Below, one piece after another: positions 1-50,749 of a stretch of 50,749 bases of DNA. The DNA comes from an uncultured Candidatus Saccharibacteria bacterium. GTDB taxonomy: Bacteria; Patescibacteriota; Minisyncoccia; Phycocordibacterales; UBA9973. The notes under the pieces were generated by a model. That model saw only the letters and a list, made by a program, of their open reading frames with translations. It was not told the DNA's origin and made no database searches. The stretch covers positions 1 through 50,749 of the forward strand of contig CAZAFG010000002.1 of assembly GCA_964484865.1 (NCBI GenBank), written 5' to 3'. Positions within the stretch are counted from its first letter, which is position 1, and each line of letters starts with the position of its first letter. Made by a program: the position numbers and the translations under genes.

Positions 1-163
1 CTGGCACGCCCATCTGACCGCTCTTATCCATCATGATTTTTCGCTGTTCTGCATCTCCGGCCACATCGTGCTCGGTATAAGCGATATTGTTTTCCTTAAA
101 ATAAGCTTTAGCCATCTGACAGTAGTGGCAAGTTGGTGTTGAGTATATGGTTACTTCTTTCAT
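1..163 (-). CDS. glutaredoxin-like protein (YruB/NrdH type); 3' end runs off the window edge
   Basis: Not in the ORF track because it is edge-truncated. Manual minus-strand translation from the ATG at 161-163 gives MKEVTIYSTPTCHYCQMAKAYFKENNIAYTEHDVAGDAEQRKIMMDKSGQMGVP. It has a CxxC (CHYC) thioredoxin-fold motif and the SGQMGVP motif typical of small glutaredoxin-like proteins. Confidence 0.75.
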   Translation of the reverse strand, partial: MKEVTIYSTPTCHYCQMAKAYFKENNIAYTEHDVAGDAEQRKIMMDKSGQMGVP

Positions 164-171
164 ATAAATTA

Positions 172-204
172 ATATTATCTGGTAATTATGCCTATAGTAT
201 ACCA
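172..204 (-). promoter_or_regulatory. candidate promoter(s) for the glutaredoxin-like gene
   Basis: On the minus strand, TAATAT (172-177) lies 8 nt upstream of the ATG. Alternatively TGGTATACT (196-204) would give a 32-nt leader. I cannot choose between them. Confidence 0.3.
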
Positions 205-225
205 TAGGCCACCGAAGACACAATT

Positions 226-597
226 TTATTTAAACCAACCCTTAAACACTCCAAAAACTCCCCTTTTTTTCTCTTTTACCTCTTTTAAATTTTTATCTTC
301 TACGATTATGATCAGCTCCTCGCCTTCCTTGGCCAAGCCGTAGTTCTCTCGAAATATTTTTTCCTTACCTTTGTCAGTATCTAAATTTTCAATATCGTAT
401 GCAAGTCTCTCTTCTCGTTCTCGTAGCTCTAAAACTTTAGCACTAGCGATATTTTTATTCTTGATAGTTTCGCGAAGTCCACCTAGAAGCCCCGCCACTC
501 CCCAACCGATAACTACCACTAACACCAAAAGCACAAAAATAGCCGGCCAGGCTTCTAGATACTTGGAATATAAAGACTTTTTTTGATATTTCCGCAT
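226..597 (-). CDS. septum formation initiator family protein (FtsB/DivIC-like)
   Basis: 123 aa with one N-terminal TM helix (WPAIFVLLVLVVVIGWGVAGLL), then a coiled coil (LELREREERLAYDIENL) and a C-terminal ...IFRENYGLAKEGEELIII motif resembling the FtsB/DivIC family. Confidence 0.55.
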   Translation of the reverse strand: MRKYQKKSLYSKYLEAWPAIFVLLVLVVVIGWGVAGLLGGLRETIKNKNIASAKVLELREREERLAYDIENLDTDKGKEKIFRENYGLAKEGEELIIIVEDKNLKEVKEKKRGVFGVFKGWFK

Positions 598-725
598 AGT
601 ATGCTACTATTATTGCATGCTTTTCAACAAAAAACACCAAAAGAAAATTCAGTTCATCTGGGCGGTCTTGAGTATCCTCATCATCGTTTCTATGATCCTT
701 TTGTACTCTCCAATCTTTAGATAAA

Positions 726-2528
726 CTAATTTTCCCCGCTCCGCATCATCTTCAAGAATACATCTTGAGGAATATTTACTCTGCCTCGTTCTTTCATTTT
801 CTTCTTACCCTTCTTTTGCTTTTCTAAAAGTTTTTTCTTACGAGTTATGTCTCCACCATACAAGTAGCCAGTGACATCTTTTCTAAAAGCTTGAATAGTT
901 CGAGACGATATAATCCTGCCCAAGGCCTTGCCTTGAATTTTGGTTACGAACATTTGTCTAGGCAAAATATTGTGCAATTTCTCAACTGTCTTCTCAGCCT
1001 CTTCTTCTACTTTCTTTTTTGAAATCACACGAGAAAAAGCTATCACCGGCTCATCAGCTACTAACACATCTAACCGAGTAACATTAGCTTCTCGCATATC
1101 TTCTATCTCATAAGATATTGAGCCATAGCCTGAAGTAGTACTCTTTAACTCATCAAAAAAGTTTCGCATAAGTTCACGGAGTGGCATTTTTACAGAGACT
1201 GAAGAACGGTTATCTCCAAAGTTTTCTGTCTCACCTATCTCAGCTTCGTGATCAAAAAGTAATTGCATGATGTTGCCGATATAGCCAGATGGAGCAATGA
1301 TCTTTGCACTGATCCATGGTTCAAAAACTTCCACTATCTCCCCGTCATCTGGGAAATAATACGGGGAGTATATTTTTTGTTTCTTACCATTCTTAAGTGT
1401 TACTTCGTAAGTAATTGAAGGCATGGTAATAACGAGCTCCAAATCAAATTCCCGTTTCAATCTTTCAGTAATAATTTCCAGGTGAAGCATTCCTAAAAAT
1501 CCACAACGAAACCCTCGCCCCAAGGAACCACTAGATTCTTCTTCAAAGGAAAAAGCTGAATCTGAAAGCTTTAATTTACCTAAAGACGCTTTTAATTCTG
1601 TAAAATCGTCCGCATCTTCTGGGAATACCGATGCCCAAACCACAGGCAGGGGTTTTTCATAACCAGGAAAAGCAGGTAATGGATTTTTAAACATGGTTAT
1701 AGTGTCTCCAACGGATGCAATGCCGGGTTTTTTAATTCCAGTTACAATATATCCAGTCTCCCCTCTACCTAAAAATTCTCTCGGAGTTTCTTCTGGAGAA
1801 AATGTCCCGACTTCGAGCGAAGTAAATTTTTCACCCGAAACTGCAAAAAGTAAATTGTCACCCTTGCTGACCTTTCCATCCAGCACTCGCACAAAAACAA
1901 TAACTCCTTTATGATTTGAGTATTTAAAATCGAAAATGAGAGCTCGGAGATTATTGTCCCCTTGATAAGTTTCAACAGGTGGGGGCACTCTTTTTATAAC
2001 TTCTTGTAGTAGACTCTCTACTCCTTCTCCAGTACGCCCAGAAACCAACAAAACATCTTCAATATTACAACCTAGCAAATTCACAACTTCTTCTCTTACT
2101 TCCTCTACCCTAGAGAGCGGTGAATCAATTTTTGAAAGCACTGGAATGATAGTAAGCCCACCATCACGAGCCATGGCCAAAGTGGTAAGTGTCTGTGCTT
2201 GGACACCTTGAGTCGAGTCTACGAGCAAAATAGAGCCTTCTACGGCCTTTAGCGCTCGAGATACCTCGTATGAGAAATCTATGTGTCCTGGCGTATCAAT
2301 CAGGTTTAAAATATATTTTTGTCCATTCGCTGCATACTCCATTCTGACGGGTTGCATTTTAATAGTAATACCGCGCTCTCGTTCTAGGTCCATCGAGTCT
2401 AGCACCTGATCACGCATCTTTCGTTCTTCTATAGTATGGGTAATTTCAAGCATGCGATCTGCCAAGGTACTCTTACCATGGTCAATATGCGCAATGATGC
2501 TGAAATTTCTTATGTGCTTCAAATCCAT
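726..2528 (-). CDS. lepA: elongation factor 4 (LepA)
   Basis: 600 aa. N-terminal IRNFSIIAHIDHGKSTLADR G1 motif, DTPGHIDF, and the LepA-specific C-terminal region (GYLYGGDITRKKKLLEKQKKGKKRMK-like). Confidence 0.97.
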   Translation of the reverse strand: MDLKHIRNFSIIAHIDHGKSTLADRMLEITHTIEERKMRDQVLDSMDLERERGITIKMQPVRMEYAANGQKYILNLIDTPGHIDFSYEVSRALKAVEGSILLVDSTQGVQAQTLTTLAMARDGGLTIIPVLSKIDSPLSRVEEVREEVVNLLGCNIEDVLLVSGRTGEGVESLLQEVIKRVPPPVETYQGDNNLRALIFDFKYSNHKGVIVFVRVLDGKVSKGDNLLFAVSGEKFTSLEVGTFSPEETPREFLGRGETGYIVTGIKKPGIASVGDTITMFKNPLPAFPGYEKPLPVVWASVFPEDADDFTELKASLGKLKLSDSAFSFEEESSGSLGRGFRCGFLGMLHLEIITERLKREFDLELVITMPSITYEVTLKNGKKQKIYSPYYFPDDGEIVEVFEPWISAKIIAPSGYIGNIMQLLFDHEAEIGETENFGDNRSSVSVKMPLRELMRNFFDELKSTTSGYGSISYEIEDMREANVTRLDVLVADEPVIAFSRVISKKKVEEEAEKTVEKLHNILPRQMFVTKIQGKALGRIISSRTIQAFRKDVTGYLYGGDITRKKKLLEKQKKGKKKMKERGRVNIPQDVFLKMMRSGEN

Positions 2529-2534
2529 AAGGCT

Positions 2535-2543
2535 ATCTTAGCA
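2535..2543 (-). promoter_or_regulatory. extended -10 promoter TGCTAAGAT, 6 nt upstream of the lepA ATG (leaderless prediction)
   Basis: Minus strand reads TGC TAAGAT AGCCTT ATG. No Shine-Dalgarno. Confidence 0.5.
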
Positions 2544-2558
2544 GAAAAACCTTGAATT

Positions 2559-4238
2559 TTAAAGCCCTTCCTGGGGTGGCGCAACCACTTTGGCTCGCCA
2601 GAATTTAGTATGTAAAGTTTTAGCAATATCAGTAAGTTCTTGACTCTTCAGTAAATATAGGATCAGAATACCAGCCAAAATACCTAAAACACCCGAGATA
2701 AACCCTTGGGCCAATATTCCCCAGAAAGTATTAATGTCGAATATACCAGCAAGAAAGTTAAGAGATAGGTATGACACACCTCCTATAAAAAAAGACGCGG
2801 ATAAACTTTGAAAAAAAGTCTTGGAGATAAAATGTTCTCCGGGCATAAAATCTTTTTTAACAAATATCCACAACAACACCAAATTTAAAATAGTTCCGCA
2901 AGAATACGCCAAAGGTAACATCAAGATATCAGTTCCGGAAATGTCTGAAACTTTCAGAAGCGATTCAATAAAGTATTTAAATAAATCTACATTCTTGAAA
3001 AGAAAGAGGAACAAAAGAGAGAAAAGTACAATCGAAGTAGAGGAAATAAAATTCACCAAAAGTGGTCTCTTGGTGTTACCACTAGCATAATAGGTTCTCG
3101 AGAAAAGATGCATCAATCCTTGAGCCACGATAGATATGGAAAATACTGCCAGTGACGCTGCCACCAAACGAGTGTTTTCCCAGGAAAAAGCTCCCGAACC
3201 CAATATGACACGCACGATCTGAGCACGAAGAACGATAAATAAAAATGTAACCGGTAGGGATAAAAATACTATCTGCCTAGCAGTATTCTTGAGCTCTCTT
3301 TTAAAGTCATCCTTGCGTCCTAGAGCAAAAGCTCGAGTCAAAGTCGGAAATGCTGCCACCGAAAATGCAAGACCGATGATACCGAGTGGTACTGACTGTA
3401 AATTCAGTGAAAGATTGAAAATAGAAATAGAACCTCCTTGTAGGAACGATGCAAAAGATACTACTAGAATAAGAGCTATGCTGTTAAAAGAAAGACCTAA
3501 GGTTCTCGGCAAAGATACTAAAACGACTTTTTTAATATCTTTGAAATTAACTCCGACTGAGAAAGTTGGTGAGAAACCGCAACGAGCAGAAGTAAAAGCT
3601 TGAATCAAAAAATGCATCAAAGCGCCTAGAACTATACCGAAAGCTAAACCAAAAATTCCAGCGATAGGATACAAAAACACTATGCCTATGATCACACCTG
3701 CATTGTAAAATAGTGGGCTTAGAGAATAAAACAAAAACTTACGGAACATCTGAGTGATAGACCCAAAGAGATTGGATAGTCCGAGTAATATCGGTGAGAG
3801 TAACATGATACGAGAAAGTTCTACCACTTTTACCTGCATATCAGGCGTAAAACCTGGAACTATCAAACTGGAAATTTCAGGCATCAACAAAAAGACTATC
3901 ACGCACACAGCGATAATGACTGCAAAAAAAACAGTGAAGACATCATTTAAAAACTTTCTTGCAGCTGGGGTCACAGTACCATCAGGCATGCGCTCGAGTA
4001 CAAACGGTATGATGACTGTGACTGAGGCAAGCGATGCAATACAAGTGAATATCAGATCAGGTATGCGAAATGCAGCATAATAGGCATCCAAGATCGGAGA
4101 TGGACCGATCATATGAGCTATGAATCTATCACGAAACAATCCCAGTATTTGCGTCAGGAACGCGAAACACCCAAGGAGAAGAGCCGCTTGATTCACGCTG
4201 CCATACTCTTTGCCGAAAATTCTTAAGATCTTCTCCAT
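2559..4238 (-). CDS. murJ: lipid II flippase MurJ (MviN family)
   Basis: 559 aa polytopic membrane protein. The N-terminal LGLFRDRFIAHMIGPSPILDAYYAAFRIPD matches the conserved MurJ start motif (G..R......FG.....DA...AF.IP). Confidence 0.88.
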   Translation of the reverse strand: MEKILRIFGKEYGSVNQAALLLGCFAFLTQILGLFRDRFIAHMIGPSPILDAYYAAFRIPDLIFTCIASLASVTVIIPFVLERMPDGTVTPAARKFLNDVFTVFFAVIIAVCVIVFLLMPEISSLIVPGFTPDMQVKVVELSRIMLLSPILLGLSNLFGSITQMFRKFLFYSLSPLFYNAGVIIGIVFLYPIAGIFGLAFGIVLGALMHFLIQAFTSARCGFSPTFSVGVNFKDIKKVVLVSLPRTLGLSFNSIALILVVSFASFLQGGSISIFNLSLNLQSVPLGIIGLAFSVAAFPTLTRAFALGRKDDFKRELKNTARQIVFLSLPVTFLFIVLRAQIVRVILGSGAFSWENTRLVAASLAVFSISIVAQGLMHLFSRTYYASGNTKRPLLVNFISSTSIVLFSLLFLFLFKNVDLFKYFIESLLKVSDISGTDILMLPLAYSCGTILNLVLLWIFVKKDFMPGEHFISKTFFQSLSASFFIGGVSYLSLNFLAGIFDINTFWGILAQGFISGVLGILAGILILYLLKSQELTDIAKTLHTKFWRAKVVAPPQEGL

Positions 4239-4249
4239 TCTCAGCTATT

Positions 4250-6376
4250 CTAATTATCTGTTTCCTGATCCTCTTTCGTAGTCACAACTGGTGCTGGAAC
4301 ATTAGCTCCGTTCTTTAAAGAATTTACATAAGATTGTAGTTCTTGATTCCCTGGCAGAAGCGATAACGCACCTTCAGCATAGGACACCGCAGCATCTCTA
4401 TTGCCTAAAGATTTTTCAATTTGAGAAAGTATAATAAGTCCGTCAACATAATCTGGCTTTAGACTTATAGCCATAGATGCAAAGTTCTTCGCCTCAGTCA
4501 TATGACCACCTTGGGCTAGATAGGTTCGAGCGATTAAAAGTTTAATTCCGGGATTATTAGGGTTAAGTTCACTGGCTTTAGTAAGTGAAACGATGGCTTT
4601 GTCATAAGCACCTTCAACACCCAAAGATCCAGCGATATTGTATGTGTTTCCAAGAGTCTGATAATTAAGATAATTAAAGCCATTGTAGTTAGTAGCCATG
4701 ATTGCACTTGATTCAGCAAGACTAAATGCAGACTGGAGAGTCACCTTATCATTCTCAGTCAACTCCGCACCCTTGCTTGCAAGCTGGTTTATTTTTACAG
4801 AGTAAACTTCATTTGCAGTTCGAAGATACAAATCGTTTGGATTGAGTCTGAGAGCTTTCGCAATAGAACCTTCCGCTTCTTCTACAGTTTGAGCACTAAA
4901 AGTACGATTGAAATAAGATATCGAAGCAAATCTTTCAATATATTTAAAAGTTGCTCCTGCAGCAGCGATCATAAGAGCGATAAGTGCCAAGATGAAGAAG
5001 AAACTTTTTCGAGGGTCACTCAAGAAAGCAATCTCTAGTTCATTTTTACCTTTAAAGGAAAGACCAACAAAGATTCCAGTAAGTGCAAAAGCCAAGATTA
5101 GAACCACAGACCCGACTGCGTAAAACCAAGACGCAACAAAGAGGTACAATGCTCCTAAGAAAAATAGAGTCGCATCAGAGTTCGAACCCTTCTTGATTCC
5201 AGAAAACAAAACTCGAACCCCAGAAAGTAGAAATAAAGCAAAGAAAATCACAAAAGCCAGAATACCCAATATTCCTGTATTTATCATGAGAGTTGGTAAA
5301 GTACCAGACCCAGAAGAAAAGTTGGTATTCCAGAATTGAGTCGAATTTATAACTACAGGTTTGTAACTTGCCCAAGACTCTCCGAAACGATTTGGTCCTA
5401 TGCCAAATACTGGATCATGAGCAAGCGCAGATTTACCGACAGTGAGGGTAGAGCTAAAAGAAGGTCGTATTTCGACATTAGCAAGCCCTAAACGCTCGGG
5501 CATTATCCCACCGATAAATTGACCGGACATAAAAAATAGAAGCGACACCATAACCATCGCAAAAGAGAATGCTGGGAAGTAAGCAGTCTTACCCTCTTCC
5601 CTCTTAGTCGCTCCAGAAATAGAAATTTTGTATACAAAGACTAATAAAGCAAATACTCCAATCAATTCCCAAACTAAATTAAAGTTAACCGCTGCAGAGA
5701 GAACTACAGAAAGCAGCAACATGCCACCTAGTACCCATTTAAAAGCTTTTGAAACATTGAAAAATTCAATAGCGAACAAGGAAAGAACACCAAAGAAACC
5801 TGCAAATATTCCGAGAGTATTCCAAGAACCAACAAGATTTTCTGTTTTACCAGAGAGTAATCCAAGGGACAGAAATTCTGGGTAAAAGAATCTAGCTACT
5901 TGAAAAATAAATGCTATACCTAGAGAAAGTAAAAGTCCTAAAAGGATTATCCTGGAACGCTTTACATCTTTGACAGTAACTGCAGTAAAAAGCATTAACA
6001 AAAATAAAGCAAAGACATGCCAGAAAGTTCCCATTTCTAAAATCACACCAAAGAAAGATACTGAGCTAGTTCCGGAGAATAACGCGGAGATAAAGAATGC
6101 AGCCACGATACCTAATCCTGAAAGAAGTAAGGCAGATTTTGGGATAGACAGTTTACCATCAGAGAATCTAGCCGCAGACCACGCAATTATCGCCACAGCA
6201 AGACCGACTACTAAAAGCAGTCCTTTCGAAGACTCAACCGGAATTTTAGTAAAAGGTAAAGCAAATAAAGGTGCTAAAACTATGACGACCGAAAGAGCGA
6301 TAAGTGAAATTCTATCTAAAATATTTGATAACATAGGTATTGTTTGTATTACATGCTCCATGGCAAAAGAAACCAT
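4250..6376 (-). CDS. polytopic membrane protein, O-antigen ligase/Wzy-like, with C-terminal TPR repeats
   Basis: 708 aa. About 480 aa of TM helices are followed by TPR-like repeats (KALRLNPNDLYL..., ASELNPNNPGIKLLIARTYL..., AISLKPDYVDGLIILSQIE...). The family call is by architecture only. It sits next to murJ. Confidence 0.55.
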   Translation of the reverse strand: MVSFAMEHVIQTIPMLSNILDRISLIALSVVIVLAPLFALPFTKIPVESSKGLLLVVGLAVAIIAWSAARFSDGKLSIPKSALLLSGLGIVAAFFISALFSGTSSVSFFGVILEMGTFWHVFALFLLMLFTAVTVKDVKRSRIILLGLLLSLGIAFIFQVARFFYPEFLSLGLLSGKTENLVGSWNTLGIFAGFFGVLSLFAIEFFNVSKAFKWVLGGMLLLSVVLSAAVNFNLVWELIGVFALLVFVYKISISGATKREEGKTAYFPAFSFAMVMVSLLFFMSGQFIGGIMPERLGLANVEIRPSFSSTLTVGKSALAHDPVFGIGPNRFGESWASYKPVVINSTQFWNTNFSSGSGTLPTLMINTGILGILAFVIFFALFLLSGVRVLFSGIKKGSNSDATLFFLGALYLFVASWFYAVGSVVLILAFALTGIFVGLSFKGKNELEIAFLSDPRKSFFFILALIALMIAAAGATFKYIERFASISYFNRTFSAQTVEEAEGSIAKALRLNPNDLYLRTANEVYSVKINQLASKGAELTENDKVTLQSAFSLAESSAIMATNYNGFNYLNYQTLGNTYNIAGSLGVEGAYDKAIVSLTKASELNPNNPGIKLLIARTYLAQGGHMTEAKNFASMAISLKPDYVDGLIILSQIEKSLGNRDAAVSYAEGALSLLPGNQELQSYVNSLKNGANVPAPVVTTKEDQETDN

Positions 6377-6432
6377 GGCGTTATGATTAATAATCGTTCT
6401 TTAAATTATACTACAAGCGGAGTCTCTCGCAA

Positions 6433-8742
6433 CTAAAAAACGATGTTGATAAGTCGCCCCTTCACATAAATAACATTTTTAGGACTAGCTCCTCCAAGGG
6501 CTTTTGAGACTACATCTTGGGAAAGCGCAAGATTTTTTATTTCTTCTTCAGTAGTATCCACGGACACAAGTATTTCTCCTCGCATTTTACCATTGGTCTG
6601 AATTATTATTTTCATTTCATCATCTACTAAAAGTTTCGGATCCGCTACGGGCCAGATGGATAAATGAATCGATTCCTTTTCACCAAGGTCGTGCCATAAT
6701 TCCTCAGTTATGTGTGGTGCAAATGGTGCTAAAAGTTTCAAGAAGGTCTTGAAGTCTTCTTGGCTCACCGATATATCTTTCTCAAAAACATTGAGTAATA
6801 TCATCATCGATGATATGCAAGTGTTAAATTTAAAAAGTTCAAAATCCTCAGAAACTTTTTTTATGGTTTTAGCTAATTGTTTTTGAAAACTTACATCTGA
6901 AACTTCTGACCAAGGTTCTTCCTTATGAGCAAATTTCCAAACACGCTCTAAAAATCTCCTGACACCAACCACACCATTAGGGTCCCATGGGTAGTTGCCT
7001 CCATCTCCATACGGACCCATAAAAGCAAGATATAAGCGCACAGTATCCGCTCCTAAAAGTTTTACAGATTCATCCGGGTCTATAACATTACCTTTAGATT
7101 TACTCATCTTTTCACCATCTGGTCCAAGGATTAGTCCTCGATTTCTACGCACAAGATATGGTTCAGTTTCATTGACCATACCAGTATCATGCATAGCTTT
7201 CACCCAAAATCTAGAATACAACAAATGCATAGTCGTATGTTCAGCACCACCAAAATAAGTATTAACTGGCATCCAGGCATTTATCTCGCTTTCACCTGCA
7301 AATTTTTTTTCATTTTTAGGATCAAGGTAGCGATAAAAATACCAAGAGGAATCCACAAAGGTGTCCATAGTCTCGACTTCAGGAGTCCAGCCTTCTCCAA
7401 ATATTTCTATAGTACGCTTCTTTAATTCTTCACTGCGCGCAAGCGGAGCTGTACCGTCGGGTGTGTGATCCACATCAGTGGGTAGTAACCATGGTAAATG
7501 TTCCTCTGGTACGCCGTGGGCTTTACCTTGTGGGTCATAAACAATAGGAATAGGACATCCCCAGTATCTTTGTCGGGAGATTCCCCAATCACGCAAGCGA
7601 TATGTATTTACAAAATTTCCACCAACTTTTTTAGTAACTTCAAGTTTATCAACCAAGGGTTTATCTGCGACTTTCAATCCGTATATCTTTGCAAACTCAG
7701 CATCTCGCTCATCGTGCGCGGGTACTGCCATCACTGCACCAGTAGCGTAACCTACCAATACATAATCCGCCAACCAAACAGGAACTTCTTCGAGCGTAGC
7801 AGGATTTATCGCTGTGATTCCTTTCAACTCTACTCCTGTTTTTTCTTTTGATTGTTGTCGATCGAGATCTGATTTCTTTTTTGTATCTGATATGTATGTT
7901 TGTACCTCGTCCCAATTTTGTATATTTAATTTCAGAAAATCAACTAAGCCGTGCTCTGGGGCCAGAACTACATATGTAACTCCATGCAATGTATCCGCAC
8001 GAGTTGTGAAAACTTTTATTTTCTCTTTTGAATCTTTTATTGTAAATTCTATCTCTACTCCAACACTACGACCAATCCAATTTCGCTGAGCTTCTTTAAT
8101 ATGCTCGGGCCAATCTAGGCCTTCAAGGTCATCTACTAATCTATCTGCGTACTTGGTAATTCGAAACATCCATTGGTCCTGATCTTTCTGAATCACTTCT
8201 GCTCCGCATCTATCACAAGTACCATTATTCACCTGTTCATTTGCCAGAACAGTTTTATCTTTCGGACACCAATTCACCTTAGTGGTCGCCCGATACACTA
8301 AATCTTTTTTTAGAAATTCAGTAAACATCCACTGCGTCCACTTATAGTACACTGGATCACAAGTCACAACTTCTCGAGTCCAATCAAAACAAGCTCCCAT
8401 AGAACGCAGCTGTCCTCTCATCTTTTCCATATGAGCATATGTCCAAGTTTTTGGATCTTCGCCAAGTTTAATAGCAGCATTTTCAGCAGGCAACCCAAAA
8501 GCATCAAACCCCATCGGGTAAAGTACATTATATCCCTTCATCCGCCTGTAACGGGCATACATATCAGGAACAGAAAAAGCATACCAGTGACCTACATGGA
8601 GATTACCGGAAGGGTAAGAAAATTCCACGAGAGTGTATTGATTCTGCTTACCGGAAACTTTATCTTCCACCTTATACAAACCACTAGCGTCCCATTCTGC
8701 CTGCCATCGTTTTTCTATTTCCTTGTGATCGTAATTTTTCAT
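6433..8742 (-). CDS. leuS: leucyl-tRNA synthetase
   Basis: 769 aa. HVGH (HIGH) motif in SGNLHVGHWYAF, KMSKS motif (GEKMSKSKGN), and the CP1 editing-domain start TTRADTLHGVTYVVLAPEH. Confidence 0.97.
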   Translation of the reverse strand: MKNYDHKEIEKRWQAEWDASGLYKVEDKVSGKQNQYTLVEFSYPSGNLHVGHWYAFSVPDMYARYRRMKGYNVLYPMGFDAFGLPAENAAIKLGEDPKTWTYAHMEKMRGQLRSMGACFDWTREVVTCDPVYYKWTQWMFTEFLKKDLVYRATTKVNWCPKDKTVLANEQVNNGTCDRCGAEVIQKDQDQWMFRITKYADRLVDDLEGLDWPEHIKEAQRNWIGRSVGVEIEFTIKDSKEKIKVFTTRADTLHGVTYVVLAPEHGLVDFLKLNIQNWDEVQTYISDTKKKSDLDRQQSKEKTGVELKGITAINPATLEEVPVWLADYVLVGYATGAVMAVPAHDERDAEFAKIYGLKVADKPLVDKLEVTKKVGGNFVNTYRLRDWGISRQRYWGCPIPIVYDPQGKAHGVPEEHLPWLLPTDVDHTPDGTAPLARSEELKKRTIEIFGEGWTPEVETMDTFVDSSWYFYRYLDPKNEKKFAGESEINAWMPVNTYFGGAEHTTMHLLYSRFWVKAMHDTGMVNETEPYLVRRNRGLILGPDGEKMSKSKGNVIDPDESVKLLGADTVRLYLAFMGPYGDGGNYPWDPNGVVGVRRFLERVWKFAHKEEPWSEVSDVSFQKQLAKTIKKVSEDFELFKFNTCISSMMILLNVFEKDISVSQEDFKTFLKLLAPFAPHITEELWHDLGEKESIHLSIWPVADPKLLVDDEMKIIIQTNGKMRGEILVSVDTTEEEIKNLALSQDVVSKALGGASPKNVIYVKGRLINIVF

Positions 8743-8754
8743 TGACGAAAATCT

Positions 8755-9819
8755 TTACTGTGTAGTGCGAATCATTATTGGCTCTGGGTTAGGGTATGGT
8801 GGGTAGATATCTCGATCGATAGTTCTCTCGAAGCAAGTTCTGCCGGCCTCATGATCCCAAGACTCGTTAGTTCCCCCACCTGGGTAAGGATAAGAAGAAA
8901 CAGCCATATCTCGGCCCTCCATCATCGGCACAATTCCACCCTTACCATAACTATATTCTTGCCAACCTTTTGGCATTGGTAATGCAAAATCAGCACATAG
9001 TTCAAAAGTTAATTTGGCTTCATCTTTGACACTGTACTCATACACTTTACCCTTTTCAAATTCTGGCTCTACCGGGAGAGTAGATCCTGAAATTGGATTA
9101 CTCAAATCGCTCAGAGTTGCTGGTAGGTGTTCTTTTTGTTGATAAAAATTTATCACAGACCATTGGATGCTTTGCAGATCCTGAATTCGACGATCATCCA
9201 AACGAAGTGATCGTTGCTCCATAGGTGAACCCATCACACAAAAACTAAACCAGACTAGTAAGGCCACCCAAATAGTTGCTTTGATTGATGAACCTAAAGC
9301 TACAGAAATACCGAAAAACTTCTCTCGGCCTCGGAGTTCAAACATGTAGTGCACACCTACAAAAACTGCTACAAGCAGAACTGCGATAACTTTAAAAATA
9401 AAACGATTGGTTATTTCTCCAGATACAAAGTATTTTACTAGAGTTACTAGATCAATAGCCACTACCAAACTTGAAAGAAAAAGAATCACATAGATCATCC
9501 ACTTTCGAATAATCTCGTCGATATGGCCTAGGCCATTCAACATTGCCTTTTTCCAAAAATAAGACACAACCAAAAATACTGGGAAAAATATAATCAGGGT
9601 TGCTAGTGCCATCCGCATACCTTCAAACGAATATGTAGAATAACCATATTGATAGTTAGCATTTAAAACATCTGGAAACTTTTTATCCAAAGTGTTAAAG
9701 AATAAATTCAGCGCCGAAACGACTGTGGTGATAAGAGTTATCAAAACTCCAAGGGATAAAAAGAAGAAACCTATGTTTAATTTTGGCTTATCTCTTAATG
9801 CATTTTGTTGTATTTCCAT
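8755..9819 (-). CDS. membrane protein with a C-terminal pilin-like globular domain (DUF5671-like N-terminus)
   Basis: 354 aa. Five to six TM helices are followed by LRLDDRRIQDLQSIQWSVINFYQQKEHLPATLSDL, which resembles the D..R..DL..IQ..L..Y....G.YP motif of type IV pilin-like proteins. It has no prepilin leader. Confidence 0.45.
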   Translation of the reverse strand: MEIQQNALRDKPKLNIGFFFLSLGVLITLITTVVSALNLFFNTLDKKFPDVLNANYQYGYSTYSFEGMRMALATLIIFFPVFLVVSYFWKKAMLNGLGHIDEIIRKWMIYVILFLSSLVVAIDLVTLVKYFVSGEITNRFIFKVIAVLLVAVFVGVHYMFELRGREKFFGISVALGSSIKATIWVALLVWFSFCVMGSPMEQRSLRLDDRRIQDLQSIQWSVINFYQQKEHLPATLSDLSNPISGSTLPVEPEFEKGKVYEYSVKDEAKLTFELCADFALPMPKGWQEYSYGKGGIVPMMEGRDMAVSSYPYPGGGTNESWDHEAGRTCFERTIDRDIYPPYPNPEPIMIRTTQ

Positions 9820-9826
9820 ATCTCTT

Positions 9827-9835
9827 AATATATCA
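9827..9835 (-). promoter_or_regulatory. extended -10 promoter TGATATATT, 7 nt upstream of the ATG at 9819
   Basis: Minus strand reads TGA TATATT AAGAGAT ATG. Confidence 0.5.
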
Positions 9836-9846
9836 TATAAGGAGTC

Positions 9847-10314
9847 ATGATTAAAAGGCCAAAAAATGTCTCTACAAAATTAACAACATGGATTGGATCC
9901 ACCAGCTCTATTGTCATTCATACCTTATTTTTTATAGGTATGTTTTGTCTTCGTTTTATAAATATTCCTATCGGAGATATACTACTAATTTTAACGACCC
10001 TGGTGTCACTTGAGGCAATTTACTTAGCTATATTTATTCAAATGACCGTGAACCGCCACGGCGAAGACCTAGTAGAAGTTTCTGAAGATATCGAAGAAAT
10101 TCAGGAAGATGTGGAAGAAATTCAGGAAGATGTGGAAGGTATTGAAAAAGATGTGGATGCTATTCAAGAAGATGTCGGTGAACTCCAAGAAGATATTGAG
10201 GAAATTTCTGAAGAAGAAGAATTAGATGATCACAGCATCGAAATGAAAAAACTAGAAAAAATAGAACACACTCTCCAAGTACTACTAGACGAAATCGCAC
10301 ATTTGAAGAAATAA
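9847..10314 (+). CDS. two-TM protein (DUF1003 / low-affinity iron permease-like) with an acidic heptad-repeat tail
   Basis: 155 aa. Two TM helices end in LVSLEAIYLAIFIQMTVNRH, comparable to the S..A..QAP.IMMSQNR motif. Then come six EDxEEIQ heptads. Confidence 0.4.
   Translation: MIKRPKNVSTKLTTWIGSTSSIVIHTLFFIGMFCLRFINIPIGDILLILTTLVSLEAIYLAIFIQMTVNRHGEDLVEVSEDIEEIQEDVEEIQEDVEGIEKDVDAIQEDVGELQEDIEEISEEEELDDHSIEMKKLEKIEHTLQVLLDEIAHLKK
10084..10209 (+). repeat. in-frame tandem 21-bp (heptad) repeat, about 6 units
   Basis: GAAGATATCGAAGAAATTCAG / GAAGATGTGGAAGAAATTCAG / GAAGATGTGGAAGGTATTGAAAAA / GATGTGGATGCTATTCAA / GAAGATGTCGGTGAACTCCAA / GAAGATATTGAGGAAATTTCT, encoding EDIEEIQ EDVEEIQ EDVEGIEK DVDAIQ EDVGELQ EDIEEIS. 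Confidence 0.9.
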
Positions 10315-10317
10315 AAT

Positions 10318-11205
10318 TTATTTTACCTGCCAAACTGCAGTATTAGCTAGTGGTATTGCTCGATTTTGGGATTGCTCTAAAATACACATTTCACCAGCCG
10401 TAACTTCCCCACCTATGTCTTTCAGTGCGTCAGAGAGCGCGTGACCAAGAGAAAGTGACGAAGAATCTATCGCATAAGAAGTCAGGATTACAAAAAGAGG
10501 GTTTGGAGATAAAACTTTTTTAACACTAGTGAGCAATTTTGGTAAATCTTCTTCGATTTTCCAAGTTTCCCCTTTTGGCCCTCGACCAAACTTTGGTGGA
10601 TCCATTATCACTGCATCGTATTTTACCCCCCGCTTTGCTTCCCTCTCTAAGAATTTCAAAACATCCTCAGGAATTATGCGCATAGGCTTATCTTGTAGTC
10701 CTGATAATTTCTGATTCTCTTGTGCGAGTGATAAAGACTGTTTAGAAGCGTCCATATGCGTGACCTCTGCTCCGGCTTTCAATGCAAACAAACTCGCTAC
10801 TCCTGTGTACCCAAAAAGATTTAAAAATTTTATTGGACGATTGGCTTTAGTAATTTTTTCATATATATAATCCCAATGCACTTGTTGCTCGGGGAAGAAT
10901 GATAAATGTCTGAAAGGTGTAGGCTTCGCAGTCCACCTGATATCTTGATAACTCATGACCCAACTATCTTTCATTTCCTTATTCGCAAATCGCCATCCAG
11001 CCTTCTCGCCGGATTTAGAATTTAAAAACTTTCCGTCAGCATTCTCCCACTCTTTTTTATTTAAAGTCTTTTTCCATACTGCATTTTCATGCGGTCGCAC
11101 GAAAGTATACTCGCCAAACCGTTCAAGTTTTTCACCTTCGCCTGTATCTAGGAGTTCATAACCCTTCCAACCAAAACTTTCAAAAACTTTAATTTTATTT
11201 TTCAT
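10318..11205 (-). CDS. class I SAM-dependent methyltransferase (RlmI/RlmK-like rRNA methyltransferase fold)
   Basis: 295 aa. FLNLFGYTGVASLFALKAGA (SAM-binding GxG-type motif), DASKQSL, and VIMDPPKFGRGPKGE (DPP catalytic motif). Confidence 0.75.
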   Translation of the reverse strand: MKNKIKVFESFGWKGYELLDTGEGEKLERFGEYTFVRPHENAVWKKTLNKKEWENADGKFLNSKSGEKAGWRFANKEMKDSWVMSYQDIRWTAKPTPFRHLSFFPEQQVHWDYIYEKITKANRPIKFLNLFGYTGVASLFALKAGAEVTHMDASKQSLSLAQENQKLSGLQDKPMRIIPEDVLKFLEREAKRGVKYDAVIMDPPKFGRGPKGETWKIEEDLPKLLTSVKKVLSPNPLFVILTSYAIDSSSLSLGHALSDALKDIGGEVTAGEMCILEQSQNRAIPLANTAVWQVK

Positions 11206-11935
11206 TAATTTTTTCTATGTTAGCTACTAAAGCCTTGTGGTCACTAACTCCCTCCATAAATTCTACATTACTTACTGAGTACTGAGGTGTGCTAAAAAGC
11301 CCATCTACCATTCTCAGAAGTCCTGGTACTTTGTGTAACTTAGGATCAATACTTGAATCATATTCTAGAGGTATATTATCCTTATATTTTCCACTTAACA
11401 TTTCGAAAGTTCCAAATCCTCGTGGAGCATTCAAATCTCCAACTAAAACAAATTCCCTAACCTCATCTTCTAAAACATTAACAAGAATTTTTGCATCCTC
11501 CTTTTGAAAAGGAAGAGAAAGTCCACCTTGTGTCCAAGTAAAATGAGTATTAGAGATTCTGTAATATTGAGAATTATACTCAATATCCCCCCACATAATT
11601 AATATATTTATGGTATTTCTTTCTTTTAAGGGATCCTTCGAGTGTATAAATTTAGGTATATCTTTCTCATCACCGACAATATATTGATAATTAAAATTTG
11701 TCATTTGCTTAGTTAAAATAGCAATACCCAAAAGCTCATACTCTCCAGCAGAAGAAAGAAAGTAACACATAGGCTTAAAAAAACTTTTCATACCTAAAGC
11801 ATTCTCGTAGGTACTTAAATCTTTTTTAAAAACCTCTTGCAAACAAACTACATCTGGTTTTTCTTTTTCTAAAAAATTTAATACAGTGTTATGGTGTTTG
11901 TCTTGTTGAATATTTACGGAAATTAATTTAAGCAT
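11195..11935 (-). CDS. endonuclease/exonuclease/phosphatase (EEP) family protein
   Basis: The ORF track starts at a TTG (11953). I prefer the ATG at 11935 (MLKLISVNIQQDK...), 1 nt after the ychF stop. EEP-like motifs are present: LISVNI, PDVVCLQEV, VGDLNAP, SDHKAL. Confidence 0.7.
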   Translation of the reverse strand: MLKLISVNIQQDKHHNTVLNFLEKEKPDVVCLQEVFKKDLSTYENALGMKSFFKPMCYFLSSAGEYELLGIAILTKQMTNFNYQYIVGDEKDIPKFIHSKDPLKERNTINILIMWGDIEYNSQYYRISNTHFTWTQGGLSLPFQKEDAKILVNVLEDEVREFVLVGDLNAPRGFGTFEMLSGKYKDNIPLEYDSSIDPKLHKVPGLLRMVDGLFSTPQYSVSNVEFMEGVSDHKALVANIEKINEK

Positions 11936-11936
11936 A

Positions 11937-12926
11937 TTAAATTTTAAACTCAATTACATCCCCGTCTTTTACTATATATTCTTTACCTTCAGTGCGAACT
12001 TTACCTTTATTGCGTGCTTCTGCGTATGAACCAGCATCTAGGAGATCTTTCCAGAAAACAGTTTCGGCTCGGATAAATTTATCTTTAAAATCAGTATGAA
12101 TAGCTGTTCCCGCTATTGGCGCAGTAGAGCCTACCTTTATAGTCCAAGCTCTGGTTTCATCTTCACCAGTGGTGAAAAAAGTTTCCAAGCCGAGTAATTC
12201 ATAACTTTTCTTTATCAAATCATCAAAACCTTTTTCAAATACTGGATCAATTTTGACCCAGAGCCCCGGTGCATTTATTTCCACATTTTCGTTGGCTTCC
12301 GAAATATTCAAAGCATAAAGCATTGGCTTTAATGTCAGGAGATTTAACGATTTTATTTTAAACTTCTCTTCGTCTGTGAGGTTTGCATCGGTCGCCATTC
12401 TGCTCTCTTCGAGTACAGCCTCCACTTTTTTCAAAATATCGTGCTCGGCAACTGCTTCTTTTACTCCTCGCTTCGCATCACGATCTAAATTTGAAAGTCT
12501 CTTAGAGACAGTTTCAAAATCCGCCAACACAAGCTCTAGATTAATAACTCCAATATCTTGCATTGGGTCAACTTTATTTGCGACATGAATCACAGAATTA
12601 TCTTCAAATGTTCGCACCATGTGAAGTATCGCATCCACTTCTTTAATATTAGATAGAAATTTATTACCCAGGCCTTCGCCCTTGGAAGCTCCAGCTACAA
12701 GCCCGGCGATATCTACGAATTCTATAACTGCGGGAATAGTTTTAGCCGATTTTGAGAAATCAGAAAGTAATTGCACTCGTTCGTCAGGAACAGGGACAAT
12801 ACCTACTGATGGATCAATAGTACAAAATGGATAATTCTCTGCCGGTACAGACTTTTTAGTAAGCGCATTAAAAAGCGTGGACTTCCCCACATTCGGTAGA
12901 CCTACAATTCCTATAGATAAAGACAT
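11937..12926 (-). CDS. ychF: ribosome-binding ATPase YchF (short form)
   Basis: 329 aa. IGIVGLPNVGKSTLFNALT P-loop, YPFCTIDP, FVDIAGLV.GAS.GEGLGN.FL, and a C-terminal TGS-like EGKEYIVKDGDVIEF. Confidence 0.93.
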   Translation of the reverse strand: MSLSIGIVGLPNVGKSTLFNALTKKSVPAENYPFCTIDPSVGIVPVPDERVQLLSDFSKSAKTIPAVIEFVDIAGLVAGASKGEGLGNKFLSNIKEVDAILHMVRTFEDNSVIHVANKVDPMQDIGVINLELVLADFETVSKRLSNLDRDAKRGVKEAVAEHDILKKVEAVLEESRMATDANLTDEEKFKIKSLNLLTLKPMLYALNISEANENVEINAPGLWVKIDPVFEKGFDDLIKKSYELLGLETFFTTGEDETRAWTIKVGSTAPIAGTAIHTDFKDKFIRAETVFWKDLLDAGSYAEARNKGKVRTEGKEYIVKDGDVIEFKI

Positions 12927-12932
12927 GCTTAG

Positions 12933-12941
12933 AATATAGCA
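12933..12941 (-). promoter_or_regulatory. extended -10 promoter TGCTATATT, 6 nt upstream of the ychF ATG
   Basis: Minus strand reads TGC TATATT CTAAGC ATG. Confidence 0.5.
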
Positions 12942-12958
12942 AAATAAACTTACCTTTA

Positions 12959-15547
12959 CTAGTTTGGAGAATTTACTATGCCTCTTGTAATCGGTCCAAA
13001 GAAACCAACAGCTGGTTTAATTTTGCTGGCAATTTGAAACTTAATTAAGGCAGCTTTAGTTAAGGCTCCGAATTTTACAGTTTCATTTCCTGGTGATCCT
13101 GCACCTGTTGTAGCTACAGGAAAACCATGAGTATTTAAATATTTTTGTAATTCTTTGATATCAGGATGAGTCATACCTATCTGTAAATCACTTAAGAATT
13201 TTAATAAAGAAGGTGTGCTTGGTTCACCTGAAGCATTGGGGCTTGTAAGGTTACTGCTACCACACAGTTTTCCTGTTAGAGAGTTAAATAATGCCCCACT
13301 AGTGCACGGTGTGGGGACATTTGGATTTAATGACATAGGAGTATTGTTTACTAAATTGTTACGGATAGAATGTGCGGAACTTCCAGAAGTTGTGTGGTGA
13401 ACTGGCTCAAGTTCTCCCTCTTCTTCAATTAAAGAAAAGTTCGCAGTCACAGTTACATCATTCGCCACGCCTACATCAGTACGAGGATTTTGTATAGATA
13501 AATCAGACCAATTAGTAAATTCATAACCAGAATCTGGAACTGCGGTTATAGCTGTACCACTACCTCCTTCATTTATTATCTGTGAGGTATCTCCTGTAAT
13601 TGAACCATTCGCTCCTGCTGAATAAGTTAGTGTATACACATTTGGACAAGGAATTGTAACGGCGCCATTTACAGTACCACTATTAGTGGCCCCAGCATCA
13701 AAACATGCATCCCCAGTAACTGTTCCGTAGTTGATACTGGTATCATAAAAATTAGCATCGCCCGTAAGTGTACCCCCAAAATAAACAGAGTCATTAAAAA
13801 TAGCATCACCTATTAAACTAACTACTTCAAAACCAGCGCCCGTAGCACTTGTTGCGGTCAATCCAGTGAGGCTTGCATCTATTCTGTAGGGTGCAACAAA
13901 AGAATCCGCATTGATGTTTGGAGCGACACTACCTAAAGTTTTTACTCCATTAGTGCCATCAGGTAAACTTGCTGATTGTATTGTATGAGCTTCATCATCC
14001 CACCAATTACCAGCTAGAGTGTTCCACTCATTATCTACGCCGGAGTTATGCCAAAATATATCAGCTTCAACAAAGATACCACCATTTAAAGTTTGAAAAG
14101 TTGTAGTGCCGTCATATTGTGCTCCAATTATATTTACTTCTGCACCATCTGCCACCACAGTCCACGGACCTGTACTTATAAAATCACGAGTAGTCGTAGT
14201 ATTACTAGTATATTTACGAGTTTTAGTGCCACCTACTGTTCCGTTGCTTTCTGTTGAATCACCAACGAAAACAGCATCACCTGAAACCGTTCCGTTATTA
14301 AAACTTGAATCGTTAAAGATAGCATCACCTGTAACAGTACCTTGAATATAGCTTGTATCATTGAATATAGCATCACCTGTGATTATTCCTGCGGCATAAG
14401 CAGAATCGTTAAAGATAGCATCACCTGAGAAATTAAGGTCCACATAATTTCCAATAGAACTATGAAATGTGATTCCCGTAAGAGTAGCATCAAGACTATA
14501 TGGATACACCCAAGTATCTATATCGACATTGGGTCCAACACTACCTAAAGTAATTATAGCGTTGAAGTCAGGCAAGCTTGCTGATTGTATTGTATGAGCT
14601 TCATCATCCCACCAGTTTCCTGTTAGAGTTGACCATTCATTATCCACTCCAGAGTTATACCAATAAAGAGTAGGTGGACATAAACCATAATCAGTTATCG
14701 TCCAGTTAAAATTGTCTATAATACTTTGTCTTTCTGTAGCTGATGCACAATAATAACTAGAACCTGCATCAAAAGCCACATTTGATTGTAAAGCTTGGGC
14801 TGACCATCCAGCAAGAATTGCGTCATAATTAGCAACAGACAAAACCGCACCACCAGCAAACATTGAAGACATATCAGCCACACTTGATACATCCCAAGAA
14901 CTTATGTCTTGATTGAAGGGAGTAGCAAAAAACATAGTATTCATATTGGTTACATTTGATACATCCCAAGAACTTATGTCTTGGTTAAAAGCTACAGCGG
15001 AGTTAAACATACCACTCATGTTAGTTACATTTGATACATCCCAAAAACTTATGTCTGGATTAAAGTAGATAAAAAGAGATCTAAACATATTACTCATGTC
15101 TGTTACACCAGAAAGATCAGGAGAGTCTACCGCGTTTATTCTTAAATTTGTTGCTCCTAAAAATGCATTTGCCATTGAAGTCCATGCGATATTACCCCAT
15201 TGTTCTACTGAAAGTATCTTTCTTCTATCACCTCCGTTGTTAAAGTATATACGAGGAAAATCTCCTGTAATAGATACAGTATAAGTACCAGCAGAAGCAT
15301 AAGTATGGGTTATGCTTCCTGTAACACCAGTGCTGGTACTTGAATCCCCCCAATCAACATTATAGTTATACCCTCCACCTGTGGTAGGAATAGTTATTTG
15401 AGTATTTGTTGAGGTGCCAGCATTATTTGTTCTCCAAGTAGTAATAAACTCCCCAACAGCAAAAACATTTTGGCTTACTAAAAAAAATACAAACACAAAA
15501 ACTCCTAAAAAAATTAGATACTTCAAAGATAACTTTGCTTGCTTCAT
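12959..15547 (-). CDS. giant secreted surface protein: BspA-like/DUF285 repeats, beta-helix-like GDAIFND repeats, Listeria-Bacteroides (InlB B-type) repeat, C-terminal PG-binding domain
   Basis: Start moved from TTG 15550 to ATG 15547 (MKQAKLSLKYLIFLGVFVFVFFLVSQNVFA signal peptide). Repeated ISSWDVSNVTNM..MF units are the DUF285 hallmark. YTLTYSAGANGSITG...PDSGYEFTNWSD is an InlB B-type repeat. The C-terminal IKELQKYLNTHGFPVATTGAGSPGNETVKFGALTKAALIKFQ is PG_binding_1-like. Confidence 0.85.
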   Translation of the reverse strand: MKQAKLSLKYLIFLGVFVFVFFLVSQNVFAVGEFITTWRTNNAGTSTNTQITIPTTGGGYNYNVDWGDSSTSTGVTGSITHTYASAGTYTVSITGDFPRIYFNNGGDRRKILSVEQWGNIAWTSMANAFLGATNLRINAVDSPDLSGVTDMSNMFRSLFIYFNPDISFWDVSNVTNMSGMFNSAVAFNQDISSWDVSNVTNMNTMFFATPFNQDISSWDVSSVADMSSMFAGGAVLSVANYDAILAGWSAQALQSNVAFDAGSSYYCASATERQSIIDNFNWTITDYGLCPPTLYWYNSGVDNEWSTLTGNWWDDEAHTIQSASLPDFNAIITLGSVGPNVDIDTWVYPYSLDATLTGITFHSSIGNYVDLNFSGDAIFNDSAYAAGIITGDAIFNDTSYIQGTVTGDAIFNDSSFNNGTVSGDAVFVGDSTESNGTVGGTKTRKYTSNTTTTRDFISTGPWTVVADGAEVNIIGAQYDGTTTFQTLNGGIFVEADIFWHNSGVDNEWNTLAGNWWDDEAHTIQSASLPDGTNGVKTLGSVAPNINADSFVAPYRIDASLTGLTATSATGAGFEVVSLIGDAIFNDSVYFGGTLTGDANFYDTSINYGTVTGDACFDAGATNSGTVNGAVTIPCPNVYTLTYSAGANGSITGDTSQIINEGGSGTAITAVPDSGYEFTNWSDLSIQNPRTDVGVANDVTVTANFSLIEEEGELEPVHHTTSGSSAHSIRNNLVNNTPMSLNPNVPTPCTSGALFNSLTGKLCGSSNLTSPNASGEPSTPSLLKFLSDLQIGMTHPDIKELQKYLNTHGFPVATTGAGSPGNETVKFGALTKAALIKFQIASKIKPAVGFFGPITRGIVNSPN
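13968..14614 (-). repeat. internal 609-bp-spaced duplication within the surface protein gene
   Basis: A 38-bp perfect direct repeat, cttgctgattgtattgtatgagcttcatcatcccacca, occurs at 13968-14005 and 14577-14614. Flanking sequence is also similar. It encodes W(Y/H)NSGVDNEW.TL.GNWWDDEAHTIQSASLPD twice. Confidence 0.9.
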
Positions 15548-15555
15548 CAAGCCTA

Positions 15556-15564
15556 ATTATAGCA
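15556..15564 (-). promoter_or_regulatory. extended -10 promoter TGCTATAAT, 8 nt upstream of the ATG at 15547
   Basis: Minus strand reads TGC TATAAT TAGGCTTG ATG. Confidence 0.55.
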
Positions 15565-15571
15565 GACTTCT

Positions 15572-17542
15572 TTAGTTTCCATCATTCATCACTGCCCTAG
15601 TTATAGGACCCACAATACCATCGGATACTAAGTTCTTTAATTTTTGAAAAGTCATTACAGACCCTTTTGTTTTTGGTCCAAACATACCATCAGAAGTAAT
15701 TTGAAGTTTATTTTGAAGACATTTTACTTCCTCACCAGTGCTACCTTGTTTTAAAGTTTGAGTAAGCAAGCAAATTGGTGCTGAAGGAGTTGGCGTAGGG
15801 ACTGGAGGGCATTTTGCTCCCGTCTTTGGACTATATATATATGAAGCAGTACAACCGTCAGTATTTGTACTTGATACATCTGAACTAGTTACAACTTTAT
15901 TACTTGATCTTCGTGAACCAGAAGAAGAGCCCCCAGAAGATTCTTCCTCAATTGTAAACGCTGTCACTGCTAAAACATTGGAATCATTGTCTGCAGCATC
16001 AGTGACTGTAATTGTACAATCAGTATAAGTTCCCAATGCTAGTGTTTCAAGAGAAATTGTATTAGCACCAATGCTCGCTGTTGTGGTGAGACTAGTGCAA
16101 CTTCCTCCATAAGTAATATCTCCAGCTTCGTCAGTGGTGAAAGTATAGTCAGGAGTAGTGTCAGTAGTAGGAGTGGTTACAGGTATAGTCTCAGAAATTA
16201 CCGGACCTGTCGCATCAATAGTTGTAAAATTCCAAGTTGTTTCATCTAGAATTCCTGCAAAAGAATTTCCTGATGTATCATCAAAAGCTGTGGCATCGAT
16301 TTGGATATAATAGTCTGTTCCTTCAGCTAAGTTTGAAGTTGGATTTACTGTAATCGTTGTAGTACCTGTTCCTGTAATAAGTCCTCCTGTTACATCAATT
16401 GCTTCTACGACGGAATCATCTGAAGATTTATAAATTGAAATATTACCTGTTTCTACATCCACCGCTTCATCAAAAGTAATCACTAAGTTTGAAGCCACTA
16501 CGACATCTGTTGCTCCATCTGTGGGAGATAATGTATCTATTGTAGGATCTGTGGTGTCAGTTATCACAAGTTTATATAAAGACAAATATGGAGAAGTATA
16601 GTGTGTTGCAGCCATATAATTTCCACTCCAAGATACGCTAGTACCAAGCCCGGGTAATGCAGTAGGATTGGCAAGTTTATTTAAAGTTTCTCCTACTTTT
16701 TGATAAAGAGAGAGAGTGGTAGAGAAAGGTGCAGCTGGTAAATAATCTCCATTCCAGGCAACACTCGAACCATATCCACTAAGAGCAGTTGGGTCAGCTA
16801 ATTTTGTTAAAGCATCACCTTCTCTTTTGTAAAAAGAAACGAATGGAGTAGTTGCTTGTGATGTAGCTAAGTAATCTCCATTCCAAGAAACACTGGTCCC
16901 TGTCCCAGAAAGTGCCGTTGGATTTGTAAGTTTAGTTAAAGCATCACCTTCTCTTTTATAAAATGATAAAAAGGGAGTTGTATTGTGTGCTACTGCAAGA
17001 TAGTCTGTACTCCAGGCAACACCATTACCTTGAGCCGCAGTTGCTGTTGGATCAGCTAATTTAGTTAATGTGTCACCTTCTCTTTTATAAAATGATAAAA
17101 AGGGAGTTGTAGAGTGACCAACAGCCAAATAATCTCCATTCCAGTCAACAGCACGACCAGTGCCTGCTAGCGCTGTTGGATCAGCTAATTTAGTCAATGT
17201 GTCACCTTCTCGTTTATAAAATGATAAAAACGGAGTTGTAAAATGGGATACAGCCAAATAATCTCCATTCCAGGATACACCTAAAACTTGGCCTGCAGTT
17301 GCTGTTGGATTTGTAAGTTTAGTTAAAGCATCACCTTCTCTTTTATAAAATGATAAAAAAGGAGTTGTAGCGTGCCCCACAGCTAAATAATCTCCATTCC
17401 AATCAGATGCAAAGCCATTTCCAGCAAGTGCGGTGGGTGCTGCTTGAAATTGTAAATCTACTGTATCAGCAAAAGAAACTACTGGAAAGTTCATCCCCAT
17501 AAAGACTATAAAAATTAGTACAGAAAAAATTCTTTTTGACAT
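15572..17542 (-). CDS. secreted surface protein: seven 43-aa propeller-like repeats, Ig-like domains, C-terminal PG-binding domain
   Basis: Start moved from TTG 17545 to ATG 17542 (MSKRIFSVLIFIVFMGMNFPVVSFA signal peptide). Seven WNGDYLAV.H.TTPFLSFYKREGD.LTKL..PTA units. An Ig-like module reads NISIYKSSDDSVVEAIDV...YYIQIDATAFDDTSGNSFAGI.DETTWNFTT. The C-terminus LKQGSTGEEVKCLQNKLQITSDGMFGPKTKGSVMTFQ is PG_binding_1-like. Confidence 0.85.
   Translation of the reverse strand: MSKRIFSVLIFIVFMGMNFPVVSFADTVDLQFQAAPTALAGNGFASDWNGDYLAVGHATTPFLSFYKREGDALTKLTNPTATAGQVLGVSWNGDYLAVSHFTTPFLSFYKREGDTLTKLADPTALAGTGRAVDWNGDYLAVGHSTTPFLSFYKREGDTLTKLADPTATAAQGNGVAWSTDYLAVAHNTTPFLSFYKREGDALTKLTNPTALSGTGTSVSWNGDYLATSQATTPFVSFYKREGDALTKLADPTALSGYGSSVAWNGDYLPAAPFSTTLSLYQKVGETLNKLANPTALPGLGTSVSWSGNYMAATHYTSPYLSLYKLVITDTTDPTIDTLSPTDGATDVVVASNLVITFDEAVDVETGNISIYKSSDDSVVEAIDVTGGLITGTGTTTITVNPTSNLAEGTDYYIQIDATAFDDTSGNSFAGILDETTWNFTTIDATGPVISETIPVTTPTTDTTPDYTFTTDEAGDITYGGSCTSLTTTASIGANTISLETLALGTYTDCTITVTDAADNDSNVLAVTAFTIEEESSGGSSSGSRRSSNKVVTSSDVSSTNTDGCTASYIYSPKTGAKCPPVPTPTPSAPICLLTQTLKQGSTGEEVKCLQNKLQITSDGMFGPKTKGSVMTFQKLKNLVSDGIVGPITRAVMNDGN
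16565..17437 (-). repeat. seven tandem 129-bp (43-aa) coding repeats
   Basis: Trp positions fall at aa 49, 92, 135, 178, 221, 264 and 306, a period of 43. The DNA block tcaccttctcttttataaaatgataaaaagggagttgt recurs exactly 129 bp apart (for example 16944 and 17073), with near copies at about 17203 and 17333. Confidence 0.9.
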
Positions 17543-17548
17543 CAAATT

Positions 17549-17557
17549 ATTATATCA
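17549..17557 (-). promoter_or_regulatory. extended -10 promoter TGATATAAT, 6 nt upstream of the ATG at 17542
   Basis: Minus strand reads TGA TATAAT AATTTG ATG. Confidence 0.55.
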
Positions 17558-17559
17558 AA

Positions 17560-20500
17560 TTAATCTCCATTCAACACATCTCTTGTCATTGGCCCTACCA
17601 CAGCATCAGGCTTTAGCTCATGAGTGCTTTGGAACTTCTTGAGCGCTTGGATGGTAAGATTGCCGAATTTATTAGTTTCATTACCTAGTGAACCAATGCC
17701 ACTTGTGGCTAGTGGAAAACCATGAGTATTTAAATACTTTTGAAGTTCTTTCACCTCGACATCAACCATGGGTGCCCAGAGATTTTTTGTGAAAATAAAT
17801 TTATTTGGATTTGGATTATTATGAATTTCAAAATTACTTGTTCCACATGGTGCTCCAGTTAAATTGCTAAATAGTGCTCCACTTGTGCATGGTGCTAGAG
17901 AGTTTATTGGAATAACTACTGAAATATTTTGTGGTTTTAATACTCTTCGAGTGGACCCAGAAGAAGAACGAGCTTGTACTTCCGGCTCAGCTTCTTCTAC
18001 TACTCTATTAAAATAAACAACAAAAACATCGTATGAATTGTTTGTATCGTCAGACACTAATCCTTCCACACCTCCATTACTAAAATCAAAAGAAATATAT
18101 TGATTATCTTCTGAAATTGACGGACGGGATTGTACTTGATTACTATTAGAAATTTGATTACCATCGTCATCAACAGAAACTCTAACTACGGTTTCCGTAT
18201 CTCTATCATATAAGAACACATCTATCAGAGCATTTGTGTCATTATCTACTAAGTTAGTCGCTTGGGAAGAATAAGCGATATACCTACCATCTGAAGATAT
18301 TGTTGGGTAATATGATTGAGTGTCTCCTTCTGAGCCTTCATTGTCAACTGATATACGAGTAGTTGTGCCCAAAGTTATATCACGAATAAAAATATCTTCT
18401 GACCCATTGGTATCACCTGACACTAAATTTGAAGCTTCTGACCTAAATACTACAAAATTACCGTCAGCAGAAATAATGGGATCTGTAGAAGTACTATCTC
18501 CTTCAACTTCACTAGAGTCTACTGATATACGCATAGTTGTCCCGAGTTCAATATCGCGAAGAAAAACATCCCTAGATCCATTTGTATCTCCTGCTATCAA
18601 ATTTGTCGAGGTTGAAGAAAAAACAACTAAATTATTATCAGAAGGCATAGATTGAATATCTCCATCGGAACCATTATCTCCTTCTACTTCATCTGAGGAA
18701 ACAGATATACGAGTAGTAGTGCCTAGAGCTATATCACGCATGAAGATATCAGCACTGCCATTTGTATCACCAGCAACTAAATTTGCCGCATCTGATACAA
18801 AAGTAATAAAATTTCCATCCGAAGATATATAAGGACTATATGAATCACTATCTCCCTCAACTTCATTACTATCTACAGATATTCGTGAAGTTGCTCCTAA
18901 AGCAATGTCGCGAAGAAAAACATCTTGAAATCCATTTGTGTCACCTGCAACTAAATTCGTTGCATAAGAAGTAAAAACAACATAGTTTCCATTAGCTGAG
19001 ATTATTGGATATCCTGAACTTCCATTTCCCTCAGCTTCTGCACTACTTACTGATATTCGCTCAATAGTATCGGTATCCCTATCATAGACAAAAATATCTT
19101 GCTCATTATTAGTATCACTTGCTACTAAATTAGTAGCATATGATTGGAAAGCAACATATCTACCAGCAGAAGATATTGAACTATAATTCGAATCAGAATC
19201 CCCCTCTACTCCCAGATCAGATATAGAAACTCTCTCAATTCCATCATGTACAGATGAACCAATTGTAAAATTCCAAGTTGTCGTATCTGCAATTCCAGCA
19301 AAAGAGTTTCCAGAATTATCTTCAAAAGCTCCAGCATCTATTTGTACATAATAAGCAGTTGCTAAACCTAAATTAGAACTAGGATTAATCGTTACATCTG
19401 TACCACTAACTTCTACTAAGCCACCGTCTGTAACATCTATCGTCTGTACGATAGAGTTATCAGAAGATTTTTTAATTAAAATATTACCAACTCCAGCAAC
19501 TACATTTTCATTAAAAGTTATAAGTAAATTACTATTAGCTGAGACACCTTCTGCGCCATCTGTAGGTGTTAAGGTACTTACAGTGGGAGGAGTTCCATCT
19601 GTTGTAAAATTCCAAGTTGTCGTATCTGCAATTCCAACAAAAGAGTTTCCAAATAAATCATCAAAGGCAGTTGCATCTATTTGCACATAATAAGAAATAC
19701 CAGGTTCTAAATCAGAACTCGGATTTATTTGAAAAGTAGTTTGACCTCCAAGTATTACTTGTCCACTTTCTACATCTATAGCTTCAACGACAGAATCATC
19801 CGAAGACTTTTTAATTGTAATATTCCCTGTACCAACCTTCATTATTTCACTAAAAGTAATATTTAAATTAGTACTTGGAAGCACATCTACTTGCCCGTCA
19901 GATGGATAAAGGCCTGAAATTGTAGGTATTACAGCATCTATCGCATCATATTTATATACCAACGCATCTGTTGCATCAGTAATCCAAAAAAAGTTATTGT
20001 AATAAGTAATTCCTATAGGAGTGGCATTTCCGCTGGCATTTGTATCAAAACTAAAATTAGTTTTTGTGCCACTAGGATAATACATATATACTTCTCTATT
20101 GATGTCATCGGCAATCCAAAAATAACCATTATAAGAAACTATTCCTTCAGGGCCATTATTGCTATTACTTGATGTATCAAAATGAACCCCTGTGTAAGTA
20201 CCATCAGGGTTGTATCTATAAACTTCTGCATCATTCCAATCAGTAATCCATAAAAAATCATTATAAGTAGCTATTCCTGAAGGTAAATCGCTACCACTTC
20301 CTGCTGTATCAAAAGAAGTCCCAGTATAAGTACCGTCTGGGTTGTATTTATAAACTTCTAAATCTGCATAATCAGTTATCCAAAAAAAATCATTGTAAGC
20401 AGTGATTCCTAGCGGATCATTATTCCCACTACCTGCTGTATCGAAAGAGAAGCTTGCGTATGTACCATCTGGGTTGTACTTATAAACTTCTGCGTCAACG

Positions 20501-20685
20501 CCATCTATTACCCAGAAAAAATTATTATAAGCAGTTATGCCGGTCGGATAATCGTTGCCACTTCCAGAAGTACTAAAAGAAACACCTGTATAATCACCAA
20601 AAGCTGCAAAAGAATTTTTTGGGAAATAAAATCCGACTCCCAATATACCTATCAAAGTCAGTACAAATATGCCTTTCTTAAACAT
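17560..20685 (-). CDS. giant secreted surface protein: N-terminal NHL/YWTD-like propeller, two Ig-like domains, seven-blade PD40/TolB-like propeller, C-terminal PG-binding domain
   Basis: Start moved from TTG 20712 to ATG 20685 (MFKKGIFVLTLIGILGVGFYFPKNSFA signal peptide), because a promoter lies inside the TTG extension. The C-terminus VKELQKYLNTHGFPLATSGIGSLGNETNKFGNLTIQALKKFQ is nearly identical to that of the 12959-15547 gene. Confidence 0.85.
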   Translation of the reverse strand: MFKKGIFVLTLIGILGVGFYFPKNSFAAFGDYTGVSFSTSGSGNDYPTGITAYNNFFWVIDGVDAEVYKYNPDGTYASFSFDTAGSGNNDPLGITAYNDFFWITDYADLEVYKYNPDGTYTGTSFDTAGSGSDLPSGIATYNDFLWITDWNDAEVYRYNPDGTYTGVHFDTSSNSNNGPEGIVSYNGYFWIADDINREVYMYYPSGTKTNFSFDTNASGNATPIGITYYNNFFWITDATDALVYKYDAIDAVIPTISGLYPSDGQVDVLPSTNLNITFSEIMKVGTGNITIKKSSDDSVVEAIDVESGQVILGGQTTFQINPSSDLEPGISYYVQIDATAFDDLFGNSFVGIADTTTWNFTTDGTPPTVSTLTPTDGAEGVSANSNLLITFNENVVAGVGNILIKKSSDNSIVQTIDVTDGGLVEVSGTDVTINPSSNLGLATAYYVQIDAGAFEDNSGNSFAGIADTTTWNFTIGSSVHDGIERVSISDLGVEGDSDSNYSSISSAGRYVAFQSYATNLVASDTNNEQDIFVYDRDTDTIERISVSSAEAEGNGSSGYPIISANGNYVVFTSYATNLVAGDTNGFQDVFLRDIALGATSRISVDSNEVEGDSDSYSPYISSDGNFITFVSDAANLVAGDTNGSADIFMRDIALGTTTRISVSSDEVEGDNGSDGDIQSMPSDNNLVVFSSTSTNLIAGDTNGSRDVFLRDIELGTTMRISVDSSEVEGDSTSTDPIISADGNFVVFRSEASNLVSGDTNGSEDIFIRDITLGTTTRISVDNEGSEGDTQSYYPTISSDGRYIAYSSQATNLVDNDTNALIDVFLYDRDTETVVRVSVDDDGNQISNSNQVQSRPSISEDNQYISFDFSNGGVEGLVSDDTNNSYDVFVVYFNRVVEEAEPEVQARSSSGSTRRVLKPQNISVVIPINSLAPCTSGALFSNLTGAPCGTSNFEIHNNPNPNKFIFTKNLWAPMVDVEVKELQKYLNTHGFPLATSGIGSLGNETNKFGNLTIQALKKFQSTHELKPDAVVGPMTRDVLNGD
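18034..19236 (-). repeat. seven roughly 57-aa coding repeats (PD40/TolB-like propeller blades)
   Basis: Units take the form .R(I/V)SV.S.E.EGD..S..P.IS.DG.(F/Y)V.F.S.A.NLV.GDTNG..D(I/V)F(L/I)RD...G.T, repeated seven times. Borders are approximate. Confidence 0.75.
19945..20595 (-). repeat. five 44-aa coding repeats (NHL/YWTD-like blades)
   Basis: P.GIT.YN.FFWITD..D.EVYKYNPDGTY.G.SFDT. Trp falls at aa 67, 111, 155, 199 and 243 in track ORF numbering, a period of 44. Confidence 0.75.
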
Positions 20686-20691
20686 GAGGAT

Positions 20692-20700
20692 ATTATAACA
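20692..20700 (-). promoter_or_regulatory. extended -10 promoter TGTTATAAT, 6 nt upstream of the ATG at 20685
   Basis: Minus strand reads TGT TATAAT ATCCTC ATG. Confidence 0.55.
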
Positions 20701-20714
20701 AAAAAAACCCAAAA

Positions 20715-20939
20715 TTACACCAATTTCTTGAGTTCTTCCTTGTATTTCTCCATTACCTGCATGCCGGCTTGCATTTGATCCATACCCGCTTTGGTTTTCT
20801 CGCCAATCTCTACAGTAATCTTCTTGAAAAGAAGAGGATCCTTCTCCATCATAGTGATAATCATATCTATCTGAGCTTGTGGCACTCCCTGAGTGCGAAG
20901 CATCTTTTTAAGTAAAAAATTTTTAAACATGTCTGACAT
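20715..20939 (-). CDS. hypothetical small Met/Lys-rich protein (74 aa)
   Basis: Intact ATG ORF, tightly packed between a 38-aa ORF (9-nt gap) and the giant surface gene. No family recognised. Confidence 0.55.
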   Translation of the reverse strand: MSDMFKNFLLKKMLRTQGVPQAQIDMIITMMEKDPLLFKKITVEIGEKTKAGMDQMQAGMQVMEKYKEELKKLV

Positions 20940-20948
20940 TATAACTTC

Positions 20949-21065
20949 TTATTCCAGAATTTCAAAATCCTCTTGAGTTCCTTCTGGTGCCTTGTGTTGT
21001 CGTATAAAATAGAGAGCTATACTGCCAACTAAGATCAAGACCACTAGAGAGAGGATATAAATCAT
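20949..21065 (-). CDS. unannotated 38-aa single-TM micro-protein (MIYILSLVVLILVGSIALYFIRQHKAPEGTQEDFEILE)
   Basis: Below the ORF-track length cutoff. It has a perfect TGGTATAAT-6-ATG leaderless promoter architecture. A hydrophobic helix is followed by an acidic tail. Its stop lies 9 nt before the 74-aa ORF. Confidence 0.45.
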   Translation of the reverse strand: MIYILSLVVLILVGSIALYFIRQHKAPEGTQEDFEILE

Positions 21066-21073
21066 GTTACAAT
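21065..21073 (+). promoter_or_regulatory. extended -10 promoter TGTTACAAT, 6 nt upstream of the kinase ATG (21080)
   Basis: Plus strand reads TGT TACAAT TATACC ATG. Its hexamer overlaps the divergent minus-strand hexamer by 2 bp. Confidence 0.5.
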
Positions 21074-21080
21074 TATACCA
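21072..21080 (-). promoter_or_regulatory. extended -10 promoter TGGTATAAT, 6 nt upstream of the 38-aa ORF ATG (21065)
   Basis: Minus strand reads TGG TATAAT TGTAAC ATG. Confidence 0.5.
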
Positions 21081-22081
21081 TGTCAAAAATAGATTTCTTA
21101 GCCATCGGGGACACTGTGATAGATGCTTTTATAAAATTAACTGACGCTGACCATGCTGATATTCGAGGAACATCCGGTCATGAAGATTATAAAATATGCC
21201 TACCTTTTGCGGATAAAATTCCCTATGAAGAAGTGTATGTACTAAATGCTGTCGGCAACGCTGCCAACGCTGCAGTTTCTGCATCCAGGCTTGGACTGAA
21301 AACTGCTTTAGTTTCCAATTTAGGAAGTGATTCAAACGGTAAGGACTGTTTAAAGTCTTTAAAGAAAGATGGAGTAAGTACTAAGTTTGTAAAAATTAAT
21401 AAAGGAATAAAGACCAATTATCACTATGTCTTATGGTATAAAACTGAACGAACAATTTTAATCAAACACGAAAAGTATCCATACACTTTGCCAAAGATTG
21501 GTGAACCGAAATGGATTTATTTTAGTTCGGTCTCCGCAACTGCTTATCCATTTCACGACATTGTGGCAGAATATTTAGAAAAACACCCAAATATAAAACT
21601 TGCTTTTCAACCAGGTAAAAATGAAATTAAACTTGGGAAAGAAAAACTATCAAGACTTTACGCTCGTTCTGATATATTTTTTTGCAATGTAGAGGAGGCA
21701 CGAACAATTTTAGATAAACAAAATGCAGATATTTTAGAATTATCCCGTGGACTATCAGAATTTGGTCCAAAAATAGTTTCTATTTCTGACGGGCCAAATG
21801 GTGCATATATGTATGTAAGTGGTGAACTCTGGCAAATACCTTTATATCCAGACATAGCTCCGCCAGTAGAGAGAACTGGAGCTGGGGATGCTTTTGCTTC
21901 GACCATCACTTGTGCGATAGCATCTGGATTATCCCCTATTGAAGCTTTGACTTGGGGGCCGATAAATTCAATGTCAGTAGTACAAGGGATCGGTGCTCAA
22001 AAAGGACTACTTTCTAGAAGTGCATTAGAAGAATACCTAGCCAAAGCACCTCTAAACTACAAACCTAAGAAAATAAATTAG
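21080..22081 (+). CDS. PfkB-family carbohydrate kinase (ribokinase-like)
   Basis: 333 aa. N-terminal FLAIGDTVIDAF, a C-terminal TGAGDAFASTI anion-hole/ATP motif, and a ribokinase-fold pattern. Confidence 0.85.
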   Translation: MSKIDFLAIGDTVIDAFIKLTDADHADIRGTSGHEDYKICLPFADKIPYEEVYVLNAVGNAANAAVSASRLGLKTALVSNLGSDSNGKDCLKSLKKDGVSTKFVKINKGIKTNYHYVLWYKTERTILIKHEKYPYTLPKIGEPKWIYFSSVSATAYPFHDIVAEYLEKHPNIKLAFQPGKNEIKLGKEKLSRLYARSDIFFCNVEEARTILDKQNADILELSRGLSEFGPKIVSISDGPNGAYMYVSGELWQIPLYPDIAPPVERTGAGDAFASTITCAIASGLSPIEALTWGPINSMSVVQGIGAQKGLLSRSALEEYLAKAPLNYKPKKIN

Positions 22082-23076
22082 ATTTTTCTATTTAGAACTT
22101 TTTTCACTGCTTCTTTAATAGCATATTTACCCATACCATAGTATTCTACTAGTTCTTTGGGTGTGCCGGATTGACCAAATTTATTTTGAACTCCGATAAA
22201 TTCTACAGGTACGGGAAAGTTTTGAGCAAGCACCTCGGAAACAGCAGAACCCATGCCTCCATGGACTTGATGCTCTTCTACAGTCACGACTGCTTTAGTT
22301 TCTTTTGCAAGTGCAATAAGCGCACCTTGATCTATGGGGTTTATCGCAGAGAGATTCATAACTTTAGTTTTTATTCCCTCAGCTTCTAACTCTTTGGCTG
22401 CAAGAAGAGCATTGTAAGCAAGTCCTCCAGTAACCACTATACCGACATCCGCCATGCCGACATCTGGTAACCAATATACTTGTGCTTTGCCAATTTCAAA
22501 TGGAGTTTCTTCTGTTGTAATGATTGGAGTTTTTTCACGAGCCAAACGAATATAGGCTGGAGTTTTTGTTTTTGCGAGTGCTAAAGTTGCCTTCCTCGCT
22601 TCAAGTGCATCGCATGGAGAAATAACATCCATATTTGGAATTACTCTCATGAGTGCCATGTCTTCAAGAGCTTGGTGGGTACCTCCATCAGGGCCAACTG
22701 AAATTCCTGCGTGTGAACCAACGATCACAACCTTCCTATCGTTATAAGCAATCGTTGTACGAATTTGTTCCCAGTTTCTACCTGGAGAAAACATGGCATA
22801 GCTAGAGCAAAATGGAATCTTACCCATAGCACTCATGCCCGAAGCAACTGTCACCAAGTTCTGCTCAGCGACGCCTATCTCCACAAACCGTTCCGGAAAT
22901 TTTTCGCGAAACAAATGCATCTGAGTCGACTCAGTCAGGTCAGCACAAAGAGCCACGACATTTTTGTCCGCCTCTCCTGCTTTCAACAACCCTTCACCAA
23001 AACCTTTACGAATCGGTGACTCTTCGCAGTCCGCACTAAACAATTTTGGATTTAATTTTAATTCTGGATTAAGCAT
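22078..23076 (-). CDS. transketolase, C-terminal (pyrimidine-binding) subunit
   Basis: 332 aa. RKGFGEGLLKAGE, FVEIGVAEQNLV, GSHAGISVGPDGGTHQALEDMALMR. Confidence 0.93.
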   Translation of the reverse strand: MLNPELKLNPKLFSADCEESPIRKGFGEGLLKAGEADKNVVALCADLTESTQMHLFREKFPERFVEIGVAEQNLVTVASGMSAMGKIPFCSSYAMFSPGRNWEQIRTTIAYNDRKVVIVGSHAGISVGPDGGTHQALEDMALMRVIPNMDVISPCDALEARKATLALAKTKTPAYIRLAREKTPIITTEETPFEIGKAQVYWLPDVGMADVGIVVTGGLAYNALLAAKELEAEGIKTKVMNLSAINPIDQGALIALAKETKAVVTVEEHQVHGGMGSAVSEVLAQNFPVPVEFIGVQNKFGQSGTPKELVEYYGMGKYAIKEAVKKVLNRKI

Positions 23077-23077
23077 T

Positions 23078-23983
23078 TTATTGGTGCTCGCTTCTAATTT
23101 TTCCTTCTAAGGTTCGTAGTTCATTAAGCGCGATTTTTACTTGCTCTTCTTTGGGTGGATCACCAGCGACATCTTTCTTACCAAGCGGGTCACCATGCCA
23201 ACGAAAATCTCGCTCTGCAAAGTGAACGCCCTTCCCAGGAATCGTATGAGCTATTATGACAACCGGTTTTTCATAAATCGCATGCGCTTCTTCGATGGCT
23301 TGATACAGAGCTTGAAAATCATGCCCGCCTACAGATATCACATGCCAATTAAATGCACTCCATTTATCTACCAAAGGTTCGAGAGGCATGATATCTTCAG
23401 TATAGCCATCAATCTGAATGTTATTTCTATCTACTATTGCAATCAAATTTCGAAGTTTATGTTTCCCTGCAAGCATCATGGCTTCCCAAGTATTACCTTC
23501 GTTGTGCTCACCATCACTCATCATAGCGTAAATAAATCTATCTTTATCTCTACCATCCATTTTATCAGAGATAGCCATCCCTACTGCTTGTGAAAGTCCT
23601 GAACCAAGAGGCCCTGAAGAATTTTCAAGCCAAGGCATATACTCTCTATGTGGATGACCTTGGAGTCGAGAACCGAATTTACGGAGAGTTTTAAGTTCTT
23701 CAAGCGGCATATAGCCAGCATGAGCCATAGTTGCATAAAGCACTGGAGCGATATGCCCATTGGAAAGTACTAACCGATCGCGCTCTTCCCAACTCGGATT
23801 TTTAGGATCATGTTTAAGTACATGGAAATATAGTAAGGTAAAAATATCTGCCATTCCGAGTGGTCCTGCCGTGTGTCCGCTTCCCGCTTCAGTCAACATC
23901 TGAATTATTGACTCACGGATTTGGGTAGCTTTGAGTTCTAAATTTTTTACAGTATCATCTGATAGCATTTTGGTATTATCCAA
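23078..23983 (-). CDS. transketolase, N-terminal (TPP-binding) subunit
   Basis: 301 aa. GSGHTAGPLGMADIF, LSNGHIAPVLYA, GPLGSGLSQAVGMA, MSDGEHNEGNTWEA. The track start is a TTG at 23983. An ATG at 23968 (MLSDD...) is an alternative. Confidence 0.93.
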   Translation of the reverse strand: MDNTKMLSDDTVKNLELKATQIRESIIQMLTEAGSGHTAGPLGMADIFTLLYFHVLKHDPKNPSWEERDRLVLSNGHIAPVLYATMAHAGYMPLEELKTLRKFGSRLQGHPHREYMPWLENSSGPLGSGLSQAVGMAISDKMDGRDKDRFIYAMMSDGEHNEGNTWEAMMLAGKHKLRNLIAIVDRNNIQIDGYTEDIMPLEPLVDKWSAFNWHVISVGGHDFQALYQAIEEAHAIYEKPVVIIAHTIPGKGVHFAERDFRWHGDPLGKKDVAGDPPKEEQVKIALNELRTLEGKIRSEHQ

Positions 23984-24674
23984 GTTGTTTAAACTCTTCT
24001 ATACTATCTATTATATCAGTTGTATTAAATATTGCCGAGCCTACTACTAGTCTTGTCGCTCCAGCATCGATGAGTTGCACTCCATTTTCCAAATTCACTC
24101 CACCATCAACAGCTATTTCTAAATCTGGAAATTTTTCTTTTAAATTTTTTATATACTCTAATGCTTTATCACTAAAATCTTCACCCTGAAAACCTACTTT
24201 TTCTATACCCATGACTTGCACAAAATCTGCACTGTTTACCAAAGGATAAATTTGCTCAATGGAAGTAGAGAGACCAATAGAAATACCCATCTCGATACTG
24301 TCTCGAATATATACATCAATACCTTCTAAAAAATCTTTAAATTCTTCCAAGTTTCCAACAGTTTCAATATGAAAAATAATTCGCCTTGGTGAGAGCTTGG
24401 TGTAAACATCAAAGTTAGTCACCGCGTCGGATACCATAAGATCAAGCTCAAAATCTAAATCCTCCCAAAAAGGCATACCTTCTTGTTCGTTGATAATTCT
24501 TTGAAAATAAAAATCGTCACCTCCACCAGTTGAAAATGGCCAAGTAGTATTTGGCACGAAAATACCATCACAAAGATCTATCTGCACTAGTGGTGCGTGA
24601 CCACGAACAAGAGCAATCTTGTCTTTCATGTCTTCGTAATTTTTCGGAAGTATTGCGGGAATAATTTCAGCCAT
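23976..24674 (-). CDS. ribulose-phosphate 3-epimerase family protein (divergent)
   Basis: 232 aa TIM-barrel pattern: IIPAIL, VQIDLCDGIFVPN, ELDLMV, VQVMG...GFQGE, IAVDGGVN, VVGSAIF. The two canonical metal-binding His positions appear substituted (see findings). Confidence 0.7.
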   Translation of the reverse strand: MAEIIPAILPKNYEDMKDKIALVRGHAPLVQIDLCDGIFVPNTTWPFSTGGGDDFYFQRIINEQEGMPFWEDLDFELDLMVSDAVTNFDVYTKLSPRRIIFHIETVGNLEEFKDFLEGIDVYIRDSIEMGISIGLSTSIEQIYPLVNSADFVQVMGIEKVGFQGEDFSDKALEYIKNLKEKFPDLEIAVDGGVNLENGVQLIDAGATRLVVGSAIFNTTDIIDSIEEFKQLG

Positions 24675-24678
24675 AATT

Positions 24679-25170
24679 TTACTTAGGTTCTAGTTTATCT
24701 AGTCGACGCAAATGTCTTTCGGCCTGCGAGAAAGGAGTGGCTAGGAAAAGTTCTATCGCAAACTTGGCTTCATCAAGAGTTACAAACCGAGCTCCAACAG
24801 AAAGAATGTTTGCATTATTGTGTTCCCGTCCCAATTTTATCATTTGAAAAGTTTCACTGGTCATCTCTCCACCAGGTGCAGGTTCCATATCTTCTTGTCC
24901 ATAAAAAACTACTGCGCGCGCGCCAGAGACTTTATTCGCACACATAGCTTCACCTTGACCAGAACCACCAAGAACAATTCCGAAACTTCCGTGATTTTCA
25001 GCAACAGCCAGCGCCACAGGATACACAAAATCCGGATAGTCGTCATCCTCCTTATATTCAAAAGCCCCTTTATCTGTTACCTCATATCCCAATTCCAAAC
25101 CTGCTAGATATTCAATCAGCTTCTCCTTCATCTCATATCCCGCATGATCCGATCCAATAAAAATTTTCAT
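24679..25170 (-). CDS. rpiB: ribose-5-phosphate isomerase B
   Basis: 163 aa. MKIFIGSDHAGYEMKEKL, LGGSGQGEAMCANKV.GARA. Confidence 0.9.
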   Translation of the reverse strand: MKIFIGSDHAGYEMKEKLIEYLAGLELGYEVTDKGAFEYKEDDDYPDFVYPVALAVAENHGSFGIVLGGSGQGEAMCANKVSGARAVVFYGQEDMEPAPGGEMTSETFQMIKLGREHNNANILSVGARFVTLDEAKFAIELFLATPFSQAERHLRRLDKLEPK

Positions 25171-25176
25171 GTATTT

Positions 25177-25185
25177 ATTATAACA
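25177..25185 (-). promoter_or_regulatory. extended -10 promoter TGTTATAAT, 6 nt upstream of the rpiB ATG
   Basis: Minus strand reads TGT TATAAT AAATAC ATG. Confidence 0.55.
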
Positions 25186-25206
25186 TACACCCCAAACACC
25201 ACATCA

Positions 25207-25746
25207 TTACGGGCAAATAAATTGAATAGGAAAAGAAAAATCAGAGAAAGTCCCATAACCCAATGGCCCGCTAATTTGTTTAGAGTTGCCGGCACTATCT
25301 ACACACCAGATATGATCACTAGAACCATCAGTTAAGGGCGAAGTTTTTAACCTAATCGCTGCCACCCAACTAGTAGGTGACGCACCGCAAAAAGATGAAT
25401 AAGAAGAGTTAGGAATTTTTATCCTACTCATGGCATGAGTAATGGCTTCACTAATTTTAGAATCATTTTTAAACAACAAGTTACCGTAGTACTGTACTGC
25501 ACCTGGGCAGGTCACTCCACTGATATCACCAGAAAGAGTGTAACTTTTATTTTTTTGAAAAAAAAGTTCAGCTTGAGTTTGGACTGCTTTCAAGTCCTGA
25601 ATTATTACAGAATCTGCTGTCTTATCTCGAGCACTACTGAGACTCAAAATAAGTATAGTCGATAAAATACCAATTATTGCAACTGCTACTAAAAGTTCGA
25701 TTAGAGTAAATCCATGTATAAATTTTATTTTATTATTTGATCGCAT
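25207..25746 (-). CDS. type IV pilin-like / pseudopilin protein (prepilin N-terminal methylation motif)
   Basis: Internal ATG at 25746 gives MRSNNKIKFIHGFTLIELLVAVAIIGILSTILI..., the classic G/FTLIELLV prepilin cleavage-methylation site. The longer track ORF (to 25842) would overlap gap by 110 nt. Confidence 0.85.
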   Translation of the reverse strand: MRSNNKIKFIHGFTLIELLVAVAIIGILSTILILSLSSARDKTADSVIIQDLKAVQTQAELFFQKNKSYTLSGDISGVTCPGAVQYYGNLLFKNDSKISEAITHAMSRIKIPNSSYSSFCGASPTSWVAAIRLKTSPLTDGSSDHIWCVDSAGNSKQISGPLGYGTFSDFSFPIQFICP

Positions 25747-26767
25747 TCCCTGTCTTGATAACATGATCGACAAGTGTGTAGGTGTACCCCATCTCGTTGT
25801 CATACCAGCCCATAACTTTAACCAAGTTACCGCCAACAACACGAGTCATTTCCAGATCCGCAATAGAAGCATGAGAATTTCCTAAAATATCGGAGGACAC
25901 GAGAGGTTCATGAGTCACTGCAAATATTTTACTCCAACGAGGATCTTTGGAAGCTTTCTCTAAAATTTGATTAACTTCTTCGGCAGTAGTTTGTTTTTTA
26001 GAAATAAAAGTTACATCCACGATAGATCCTGCAGGTACTGGTACCCGAATAGATATACCATCAAAAAGTCCATCAAGTTCCGGATACGCTTTGGTGACTG
26101 CGATGGCTGCTCCTGTTGAGGATGGCACGATGTTTTGCGCTGCCGCTCTTCCCTCACGAAGATCTTTTTTCGACGGGCCATCAACGAGTGCTTGAGATGC
26201 AGTATAGCCATGCACTGTATTTAAAATCGCTTTCTCGATCCCCAGGGATTCATTCATGATACCAATCAGCGGGCTTGCAGCGTTAGTGGTACAAGATGCA
26301 TTTGATGTAATATCACAAGTGCCAAATTTGTCTTCGTTAACCCCGAGCAGAATAGTTTCTCCTGGGAAACTCCCATCCCCTTTGGAGGGCGCTGAGATAA
26401 CAACTTTTTTTGCACCTTGATCGAGGTGAAACTTTGCTTTTTCATAAGCAGTAAAAAGCCCAGTAGATTCTACCACCACATCAATATCCAAATCTTTCCA
26501 AGGAAGCTTGGTGGTATCTTTTTCAGAAATAACTTTGACCTCTTTTCCATCGATGATGAGCGCACCATCCTTGTGCTCAATATTTTTAGGCCATGTCTTA
26601 TAAACAGTGTCGTATTTTAAAAGGTAGGCTAAAGACTCAATGGAGCCAAGATCATTCACTGCAACAACTTCTAACTCCTCTCGCTCCCAAGCTAATTTTA
26701 AAAATGCTCTACCTATTCTTCCAAACCCATTAATTGCTACTCTGGTCGTTTTGGTGGTTTTCTTCAT
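25733..26767 (-). CDS. gap: glyceraldehyde-3-phosphate dehydrogenase
   Basis: MKKTTKTTRVAINGFGRIGR start, the SNASCTTN active-site motif, and WYDNEMGY at the C-terminus. The preferred ATG at 26767 still overlaps the upstream gene by 38 nt. The track start 26809 overlaps by 80 nt. Confidence 0.93.
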   Translation of the reverse strand: MKKTTKTTRVAINGFGRIGRAFLKLAWEREELEVVAVNDLGSIESLAYLLKYDTVYKTWPKNIEHKDGALIIDGKEVKVISEKDTTKLPWKDLDIDVVVESTGLFTAYEKAKFHLDQGAKKVVISAPSKGDGSFPGETILLGVNEDKFGTCDITSNASCTTNAASPLIGIMNESLGIEKAILNTVHGYTASQALVDGPSKKDLREGRAAAQNIVPSSTGAAIAVTKAYPELDGLFDGISIRVPVPAGSIVDVTFISKKQTTAEEVNQILEKASKDPRWSKIFAVTHEPLVSSDILGNSHASIADLEMTRVVGGNLVKVMGWYDNEMGYTYTLVDHVIKTGNAIK

Positions 26768-28508
26768 TTGTTTGTTCGTTTTCTTGGTTAATAATTTCTT
26801 CAGGTTCATTTAATTCTTCTTCCTCTGCCGGTATTATCTCCTCCGGAGCAGATTCTTCTATTGTACCATCTTCCTCATCTTCCTCAATAACCAAATCCTC
26901 TTCTATGACTTCGCCTGTCTCTGTCTCTGTCTCTGTCTCTGTCTCTGTCTCTGTGTCTGTGTCTGTGTCTTCTTCATTGTTTTCATTATCATTAGTAGAA
27001 ACATTCTTTTGCCCAGCTAAAATTTCTTTCAACTGCTCTTCATTGATACAAGTCTCACCGATACAAATTTCATCTTTTACAAAAAGTTTCTTGATACCGT
27101 TCGTAGAACTTGCAAACCAAGCTATAAATTTTTCACCAAAACTATTTCCTTCATTTTCAAAATCATTAATGTCTCTTAATTTTATATCCAATTCCTGAAT
27201 ACCTTTTACTAATTTCCATTGATTTGGAAGTTGCACAGAATACATACCATTAGAAAGTATAGAAACTAGTTCTGGGTGATTTTCAAGTACTTCTTGAGCG
27301 ATCACACCAGTCATATTGTTTCCAGAAGCTATAACATCATAATTTCTAATTCTAAAACTATTTAAATATTCTAAAACAGAATCACTATCTACAATATTTG
27401 TTTTCAATCGCTCGTCAGAAGAACATGTTACAGTTTCTGCTCCAGCTTCTGGGTCATGGAGACATTCTCCATCAGAGTCATGTAAAGCAAAAATATATCC
27501 ATCGGTACCAGTTTTTTCTACATCAAAAAGATAATCTGGGGTTATGTCACCAATTCCAGTATTTCCATTTCCAGATATTGTAAAAAGAGTTGCTGTTGTT
27601 CCACTATTCACACCGGTAATATAAAACTGGGAAGTTCGAGTAGCTGGGGTAGCATCTGTCCATTTTGAAATAAGTTGATTAGATATAAATACACCTTCAC
27701 CTCCGGAATTAGATGTTTGTATCTTGTAATCAATACTCCCGCCGGTATTAGTTTCATCATTTGAATTACCTCCAACAGAACCAACCGTAATATCTACCAT
27801 TGTCTTAATTGCTCCAGCTGTAATCCCCTGCTGAGCCTGTAGTAAAATAGGTGTCGACTGTCCGTAAGTATTTGCGAATAGTCCATAACCTCCGGCTAAA
27901 TTAAAGGAAAATCCTTCAACACCGTAACCATTAGTACCGCCAACTCCTTGAACACCAGAACTATTAGCATTAGCAGTAACACCAATAACACCAACATATC
28001 CCCTCCCGTACAATCCAGAGCCCTCAGCTCCACCTGTTGCTTCTGCATACACTCCATAAACATAACCCCCTAAATTTTCCGTATTAGAAAAATAACCAGC
28101 ATAAGTAGGAGTAGGATCACCATCATCATCTTCACTATTAGATCCATTTCTGGTAACCTCCAACAATTTCTGATTCCAAGAGTCTCCCGCTGAAGTAGTG
28201 GAAAGTTTTAATCCACTTTCACCTCCTAATGTGTTCCACTGCCACTCTTGAGTGTAATTTCCATTGTCTATGGTATTTGTAGAATCAGCTGCAGTTAGAT
28301 CAGAAATTGAAGAACTCACTGTCACATAACAATTCGGATCTGTCGGCCCGCAACCTCCCCAGCCAGTACCTGGGTCGCCAGGATCTTGCACATTATCGTC
28401 AGGGGCAAAAGGAGCACCAGGATCAGCAGCAAACACTATGAATACAGATACGAGAAAAGAAGTCAGTACTATTGAGGTAAGCGAATACAAGAAATTTCTC
28501 GATTTCAT
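26730..28508 (-). CDS. secreted tail-fibre-like protein with a Peptidase_S74 intramolecular-chaperone domain and an acidic C-terminal tail (592 aa)
   Basis: Signal peptide MKSRNFLYSLTSIVLTSFLVSVFIVFA, then a Gly-rich repeat body. The S74 hallmark is SSDERLKTNIVDSDSVLEYLNSFRIRNYDV...GVIAQEVLENHPELV (about aa 363-445, nt about 27174-27422). The tail is (TD)3(TE)6 and E-rich. Confidence 0.85.
   Translation of the reverse strand: MKSRNFLYSLTSIVLTSFLVSVFIVFAADPGAPFAPDDNVQDPGDPGTGWGGCGPTDPNCYVTVSSSISDLTAADSTNTIDNGNYTQEWQWNTLGGESGLKLSTTSAGDSWNQKLLEVTRNGSNSEDDDGDPTPTYAGYFSNTENLGGYVYGVYAEATGGAEGSGLYGRGYVGVIGVTANANSSGVQGVGGTNGYGVEGFSFNLAGGYGLFANTYGQSTPILLQAQQGITAGAIKTMVDITVGSVGGNSNDETNTGGSIDYKIQTSNSGGEGVFISNQLISKWTDATPATRTSQFYITGVNSGTTATLFTISGNGNTGIGDITPDYLFDVEKTGTDGYIFALHDSDGECLHDPEAGAETVTCSSDERLKTNIVDSDSVLEYLNSFRIRNYDVIASGNNMTGVIAQEVLENHPELVSILSNGMYSVQLPNQWKLVKGIQELDIKLRDINDFENEGNSFGEKFIAWFASSTNGIKKLFVKDEICIGETCINEEQLKEILAGQKNVSTNDNENNEEDTDTDTETETETETETETGEVIEEDLVIEEDEEDGTIEESAPEEIIPAEEEELNEPEEIINQENEQTNEENHQNDQSSN
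26917..26970 (-). repeat. in-frame hexanucleotide microsatellite (GTCTCT)6(GTGTCT)3
   Basis: Read directly from the plus strand at 26917-26970. It encodes DTDTDTETETETETETET in the acidic tail of the 592-aa protein. Confidence 0.95.
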
Positions 28509-28524
28509 TCTATTTATTATATCA
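28317..28524 (-). repeat. 208-bp direct repeat, copy A (promoter plus first 64 codons of the 592-aa fibre gene)
   Basis: Aligned by eye base by base against 31258-31465, offset 2941 bp. The 192 coding bp have 1 mismatch (28488 C vs 31429 G, Leu/Phe at codon 7). The 16 upstream bp have 2 mismatches. Confidence 0.95.
28516..28524 (-). promoter_or_regulatory. extended -10 promoter TGATATAAT, 7 nt upstream of the ATG at 28508
   Basis: Minus strand reads TGA TATAAT AAATAGA ATG. Confidence 0.55.
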
Positions 28525-28542
28525 AAAATATAAAAATAGTGC

Positions 28543-31449
28543 CTATGAAACTGGTTCTTCTTCTACGGGTACAGGTACAGGATCCGATTCTTCGGATTCC
28601 CCTCCTTCCTCTACAGGAACATCGATATCTTCTACAACTTCTTCTACAGCTTCTTCTGTGGGATTTTCTTCGCTAGAATTTTCTTCATCTGGATTTACAA
28701 CTTCGGGTTCGTCTTCGTCGCTCGAGCTAGTATTAGAGTGTTGATGACTATCTCCCTCTGGCTGACTTAAAAGATTCTTCAAAGACTGAAGCTCTGCTCG
28801 ATTGATACATACAGATTCTTCCCCGGGCTCAGTCAAACAAATCTCTCCAGTGAAAATTCTAGTAATTTTATTTTCAGCATTCGCCAGCCAAGAACGCAAC
28901 TTATTTCCAAAAGAATTATCTTCTTCGTCAAAATCAGAAACATCACGAAGTTTAATATCCAAATCTTGTATCGAAGCTACGATCACTGGAGTAAGTTTAG
29001 AATAATCCACCATCCAATTGTCAGAATCTTGGACTGGCTTGGTGACCGCATGAGGGTAAACATCATAGAGTTCTTGGGCATACACTCCAGTGTAAACAGT
29101 ATGGTGAATATCTCCTTTCCAGGTGAAGTCATGAATTTGAATTTCATTTAAAAGATCTAGGGAGGATTCAGTTCTTTCGTTGACTGTATCTTTAAGTCTT
29201 TGATCGGAAGTAGTGTTGTAAGCTGTAGCTGAAGAACCAAACGAAATAGAACCTACTGCTCCTCCGTCACCATCTTGGAAACCAATCAAGGTCGATGGTC
29301 CCACCGCAGTGTGATCATCAAGTCCAGCTTGAATTAATATTCCACTTCGAGTTGTGGCATTACCGTCGTTAAAGAAATTGGCTACATATGATGCAACATC
29401 GGTTTCGATATCGAGGCGATAGTCGGGAGTAGTGTCATTAATACCAAAAAATCCAGAAGGAAGAATCGTGGCTTTTGTTGAAAGAGATTGTAGTGTTGCG
29501 CCTGATGCTCCTGCATTAGAAGTTTGGAAAATTATAGATCCACCGAGAGCGTTACCTGTCGCTTTACCGGAAGCAAGAGTCAGTGACGCACCAGCAATAT
29601 CAGATCCAGAAGCTCCGGAACCATTTATCACTACACCTACCGGGGAAGCCGCAATAACTCCTGTTCCAAAAAAAACATTATCGATATAACTACTTGCGTC
29701 ATCAGATCCAAAAACTAATTGATTACTTGCAGTATTTGTCGCTCCGCGACCCATAGCAATGGAGTTTGAGAAGTTTCCTGTGTCTGTATATGGACCTAAA
29801 AGAATAGAGTATCCACCAGTGGTATTGTCGACAGTATCACTCTCACCAGCTCGCTCTCCTAAGAATATACTATTTGCTGCATTGGCTGCATTTCCACCAG
29901 CATTAGCGCCGACAAAGAAAGAGTTTGATGCAGCAAAATTTAATGTTCCATATCCAGCTCCCGCTCCAAGAAAAACAGAAAATTCAGCATCAACTGCATT
30001 CTGGCCAGCACCACCACCTATAAAAATACTGCTAGTAGCATTCGTTGCACCATTCCCAGTTTGATTACCTATAAAAACAGAATCAGCTGCATTGGTTGCA
30101 TCTTGTCCAGCACTTGTTCCAAAAAAGTTTGAATACGAGGCATTTGTGGCTAATTTTCCGGCACGATATCCCATAAAATTTGAGTCAGTAGCACTCGTCG
30201 CCTGATATCCTGCTTCATATCCAAAAAAGTTTGCATCATCTACTGCAGTCACTTGATATCCAGCTGTCTCACCAAAGAAATTTGAACCATCAGCATTAGT
30301 AGCTCCGAGACCCGCATTAGCTCCAAGAAAATTAGAGTGGTCAGCATTTGTTGCTCCATTACCTGCCCCAGTTCCAAGAAAATTAGAATAATCAGCATTT
30401 GTTGCACTAGTGCCTGCACCACTACCAAAAAACAAACTGGATATCATCCCAGATGGAGAAGCCCCTCCAAGGGATAAGCTCAAATCAGAATATGCTTCAA
30501 TTAAAAAGTTTGAACTACCAAGTTTTAAAATACCATCGATTTGTGCCGCATAATTATTAGTACCACCAGACGCTGTTGCATACAGTCCTATTGATGTAGT
30601 ACCACCAGACGCGACCGCGTACACGGCGGTGTTTGTAGTAGCTCCTGAAGAAGTCGCATACACTGCACGATTTGTCGTTAAACCTCCAGAACCAGTATGA
30701 GTATTGGAAAAATACCCTCCATAAGTTGTCTGATTAGCATTAGCGTTTGCACCTGATGTAGAAACATTTAAAACTTTTTGTAAATTAGCTGTGGCTGCTG
30801 TACCAGTAACTACAAGATTCATTAATGAACCCGCTGAAAGCGTTGAAGAAGCACCATAAAACCCAGTACCGGAAGTTAGTGAATTTCCATTAAGTGCAAG
30901 GATAGATGAGGTTGTAGTTTGAGTAGTGTTGGCTGAAGTTATAGACATAGCACCAGAGCCTTGAGTGTAGCCAGTAACTGCTGCAATAGCGCCGGCAGAA
31001 TTTACTCGAAACAAATCACCATTACCCACGGTCAACATTGCTGAAGGAGTTGCGTCTCCAATACCTACATTGCCAGTACCTGTATCTACAAACAAATCAT
31101 CAGTATTTACTACCAAGTCTCCGGTGATATTTTGATCTCCAACTAAAGATAGAGTACTGCCATCAAAAGTAAGATTTGCTGAATAATCAAAATCGTTACC
31201 GCCCACATTTGTAAAAGGAATCTGGTTGTCAGCACCAAAAGAGGTAGAACCGACCGCCACTGTCACATAACAATTCGGATCTGTCGGCCCGCAACCTCCC
31301 CAGCCAGTACCTGGGTCGCCAGGATCTTGCACATTATCGTCAGGGGCAAAAGGAGCACCAGGATCAGCAGCAAACACTATGAATACAGATACGAGAAAAG
31401 AAGTCAGTACTATTGAGGTAAGCGAATAGAAGAAATTTCTCGATTTCAT
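28543..31449 (-). CDS. secreted tail-fibre-like protein with 17-aa beta-solenoid repeats, a Peptidase_S74 intramolecular-chaperone domain and an acidic tail (968 aa)
   Basis: The first 64 residues match the 592-aa paralog at 63 positions. The S74 hallmark is TTSDQRLKDTVNERTESSLDLLNEIQIHDF...GVYAQELYDVYPHAV (about aa 747-835, nt about 28945-29211). The post-domain segment QDLDIKLRDVSDFDEEDNSFGNKL is conserved with the paralog. Confidence 0.85.
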   Translation of the reverse strand: MKSRNFFYSLTSIVLTSFLVSVFIVFAADPGAPFAPDDNVQDPGDPGTGWGGCGPTDPNCYVTVAVGSTSFGADNQIPFTNVGGNDFDYSANLTFDGSTLSLVGDQNITGDLVVNTDDLFVDTGTGNVGIGDATPSAMLTVGNGDLFRVNSAGAIAAVTGYTQGSGAMSITSANTTQTTTSSILALNGNSLTSGTGFYGASSTLSAGSLMNLVVTGTAATANLQKVLNVSTSGANANANQTTYGGYFSNTHTGSGGLTTNRAVYATSSGATTNTAVYAVASGGTTSIGLYATASGGTNNYAAQIDGILKLGSSNFLIEAYSDLSLSLGGASPSGMISSLFFGSGAGTSATNADYSNFLGTGAGNGATNADHSNFLGANAGLGATNADGSNFFGETAGYQVTAVDDANFFGYEAGYQATSATDSNFMGYRAGKLATNASYSNFFGTSAGQDATNAADSVFIGNQTGNGATNATSSIFIGGGAGQNAVDAEFSVFLGAGAGYGTLNFAASNSFFVGANAGGNAANAANSIFLGERAGESDTVDNTTGGYSILLGPYTDTGNFSNSIAMGRGATNTASNQLVFGSDDASSYIDNVFFGTGVIAASPVGVVINGSGASGSDIAGASLTLASGKATGNALGGSIIFQTSNAGASGATLQSLSTKATILPSGFFGINDTTPDYRLDIETDVASYVANFFNDGNATTRSGILIQAGLDDHTAVGPSTLIGFQDGDGGAVGSISFGSSATAYNTTSDQRLKDTVNERTESSLDLLNEIQIHDFTWKGDIHHTVYTGVYAQELYDVYPHAVTKPVQDSDNWMVDYSKLTPVIVASIQDLDIKLRDVSDFDEEDNSFGNKLRSWLANAENKITRIFTGEICLTEPGEESVCINRAELQSLKNLLSQPEGDSHQHSNTSSSDEDEPEVVNPDEENSSEENPTEEAVEEVVEDIDVPVEEGGESEESDPVPVPVEEEPVS
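29839..30438 (-). repeat. eleven to twelve 17-aa (51-bp) coding repeats
   Basis: NADYSNFLGTGAGNGAT / NADHSNFLGANAGLGAT / NADGSNFFGETAGYQVT / AVDDANFFGYEAGYQAT / SATDSNFMGYRAGKLAT / NASYSNFFGTSAGQDAT / NAADSVFIGNQTGNGAT / NATSSIFIGGGAGQNAV / and further units. Confidence 0.85.
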
Positions 31450-31465
31450 TGTATTTATTATACCA
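31258..31465 (-). repeat. 208-bp direct repeat, copy B (promoter plus first 64 codons of the 968-aa fibre gene)
   Basis: See copy A at 28317-28524. Confidence 0.95.
31457..31465 (-). promoter_or_regulatory. extended -10 promoter TGGTATAAT, 7 nt upstream of the ATG at 31449
   Basis: Minus strand reads TGG TATAAT AAATACA ATG. Confidence 0.55.
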
Positions 31466-31494
31466 GAATGATTAAGTGAAGAAAATAGAGTTTA

Positions 31495-31503
31495 TGCTAT
31501 TAT
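31495..31503 (+). promoter_or_regulatory. extended -10 promoter TGCTATTAT, 7 nt upstream of the dnaE ATG
   Basis: Plus strand reads TGC TATTAT GTGAATA ATG. Confidence 0.5.
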
Positions 31504-31510
31504 GTGAATA

Positions 31511-34500
31511 ATGGAAAAAGATACAGCAACCAAAAATGGTGCAGGGTTTGTGCATCTGCACACTCATTCTCACTATTCCCTGCTCGACGGTCTTTCCAAG
31601 CTCGAAGACTTGGTAGATCTAGCAAAAAAGTCTGGCATGCCGGCTATCGCTATCACTGACCACGGCAATATGTATGGTGCTATAGAATTTTACAAACTCG
31701 CCAAAAAAGAAGGCATAAAACCTATCATCGGCGTCGAAGCTTATATGACTGCTGGTTCTCGTTTTGATAAAAATGTTGAAACAAACAATGGTAAGAGATA
31801 CTACCACTTGATTCTCCTCGCAAAAAATTTAACTGGATACAAGAATCTAATCAAACTCGTAACTCTGGCCAACCTCGAAGGCTACTACTACAAACCTCGA
31901 ATGGATAAGGAAATTTTGCGAGAATATAGCGAAGGCATCATCGCACTATCTGGGTGCCTCGGTGGTGAACTTTCACAAACCGTACTTCGTAAAGATTTTG
32001 AAGGTGCCGAAAAGCTAGTCCGAGAATATCAAGACATTTTTGGTAAAGAAAATTATTTTATCGAAATTCAAAACCACCCTTCGGTTGAGAATGACAAATT
32101 CGTTCGCGAAGAATTAGTTAAGCTCGCCAAGAAAACTGATGTCATGGTGGTAGCTACTCAGGACTCACACTACCCCTGCTCGGACGACCACGATGCTCAC
32201 CACACCCTGCTTCAAATCAACACTCAAGGTGACGGTAAAGACGGCGGTAAATTTGAATTTTCAGACGACGACTTTTCTTTCCTAAGTGGTGAAGAAATGC
32301 GCAAAGCTTTTAAAGACTATCCCGAAGCCATAGAGAACACTGTAAAAGTTGCCGATATGTGCAACCTAGAACTTGAACTAGGGAAATGGGTTTTCCCTGA
32401 TTTAAAAATTGAAGAAGGTAAAACATATGATGGAAAATTAAGAGAATTAGCCTATGCTGGTTTTGACAGGTTAGGACTAGAACAAAATACTGAAAGACTA
32501 ACCCGCGTAGAATACGAACTCGATATTATTTTAAAAAAAGGATACTCGCCATACTTTCTAGTCGTGGGAGATTTACTTCGTTACGCTCGTGAAAATGGAA
32601 TACTAACTACAATTAGAGGATCCGTCGCTGGCTCAATGGTGACTTACCTTTTAGGAATTACCAATGTAGACCCAATTGAATACAAACTCCCCTTTGAAAG
32701 ATTCCTCAATCCATATCGTCCTTCAGCGCCCGACATCGACATGGACTACGCCGACAACCGCCGAGACGAGATGATCGAATATGCTAAACAAAAATATGGA
32801 GAAGACAAAGTAGCACAAATAGGAACTTTTGGAACCATGATGGCTCGCGGATCAGTACGAGATGTCGCTCGCGCGCTCGGCTATGCATACGACATCGGAG
32901 ATCGTATTTCTAAAATGATTCCGATGGGTAGCCAAGGTATGCCGATGACTATAGACCACGCCATGGAAATAGTGCCCGAGCTCAAAGCTGCTTACAAAAA
33001 AGAAGCTGACACTAAGAAAATAATTAACTTGGCTAAAAAAATGGAAGGCTGCGCCCGACATATCTCGGTGCATGCTGCTGGAGTGGTTATAGCTCCGAGT
33101 CCAATTTCAGACTACTCACCCATCCAGCTCGATCCTAAAGGTGGTAAACGCATCACTCAGTACGACATGTATTCTATCGAAGAAGCGGGGCTTTTAAAAT
33201 TCGACTTCTTGGGAATTAGAAACTTGGCAATTCTCGGAGATGCTATCACTCTAGTAAAAAAGTTTTATGACATTGATATCGATATCGAGCGAATCCCCCT
33301 AAACGACAAAAAAACTTTTGAATTACTAGCTTCTGGTCAGACTGAAGGATTGTTTCAACTAAACGGCTCAGGTATGACGAGGTATTTAAAAGAATTGAAA
33401 CCGACTTCGATTCACGATATCAACGCCATGGTGGCGCTGTACCGTCCCGGACCGATGGAATCCATCCCGGAATACATAAAACGAAAACACAACCCGCACT
33501 TGGTGAAATATCTCGATCCAAGAATGAAAAACTTTCTGAAAGAATCTTATGGTCTTATCGTATATCAAGATGACCTACTATTTTGCGCTTTGGAAATGGC
33601 TGGATATAACTGGGAAGAAGCTGATAAATTCCGAAAAGCGGTTGGTAAAAAAATCCCTGCTGAAATGGCAGCCCAACATGAAAAGTTCACTAAAGGAATC
33701 GTGACAAACGGACAGACTGCAAAATTCGCTGAAGAATTGTGGAAACTTTTTGAACCTTTCCAAGCTTACGGATTCAACAAAGCTCACGCGGCATCTTATG
33801 GCCGAGTCGCTTACCAGACTGCATACATGAAAGCGAACTACCCCGTAGAATACATGACCGCGATTTTGACTGCAGAGTCCGGCGATGTCGACCAAATCTC
33901 TATCATCATCGAAGAGTGTAAAAAAATGAAGATCCCAGTTTTACCTCCGGATATAAATGAAAGTTATGGAGGCTTCACTGTAGTTCGGCCAAACAATCAC
34001 AGTGAAAAAATCCGATTTGGACTCTACACCATAAAAAATTTAGGCGTAGATATATCTGACGCTATCATCGCTGAACGCAAAGAGCGTGGTCGCTTTGTAT
34101 CCATCACTGACTTTCTAGACAGAATCAAACATAAAAATTTAAATAAAAAATCCATGGAGGCTATGATCAAGTCCGGTGCTATGGATGAACTCGGAGAGAG
34201 AGGTGAACTCTTAGGAAATCTTGAAGATATGCTCGAATACAATCGTGAAGGCAGTAAACAATCTGCCAACCAAACATCACTCTTTGGTGGACTTCTCAAT
34301 GCTCCAGCTTTTAGACTCAAGGAAATGCCTCCGGCACCCCAAGCTGAAAAACTACTCTGGGAAAAAGAACTCTTGGGTCTATATATTTCTGGTCACCCGC
34401 TCGACCGGCTGCGAGAAAAATTAGAAGGCCGTTCGATCAACATAAAACGCATCAAAGATGAATTTGGTAACGGCATGGAGATCACCATCGCCGGTATCAT

Positions 34501-34717
34501 CCAAGCAGTCCGTCCGGTGGTCACCAAAAAGAATGATCGGATGGCGTTTTTACAAGTTGAAGACCTTACTGGTAGGATCGAAGTCGTAGCTTTTCCAAAA
34601 CTATTTGAAAAATCAGCCGATATTTTAGTTGCCGATCAGTGTATAGCACTCTCAGGTAAAATCTCTTTGCGAAATGGTGAAAAAAGTATCATAATAGAAG
34701 CGGTTAAATCTATTTAG
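31511..34717 (+). CDS. dnaE: DNA polymerase III alpha subunit
   Basis: 1068 aa. PHP domain FVHLHTHSHYSLLDG, the PDIDMDY catalytic region, GLLKFDFLGIRNL, FNKAHAASYG, and a C-terminal OB fold. No intein-like insertion is evident. Confidence 0.97.
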   Translation: MEKDTATKNGAGFVHLHTHSHYSLLDGLSKLEDLVDLAKKSGMPAIAITDHGNMYGAIEFYKLAKKEGIKPIIGVEAYMTAGSRFDKNVETNNGKRYYHLILLAKNLTGYKNLIKLVTLANLEGYYYKPRMDKEILREYSEGIIALSGCLGGELSQTVLRKDFEGAEKLVREYQDIFGKENYFIEIQNHPSVENDKFVREELVKLAKKTDVMVVATQDSHYPCSDDHDAHHTLLQINTQGDGKDGGKFEFSDDDFSFLSGEEMRKAFKDYPEAIENTVKVADMCNLELELGKWVFPDLKIEEGKTYDGKLRELAYAGFDRLGLEQNTERLTRVEYELDIILKKGYSPYFLVVGDLLRYARENGILTTIRGSVAGSMVTYLLGITNVDPIEYKLPFERFLNPYRPSAPDIDMDYADNRRDEMIEYAKQKYGEDKVAQIGTFGTMMARGSVRDVARALGYAYDIGDRISKMIPMGSQGMPMTIDHAMEIVPELKAAYKKEADTKKIINLAKKMEGCARHISVHAAGVVIAPSPISDYSPIQLDPKGGKRITQYDMYSIEEAGLLKFDFLGIRNLAILGDAITLVKKFYDIDIDIERIPLNDKKTFELLASGQTEGLFQLNGSGMTRYLKELKPTSIHDINAMVALYRPGPMESIPEYIKRKHNPHLVKYLDPRMKNFLKESYGLIVYQDDLLFCALEMAGYNWEEADKFRKAVGKKIPAEMAAQHEKFTKGIVTNGQTAKFAEELWKLFEPFQAYGFNKAHAASYGRVAYQTAYMKANYPVEYMTAILTAESGDVDQISIIIEECKKMKIPVLPPDINESYGGFTVVRPNNHSEKIRFGLYTIKNLGVDISDAIIAERKERGRFVSITDFLDRIKHKNLNKKSMEAMIKSGAMDELGERGELLGNLEDMLEYNREGSKQSANQTSLFGGLLNAPAFRLKEMPPAPQAEKLLWEKELLGLYISGHPLDRLREKLEGRSINIKRIKDEFGNGMEITIAGIIQAVRPVVTKKNDRMAFLQVEDLTGRIEVVAFPKLFEKSADILVADQCIALSGKISLRNGEKSIIIEAVKSI

Positions 34718-34741
34718 TTCACTTTTTCAACTACATATATT

Positions 34742-35020
34742 ATGAGACTTGGAAAGTATAGTGAAGTCGACATGACAGTTCCAATGATACCGAGCCTTGC
34801 AACACTTCGAGAGCTAGTGATAGTAAAAATAGCCCAAGAAAAATCCGAAGCGATAAAGCAAGAGTTTAATCTGGCATCTGAAACTGTAAAAAACGCTATT
34901 ATCTTAGATAAGACAATTAAGAACATACCGCTCGAGCCACATGAGCAAGAGTTTAAAGATTTGGTCTTACAAGAAAATAGAGAAGAAGAAGCAGCAAACA
35001 GTGGAGGATTTCACAGATAA
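34742..35020 (+). CDS. hypothetical protein (92 aa)
   Basis: ATG ORF 24 nt after dnaE, followed directly by a terminator hairpin. No family recognised. Confidence 0.45.
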   Translation: MRLGKYSEVDMTVPMIPSLATLRELVIVKIAQEKSEAIKQEFNLASETVKNAIILDKTIKNIPLEPHEQEFKDLVLQENREEEAANSGGFHR

Positions 35021-35023
35021 GGT

Positions 35024-35047
35024 AAAGGGAGCCTAGCTCCCTTTTTT
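35024..35047. terminator. bidirectional intrinsic terminator between convergent genes
   Basis: aaagggagc-cta-gctcccttt forms a 9-bp stem with a 3-nt loop, followed by tttt on the plus strand. It lies just downstream of both the 92-aa ORF stop and the pth stop (35046-35048). Confidence 0.7.
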
Positions 35048-35576
35048 AATTATTATAAATAGACATCGCTTTGCCTAAGCCTTCCGAATAGAAAGTATCT
35101 ATAGCTAAAGCGATGCGCTTGGAAAGTTTTTTTATTTCAGCAAGTTCTTCTTTTTTAAACTCTCCTAAAAGGAATTTTAAAACCTTCTCCTCCCCTTTTG
35201 GTTTTTTGGCTACACCTTTAGCGCTCACTGGAGACACTCCTACCCGGATGCGCACAAATTCTTCACTCTTGAGCGATTTGATGATGGAGCCCAAACCATT
35301 GTGTCCACCAGAAGATCGATTAAAAGATATTTTTATTTTGCCTAGTGGTAGATCGATATCATCGTACACAACAATCAAGTCAGCCAAATCTTTTTTAGAT
35401 TTAATCAGAGGCGCCACCGCTTTACCTGAATTGTTCATAAAAGTATCTGGAGTTAAAAACTTTACCTTAGCAGTCTCTAATTTCTCTTCTATATATCCGA
35501 GAATTATACGACCCGCATTGTGGCGGGTTTTTTCATACTCTTTACCTGGATTACCTAGTCCTACTATTAGTTTCAT
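35046..35576 (-). CDS. pth: peptidyl-tRNA hydrolase
   Basis: 176 aa. MKLIVGLGNPG.EY..TRHN.G, and FNRSSGGHNGLGSI (GGHNG motif). Confidence 0.95.
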   Translation of the reverse strand: MKLIVGLGNPGKEYEKTRHNAGRIILGYIEEKLETAKVKFLTPDTFMNNSGKAVAPLIKSKKDLADLIVVYDDIDLPLGKIKISFNRSSGGHNGLGSIIKSLKSEEFVRIRVGVSPVSAKGVAKKPKGEEKVLKFLLGEFKKEELAEIKKLSKRIALAIDTFYSEGLGKAMSIYNN

Positions 35577-35582
35577 ATATAC

Positions 35583-35588
35583 ACTATA
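35583..35588 (-). promoter_or_regulatory. -10 element TATAGT, 6 nt upstream of the pth ATG (no TG extension)
   Basis: Minus strand reads TATAGT GTATAT ATG. Confidence 0.4.
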
Positions 35589-35596
35589 AAACGCTT

Positions 35597-35626
35597 TTGA
35601 CTATTCCGTCAAGTAAGTTTTATGAT
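35597..35626 (+). promoter_or_regulatory. candidate sigma70-type promoter for the lepB-hisS-def-fmt unit
   Basis: TTGACT (35597-35602), an 18-nt spacer, then TATGAT (35621-35626). The predicted TSS is near 35633, which would favour the ATG at 35639 over 35630. Confidence 0.35.
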
Positions 35627-35629
35627 ACA

Positions 35630-36205
35630 ATGAGCGTCATGGAAGAAGAAAAACCTAAACAAAGCGGAAATTCCTTTTGGGAACTTGTTCGTTTTGCGAT
35701 TATCGCAATTGCTATCGTCCTACCAATCCGTATCTTTATCGCCCAGCCTTTTGTGGTCTCAGGCTCTTCAATGGTGCCAACATTTCAAGATGGCCAATAC
35801 TTGATCGTGGACGAAATCTCTTACCGTCTTGGAACTCCAGAACGCGGCGATGTAGTAATATTCCGGTATCCCAAGGATCCAAGTAAATTTTTTATAAAGA
35901 GAATCATTGGTCTACCAAATGAAACTGTTGATGTCGATGGTAACGAAATAACCATCACAAGTGATGTGCACCCTGATGGTATGAAATTATCTCAACCATA
36001 TCTCCGTACGGTTTCTAACACCCACGACCATATGGTGCTCGGAAGCGATGAATACTTTGTCATGGGTGACAACAGACCAGGAAGTTCAGACTCTCGAGTA
36101 TGGGGAGCGGTGGATAGAAAGTTTATCATTGGTAAGGCCTTCCTCCGACTACTTCCGATAGGTGAAATCAAATTAATGCCAGGTGCTTATGAATATGAAG
36201 ATTAA
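35630..36205 (+). CDS. lepB: signal peptidase I
   Basis: SGSSMVPTF (catalytic Ser box), GDVVIF, FIKRIIGLP (Lys box), GDNRPGSSDSR. The track start is a TTG at 35597. ATG candidates are at 35630 and 35639. Confidence 0.92.
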   Translation: MSVMEEEKPKQSGNSFWELVRFAIIAIAIVLPIRIFIAQPFVVSGSSMVPTFQDGQYLIVDEISYRLGTPERGDVVIFRYPKDPSKFFIKRIIGLPNETVDVDGNEITITSDVHPDGMKLSQPYLRTVSNTHDHMVLGSDEYFVMGDNRPGSSDSRVWGAVDRKFIIGKAFLRLLPIGEIKLMPGAYEYED

Positions 36206-36216
36206 TAAAAAATTAT

Positions 36217-37533
36217 ATGAATAAAATCAAAAAAGAACCAAAGAAAGAAGGCAAGCAGAAAAACCAAGACCTCGCATCACCGAAAGGCATGCGAGACATA
36301 ATGAGTGATGATTATTATTCGTTCCAAGGATTTTTCGAAAAAGCTCAAGAAGTAGCCGTATACTATGGTTTCAAACCTATCGAGACTCCCATGCTCGAAC
36401 ACGAAAATATCTTCACTTCCAGTATCGGCGAAGGTACTGATATCGTAGATAAAGAAATGTATACTCTAAAAACAAAAGGTGGAGACCACTTGGCTTTGCG
36501 CCCTGAGCACACTGGACCGCTTATGCGTGCATACATCGAACACGGCATGCAGACTATGCCTCAGCCCGTAATGTTTTATCAATACGGCCCAGTCTTCAGA
36601 CATGACAATCCTCAAAAAGGACGATACCGACAATTCAACCAATTCGATCTCGATATTCTAGGAAATGAAAAAAGTATCATGGACGCACTCGTGATCAAAG
36701 CTGGTATGAGTATCTTGGAAGAAGCAGGTGCCGAAAACCTTTCCATCGACATCAACTCTATCGGAGACAAAGAATGCAGAAATGGATACATTAAAGAATT
36801 AGTAAACTACTACAAAAAACATATCAGCAACTTGCCCCCAGTTGACCGTGAAAGACTAAAAAATAATCCGCTTAGAATTCTTGATTCTAAAGATCCAAAA
36901 ACAAAAGAAATAAACGAAGGCGCACCAGATGCAGTCTCGTTCCTCTGCCCTTCTTGTAAGAAGCACTTCAAGGAAGTATTAGAATATTTAGAAGAAATGG
37001 GTATCCAATACAATCTCAATAAATGTCTCGTGCGAGGTCTGTCATATTACACTCGCACAGTGTTTGAAATCATCGACGAATCTGATAGTGAGACTAAGGG
37101 CATGTCCATCGCTGGTGGTGGTAGATATGATTACCTTGGAAAACAAATTGGCGGCAAGAAAGATGTACCTGCAGTAGGTATATCTATTTCAGCAGACCGA
37201 GTGCTCCTCATGCCATGGTACAAAAAACTTTCTCCTCGCATCTTAAAGAAACCAAAAATTTACTTCATTCAACTTGGAACTGAAGCTAAACTTAAAAGTT
37301 TAAACATCATCGAGATTTTAAGAAAAGCCCACATCCCGATAGCTCAATCTTTATCCAAAGATTCTCTAGGTTCTCAACTCGCTATTGCCGAGAAGCTCGC
37401 CATCCCCTACGCTCTAATATTTGGAGTAAAGGAAGCTATTGAAAACTCTGTAATCGTTCGCAACATGCAAAACCGTTCTCAGAATACAGTGAAACTTTCA
37501 AAACTTTTAGAGTATTTAAAAGAGATGAAATAA
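36217..37533 (+). CDS. hisS: histidyl-tRNA synthetase
   Basis: 438 aa. PKGMRD, LRPEHT (motif 2 region), YQYGPVFRHD.PQKGRYRQF.Q, GGGRYD (motif 3). Confidence 0.95.
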   Translation: MNKIKKEPKKEGKQKNQDLASPKGMRDIMSDDYYSFQGFFEKAQEVAVYYGFKPIETPMLEHENIFTSSIGEGTDIVDKEMYTLKTKGGDHLALRPEHTGPLMRAYIEHGMQTMPQPVMFYQYGPVFRHDNPQKGRYRQFNQFDLDILGNEKSIMDALVIKAGMSILEEAGAENLSIDINSIGDKECRNGYIKELVNYYKKHISNLPPVDRERLKNNPLRILDSKDPKTKEINEGAPDAVSFLCPSCKKHFKEVLEYLEEMGIQYNLNKCLVRGLSYYTRTVFEIIDESDSETKGMSIAGGGRYDYLGKQIGGKKDVPAVGISISADRVLLMPWYKKLSPRILKKPKIYFIQLGTEAKLKSLNIIEILRKAHIPIAQSLSKDSLGSQLAIAEKLAIPYALIFGVKEAIENSVIVRNMQNRSQNTVKLSKLLEYLKEMK

Positions 37534-37534
37534 A

Positions 37535-38110
37535 ATGCCGGAAATTGTCCAACAACCAGCTCGTGTCTTGCGGCAGGTAGCTCTCGAGGTACCTGTGAAG
37601 TCTATTTCTACTCCTAAAATAAAAAAGATTCTAAAGGAGATGTCCAAGGCCTTAGCAGAACAAGATGATGGTGTGGCTATTGCCGCTCCACAGATCGGAT
37701 ACTCTTTGCGAATCTTTGTGGTATCAGGAAAAGTATTTAACAATGACTTCATAGAAAATAGAGCTGCTCGTCGCCGAGGAGAAACCAAAGAAATTATCAA
37801 GGTAGAAAAAACTCCTGACAGAGTTTTCATCAACCCAGTACTCTCCAAGCTCTCGCGCGAACGAGAGTGGATGCCTGAAGGATGTCTCTCGGTGCGCTGG
37901 CTATACGGTAAAGTTCACCGCTCCAAGAAAGCTTTTGCCGAAGCCTATGACGAGAATGGCAAGAAATTCAAACTCGGCGCCTCTGGACTATTGGCCCAAA
38001 TTTTTCAACACGAGACCGACCACTTAAACGGTATTCTTTTCCACGATTTTGCAAAAGATCTTCGTGAAGAATTGCCCGAAATTAAAACACAGATTAAAGC
38101 AGAAAAGTAA
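37535..38110 (+). CDS. def: peptide deformylase
   Basis: 191 aa. GVAIAAPQIG, EGCLS, HETDHLNG. Confidence 0.95.
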   Translation: MPEIVQQPARVLRQVALEVPVKSISTPKIKKILKEMSKALAEQDDGVAIAAPQIGYSLRIFVVSGKVFNNDFIENRAARRRGETKEIIKVEKTPDRVFINPVLSKLSREREWMPEGCLSVRWLYGKVHRSKKAFAEAYDENGKKFKLGASGLLAQIFQHETDHLNGILFHDFAKDLREELPEIKTQIKAEK

Positions 38111-38111
38111 T

Positions 38112-38915
38112 ATGAAATTTGTATTCTTTGGAACTCCAGATGTAGCAAGTGAAACTCTTGAAATTTTAAAAGATGCTGGCTATTTACCAGAACTCATCGT
38201 GACTGCACCCGACAAGCCTGCCGGGCGCAAAATGCTACTAACTCCGCCACCTGCCAAAACTTGGGCAATAGAAAATAATATTCCATACATACAACCTGAG
38301 GATATCAAGGACTTGGTAGTCGAACTACTAAGTGTAGATTTATTCATTGTTGTAGCTTACGGGAAGATGATGCCAGAAAATTTAATTAAACTTCCTCGAC
38401 TAGGCTCTATCAATATTCACTATTCACTACTACCAAAATATAGAGGTGCTTCCCCTGTCGAATCAGCTATTTTAAATGGCGATGATGAAACTGGCGTCAC
38501 TATCCAACACATGGAATTTAAAATGGATACGGGACCAATTCTGGCCGTAGAGAAGACACCCATAGGTGAAACTGAAACTGCACCAGAGCTTCGTTCCCGT
38601 CTCATAAAAATCGGCGGAGATCTTTTAGTAAAAATGTTGCCTGATTTTGTAGAAGGAAAAATAATACCAACATCTCAAAACGACTCACAGGCTACAAAAT
38701 GTAAAAAGATGACCAAAGAAGATGGCCTCATAAACTTAGAAGACGACGCTGTAAAAAACTACAACAAATTTAGAGCCTATGCCAAATGGCCCCGCACTTT
38801 CTTTTTCAAAGATGGCAAGAGATACATCATCACTGATACAGCACTCGAAGACGGAAAATTTATCATCAAAAAAGTTATTCCAGAAGGAGGAAAAGAACAA
38901 AACTATCAAGAGTAA
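38112..38915 (+). CDS. fmt: methionyl-tRNA formyltransferase
   Basis: ATG at 38112 gives MKFVFFGTPDVASETLEIL, 1 nt after the def stop. Also INIHYSLLPKYRGASPV (the HxSLLPxxRG motif). The track extension from 38049 overlaps def. Confidence 0.93.
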   Translation: MKFVFFGTPDVASETLEILKDAGYLPELIVTAPDKPAGRKMLLTPPPAKTWAIENNIPYIQPEDIKDLVVELLSVDLFIVVAYGKMMPENLIKLPRLGSINIHYSLLPKYRGASPVESAILNGDDETGVTIQHMEFKMDTGPILAVEKTPIGETETAPELRSRLIKIGGDLLVKMLPDFVEGKIIPTSQNDSQATKCKKMTKEDGLINLEDDAVKNYNKFRAYAKWPRTFFFKDGKRYIITDTALEDGKFIIKKVIPEGGKEQNYQE

Positions 38916-38961
38916 AAATTACCTAACTCTACCGGCCGAAAAAGTTAGATAATTTTATTTT

Positions 38962-40653
38962 TTAGTAAACTTCTTGTTGGTAACACTTTTCGCAATAAAT
39001 TATTTCTGGTTGGTCTGGTGCATACGAAGTCTCAAATTCCACTTCGCACTTCCCTTGATGGTTGTTATGTTCTTTCTCACACATGCACTTTCTGTGCCAA
39101 AGATTCGAAGGTCCTCTTAATACAAAACGATCTTTCAATCTACAAGCGAAACATTTTCGTGGAATAGGTATCTTCCATTTTTTATAAAAAATTAACTCTC
39201 CTGCCACTATTTTATAATTCCTACTACAAGAAACACACTCGAGAACTTCGTTAAGTATCGATTCATCCACATCATTAATGTCATCAGCAACTTCCACAAG
39301 AGTAGTTTTCCCTTTTGTTTGTTGAATATTATCTTGCCATTTCAAACCAATACTTACGGCTTGTTCTTTTGTTAATGGAAAAGATAATTGTGCCATAGTC
39401 TCGTTGTAAGCAAAAGGTGAATATTTCATAGGAAAAAACTCACCCCACTCTCCTGTGGTCTTCATATGGTTTATTATTTTTTCTTTTAAGTCTAAATATT
39501 CTTCTTTCAAATATTGTTTATTGAAGATTGAATACTCTCCATGTCGAAGCCCGACACATCCAAAACAATTATTAGAAGACATGCAAAAATCTGAATATAA
39601 AACATCAACACTCTTCCAAACATAATTCACAAATAAAGCTCGATTTGAGTGGTCTGGAGTAAGTCCTTCATAGCACTCAGAAAGTTCTCCTCCAACAGAA
39701 AGGTCGTAACTATCCTTCTCGGTGTCTCCATTTTCCATATATTTACAGTTTTCAGCTTTAGCTACATGGAAAACAAATTTCGCATTTTTACCATTTGCTA
39801 AATTATTTCCAACACAATCTACGCAATTAGCTAAATGGGCAAACTTATGAGGCTGATTTAGTAAAAAGTTTTCAAACTCTTTTTTAGCTTTCTGTATACC
39901 AAAGTAAGTTTCTAACTTATAACTCTTTAGTAGATTTTCATACTCCTCTTTAGAGTATTGTTTGTTTTGGATACAATACTTTTTATTCCTTAATCCAAAA
40001 CATTGGAAACAATCTGAACACCCAGAACAATCATAGCAAAAAGCACAATTCATTAAAGAATTGCTATTGTATACATATCGACAATTAAAACACTTTTGAC
40101 TATACATTACCTCGTATATACCTTCACATACATCAAAAATTCCCATACAATCCACAGCATCCTTTGCATTTGCTCCATAAGAAAAATACATACAATTTTC
40201 CAACTTCCAAGCAACCATTGCCATATAGCAATTTTTGCTGTATTGAACATTTTGCATGTATTCAGAATTCACACTTCCAGTTCCATTATCATTTACCAAT
40301 GCTAGCGCGGGAATTCTTGTGCGAAATTCCGCGAATTGCTTAAAAAATGATCGAGAAAAGTCAAAATCTTTTGCATAACTTTTAGGATCCCATTTGTCAC
40401 TCCACCAGCAAGTATTACAATAAATTACCTGAGGATTGTCAGGTGAATATATAGAGATTATTTTTCTAGCACACAAATCACATTCCCTGTTGTAAAACAC
40501 AAAGTCATTCCTCCAAGCCAACCTTCTCTGCCTCCTGCACTCCGGACAAAACGACGGAGGAGGAACTTTTATTTTTTCGTAAAAAGAAAAATCATCCGGC
40601 TCGATTATGAAATCTTGCTTACAGTTTTGACAATTTTTATTTTCACTAGTCAT
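38962..40653 (-). CDS. cysteine-rich (37 Cys) multi-zinc-ribbon protein of unknown function
   Basis: 563 aa. The N- and C-terminal modules share C..C-x(8-10)-F(Y)-x-K-x-(I/V)P-x-P-x-x-C-x-x-CR ... C..C ... (I/V)IYC..C. The middle carries two copies of C.GC.GLR...Y.I.NKQY.KEEY. The gene starts 4 nt after the hpf stop. Confidence 0.8.
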   Translation of the reverse strand: MTSENKNCQNCKQDFIIEPDDFSFYEKIKVPPPSFCPECRRQRRLAWRNDFVFYNRECDLCARKIISIYSPDNPQVIYCNTCWWSDKWDPKSYAKDFDFSRSFFKQFAEFRTRIPALALVNDNGTGSVNSEYMQNVQYSKNCYMAMVAWKLENCMYFSYGANAKDAVDCMGIFDVCEGIYEVMYSQKCFNCRYVYNSNSLMNCAFCYDCSGCSDCFQCFGLRNKKYCIQNKQYSKEEYENLLKSYKLETYFGIQKAKKEFENFLLNQPHKFAHLANCVDCVGNNLANGKNAKFVFHVAKAENCKYMENGDTEKDSYDLSVGGELSECYEGLTPDHSNRALFVNYVWKSVDVLYSDFCMSSNNCFGCVGLRHGEYSIFNKQYLKEEYLDLKEKIINHMKTTGEWGEFFPMKYSPFAYNETMAQLSFPLTKEQAVSIGLKWQDNIQQTKGKTTLVEVADDINDVDESILNEVLECVSCSRNYKIVAGELIFYKKWKIPIPRKCFACRLKDRFVLRGPSNLWHRKCMCEKEHNNHQGKCEVEFETSYAPDQPEIIYCEKCYQQEVY

Positions 40654-40657
40654 TTTT

Positions 40658-41041
40658 TTACTTCTTCCAAGGACGGTAGCTGGACGCGTCTTTCATTATC
40701 TCTTTTACTTTACGAGCACCTTTGTAAAACACATCCCATTTTTTGTTTTTGTTTCGACTTATTTCACGAAACAGAGTGTCCTTGATCTCATCTATGGTTT
40801 GAAAAATATCTTCTTTATCGCTGCTCGCATAGAATTTTTCTCCCAAGCTCTCGATCAAACAATCCGCATGAAAAATATCTCCAGACTTCTGTCCTCCTCT
40901 TTTAGCTATCTCGAAAAGTACATTAGTAGAGTTTTTATCACTACCTTTAAAAAACTTTTCTAAACCATTTATTCTTTTTAAGATATATTCTTTTACCTCG
41001 GGTGTTAGTTCTAAACTTGTTGCTTTGATATTTATGTTCAT
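40658..41041 (-). CDS. hpf: ribosome hibernation promoting factor (HPF/RaiA, S30AE family), short form
   Basis: 127 aa. MNINIKATSLELTPEVKEYILKRINGLEKFF is the typical HPF N-terminus. Confidence 0.8.
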   Translation of the reverse strand: MNINIKATSLELTPEVKEYILKRINGLEKFFKGSDKNSTNVLFEIAKRGGQKSGDIFHADCLIESLGEKFYASSDKEDIFQTIDEIKDTLFREISRNKNKKWDVFYKGARKVKEIMKDASSYRPWKK

Positions 41042-41047
41042 ATCTTA

Positions 41048-41056
41048 ATTATACCA
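41048..41056 (-). promoter_or_regulatory. extended -10 promoter TGGTATAAT, 6 nt upstream of the hpf ATG
   Basis: Minus strand reads TGG TATAAT TAAGAT ATG. Confidence 0.55.
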
Positions 41057-41068
41057 CTCTCTAGTGTC

Positions 41069-43006
41069 TCATCCCCGGCTAATCCCATTGCGCAACGCTT
41101 TCAAAATAGTGTCTAATTTCATAGTGGCCACACCGACGACTTTATCCGCCCCACCGTAATATATATAGATAATTCCTTTGCGGACTACGACCCCGCAAGG
41201 AAAAACTACATTGTTTATAAAGCCATGTTTTTCATAATCCATTTCTGGTTCAAATATTGGGTCCGTTGAGCGAGCCAAAACTATCGCTGGATCTTTTAGG
41301 TCAAGCAGTGCTGCACCCACTCGGTAAGTATTATGACTACGAGATACTCCGTGATACAAGAGCAGCCAGCCGTAGCGGGTTTTAATCGGTGGTGTTGCTA
41401 TGCCAACTTTCGCAGAATCCCAAGTATTGGTCCTAGGCCCAATAATTCGAATACATTTTTTTACATTTTCATTTTCAAAATCCAGATTTTTCAAATAGTC
41501 TCCACAAATTTCTCCACCCACACGGTGCACGATCAAATAACCATCTTTAAATTTAGAGCCAAAAATGCAGGCATCTTTATCATCCAAGTCTCGCGGAGTG
41601 ATGAGTGCGGGTTTGCTCCAATTCCAATTGCGAGCTAAAAAATCTTTTTGTGTGATTGAAGTGATAGCCACGCGTGGCGGACCAATACCATCATAGGCGG
41701 TATAACACATATATAAATTTTTTCCGATCGGAGTGATACGCGGATCTTCACATCCAGAAAATCCTCCTGGAATTTTTTTAATTTCAAAATCTTCCCGAGG
41801 CACATAGATAGGTTCGATCAGTCGCTCATCTATGTCTAAACCGTTTTTACTAACCGCATAGCCCATGGTCGAAGTATTATCTGCTGAAAATGCACGATAC
41901 AATATATGAACCTTGCCACCCAAATCCACCGCAGCTGGGTTAAATACCGCCTGAGCCTCCCAGGTACTACCACCTGGCACCAAGATCGGGTTTTTGTCGT
42001 GTCTCTTGAAAAAATAATTATCTCCAAACTTTGGATGCATACTACCGATAAGATCTGCTAAGTTGACCTCAGCGCTACAAACAGTAGTGTCTGCGGCACC
42101 GTAATAGATAATCAACTTCCCTTTCTCTACCAAGGCCCCACTAGGGAAAATTACATTTTGAATATAACCAGCAAGTTCGTAAGATTCTTCTGGTACCAAG
42201 ATTGGTCCTCGGGTTCGTCCCACGATCTTCTGTGGATCTTTCAAATCCAAAAGTAAAGCTTCGATACCAAAAACTACACTCTGATTTTGATTAGATTCAT
42301 TCCTAAAATAGTTTTGAATATGGGAGTAAACTAAGAGCCAACCGTGCTTGGTCTTGATCGGAGTCGCACCTACTTCAGTATGATCAAATTCGTTTCGCTT
42401 GGGACTGATAGTATGCTCGTCGATACTACGCTCCCAATTTTCCCAAAAAGTTTTAGACCAGAGCTCTTCTATGTGGTCGAGTCGAGCTATCACCATCTTT
42501 GGATTTGGTGAGTCAGTATGTGCAGAAAATATCACTACAATTTTTCCATCTATCCGCTCTGGAAAAAGAGTCATAGCCTTGGCATTGAAGGGCGTCACAA
42601 AGTGGCGGCTATCGACTTTTTTCAAATCTTTTGAAACGGCTACAGCCACCTTTATACCTTCAGGACCAAAAGGATACTTAGAAAGCGCAGTATAAAAAAT
42701 ATAGAATTTACCTTCAAAAAAAGTCACTCGAGGGTCTTCACAACCATACATATCCCACTCTTCTTTGGGGATTATAAATGGCCGGCGATTTGTAAAATTC
42801 TTTCCGTCACGACTTTCCGCAATTCCCACAATAGAGATTTGTTTTTGTTCGAGCATGTGATCATACGCTGAGAGCGCTCGATACATGCCATAAACTTTTT
42901 TACCGACTCGTACTGGCGACATATTAAAAGTCGCAAAGCTCTCCCAATAGTGATCGCGATTAGGAGTGAGTATGGGATTGTGCTCTGATTTTTTAGTAAC
43001 GAACAT
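41069..43006 (-). CDS. tandem double GH130 (DUF377) glycoside phosphorylase/hydrolase-like protein
   Basis: 645 aa with two complete modules. Each has NPIL.P....WE....FN......G.....YRA, GCEDPR(V/I)T, and a C-terminal YYG(A/G)AD. Module 2 starts near aa 330. Confidence 0.8.
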   Translation of the reverse strand: MFVTKKSEHNPILTPNRDHYWESFATFNMSPVRVGKKVYGMYRALSAYDHMLEQKQISIVGIAESRDGKNFTNRRPFIIPKEEWDMYGCEDPRVTFFEGKFYIFYTALSKYPFGPEGIKVAVAVSKDLKKVDSRHFVTPFNAKAMTLFPERIDGKIVVIFSAHTDSPNPKMVIARLDHIEELWSKTFWENWERSIDEHTISPKRNEFDHTEVGATPIKTKHGWLLVYSHIQNYFRNESNQNQSVVFGIEALLLDLKDPQKIVGRTRGPILVPEESYELAGYIQNVIFPSGALVEKGKLIIYYGAADTTVCSAEVNLADLIGSMHPKFGDNYFFKRHDKNPILVPGGSTWEAQAVFNPAAVDLGGKVHILYRAFSADNTSTMGYAVSKNGLDIDERLIEPIYVPREDFEIKKIPGGFSGCEDPRITPIGKNLYMCYTAYDGIGPPRVAITSITQKDFLARNWNWSKPALITPRDLDDKDACIFGSKFKDGYLIVHRVGGEICGDYLKNLDFENENVKKCIRIIGPRTNTWDSAKVGIATPPIKTRYGWLLLYHGVSRSHNTYRVGAALLDLKDPAIVLARSTDPIFEPEMDYEKHGFINNVVFPCGVVVRKGIIYIYYGGADKVVGVATMKLDTILKALRNGISRG

Positions 43007-43008
43007 TT

Positions 43009-44340
43009 TTATAAATTAGGATTGATAGTTTGTTCTTTTTTTAAATGCACTGCTTTGTTTTGCTTCAAGTGTTCCAGTAGTTCAGTGAGTTTGATGGAAG
43101 CAAGTCCGATATACTTATCTCCTCCTCCGTAGTAAACCAGAAGTTTACCGTCTTTTACCACAGCACCAGATGCATAAACTATACCTGGCTTGTAATCATT
43201 CTCATACCACATATCTGGCTCTAAAATCGGAGCAGGTGCACGGTACAAAACTTTTTGTGGATCTTTCAAATCGAGAAGGAGCGCACCGACTTTATATCTA
43301 CCACCATCATTTTTATCCATAGCATGATAAAGCAATAGCCATCCATCTTTAGTTTTTATCGGTGGCGCAGAAGCACTCCTGGTTCGTTTATGCCAAGCAA
43401 CTATATGGTCTGGGATGAGTTGTGGGTCTAGGGCTTGCCCAACTTGTGGAGCTTCATCCATGGATAACTCATTCATATAAGAAATATAAACCCGTTTTGG
43501 ATCTCCAAGATCTAAGTTATGAAATAATGCAAACTTCCCATTTATTTTTTCTGGAAATAGCACCCAGTTTTTTTGTCTATCTCCTGGACGAGACAAATAG
43601 GCGAAATTATTCCAAAGCCATTTTTTATTTAAAAGGTCAGTCTCTTTGATTGAAGTCACTCCGACTCGCATCGAGTGCCAACCATTGAACATGTTGAAGG
43701 TCATGAAAACGGTACCATCTATGACTACTGCTCTCGGATCTTCACATCCACCCCAACCTCCACCAGACTGGTATAGTGTAGGATCATAAACCAACCTTGC
43801 TGGTGAAGTATACGGCCAATGCTTTTGGGCTTCTTGAAAACTTTTAGCTACATACACTGGGTAAGTCATCCGAACATCAAAATGGATACCATCCTTGCTC
43901 GATGCGTAGCCAATACGAGAAACTCCATCTGGACCAAGAGCCCGATAAAATAGATGAACTCGCCCTCCTGAAACAACTGCGGCTGGATTAAACACAGCAT
44001 GTGACTCCCAGTGATATGGCGATGGTGCCATGACTGGATTTCGTACTGATCTTTTTAGTTTTACACCTACTTTTTTCTTGAGGCGTCGGGGCTTAACTAT
44101 CTTTTTCTTTGCTTTTATTGCTGGTTTTTTTACTACCTTCTTTTTAACTACTTTTTTAGTAATTTTTTTTACAACTTTTTTCTTCTTGCCCTGAGTTTTT
44201 CGAAGGGTGGGTATTTTTTTGATCGGTTTTTTAGGTACCAGCTTTTTATTTACAGTTTTTTTGACTGGTTTTTTCGCTACAATTTTTTTCCCGCCCTTCT
44301 TTGAAGTTCGGGTAAACTTTTTTTTCTTAAGCGCGACCAT
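43009..44340 (-). CDS. GH130 (DUF377) family protein with a lysine-rich N-terminal extension
   Basis: GH130 motifs NPVMAPSPYHWESHAVFNPAAV, GCEDPRAV, YYGGGDK. The N-terminal 98 aa contain 42 Lys. The start is uncertain: ATG 44340 (14-nt overlap with the cupin gene), ATG 44367 or TTG 44397. Confidence 0.8.
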   Translation of the reverse strand: MVALKKKKFTRTSKKGGKKIVAKKPVKKTVNKKLVPKKPIKKIPTLRKTQGKKKKVVKKITKKVVKKKVVKKPAIKAKKKIVKPRRLKKKVGVKLKRSVRNPVMAPSPYHWESHAVFNPAAVVSGGRVHLFYRALGPDGVSRIGYASSKDGIHFDVRMTYPVYVAKSFQEAQKHWPYTSPARLVYDPTLYQSGGGWGGCEDPRAVVIDGTVFMTFNMFNGWHSMRVGVTSIKETDLLNKKWLWNNFAYLSRPGDRQKNWVLFPEKINGKFALFHNLDLGDPKRVYISYMNELSMDEAPQVGQALDPQLIPDHIVAWHKRTRSASAPPIKTKDGWLLLYHAMDKNDGGRYKVGALLLDLKDPQKVLYRAPAPILEPDMWYENDYKPGIVYASGAVVKDGKLLVYYGGGDKYIGLASIKLTELLEHLKQNKAVHLKKEQTINPNL

Positions 44341-44677
44341 ATTTGTCTTGATAGCGAGTAATGTCATTCTCGTCAAATTCTCCAGTAGCGACTTCAAGAA
44401 GGGTCATCCCCTCTCCGCCTGCACTCATGCGATGTTTTACAGCTGGAGGACACTGATGTTCTTCTCCAATTGATACGGTATATTTCATGTCCCCAACTTC
44501 AATCACACCAGAGCCAGAAAGCACACGCCAAAATTCTCCTCGTTTCTCGTGGCTTTGCAAACTAAGAGATTCATTTGGCAAGATAGTTATTATTTTTACA
44601 GTACAAGAAGAGTTCGCAATGAATTGCCGAAAATTACCCCACGGTCTTTCAATTTGAAAAATTTTGAGCTCACTCAT
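44327..44677 (-). CDS. cupin-domain protein, type II phosphomannose isomerase C-terminal domain-like
   Basis: 116 aa. RPWGNF....N....VK.I...P.ESLSLQSH.KR.EFW.V..G........(cupin)...EV..GEFDENDI.RYQDKYGR matches the ManC/PMI type II cupin pattern. Confidence 0.8.
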   Translation of the reverse strand: MSELKIFQIERPWGNFRQFIANSSCTVKIITILPNESLSLQSHEKRGEFWRVLSGSGVIEVGDMKYTVSIGEEHQCPPAVKHRMSAGGEGMTLLEVATGEFDENDITRYQDKYGRA

Positions 44678-44685
44678 ATAACCCT

Positions 44686-44694
44686 ATTGTAACA
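44686..44694 (-). promoter_or_regulatory. extended -10 promoter TGTTACAAT, 8 nt upstream of the cupin ATG
   Basis: Minus strand reads TGT TACAAT AGGGTTAT ATG. Confidence 0.5.
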
Positions 44695-44702
44695 ACAAAA
44701 TT

Positions 44703-45899
44703 CTATTTTTTCCACAAATCCCAGACCATTCCAGTTATATTTTTAGGTTTACCTTCTAGGGCAAAGTAATGAAGATCAATAAAAGGTAATGTATTGCATT
44801 CGATTATACCCCAGCGCTGACTGGCTTGATCTTTTTCCGGGTCTGGAACAATACAATCAAAGCCCAAAACCGGCAGACCCGTCATCTGACCTGCTCGCTC
44901 TAAAATCGGAACAAAGGAAGGATGAAGTTCGTCTAGCATCTCACGAGTGCGCCCACCAAAGAGTCGTCCAGTCCGATGAGTAAGCGCGATTTTTTTTCCT
45001 GCTGGTAAAACATACTCCAAATCATAACCCTGGCGTGACATATGCTCTCGAATTTCTTGAGTCAGTTCTATTTTTGAAACTCTGTCTGGTCTAGTAGCAT
45101 CCCGCTCTTGTATAAGTTCACCAATATTTTTCTTACCATCTCCAATAACGATCGGAGGTTCAGCGCGATAAAAACCTGCTAGCTTTCCACCAACCACTGT
45201 GGCGCGGCAAACGAAGCCATGCAAGTGTTCTTCCATTATCAAGAATGGTGAAATAGTGCGGCCCACCGAAATCGCTTTTTTGAAAGCAGGCATATCAGAA
45301 ATATTTGTAGTAGTGTGCCGTCCTCGAGAACCAAGGGCTGGCTTTACGATAATTGGTTTTTCAAATTCACTCCAAAGTTTTTCAATCCGAGTCTTTGAAA
45401 AGATTGGTACTTCGGCAAACTTTGGAATAGGTATGCCAGTATTTGCAAATCTCTTTTTTAAAACATATTTATCATCCCAGTCTATAGACCCTGTGTCTCC
45501 AACCTTGATCGGTATAGGTAAACTGTCGTAGTAGAAAAATTTTCCGTTTATCTTTACTCGCATGTGCTCGGTAGGTTTGCCAAATATCACAAGCTGCTCT
45601 GGGTGAAGACCTCGTCGGATAGCTTCTTCCCAGACAATCTTGGAACGGAGTGAAGCGGCTTGTTCTATGTCATCCTTAAACTTGCCGACACGAAGCAGTA
45701 GCATGATATGGAGCAATAAATGCAAGATTCCTTCAGCAAAAGCAGTTAAAAACCTGGGTGTTCGGCGATTTAAAGATGAAAGCAATGGATCCATGATGTT
45801 GGACACCACGCTCGTGATGTACAAAAAAACATGACTGACATGAGCGTCACCACAGTAAGCACAAGAACTTTTATTTTGATATTTTTTGTGATCTTGCAT
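44703..45899 (-). CDS. stand-alone ATP-grasp ligase resembling the N-terminal ATP-grasp domain of cyanophycin synthetase
   Basis: 398 aa. DDKYVLKKRFANTGIPIPKF, PIIVKPALGSRGRHT, HGFVCRATVVGGKLAGFYRAEPPIVIGDGKKNIGELI, THRTGRLFGGRTREM, LPVLGFDCI. There is no Mur-ligase-like C-terminal half. The N-terminus has a hydrophobic segment. Confidence 0.7.
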   Translation of the reverse strand: MQDHKKYQNKSSCAYCGDAHVSHVFLYITSVVSNIMDPLLSSLNRRTPRFLTAFAEGILHLLLHIMLLLRVGKFKDDIEQAASLRSKIVWEEAIRRGLHPEQLVIFGKPTEHMRVKINGKFFYYDSLPIPIKVGDTGSIDWDDKYVLKKRFANTGIPIPKFAEVPIFSKTRIEKLWSEFEKPIIVKPALGSRGRHTTTNISDMPAFKKAISVGRTISPFLIMEEHLHGFVCRATVVGGKLAGFYRAEPPIVIGDGKKNIGELIQERDATRPDRVSKIELTQEIREHMSRQGYDLEYVLPAGKKIALTHRTGRLFGGRTREMLDELHPSFVPILERAGQMTGLPVLGFDCIVPDPEKDQASQRWGIIECNTLPFIDLHYFALEGKPKNITGMVWDLWKK

Positions 45900-45908
45900 A
45901 AAAACGCA

Positions 45909-45945
45909 AAGAGACAGTACAAATTAAAAATTTTGACTGTCTCTT
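45909..45945 (-). terminator. strong hairpin plus U-tract 9 nt upstream of the ATP-grasp ATG (terminator/attenuator candidate)
   Basis: A perfect 10-bp stem, aagagacagt (45909-45918) / actgtctctt (45936-45945), extendable by caaa/tttg. On the minus-strand RNA it is followed by UGCGUUUUU AUG. Confidence 0.5.
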
Positions 45946-46028
45946 CAAGTGTGACTTATCACTTATTAGTGTCCTCCTAGTTTCATAAAATAAGTAATTG
46001 AGATGTGTGATAAAACGACCACGAATAC

Positions 46029-46037
46029 ATTATACCA
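46029..46037 (-). promoter_or_regulatory. extended -10 promoter TGGTATAAT in the DUF1761/ATP-grasp intergenic region, 6 nt upstream of a GTG
   Basis: Minus strand reads TGG TATAAT GTATTC GTG. The GTG opens an 18-codon ORF (VVLSHISITYFMKLGGH, 45966-46022). The predicted transcript has a roughly 123-nt leader before the ATP-grasp ATG. Confidence 0.45.
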
Positions 46038-46069
46038 ACAAGCAACGCACAAGCACAAGTTAATATGTG

Positions 46070-46492
46070 TTAGTACCAGACTCCGAGAATCAAACCAAAT
46101 ACTACAAAGAGTAAAGCTTGGTAACCGAGAGTGATACCAAATCGAGTCCAAGCTGTTTTACCCATATCAGCACCCCACATAGATAGTGTCGCTACGGTTG
46201 GCAGTACAAATCCCGCCCAGATCCACAAAGATCCCAAGATACCAGTAACTGCACCAAATCCTGCCAAGAAGTGCGCCAACACAAAAGCTTCAAAAGCGGT
46301 CAGTATAAATTGAGTGACATATAGTTTCATCACGCCGTTTCGCATCTTAGCCTTATCTTCCTCGGTCATCTCATTCATCTTGGAAATCTCCATCCACTTT
46401 TTACCAAAAAGAGGTCCATACCATACAAAGCCTAAAGCCAACCCTGCCACTGCACATGCTATAACTGCCAACATATTAATATTTTCAAACAT
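46070..46492 (-). CDS. DUF1761-family membrane protein
   Basis: 140 aa with four TM helices. The N-terminal AVIACAVAGLALGFVWYGPLFGKKWME is typical of DUF1761. Confidence 0.7.
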   Translation of the reverse strand: MFENINMLAVIACAVAGLALGFVWYGPLFGKKWMEISKMNEMTEEDKAKMRNGVMKLYVTQFILTAFEAFVLAHFLAGFGAVTGILGSLWIWAGFVLPTVATLSMWGADMGKTAWTRFGITLGYQALLFVVFGLILGVWY

Positions 46493-46573
46493 AATATTTT
46501 TAATTAGTAACTTTTAAAATCGATCGCCCTAATTAATTGTAACATCAATTTGCAGAAATCGAGAACCGGGTAT

Positions 46574-47221
46574 ATGCTCAAAAGAAAACTGTACCTCGTG
46601 AATCAAACTGTATTTTTAATCAACACGATTTCTTTCGTCTTGATCTTTGGAAGTGGGGTTCTATATGTACAGCGTGTGTACAAAGAAAAAATAGAGCCTT
46701 CCCTTTCAACTTGGACCTTACTCTCACTGATATCTCTCCTTATGCTCGTATCTTACGGATCTTCCGAAGGTGCCGACGAAAATTTACCTATTCTCCTTTT
46801 TGACTTTGCTGAACCAGTAATCGTAACATTACTGATATACCAAAAAATAAATGGTAAGAAAGCATCTAAAGATGAAAAGATTTTCATTGGAGTGACATTA
46901 GTACTACTTGTAGTCTGGGCTATATTGAATTACATTGTGAAAAGCTCGCAATTACTCAATATTGTCTTGTATTTGACGGTGGTAGCAGAAATATCTGCAC
47001 TTGGACCACAATTCCTTACTCACTGGAAGTATGGATATAAAGATAGACCAGTGCCATGGATCATGTCTGGGTTGGGCTACTGCCTAAGTATTTTTTTGAT
47101 ACCGGAGGGTACACTCCCCAACTTAACGGTCCCTCTTTTGGGGCTTATATACTTGGTGATGTCCATACCTCTCCTCTGCTATGTGACTAAAAACAAAATA
47201 CCATTTAAAAAATGGTTCTGA
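46574..47221 (+). CDS. hypothetical polytopic membrane protein
   Basis: The first ATG at 46574 is preferred (the track start 46550 is a TTG). About 6-7 TM helices. No family recognised. Ends in a TGA stop, so TGA is a stop codon here. Confidence 0.6.
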   Translation: MLKRKLYLVNQTVFLINTISFVLIFGSGVLYVQRVYKEKIEPSLSTWTLLSLISLLMLVSYGSSEGADENLPILLFDFAEPVIVTLLIYQKINGKKASKDEKIFIGVTLVLLVVWAILNYIVKSSQLLNIVLYLTVVAEISALGPQFLTHWKYGYKDRPVPWIMSGLGYCLSIFLIPEGTLPNLTVPLLGLIYLVMSIPLLCYVTKNKIPFKKWF

Positions 47222-47341
47222 AACCCTGCTAAATACACTTTAGTGGGGCTTTTTTATACACTTTTTATACACACTTTTGATTGCGGTATTGTAAATATTC
47301 AATATAATCAAATTGAATGAGTTTCCCCACACTTTTTGCAT

Positions 47342-47370
47342 TTGACAAAAGCGTGTCTTTATGATAGTGT
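47342..47370 (+). promoter_or_regulatory. candidate sigma70 promoter of the PA14 surface protein gene
   Basis: Perfect -35 TTGACA (47342-47347), a 17-nt spacer ending in TGA, and -10 TAGTGT (47365-47370). This predicts a roughly 72-nt 5' UTR. A second candidate, TTGCGG-16-TATAAT, lies at 47281-47308. Confidence 0.45.
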
Positions 47371-47448
47371 GCGGGTATAAAAGAGTTTGAAAACCTATCC
47401 GACAGTCGTGCCGGAACAGGTAAAATTATTAAATTAATCGTAATTATT

Positions 47449-50400
47449 ATGAATACAAAAATAGTTTTCGCGAAAATTTTGTCTTTCCTGACAATTTTTG
47501 CAATGGTCACCACTATGATGACCGGTTTTGCCGCGTCTGTACGCGCACAAGAAGTAGACGATATAGAACCAGCACAAGAAGTGGTCGAAACACCTACTGT
47601 TGATGATACAGAAGAATCTGACACAGAGGAAGAAGAAACAGTCGAAGAAACTCCTGTAACTGAAATAGAGCCTACAGCTCCAGAAGAAGAAGGAGAAAAG
47701 AAAGAGGAAGTTTCTGAACTTTCAAGAACAGCCCTAACTGTTATAGATGAACCTCAGACCGCTACAATTTCTGCAACCAAGATCCTCTGCCCTTCTGAAG
47801 ATTTACTTCCAGACTGGGGTAACTATGGAGATGATATTACTTCTACTACTGCTGCTGAATTTTTAAATGCAGAAGGTAATGAATCATGTGAAGAAGTAGA
47901 TTGGAATTTTGAATGGTCTATCGGTGCTGCTTATGTAGATGACAATACTCTAACTGGTGGAGAAGGCTGGACTACATTTGAAAACGGCATGACGCCTGTT
48001 CCAGCAGGACAAAATATCGGACTACGAGAACAAATGCTTCCTGGTTACACTACTTTCACAGGACAAAATGTTGATCAAAATGAATCAGCAGAATTTTACT
48101 GCGGAAGTGATGTATTGAATTATGACAACTTAGAATATGTAAATACTGTAGCTGGTGAAACTTATCACTGTGTAGCTTTCAACGCTCACCCTGATATGTG
48201 TCCTAATGATGATGGTATTCAAACAGTAGAACGATGTTCTATTCCTGAACCTGAAGAAGATATGTGTAACGAAGGAGACCAAAATGGTTGGGATGTAGAT
48301 TACTACAACTACACTCAATACGACACAGGAATGAACTTACCAGTTCAAGATTGGTACAAGAAATCTACTTATGGAAATCCACTAAGTGCTGATAACACTT
48401 TCTCAACCAATGCTGACGCATGGACTGGATGGTCTTATGGAAACGACAAGTACAAATTTAGCCAAGTTGAATCTGATTTAATGTTTGGTGCTAATAATTT
48501 CTTCCCATTTGATTCTGGTACAGGCTTACCTTACTCAAATGAATCTCTAGTATTCACAGGCGTTGGAGTAAATAATGTCTACACTTATGTAGAAGGCCCA
48601 AGTGGTACAGACTATCACTTTGGTTTACATGCTACAGGATATGTAGATGCCCCAGCTGCAGGAAATTACGCTTTCACTCTTACTTCTGATGACGATGTAT
48701 GGGTTTATGTTGATGGCGTATTAGTTGTAGACAATTCTGGAGTACACGGTGTACCTGGAACTGTAACTGACGGAGATATCTACCTTGATGAAGGTGTAAA
48801 TAAAGTTGAATTATTCTATGCAGAACGACACGGCAAACAAGCTGCATTGAATTTCGAATTTACAGACTCAACTCTAGAAATAAGTGCTTACGAAGATTGC
48901 GAATGTGAGAACACTGAAGAAGTTACTGAAGTATATTACTCAAACGGTGAAACTTATGTAGGAGAAGGCAATCAACTATCTTCTGTACTTAGCTTTGTTC
49001 ACAGTGCATGGATAAATATCTCTGGTGCATCTTGGATATGGAATATAGACGGAGTAGACACTTCAACTACAGTTTCAGAAACACAAACTTTCAGAAAAGA
49101 AATTATAATTGATGGCACACCCACTGGAGCTACTCTTGAAATCGCTGCAGACAATAGTTACGCTGTTTATGTAAACGGGGACGAACTAGTTGGTTGTGCA
49201 AATTCTAGTGAGTTTAACTATGGAATAGTAGCAACATGTGAAATCCCAGCGGAAATGCTAGTAACTGGAGAAAATGATATCTCTATAAATGTTACTAATT
49301 TATATGTAGAAAACTCAACTCCTACTTCAAACCCTGCAGGATTACTCTACAAATTAACTGTAAATTCTATCGAATGTGCAGATGATGAAGACGAAGAAGT
49401 ATGTCCTTGGAATGATGAAATATCAGCAAATGATGAAAACTGCAAAGAACCTGAGCAACTAGTTTGTAATCCAGAAGTAAACCTTGTTCAAAATGGTGGT
49501 TTCGAAAACCCTGTACTTGATTCTGGTACTTGGGGTCTATTCCCAGAAGGAGATCTACTAGGATGGCTTATAGATTGGATTTACGATTCTGAAGGAACAC
49601 CAACTCTTGAAATCCAAAACAATGTAGCAGGTGCTCCCTATCAAGGAGAACAACATGCAGAACTAGATGGAAATCATCCAGTAGGCATGTATCAAGTTAT
49701 TGAAACTATCCCTGGCGAAACTTATGACTTCTCTTACTCTTACTCTGCTCGCCCAGGACGAGACGCTGAAGACAATAGAATCTGGGCTCGAGTTGATAAC
49801 AATGCAGATGCAACACTATACAGTGCTGATCATGCTATAGATGCTACTTATGCTACTGATACAATTTGGACTACATACTCAACAAGCTTCGTAGCTGACT
49901 CTGAAACTACTATCATGTTTAACGACATGGGTACAGATACTAGTTATGGTGGTTACATCGATGGAGTTTCCCTAACTTGCGATCCTGAGCCTGTAGTAGA
50001 AATGTGTACTGACTCAGAAGCAAACAATGAAGGCATGCCATTGCCGTGTACTTACGATCCAGAACCGACAGTTGGAAATATCGTAATCGACAAATACATC
50101 TGCCCTGCTGATACTGTGATACTACGAAGTGAAAACGGCATCGGTGAAGGTATGGAAGTACCTGAGGGTTGTGTACCACAATCTGGTGCAACATTTGGAA
50201 TAGTACACGGTGAACAAACTGATGCAAACGGTCCTTACCCTGAACTTTCAGCTCCTATTGATGACCTTGAAGTTTCAAATGGTGGAGGTATAGCAACTTT
50301 TGCTGAACTTTCCCCTGCTGGACGATACTTGGTAGTAGAAACTGATGCTGAAGGCAATAAACTTGCTCACGACGCTATCCTAGGTCTTTTCTGTGAAGGA

Positions 50401-50749
50401 GATGGCGACCAATCAGACAGCAACGACAACCAAGAACTTACTTTTGTAACTGCTGGTGAAAACTCAAACTGTGTAGCTTACAATAAGATGCCAGTTGATG
50501 ATACTGATCCTATGTGTTACGAAGGAGAAGTTTACAACTCCGAATTAGGAGAATGTGTTCCTGCAGATAACGGAGGAAACGACGAACCTACTCCACAAAA
50601 ACATTCTTCTTCTGGTAGTCGAGTTGGTGGCGGACAAGGTGGTGAAGGAGAAGTCTTGGGTGCTACTACTGATGTATGTGAATTCTCAATCGATACATAC
50701 ATGAGAAAGGGCTACAAGAACGATACTGCGCAAGTAAAGGTAATGCAGA
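47449..50749 (+). CDS. giant secreted multidomain protein: PA14/fibro-slime domain, CBM-like domains, start of a PG-binding C-terminus; 3' end truncated by window edge
   Basis: Not in the ORF track because it is edge-truncated. I translated frame 1 from the ATG at 47449 to the end (1100 codons) with no stop. Signal peptide [33 protein letters not shown]. PA14/fibro-slime motif: NNFFPFD...[45 protein letters not shown]...[10 protein letters not shown]. DUF642-like segment: [11 protein letters not shown]...GW...EIQ...ELDG...[10 protein letters not shown]. Confidence 0.85.
   Translation, partial: [1100 protein letters not shown]

What the first reader, a model, noticed from the sequence alone, without database searches (positions are those of the whole stretch)
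12959..20685. Three consecutive giant secreted repeat proteins built from shuffled modules and one shared C-terminal anchoring cassette
Three genes (862, 656 and 1041 aa) each have their own leaderless promoter and signal peptide. All three end in the same ordered cassette:
- A Ser-rich SSGS(x)R-type linker (TTSGSSAHSIR / SSGGSSSGSRR / RSSSGSTRR).
- A short Cys loop, C-x3-(F/Y)-(S/N)-x2-TG-x2-C (CTSGALFNSLTGKLC / CTASYIYSPKTGAKC / CTSGALFSNLTGAPC).
- A PG_binding_1-like domain. ...KELQKYLNTHGFP(V/L)AT(T/S)G.GS.GNET.KFG.LT..AL.KFQ is nearly identical in genes 1 and 3.

Genes 2 and 3 also share an Ig-like module (N(I)(S/T)I(Y/K)KSSDDSVVEAIDV...YY(I/V)QIDATAFDD..GNSF.GI.D.TTWNFTT). A fourth protein at 47449 shows the same SSSGSR / GEVLGA / PG-binding onset before the window ends.

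**Inference.** This is a family of cell-wall-tethered surface receptors or adhesins diversified by domain shuffling. The Cys loop plus linker may be an undescribed sorting or processing element.
Basis: partly seen in the sequence, partly recalled or inferred. Interest (0 to 1): 0.62.

Follow-up and report, generated by a model that had tools for sequence, protein, structure and literature searches.

The report
Wall-anchored surface proteins, uncatalogued Cys-loop tail
Three neighbouring genes of a tiny, probably host-dependent (Paceibacteria/CPR) bacterium encode large exported, adhesin-like proteins that most likely clip onto the cell's own wall through a shared tail, and that tail includes a small two-cysteine loop no domain library names, although the overall design is a familiar one.

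Summary
Three same-strand (minus) genes of 862, 656 and 1041 aa each have a Sec-type signal peptide and a TATAAT box 6-8 nt before the ATG. Each ends in the same ordered tail:
- a Ser-rich S-G-S-x-R junction;
- a 15-residue C-x13-C loop;
- PG_binding_1.

Pfam confirms DUF285/PARCEL, Big_5, PD40, Flg_new_2 and PG_binding_1.

These are best read as non-covalently peptidoglycan-tethered surface adhesins of a 632-kb Paceibacteria genome. Modules are exchanged among paralogs: gene 3's passenger and tail have different nearest relatives.

The "sorting/processing element" idea is not supported.
- The loop is a tandemly repeatable mini-module (1-18 copies).
- It sits about 19 aa from PG_binding_1, whether that domain is C- or N-terminal.
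- No sortase was found.
- Two VKOR genes could form the disulfide.
- No Pfam or NCBIfam model covers the loop.

The full junction + single loop + PGB cassette is a distinct sub-architecture. The junction is present in 18 of 27 single-loop representatives and 0 of 61 multi-loop ones. Related contigs carry tandem arrays of 3-6 such genes.

PGB-bearing extracellular proteins of Paceibacteria are already published, and this scan has met the loop before. Interest is moderate to low.

The parts
17560..20685 (-). Gene 3, 1041 aa. Order: signal peptide, beta-propeller-like repeats, 2x Big_5, PD40 propeller repeats, tail cassette.
20692..20697 (-). TATAAT box 6 nt upstream of the gene 3 ATG (leaderless-type promoter candidate)
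20605..20685 (-). Gene 3 signal peptide (MFKKGIFVLTLIGILGVGFYFPKNSFA|A), read from the sequence
   Evidence: inference, no predictor was run
19264..19935 (-). Gene 3, two Big_5 Ig-like modules, paralogous to the gene 2 module
   Evidence: (D3)
18013..19245 (-). Gene 3 PD40-type propeller repeat region
   Evidence: D2
17944..17967 (-). Gene 3 junction SSSGSTRR
17845..17889 (-). Gene 3 Cys loop CTSGALFSNLTGAPC
17572..17757 (-). Gene 3 PG_binding_1 domain, the 'LQKYLNTHGF...GNET' subtype with a 14-residue insertion
15572..17542 (-). Gene 2, 656 aa. Order: signal peptide, seven 43-aa propeller blades, Big_5, tail cassette.
   Evidence: D1
17549..17554 (-). TATAAT box 6 nt upstream of the gene 2 ATG. 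It lies in the 17-nt gap after the gene 3 stop codon.
16220..16558 (-). Gene 2 Big_5 Ig-like module
15908..15928 (-). Gene 2 junction SSSGSRR
15809..15853 (-). Gene 2 Cys loop CTASYIYSPKTGAKC
15587..15733 (-). Gene 2 PG_binding_1 domain (short, canonical subtype)
12959..15547 (-). Gene 1, 862 aa. Order: signal peptide, PKD-like segment (below cut-off), DUF285/PARCEL, duplicated ~200-aa unit with 16-aa GDAxFxD repeats, Flg_new_2, tail cassette.
   Evidence: D5-D7
15556..15561 (-). TATAAT box 8 nt upstream of the gene 1 ATG
14849..15181 (-). Gene 1 DUF285 / PARCEL repeat region
13361..13393 (-). Gene 1 degenerate junction TTSGSSAHSIR
13262..13306 (-). Gene 1 Cys loop CTSGALFNSLTGKLC
13019..13171 (-). 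Gene 1 PG_binding_1 domain (insertion subtype, 80% DNA identity to gene 3 over 89 nt)
   Evidence: D8
47449..50748 (+). Fourth family member, cut by the contig end. It has PA14 and a CBM_4_9/choice-of-anchor-C-like domain, then SSSGSR (50605-50622), GEVLGA and the PGB onset. It has no Cys loop.

Best explanation
Genes 1-3, and the truncated fourth gene, are paralogous, Sec-exported, adhesin-like surface proteins of a small-genome Paceibacteria (CPR) bacterium.

Proposed mechanism:
1. Each gene is probably transcribed from its own leaderless-type promoter (inferred).
2. The protein is exported by Sec and the signal peptide is cut at an AxA-like site (inferred from sequence).
3. The C-terminal PG_binding_1 three-helix domain binds the cell's own peptidoglycan non-covalently and retains the protein. 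The domain identity is shown; binding is inferred from the family.
4. Just outside the anchor lies a short stalk. It consists of a disordered Ser-rich S-G-S-x-R hinge, a Pro/Val/Ile-rich segment, and one 15-residue hairpin. The hairpin is probably stapled by a disulfide; VKOR homologs are present, so a disulfide is inferred.
5. The Cys loop is not a signal. It is a small repeatable module that accompanies PG_binding_1 throughout this lineage, most likely as a rigid spacer and/or a second weak wall contact.
6. The variable N-terminal passengers (beta-propellers, Big_5 Ig-like, PD40, PARCEL/DUF285, InlB-B-repeat-like, PA14/CBM) project outward and bind ligands on host cells or surfaces.
7. The family diversifies by duplication in tandem arrays and by exchange of passenger and tail modules between paralogs.
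For: - Domains are above curated cut-offs.
- The PGB part matches solved PG-binding domains by sequence (1LBU 4.6e-7, phiKZ gp144, SleB). It also matches by fold (SleB N-terminal domain, TM 0.76 on target, rmsd 2.3 A).
- In the AF2 models the PGB has pLDDT 80-96, the junction <50, and the loop 50-70 as a beta-bridged hairpin.
- All 9 PG_binding_1 ORFs of the genome have a signal-peptide/TM-type hydrophobic N-terminus, or are cut at their N-terminus.
- The genome has 3 PBP transpeptidase domains and a Mur ligase. It has 2 VKOR genes and no sortase above cut-off.
- 33 foreign proteins carry the same PGB subtype on many passenger architectures. Of these, 8 have the full cassette.
- Tandem arrays exist in L020 and L021, with the cassette and TAYAAT-N6-ATG starts.
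- A profile of junction plus loop only finds 166 representatives. Of 145 examined, 141 have loops, 114 have 2 or more, and 94 have a PGB. The nearest loop lies a median 19 aa from the PGB on either side.
- The junction precedes the loop in 18 of 27 single-loop proteins and 0 of 61 multi-loop proteins.
- Gene 3's passenger is closest to L020_8067 (69% over 552 aa). Its tail is closest to L021_6007, P0004 and L020_2999 (64-68%), and L020_8067's tail is not in its top six.
- Published precedent: highly expressed extracellular PGBD/Ig-like/PKD proteins occur in Paceibacteria parasitising methanogens (PMC10936435).
Against: - There is no expression, localisation or binding data.
- Signal peptides were judged by eye only.
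- PG_binding_1 could in principle bind host peptidoglycan instead of the cell's own.
- The loop's fold is only moderately confident, and its ligand, if any, is unknown.
- A role for the conserved S-G-S-x-R junction has not been tested.
- Only one Mur ligase hit was found in a 94%-complete assembly.
Confidence: 0.72

Rival explanations
1. The PG_binding_1 tail (with the loop) targets the HOST's cell wall, not the cell's own. The proteins would then be released host-binding or host-attacking factors rather than tethered adhesins.
For: - PMC10936435 proposes that PGBD proteins of Paceibacteria take part in host attachment.
- After signal-peptide cleavage no other anchor is evident.
- The genome also has an M23 peptidase with a C-terminal PGB.
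Against: - No catalytic domain lies in genes 1-3. The Vgb_lyase hit is below cut-off and is a propeller fold.
- The passengers are classic binding modules, which would be redundant if the tail were the targeting end.
- The organism makes its own peptidoglycan.
- The hosts reported in PMC10936435 are methanogenic archaea, which by textbook knowledge lack murein. That was not tested here, and it makes self-anchoring the simpler reading.
Confidence: 0.12
2. One reading: the Ser-rich junction and Cys loop form a sorting or processing element. For example, there could be a cleavage or covalent-attachment site recognised by a dedicated enzyme.
For: - The junction is strikingly conserved at the passenger/tail boundary. 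It occurs in 18 of 27 single-loop proteins, 0 of 61 multi-loop proteins and 0 control windows.
- The junction often ends in R or RR and follows an acidic run.
- No curated model explains it.
Against: - The loop occurs in tandem arrays and on either side of the PGB, and in N-terminal positions.
- The element is internal and is followed by a folded domain, unlike known sorting signals.
- No sortase was found.
- The junction is predicted to be disordered.
- The junction motif alone is barely above chance genome-wide.
Confidence: 0.07
3. The proteins are structural envelope (S-layer-type) components, not adhesins.
For: - They are large, secreted, wall-bound, repeat-rich proteins.
- CPR cells are reported to carry S-layers (general knowledge).
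- Another note of this scan (e1-1195147) proposes a PGB-anchored S-layer candidate in this class.
Against: - There are four or more divergent paralogs with unrelated passengers.
- The locus is not syntenic in close relatives.
- No SLH or other S-layer family was hit.
- No expression data are available.
Confidence: 0.05

Closest known systems
Non-covalently wall-bound surface proteins of monoderm bacteria that use PG_binding_1 (PF01471). Solved examples of the domain: Streptomyces albus Zn DD-peptidase (1LBU), SleB N-terminal domain (6TCI), phiKZ gp144.
   Same: The C-terminal domain matches the family by HMM, by sequence to solved structures and by fold. The logic is also the same: a binding or functional passenger plus a non-covalent wall-binding module.
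   Different: - The well-studied examples are mostly wall hydrolases. Here the passengers are non-catalytic binding modules.
- Genes 1, 3 and 4 use a subtype with a 14-residue 'NTHGF..G.GS.GNET' insertion.
- An uncatalogued Cys loop and a conserved S-G-S-x-R junction precede the domain.
Highly expressed extracellular PGBD/Ig-like/PKD proteins of Ca. Yanofskyibacterium and Minisyncoccaceae (Paceibacteria), Kuroda et al. 2024, mBio (PMC10936435)
   Same: They come from the same bacterial class and show the same combination of a secreted protein with a peptidoglycan-binding domain and Ig-like/PKD modules. A role in host attachment is proposed for them.
   Different: That paper does not describe the Cys loop, the junction, tandem arrays or module exchange. 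Direct homology to its proteins was not tested here.
LPXTG/sortase-anchored MSCRAMM-type adhesins of Gram-positive bacteria
   Same: They share the architecture: signal peptide, variable Ig-like or repeat passenger, a low-complexity wall-spanning stalk, then a C-terminal anchor. They also form multigene families that evolve by module shuffling.
   Different: Genes 1-3 have no LPXTG motif, no C-terminal hydrophobic tail and no sortase above cut-off. Anchoring here would be non-covalent.
Cys-loop + PG_binding_1 tails noted earlier in this scan in other Patescibacteria genomes (e1-1020632, e1-1217729, e1-1564591)
   Same: The same C-x13-C loop lies beside PG_binding_1, is uncatalogued, is largely confined to this phylum, and is read as part of a wall anchor. 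My own reproduce this independently.
   Different: - Here the loop is single and is preceded by a Ser-rich S-G-S-x-R junction instead of a poly-Gly hinge.
- The genes form a tandem array with leaderless-type promoters.
- Tail swapping between paralogs is shown here.

Membership tests
PG_binding_1 (PF01471) | HMM score above the Pfam gathering threshold (23 bits) | tested here: met
   27.0, 33.7 and 43.4 bits for genes 1, 2 and 3. The tails alone score 30.6, 37.1 and 46.4.
PG_binding_1 (PF01471) | Three-helix bundle fold like solved PG-binding domains | tested here: met
   The AF2 models show three helices at pLDDT 80-96. Foldseek matches the SleB N-terminal domain 6TCI (TM 0.76 on target, rmsd 2.3 A), CtpB, 5TV7 and YcbB.
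PG_binding_1 (PF01471) | Actual binding to peptidoglycan | not testable with these tools
   This needs a sacculus pull-down with the recombinant tail.
Big_5 bacterial Ig-like domain (PF13205) | HMM score above the gathering threshold (23.6 bits) | tested here: met
   Gene 2 scores 66.1 bits. Gene 3 scores 113.7 bits with two copies.
DUF285 / PARCEL repeat surface proteins (PF03382, TIGR02167) | HMM score above the Pfam threshold (25 bits) | tested here: met
   Gene 1 scores 118.7 bits in Pfam. NCBIfam TIGR02167 gives 28 vs 30 (just below) and Mbov_0838_LP gives 77.8 vs 500 (not a member of that specific lipoprotein family).
PD40 / TolB-like propeller repeat (PF07676) | HMM score above the gathering threshold (20.9 bits) | tested here: met
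   Gene 3 scores 50.8 bits.
Sortase-dependent LPXTG surface proteins | C-terminal LPXTG motif + hydrophobic segment + basic tail, and a sortase in the genome | tested here: not met
   The C-termini are PGB domains ending ...GPITRGIVNSPN...GPITRAVMNDGN and ...GPMTRDVLNGD. The best sortase hit is 16.4 bits against a cut-off of 26.6.
C-terminal sorting signals of the exosortase/archaeosortase/rhombosortase type (PEP-CTERM, PGF-CTERM, GlyGly-CTERM) | Signature motif followed by a terminal TM helix and an Arg-rich end | tested here: not met
   The sequences show no terminal TM helix. The junction and loop are internal and are followed by a 75-110-aa spacer plus folded domain.
Any curated family covering the C-x13-C loop repeat | A Pfam-A or NCBIfam model matching the loop | tested here: not met
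   Nothing matches on the tails. Nothing matches on proteins with 8-12 copies either, apart from sub-threshold Galaxin_repeat at 15-19 bits against a cut-off of 28. No solved relative exists for profile positions 1-60.
S-layer proteins with SLH anchors | SLH domain hit | tested here: not met
   No SLH family appears among the Pfam hits at E<=0.01.

The most novel reading that the evidence does not exclude
The C-x13-C loop is an autonomous, disulfide-stapled recognition mini-domain specific to Patescibacteria. It would bind a wall glycan or secondary polymer and cooperate with PG_binding_1. The conserved acidic-run/S-G-S-x-R junction would be a regulated hinge or proteolytic release site. Together they would define a lineage-specific surface-display system whose tails are swapped among adhesin genes to re-arm the cell surface.
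Probability: 0.15. Interest if true: 0.62.

Novelty: new variant of a known kind. Interest (0 to 1): 0.36.

Why it matters
CPR/Patescibacteria are abundant, mostly uncultured episymbionts, and how they hold on to hosts is largely unknown. This locus gives a concrete, testable set of candidate attachment proteins.

It also sharpens the definition of their anchoring tail. PG_binding_1 is accompanied by an uncatalogued Cys-loop repeat. One sub-family additionally has a conserved Ser-rich junction and a single loop.

A curated model of the loop and of the cassette would improve annotation of surface proteomes in these genomes. It would flag host-facing proteins for expression or binding studies.

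The conceptual gain is modest. Non-covalent wall anchoring, tandem adhesin families and module shuffling are all well known.

Tried and rejected
- Pfam and NCBIfam scans for a model of the junction or loop found none, on the tails or on multi-copy proteins.
- PDB sequence and fold searches for the junction/loop part matched only the PGB.
- The sortase search found nothing above cut-off, which argues against covalent sorting.
- Synteny upstream of ychF in five relatives is not conserved. G148 has a recombinase plus an R-M island there, and G255 has a single 1312-aa PGB-ended protein a few genes away. The array is therefore not a fixed operon.
- Recent gene conversion between paralog modules was rejected, because shared modules are only 76-85% identical at the DNA level.
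- A strict DNA pattern for the loop over 301 class genomes hit almost only this genus. The profile search showed that this under-counts the repeat, whose sequence varies (Y/F, G4 optional).
- Literature searches for a prior description of the loop or of CPR leaderless initiation found nothing specific.


Full report
**What is there.**
The window is the whole of contig C2 of a 632-kb, 60-contig, about 94%-complete genome. An earlier scan note places the genome in Paceibacteria. Named homologs are labelled Candidatus Paceibacterota.

Three consecutive minus-strand ORFs occupy 12959-20712:
- gene 3: 1041 aa from the ATG at 20685
- gene 2: 656 aa from the ATG at 17542
- gene 1: 862 aa from the ATG at 15547

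Each begins with a typical Sec signal peptide (K/R-rich start, hydrophobic core, ...FA|X). This was read from the sequence; no predictor was available.

Pfam hits:
- gene 1: DUF285/PARCEL, Flg_new_2 and PG_binding_1, plus a sub-threshold PKD-like segment
- gene 2: Big_5 and PG_binding_1 behind seven propeller-like 43-aa blades (D1)
- gene 3: a sub-threshold Vgb_lyase-like propeller, two Big_5, PD40 and PG_binding_1

The truncated fourth gene (47449-50748, + strand) has PA14 and a CBM_4_9/choice-of-anchor-C-like domain, then SSSGSR, GEVLGA and the onset of a PGB domain. It has no Cys loop. Contig C3 starts in frame with 'QKYLNTHGFLVAQ...GPVTRGVVNNGL*'. It overlaps the last bases of C2 with one mismatch, so it probably supplies the missing end.

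**The promoter claim.**
The gaps between the genes are only 14-24 nt, yet each ATG is preceded by TATAAT at 6, 6 and 8 nt. Genome-wide, TATAAT peaks sharply at 6 nt from the ATG: 25 ORFs at spacing 6 and 42 at spacings 5-9, against a background of about 1 per position. Only 16 of 472 ORFs have an SD-like motif. The same TAYAAT-N6-ATG layout precedes most members of the homologous arrays on other contigs. 'Own leaderless promoter' is therefore plausible, though untested. A simple consensus promoter scan is uninformative here.

**The tail.**
All three proteins end in the same order of elements:
1. a Ser-rich junction: SSSGSTRR, SSSGSRR, or the degenerate SGSSAHSIR;
2. 20-30 residues rich in Pro/Val/Ile;
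3. a C-x13-C loop: CTSGALFSNLTGAPC, CTASYIYSPKTGAKC or CTSGALFNSLTGKLC;
4. a 15-40-residue spacer;
5. PG_binding_1.

The PGB part matches solved PG-binding domains by sequence (1LBU, phiKZ gp144, SleB). It also matches by fold (SleB N-terminal domain, TM 0.76 on target).

AF2 with 13 sequences gives pLDDT 80-87 for the PGB, <50 for the junction and 50-56 for the loop. With 59 sequences, the PGB rises to 91-96. The loop becomes a beta-bridged hairpin at 60-70, and the spacer stays <50.

Genes 1, 3 and 4 share a PGB subtype with a 14-residue insertion ('NTHGF..A..G.GS.GNET'). Gene 2 has the short canonical form.

**Is the Cys loop a signal?**
No. In this genome the loop is far above chance: 8 loose and 5 strict matches against 0.28 and 0 in shuffles. 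It also occurs just after an N-terminal PGB domain (C16:4254-5351). It occurs twice after a TM helix in a small protein (C16:6523-7179).

In genus relatives it comes in 1-3 tandem copies before C-terminal PGB domains.

A profile of junction plus loop only, with no PGB columns, was searched against 1.84 billion representatives. It found 166 proteins at E<=1e-3. Many matched only the loop positions, in 3-18 stretches. Of the 145 I examined:
- 141 have at least one loop, 114 have two or more, and 36 have four or more.
- 94 have a PGB domain (64 C-terminal, 28 N-terminal).
- The nearest loop lies a median of 19 residues from the PGB on either side.

The consensus is G-C-[TL]-[SP]-G-x-x-[YF]-S-x-T-T-G-x-x-C.

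No Pfam-A or NCBIfam model covers the loop, even in proteins with 8-12 copies. The genome has no sortase above cut-off. It has two VKOR homologs, so an extracytoplasmic disulfide is plausible. The loop is therefore an uncatalogued, repeatable mini-module that accompanies PG_binding_1. It is most simply a stapled spacer and/or an auxiliary wall contact.

**Is the ordered cassette real?**
Yes, as a sub-architecture.
- The S-G-S-x-R junction lies 8-55 residues upstream of the loop in 18 of 27 single-loop representatives. It does so in 0 of 61 multi-loop ones and in 0 control windows. It is often preceded by an acidic run.
- Eight of the 33 foreign proteins found with gene 3's tail carry the full cassette. 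Their passengers range from propellers and PD40 to FN3 and unassigned repeats.
- The short junction motif on its own is only about 2-fold above chance in this genome.
- The junction's function is unknown. Disorder prediction favours a hinge, and processing is not excluded.

**Family dynamics.**
- Related metagenome contigs carry tandem arrays. L020 has six consecutive genes, five of them ending in the cassette. They include clear counterparts of gene 2 (74% passenger, 79% tail) and of gene 3's passenger (69% over 552 aa). L021 has three.
- Gene 3's tail is closest to the tails of other paralogs (L021_6007, P0004, L020_2999 at 64-68%). It is not closest to the tail of its passenger's best match. 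Gene 1's tail is closest to that of a PD40 protein (P0008, 67%), and its passenger has no match in the set. This incongruence supports module exchange.
- Within the window, shared modules are 76-85% identical at the DNA level. The exchanges are therefore not recent.
- The site upstream of ychF differs in every close relative examined.

**Own wall or host wall?**
The genome encodes three PBP transpeptidase domains and a Mur ligase, so a self wall exists. All PGB-bearing ORFs in the genome are exported-type proteins. The passengers of genes 1-3 are binding modules without catalytic domains. Self-anchoring is therefore the economical reading. Binding to a host wall remains a rival at about 0.12.

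**Relation to what is known.**
Kuroda et al. 2024 (PMC10936435) described highly expressed extracellular PGBD/Ig-like/PKD proteins in Paceibacteria and proposed host attachment. Non-covalent wall anchoring by PG_binding_1 is textbook for monoderm surface proteins.

Other agents of this scan have already met the same Cys loop beside PG_binding_1 in other Patescibacteria genomes. My independent searches agree with them. Those notes are leads, not evidence.

New here:
- the single-loop cassette sub-type with its conserved Ser-rich junction;
- its occurrence in tandem, individually promoted gene arrays;
- the passenger/tail incongruence.

**Verdict.**
- Observation: confirmed.
- Interpretation: partly supported. 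Wall-tethered, shuffled adhesins are supported; a sorting or processing element is not.
- Novelty: a new variant of a known kind.
- Interest: moderate to low (0.36).

Noticed in passing
window 50629-50748 and genome contig C3:1-188: The fourth gene runs off the contig inside its PG_binding_1 domain. C3 begins in frame with the matching remainder (QKYLNTHGFLVAQ...VNNGL*), about 85% like gene 1's end. The assembly probably broke on this repeated tail. The 7-8 nt overlap has one mismatch.
   Followed up: partly
whole genome; e.g. window 20692-20697, 17549-17554, 15556-15561: TATAAT peaks 6 nt upstream of ATG genome-wide (25 ORFs at spacing 6). SD-like motifs precede only 16 of 472 ORFs. This indicates predominantly leaderless, SD-free initiation.
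   Followed up: partly
window 20713-21079 (minus strand): Two small ORFs lie upstream of gene 3, each with its own TATAAT-N6/7-ATG. One is a 38-aa single-TM peptide (MIYILSLVVLILVGSIALYF...). The other is a 71-aa helical protein (MFKNFLLKKMLRTQGVPQAQ...).
   Followed up: no
L020:1-2937 and L021:343-3330: In both related arrays the first gene has the same kind of propeller passenger. It ends in a TM segment plus an ~80-aa cytoplasmic tail instead of the PGB cassette, which is an alternative, membrane-anchored version of the family.
   Followed up: no
window 13701-14663 (gene 1): Gene 1 contains an internal duplication of about 200 aa (96 nt at 85% identity, 609 nt apart). It also has runs of 16-residue GDAxFxDxSxxxGTV repeats that suggest a beta-helix. 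No Pfam family covers this region.
   Followed up: no
window 15266-15436 (gene 1 N-terminus): A weak NCBIfam hit to CPR_pilus_PamR (pilus system RbmA-like protein): 26.5 bits against a cut-off of 300. It overlaps the PKD-like segment and is probably just a shared Ig-like fold.
   Followed up: no
relatives G148:C3:20982-36500 (L018), G255:C9 (L015), G214:C2 (L017): The region upstream of ychF is a variable site. G148 carries a serine recombinase and restriction-modification/helicase genes. G255 has a single 1312-aa PGB-ended protein. G214 has a run of other secreted proteins.
   Followed up: partly
genome contigs C16:4254-5351 and C33:2247-4669: Other PGB proteins of this genome put the PGB at the N-terminus, right after the signal peptide. 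One has Cys loops downstream, and two have Kelch-like 'KDFWEYDP..W.QKADFGG' repeats. Parts of these ORFs are masked (runs of N/X).
   Followed up: no
genome C1:28669-29031, C20:8702-9094, C24:7995-8207: This 632-kb genome has three VKOR-family hits, two above cut-off. That is notable investment in extracytoplasmic disulfide formation and fits the many Cys-bracketed surface modules.
   Followed up: no

What the first reader, a model, noticed from the sequence alone, without database searches (positions are those of the whole stretch)
26730..31449. Two tandem, chromosomally embedded tail-fibre-like secreted proteins with S74 intramolecular-chaperone domains and no phage around them
**Seen in sequence.**
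- Both ORFs (968 aa and 592 aa) open with a signal peptide and a 38-aa constant segment (AADPGAPFAPDDNVQDPGDPGTGWGGCGPTDPNCYVTV).
- They continue with Gly/Ala/Thr/Asn-rich solenoid-type repeats and a GI(N/G)DTTPDY.LD(I/V)E motif.
- Each then carries the hallmark of the endosialidase/tail-fibre chaperone domain: S-D-x-R-L-K followed by ...GV(Y/I)AQE(L/V)... (TTSDQRLKDTV... and SSDERLKTNIV...).

**Established knowledge.** In Peptidase_S74 (Pfam PF13884) proteins this domain nucleates trimer folding. It is then autocleaved at the Ser of the Ser/Lys dyad.

**Context.** The flanking genes are gap and dnaE. No capsid, portal, terminase, baseplate, integrase or att-like repeat occurs anywhere in the 50 kb. 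Each gene has its own leaderless-type promoter.

**Inference.** These are host-domesticated trimeric surface fibres. The constant N-terminal module would anchor them and the distal parts are variable, which suits adhesins of a host-attached (epibiotic) small-genome bacterium. After autocleavage the acidic tails would be discarded.
Basis: partly seen in the sequence, partly recalled or inferred. Interest (0 to 1): 0.72.

Follow-up and report, generated by a model that had tools for sequence, protein, structure and literature searches.

The report
Phage-fibre-like secreted proteins in a CPR bacterium
Two neighbouring chromosomal genes of a tiny, probably host-dependent bacterium (Paceibacteria, candidate phyla radiation) encode exported, self-processing, phage-tail-fibre-like proteins built from swappable modules. 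This resembles the prey-recognition fibres recently found in Bdellovibrio and makes them candidate host-recognition molecules.

Summary
ORFs 26730-28508(-) (592 aa) and 28543-31449(-) (968 aa) share a 97% identical first 65 residues. That stretch is a Sec signal peptide plus a short Cys-loop module. Both carry a Peptidase_S74 intramolecular-chaperone domain above Pfam's cut-off, with the Ser/Lys dyad intact, and both end in acidic tails. The 50.7-kb contig holds only housekeeping and surface-protein genes.

Related Paceibacteria keep the same dnaE | fibre | fibre | gap order. The two variable cassettes are replaced outright, while the neighbouring gap protein stays 98.5% identical. The N-terminal module marks at least 255 protein clusters, always right after a signal peptide and mostly paired with S74. 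Every genome locus found was Patescibacterial. None turned up in viral contigs.

Best reading: Sec-exported, extracellularly trimerised, self-cleaving mosaic surface fibres, probably adhesins. They are analogous to the Bdellovibrio MAT fibres (2024) but have a different, much shorter N-terminal module and a lineage-specific extension after the S74 domain.

Trimerisation, cleavage, anchoring and ligand were not tested. I rate this a new variant of a known kind, of moderate interest.

The parts
26730..28508 (-). Gene for the 592-aa S74 fibre protein (the variable slot next to gap)
   Evidence: ORF. PF13884 scores 33.7 bits. Positional counterparts are 814 aa (L004) and 1024 aa (L003).
28516..28545 (-). 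Promoter-like site for the 592-aa gene: TAGGCA, 18 nt, TG-extended TATAAT (28521-28516), then 7 nt to the ATG (leaderless-type geometry)
   Evidence: 10 of 12 matches, TG present; sequence. This is a consensus match only, and the same geometry occurs at other genes.
28428..28508 (-). Signal peptide, aa 1-27 (predicted SPase I site VFA|A)
   Evidence: Sequence. Family statistics: -1 is Ala in 163 of 167, -3 is V/A/I/T/S, and the core is hydrophobic.
28317..28427 (-). N-terminal Cys-loop module, aa 28-64 (ADPGAPFAPDDNVQDPGDPGTGWGGCGPTDPNCYVTV)
   Evidence: Alignment A1: P, D-P and both Cys are invariant. 255 clusters hit at E<=1e-3, always at about aa 20-70.
27558..28316 (-). Fibre body of the 592-aa protein, aa 65-317. 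It is G/T/S/N-rich. aa 65-160 is a sub-family-conserved segment; from about aa 161 the replaceable cassette begins.
   Evidence: Composition; segment BLAST; DNA breakpoints.
27420..27557 (-). GIGDITPDY motif plus the tip segment with the Cys349/Cys362 pair, aa 318-363. The predicted mature C-terminus is S363.
   Evidence: Profile match of this part to Bdellovibrio Bd2133 (8ond, E 3.3e-5).
27189..27419 (-). S74 intramolecular-chaperone core, aa 364-440 (S364/K369 dyad; GVIAQE)
   Evidence: AF2 pLDDT is 82-97. Foldseek hits.
26997..27188 (-). Post-S74 module, aa 441-504 (NSFxxKxxxWFAxxxNGI..LF, a Cys482/Cys487 hairpin, then a helix), conserved in the Patescibacterial family
   Evidence: Secondary structure (moderate confidence).
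26733..26996 (-). Acidic low-complexity tail, aa 505-592 (44% D+E, no K/R). It contains the hexanucleotide repeat (CTGTCT)x9.3 at 26915-26970.
28543..31449 (-). Gene for the 968-aa S74 fibre protein (the conserved slot next to dnaE)
   Evidence: ORF. PF13884 scores 36.2 bits. Orthologs of 965-968 aa.
31457..31465 (-). TGgTATAAT extended -10 element, 7 nt upstream of the ATG of the 968-aa gene
   Evidence: Read from the sequence. It lies inside the 218-nt repeat.
31369..31449 (-). Signal peptide, aa 1-27
31258..31368 (-). N-terminal Cys-loop module, aa 28-64, identical to that of the 592-aa protein
   Evidence: This stretch is 94.7% identical to the slot-2 gene of L004, against 88.7% to its own ortholog, which points to gene conversion.
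30832..31257 (-). Replaceable cassette of the 968-aa protein, aa 65-206 (no DNA homology to the ortholog in a genome whose gap protein is 98.5% identical)
   Evidence: Related segments sit at other positions in other proteins.
29815..30438 (-). 17-residue solenoid-type repeats, aa ~338-545 (SNFxGxxAGxxATNAxx)
   Evidence: They match phage virion structural proteins.
29209..29814 (-). Distal fibre body and tip, aa 546-747 (GINDTTPDYRLDIE at aa ~683-696). The predicted mature C-terminus is T747.
   Evidence: It is 85-98% identical to the ortholog.
28960..29208 (-). S74 intramolecular-chaperone core, aa 748-830 (S748/K753; GVYAQE)
28768..28959 (-). Post-S74 module, aa 831-894 (NSFGNKLRSWLANAENKITRIF; Cys871/Cys881)
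28546..28767 (-). Acidic, Pro-rich tail, aa 895-968 (38% D+E, no K/R)

Best explanation
The two genes encode Sec-exported, phage-tail-fibre-like proteins of a Paceibacteria-type (CPR/Patescibacteria) cell. They belong to the chromosome and are not phage genes.

**Proposed mechanism**
1. Each gene is transcribed from its own TGnTATAAT promoter, probably as a leaderless mRNA.
2. The precursor crosses the membrane unfolded, and signal peptidase I cuts after VFA27. This exposes a conserved 37-aa Pro/Asp/Gly-rich module with one disulfide loop (C53-C60).
3. Outside the cell, where no ATP-dependent chaperones are available, the C-terminal S74 intramolecular-chaperone domain brings three chains into register. 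It nucleates folding of the Gly/Ala/Thr/Asn-rich beta-solenoid fibre.
4. The Ser/Lys dyad then cuts before S364 (592-aa protein) or S748 (968-aa protein). This releases a 229- or 221-aa fragment made of the chaperone core, a lineage-specific disulfide-hairpin module and an acidic tail. The acidic tail may keep the precursor soluble.
5. The mature fibres would be aa 28-363 and 28-747. They stay on the cell through the N-terminal module and present variable, recombination-shuffled segments that bind surface structures of a partner or host cell.

**Shown**: domain content, catalytic residues, fold of the chaperone core, signal-peptide features, paired cysteines, chromosomal synteny, mosaic cassette exchange, gene conversion of the 5' end, and the restriction of located genome loci to Patescibacteria.

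**Inferred**: trimerisation, cleavage, retention through the N-module and the adhesin role.
For: **S74 domain**
- PF13884 is above the gathering score in both proteins.
- S, D, L and K of SDxRLK and G/A/Q of GxxAQE are invariant in 40 homologs.
- A family profile hits solved structures: phage tail fibres carrying the chaperone (8jov 1.4e-12, 6f45 1e-10), MyRF ICA (7dc3 4.8e-9), the neck appendage chaperone (3gud) and Bdellovibrio fibres (8ond 3.3e-5).
- The AF2 model of the C-terminal 190 aa has pLDDT 82-97 in the core. It matches MyRF ICA (probability 1.00) and 252 viral models at E<=1e-3, led by 'intramolecular chaperone auto-processing' and S74 proteins.

**Export**
- The signal-peptide consensus holds across 167 relatives.
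- Every Cys sits in a close pair: 53/60, 349/362 and 482/487 in the 592-aa protein; 53/60 and 871/881 in the 968-aa protein.

**Not phage**
- The window holds only housekeeping and surface genes.
- The order dnaE | ~966 aa | variable | gap is conserved in GCA_018061125.1, and 968 | 814 | gap in GCA_013558295.1.
- Another clade keeps homologs beside rpsL-rpsG-fusA.
- No relative was found in 2.9 million viral contigs.
- Cultured-phage matches cover only the S74 part or the repeats, at 39% identity or less.

**Family size and range**
- The N-module hits 255 clusters at 50% identity, always just after the signal peptide. Of 124 new hits, 71 carry S74.
- All 20 genome loci found are Patescibacteria.

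**Mosaicism**.

**Precedent**: Bdellovibrio MAT fibres (PMC10769870).
Against: - Nothing here tests trimer formation, cleavage, surface retention or binding.
- The full-length monomer model is poor (mean pLDDT 54.6).
- The N-module is only 37 aa with no recognisable fold or known partner. Other surface proteins in this window use C-terminal PG_binding_1 domains as anchors, and the fibres have none, so they may simply be released.
- In the 968-aa gene the replaced cassette lies near the presumed cell-proximal end. That is unexpected if only the distal tip recognises ligands.
- The organism's epibiotic lifestyle is assumed from its lineage. It is not shown.
Confidence: 0.6

Rival explanations
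1. They are tailspike-like glycan depolymerases, either surface-bound or released. In this reading the beta-solenoid body is an enzyme that degrades capsule, EPS or cell-wall polymers of a host or neighbour for access or nutrition, as in endosialidase. Binding would be secondary.
For: S74 was first defined on endosialidase, and many S74 tailspikes are depolymerases (established knowledge). The window also carries glycan-handling genes: two GH130 genes and a PA14/CBM protein. No anchor domain was found.
Against: There is no glycosidase, lyase or esterase family hit in either protein, even at E<=1. The bodies look like thin repeat fibres (17-aa repeats) rather than the large right-handed beta-helix catalytic domains. 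The profile and fold matches are to fibres.
Confidence: 0.15
2. They are structural or protective envelope components: a fibrous coat or spacer layer, or decoys against phage adsorption. In this reading they have no specific role in recognising a partner cell.
For: The slot-1 gene is conserved in length (965-968 aa) and mostly in sequence across genomes. There is strong promoter consensus and several paralogous loci per genome.
Against: Outright cassette replacement between genomes whose gap protein is 98.5% identical, together with module shuffling, is the signature of ligand- or antagonist-driven diversification and not of a plain scaffold. A phage-decoy role would, however, also diversify.
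Confidence: 0.12
3. They are fibres of a prophage, tailocin or extracellular contractile injection system encoded elsewhere in the genome, or remnants of a decayed prophage.
For: There is homology to phage tail-fibre families (PHROG hits; phage tblastn hits). Only 50.7 kb of the genome is visible.
Against: - Both proteins carry Sec signal peptides and paired cysteines, whereas virion or tailocin fibres assemble in the cytoplasm (established knowledge).
- The housekeeping synteny is conserved in at least two genomes, and there is a second housekeeping location in another clade.
- No integrase, tRNA or att-like repeat is present.
- No relatives occur in viral contigs.
- Both ORFs are intact and their catalytic motifs are conserved.
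Confidence: 0.03

Closest known systems
Bdellovibrio bacteriovorus MAT (mosaic adhesive trimeric) fibres, S74 subgroup, e.g. Bd3182 (Caulton et al. 2024, PMC10769870)
   Same: Both are chromosomal and non-phage. Both have a signal peptide followed by a family-constant N-terminal element, a long fibre body and mosaic, swappable segments. Both end in an S74 domain with SDxxxK that (in Bd3182) self-cleaves at the Ser. Both occur as several paralogs per genome, in a bacterium that lives on other bacteria. The pre-S74 segment of the present family matches Bd2133 by profile (8ond, E 3.3e-5).
   Different: - The constant N-terminal element here is about 37 aa with one Cys loop, against a ~130-aa beta-rich domain in MATs. 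No homology between the two was shown.
- The present family adds a conserved post-S74 module with a Cys hairpin and a long acidic tail.
- The host cell is a Patescibacterium, presumably without an outer membrane (prior knowledge), not a diderm predator.
- Surface location and function are untested here.
Phage tail fibres and tailspikes with a C-terminal intramolecular chaperone (K1F endosialidase 3GW6, T5 pb1 4UW8, long tail fibre distal subunit 6F45, neck appendage 3GUD)
   Same: They share the S74 domain, the catalytic dyad and the VGIGxxxPxxxL-type motif before it, placed at the C-terminus of a fibrous repeat protein.
   Different: The present proteins have a Sec signal peptide, paired cysteines, no virion genes nearby, a different N-terminus (no baseplate or adaptor-binding domain recognised) and an extra C-terminal module. 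Similarity to cultured phage proteins is limited to 15-26% of the length.
MyRF (myelin regulatory factor) ICA domain, 7DC3
   Same: It is the best solved-structure fold match of the modelled chaperone core (probability 1.00, 24% identity over 117 columns). It also hits by profile at E 4.8e-9. It is another example of the phage chaperone domain domesticated by a cell.
   Different: MyRF is a eukaryotic membrane-bound transcription factor. There, cleavage releases a DNA-binding trimer and not an extracellular fibre.
Trimeric autotransporter adhesins (YadA/Hep_Hag type)
   Same: They also have short Gly/Ala/Asn-rich solenoid repeats. Some homologs were labelled 'trimeric autotransporter adhesin' by JGI, and two carry PF05658.
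   Different: Neither window protein has a YadA anchor or any Hep_Hag hit. Trimerisation would come from an S74 chaperone rather than a C-terminal beta-barrel. Type Vc secretion needs an outer membrane.

Membership tests
Peptidase_S74 / C-terminal intramolecular chaperone domain (PF13884) | Significant match to the family HMM above the curated cut-off | tested here: met
   33.7 and 36.2 bits against a gathering score of 22; the matches span profile positions 1-57/58 and 1-58/58.
Peptidase_S74 / C-terminal intramolecular chaperone domain (PF13884) | Catalytic Ser-Lys dyad in an S-D-x-x-x-K motif, with the downstream G-x-x-A-Q-E motif | tested here: met
   S364/K369 and S748/K753. S, D, L, K, G401, A404 and Q405 are invariant in 40 sequences.
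Peptidase_S74 / C-terminal intramolecular chaperone domain (PF13884) | Fold of the chaperone domain like solved or predicted S74 domains | tested here: met
   The domain model has pLDDT 82-97 in the core. Top PDB hits are MyRF ICA 7dc3 (probability 1.00, E 1.1e-3) and then 3gw6. 252 BFVD hits at E<=1e-3 are led by S74 and intramolecular-chaperone proteins. The PDB E-values are marginal because the model is a monomer of a trimeric domain.
Peptidase_S74 / C-terminal intramolecular chaperone domain (PF13884) | Autoproteolytic release of the domain and chaperone-dependent trimerisation | not testable with these tools
   This needs expression of wild type against S364A/K369A, or proteomics. No multimer prediction was available.
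Bdellovibrio-type MAT fibres | Signal peptide followed by a family-constant N-terminal domain (~130 aa, beta-rich in Bdellovibrio) | tested here: not met
   The signal peptide is present, but the family-wide constant part is only about 37 aa. Beyond aa 64 the two window paralogs are unrelated. Homology to the MAT N-domain could not be tested because no sequence was at hand.
Bdellovibrio-type MAT fibres | Mosaic architecture: a shared scaffold with exchangeable segments and tips, ending in S74 or in something else | tested here: met
   Cassette replacement and segment shuffling. Proteins carrying the N-module also end in a Peptidase_G2 chaperone (P0320) or carry DUF2793 (P0224, P0269).
Bdellovibrio-type MAT fibres | Sequence relatedness of the fibre body to solved MAT structures | tested here: inconclusive
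   The profile hit to Bd2133 (8ond) at E 3.3e-5 covers only about 47 positions before the S74 domain. 8ojn and 8oml are at E 0.05-0.66. The Foldseek hits to 8ond and 8oml are not significant.
Bdellovibrio-type MAT fibres | Cell-surface location and a role in recognising another bacterium | not testable with these tools
   This requires microscopy or genetics.
Virion, tailocin or eCIS tail fibre | Encoded within or next to phage-tail structural genes | tested here: not met
   No phage structural, integrase or terminase family appears in the window. Four homologous loci also lie in housekeeping context.
Virion, tailocin or eCIS tail fibre | Cytoplasmic assembly (no secretion signal) | tested here: not met
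   The proteins have a Sec-type signal peptide with an AxA-like site, conserved in 167 relatives, and paired cysteines.
Virion, tailocin or eCIS tail fibre | Close relatives present in viral sequence collections | tested here: not met
   There were 0 confirmed relatives in IMG/VR using the N-module and S74-subtype patterns. Cultured phages match only the S74 or repeat parts, at 39% identity or less.
Trimeric autotransporter adhesin | C-terminal YadA-type membrane anchor and Hep_Hag head repeats | tested here: not met
   There are no such Pfam hits at E<=1 in either protein.

The most novel reading that the evidence does not exclude
The ~37-aa Cys-loop module at the mature N-terminus may be a Patescibacteria-specific docking or sorting signal. 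It would plug phage-derived, self-chaperoned fibres (S74-type, and occasionally Peptidase_G2-type) into the CPR cell envelope or a pilus-like structure. The cassette-swapping fibres at loci such as dnaE-gap would then be the main determinants of which host cell an episymbiotic CPR bacterium can attach to. That would be a cellular counterpart of phage host-range switching.
Probability: 0.3. Interest if true: 0.75.

Novelty: new variant of a known kind. Interest (0 to 1): 0.55.

Why it matters
How ultrasmall CPR/Patescibacteria find and hold on to their hosts is largely unknown beyond type IV pili (abstract of PMC12206443, listed). A widespread, fast-recombining family of exported phage-fibre-like proteins gives concrete candidates for host-specificity determinants.

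The family has a recognisable N-terminal signature, so it can be searched for directly in metagenomes. Its predicted processing sites can be checked in metaproteomes.

It also extends the recent Bdellovibrio finding. Self-chaperoning phage fibre modules appear to have been domesticated independently, with different N-terminal modules, by bacteria that live on other bacteria.

Tried and rejected
**Searches that gave nothing useful**
- Single-sequence PDB searches of both proteins returned only noise. A family profile was needed.
- NCBIfam gave no hits. PHROGs gave nothing for the 968-aa protein, and only S74-region hits for the 592-aa protein.
- The word-indexed protein search with the 41-column N-module alignment collected only 29 candidates and 1 hit. 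The exhaustive representative search worked instead.
A closer 8-sequence alignment (A4) worked.
- Five literature searches found no paper describing S74 fibres in CPR/Patescibacteria. The Bdellovibrio paper does not mention them.

**Weak results**
- The full-length AF2 monomer of the 592-aa protein was poor (mean pLDDT 54.6). Its Foldseek hits had the right identity but were not significant.

**Ideas considered and dropped**
- Trimeric autotransporter: no anchor domain.
- Prophage or tailocin remnant: see the rival explanations.
- Targeting by a diversity-generating retroelement: no reverse transcriptase appears among the window's ORFs scanned with Pfam, and the variation seen is whole-cassette replacement, not point hypermutation.
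- The antisense ORF at 26734-27198: a by-product of the low-complexity tail.
- Lipoprotein anchoring: there is no Cys at +1 of the signal peptide.

Full report
**1.

Their first 65 residues are 63/65 identical. In DNA this is a 218-nt direct repeat, 97% identical, at 28317-28534 and 31258-31475. It extends about 26 nt upstream of each ATG and so includes the -10 element. A 50-nt probe from it occurs exactly twice in the window, against zero expected.

The N-terminus has a basic n-region, a hydrophobic core and V-F-A27 before the conserved segment. The predicted mature protein therefore starts at A28.

Both proteins hit Pfam Peptidase_S74 above the gathering score (33.7 and 36.2 bits against 22). 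The matches start precisely at S364 and S748.

The bodies are rich in Gly, Ala, Ser, Thr and Asn. The 968-aa protein contains at least 11 repeats of exact 17-residue period, SNFxGxxAGxxATNAxx. These are visible as 51-nt tandem repeats.

The tails are 44% and 38% Asp+Glu, with no Lys or Arg.

**2. Context: a chromosome, not a prophage**

Every sizeable ORF of the window was scanned.
- Housekeeping and metabolic genes include lepA, murJ, leuS, ychF, a pentose-phosphate set with a split transketolase, gap, dnaE, pth, lepB, hisS, def, fmt, hpf and two GH130 genes.
- Several large surface proteins are also present.
- The only PHROG hits outside the two fibres come from PG_binding_1 and pilin-like domains.
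- There are no tRNA genes and no Rfam matches.

The window is a whole NCBI contig (P0031).

In GCA_018061125.1 (Candidatus Pacebacteria) the order is dnaE | 966 aa S74 | 1024 aa S74 | gap-rpiB. In GCA_013558295.1 it is 968 | 814 | gap.

So the pair is a stable chromosomal locus in this clade. The dnaE-proximal gene is conserved in length. The gap-proximal slot varies: 592, 814 or 1024 aa.

A more distant clade keeps one or two S74 genes between an M50 peptidase/CarboxypepD_reg gene and rpsL-rpsG-fusA. The gap/dnaE position is therefore clade-specific, but the housekeeping context is general.

**3. The S74 domain is genuine**

In a 40-sequence alignment, S364, D365, L368, K369, G401, A404, Q405, P412 and V415 are invariant.

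Single-sequence searches of the PDB found nothing. A profile of the C-terminal region did:

| PDB entry | Protein | E-value |
|---|---|---|
| 8jov | phage tail fibre | 1.4e-12 |
| 6f45 | long tail fibre distal subunit | 1e-10 |
| 7dc3 | MyRF ICA domain | 4.8e-9 |
| 8ond | Bdellovibrio Bd2133 (via the pre-S74 VGIG...P...L segment) | 3.3e-5 |
| 3gud | neck-appendage chaperone | 2.8e-4 |

The full-length monomer model was poor overall (mean pLDDT 54.6) but reached 83-93 across the chaperone core. Its top fold hits were T5 pb1 with its chaperone and the endosialidase chaperone, neither significant.

A model of the C-terminal 190 aa had pLDDT 82-97 in the core. It matched MyRF ICA with probability 1.00. 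It also matched 252 viral models at E<=1e-3, led by 'intramolecular chaperone auto-processing domain' and 'Peptidase S74' proteins.

**4. A defined family with lineage-specific ends**

*N-terminal module.* The N-terminal segment is not private to this genome. Its consensus is [FY]-A | x-x-P-x-x-P-x-x-P-x-[DE]-[NT]-[ILV]-(Q)-D-P-(0-12 residues)-C-x-P-x-x-x-x-C-[YST]-V. One Pro, the D-P pair and both Cys are invariant.
- An exhaustive profile search of 1.84 billion representative proteins found 255 clusters at E<=1e-3. The match always lies at about residues 20-70, directly after a signal peptide.
- Across 167 of these, position -1 is Ala in 163, position -3 is V/A/I/T/S, and the median predicted site is residue 28.
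- Of 124 new hits, 71 carry the S74 region. Most of the rest are short fragments.
- A few long ones end differently: P0320 in a Peptidase_G2 intramolecular chaperone, and P0224 and P0269 with DUF2793.

*C-terminal extension.* After the S74 core, the Patescibacterial proteins share an extension (NSFxxKLxxW[FL]AxxxNxIxx[IL]F, then a C-x(3-10)-C hairpin and a helix), followed by an acidic or Pro-rich tail. Non-Patescibacterial hits end in a short coiled coil instead.

*Cysteines.* All cysteines of both window proteins sit in close pairs, as expected for proteins that fold outside the cytoplasm.

*Distribution.*
- All 20 loci recovered from the species-representative genome set are Patescibacteria: Paceibacteria, Nomurabacteria, Parcubacteria, Minisyncoccia and TPA assemblies labelled Saccharibacteria. 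Several genomes contribute two loci.
- No relative was confirmed in 2.9 million viral contigs.
- Cultured phages match only the S74 part or the 17-aa repeats, at 39% identity or less over 15-26% of the query.

**5. Mosaic evolution**

Between the window and L004, the gap protein is 98.5% identical. The 968-aa orthologs are only 77.5% identical overall: 15-38% over aa 81-200, but 85-98% over aa 481-880. The slot-2 proteins are 75-95% identical over aa 1-160, 25-45% over aa 161-440 and 65-100% over aa 441-592.

At DNA level the breakpoints are sharp:
- Homologous blocks: 31561-31262; 30831-28028 (81.8% identity); 27204-25402 (89%).
- No detectable homology: 31262-30831 (968-aa protein, aa ~63-206) and 28028-27204 (592-aa protein, aa ~161-435).

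The 5' end of the 968-aa gene is closer to the slot-2 gene of L004 (94.7%) than to its own ortholog (88.7%). Combined with the 97% repeat inside the window, this indicates gene conversion of the promoter, signal peptide and N-module between the paralogs.

Segment-wise BLAST shows that each segment has different nearest relatives, often at different positions in proteins of different lengths. For example, aa 320-440 of the 592-aa protein is 94% identical to aa 787-907 of a 1048-aa protein whose body is otherwise only 39% similar.

In slot 1 the exchanged cassette is N-proximal. In slot 2 it includes the tip and the chaperone core.

**6. Mechanism**

The best-supported account combines the shown anatomy with what is established for S74 domains: they nucleate trimer folding and then self-cleave at the Ser of the Ser/Lys dyad. 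This was demonstrated for Bd3182 at S782, among others (PMC10769870).

The steps would be:
1. Sec export of an unfolded precursor.
2. Signal-peptide removal after A27.
3. Chaperone-driven trimerisation and fibre folding outside the cell.
4. Self-cleavage before S364 or S748.

This yields mature fibres of aa 28-363 and 28-747, and released fragments of 229 and 221 aa.

An intramolecular chaperone suits a protein that must fold outside the cell without ATP. That point is my inference. Retention through the N-module and binding to a partner cell are also inferences, made by analogy with the MAT fibres and from the diversification pattern.

The rivals are a depolymerase, a structural or protective coat, and a fibre of a phage-tail-like particle. 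The first two cannot be excluded. The third is made unlikely by the signal peptide, the synteny and the absence from viral collections.

**7. Comparison and novelty**

The closest known system is the Bdellovibrio MAT family. It comprises 21 chromosomal fibres, 13 of them ending in S74, all with a constant N-terminal domain after the signal peptide, and with mosaic tips.

The present family works like a MAT fibre, but I cannot file it as a member, for three reasons:
- The family-wide constant N-terminal element is ~37 aa rather than ~130 aa, and no homology between them was shown.
- There is a lineage-specific post-S74 module.
- The lineage and envelope differ.

NCBI already labels such proteins 'tail fiber domain-containing protein'. 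The held literature has no description of them in CPR bacteria.

I rate this a new variant of a known kind, of moderate interest. It offers searchable, testable candidates for host recognition by CPR bacteria.

**8. Minor points**

The leaderless-type geometry (TGnTATAAT, 7 nt, ATG) is real for both genes. It also occurs at rpiB (the identical TATAATAAATACATG), hpf and others.

The 592-aa protein's exact sequence is absent from the protein collection, although the 968-aa one is present. The gene may have been called differently in the source annotation.

Noticed in passing
window 12959-20712 (-): Three tandem large secreted proteins (863, 657 and 1050 aa) each end in a PG_binding_1 domain. Their N-terminal parts differ: DUF285, PKD and Flg_new_2 in one; Big_5 in another; Big_5 plus PD40 in the third. 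This genome's other surface proteins apparently use a peptidoglycan-binding C-terminal anchor, which the S74 fibres lack.
   Followed up: partly
window 47503-50749 (+): An ORF of at least 1082 aa runs off the contig end, so it is absent from the ORF list. It has an acidic N-terminal region, a PA14 domain and a CBM_4_9-like domain, and so is another probable glycan-binding surface protein.
   Followed up: partly
window 24679-25170, 40658-41041, 12959-15550, 15572-17545 and others: A TATAAT box 6-8 nt upstream of the start codon, with no Shine-Dalgarno sequence, recurs at many genes. rpiB has the same TATAATAAATACATG as the 968-aa gene. This suggests widespread leaderless transcription in this genome.
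   Followed up: partly
window 26915-26970: A near-perfect hexanucleotide repeat, (CTGTCT)x9.3, encodes the (Thr-Glu/Asp)n run in the acidic tail of the 592-aa protein. The very similar tail of P0002 lacks most of it, so the repeat number varies between close relatives. It stays in frame and changes only the tail length.
   Followed up: partly
window 26730-26809: The longest gap ORF overlaps the 3' end of the 592-aa gene by 80 nt. Using the second Met (344 aa, as annotated in relatives), the overlap is still 38 nt, the same as in L004.
   Followed up: no
window 25207-25842 (-): A type IV pilin-like gene (N_methyl motif GFTLIELL) lies directly downstream of gap. The listed GTG start overlaps gap, so the real start is probably the internal Met before the prepilin motif.
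   Followed up: no
P0320, P0224, P0269 (proteins): The same N-terminal Cys-loop module is also fused to proteins with a Peptidase_G2-type intramolecular chaperone (P0320) or a DUF2793 phage-fibre domain (P0224, P0269). The module therefore serves more than one kind of fibre.
   Followed up: partly
window 41069-44677 (-): Two adjacent GH130 (beta-1,4-mannooligosaccharide phosphorylase) genes are followed by a cupin-type mannose-6-phosphate isomerase. Together they look like a small mannoside-utilisation cluster.
   Followed up: no
window 22078-23983 (-): Transketolase is split into separate N-terminal and C-terminal genes. The same arrangement is seen in the related genome L003.
   Followed up: no
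window 26734-27198 (+): The 154-aa antisense ORF, rich in Ser and Val, lies opposite the acidic tail. It is most likely a by-product of the low-complexity GAA/GAC-rich coding strand and not a gene.
   Followed up: no
window 38962-40653 (-) and 44703-45899 (-): Two sizeable ORFs (563 and 398 aa) have no Pfam family. The first has only a weak match to a PHROG of unknown function.
   Followed up: no
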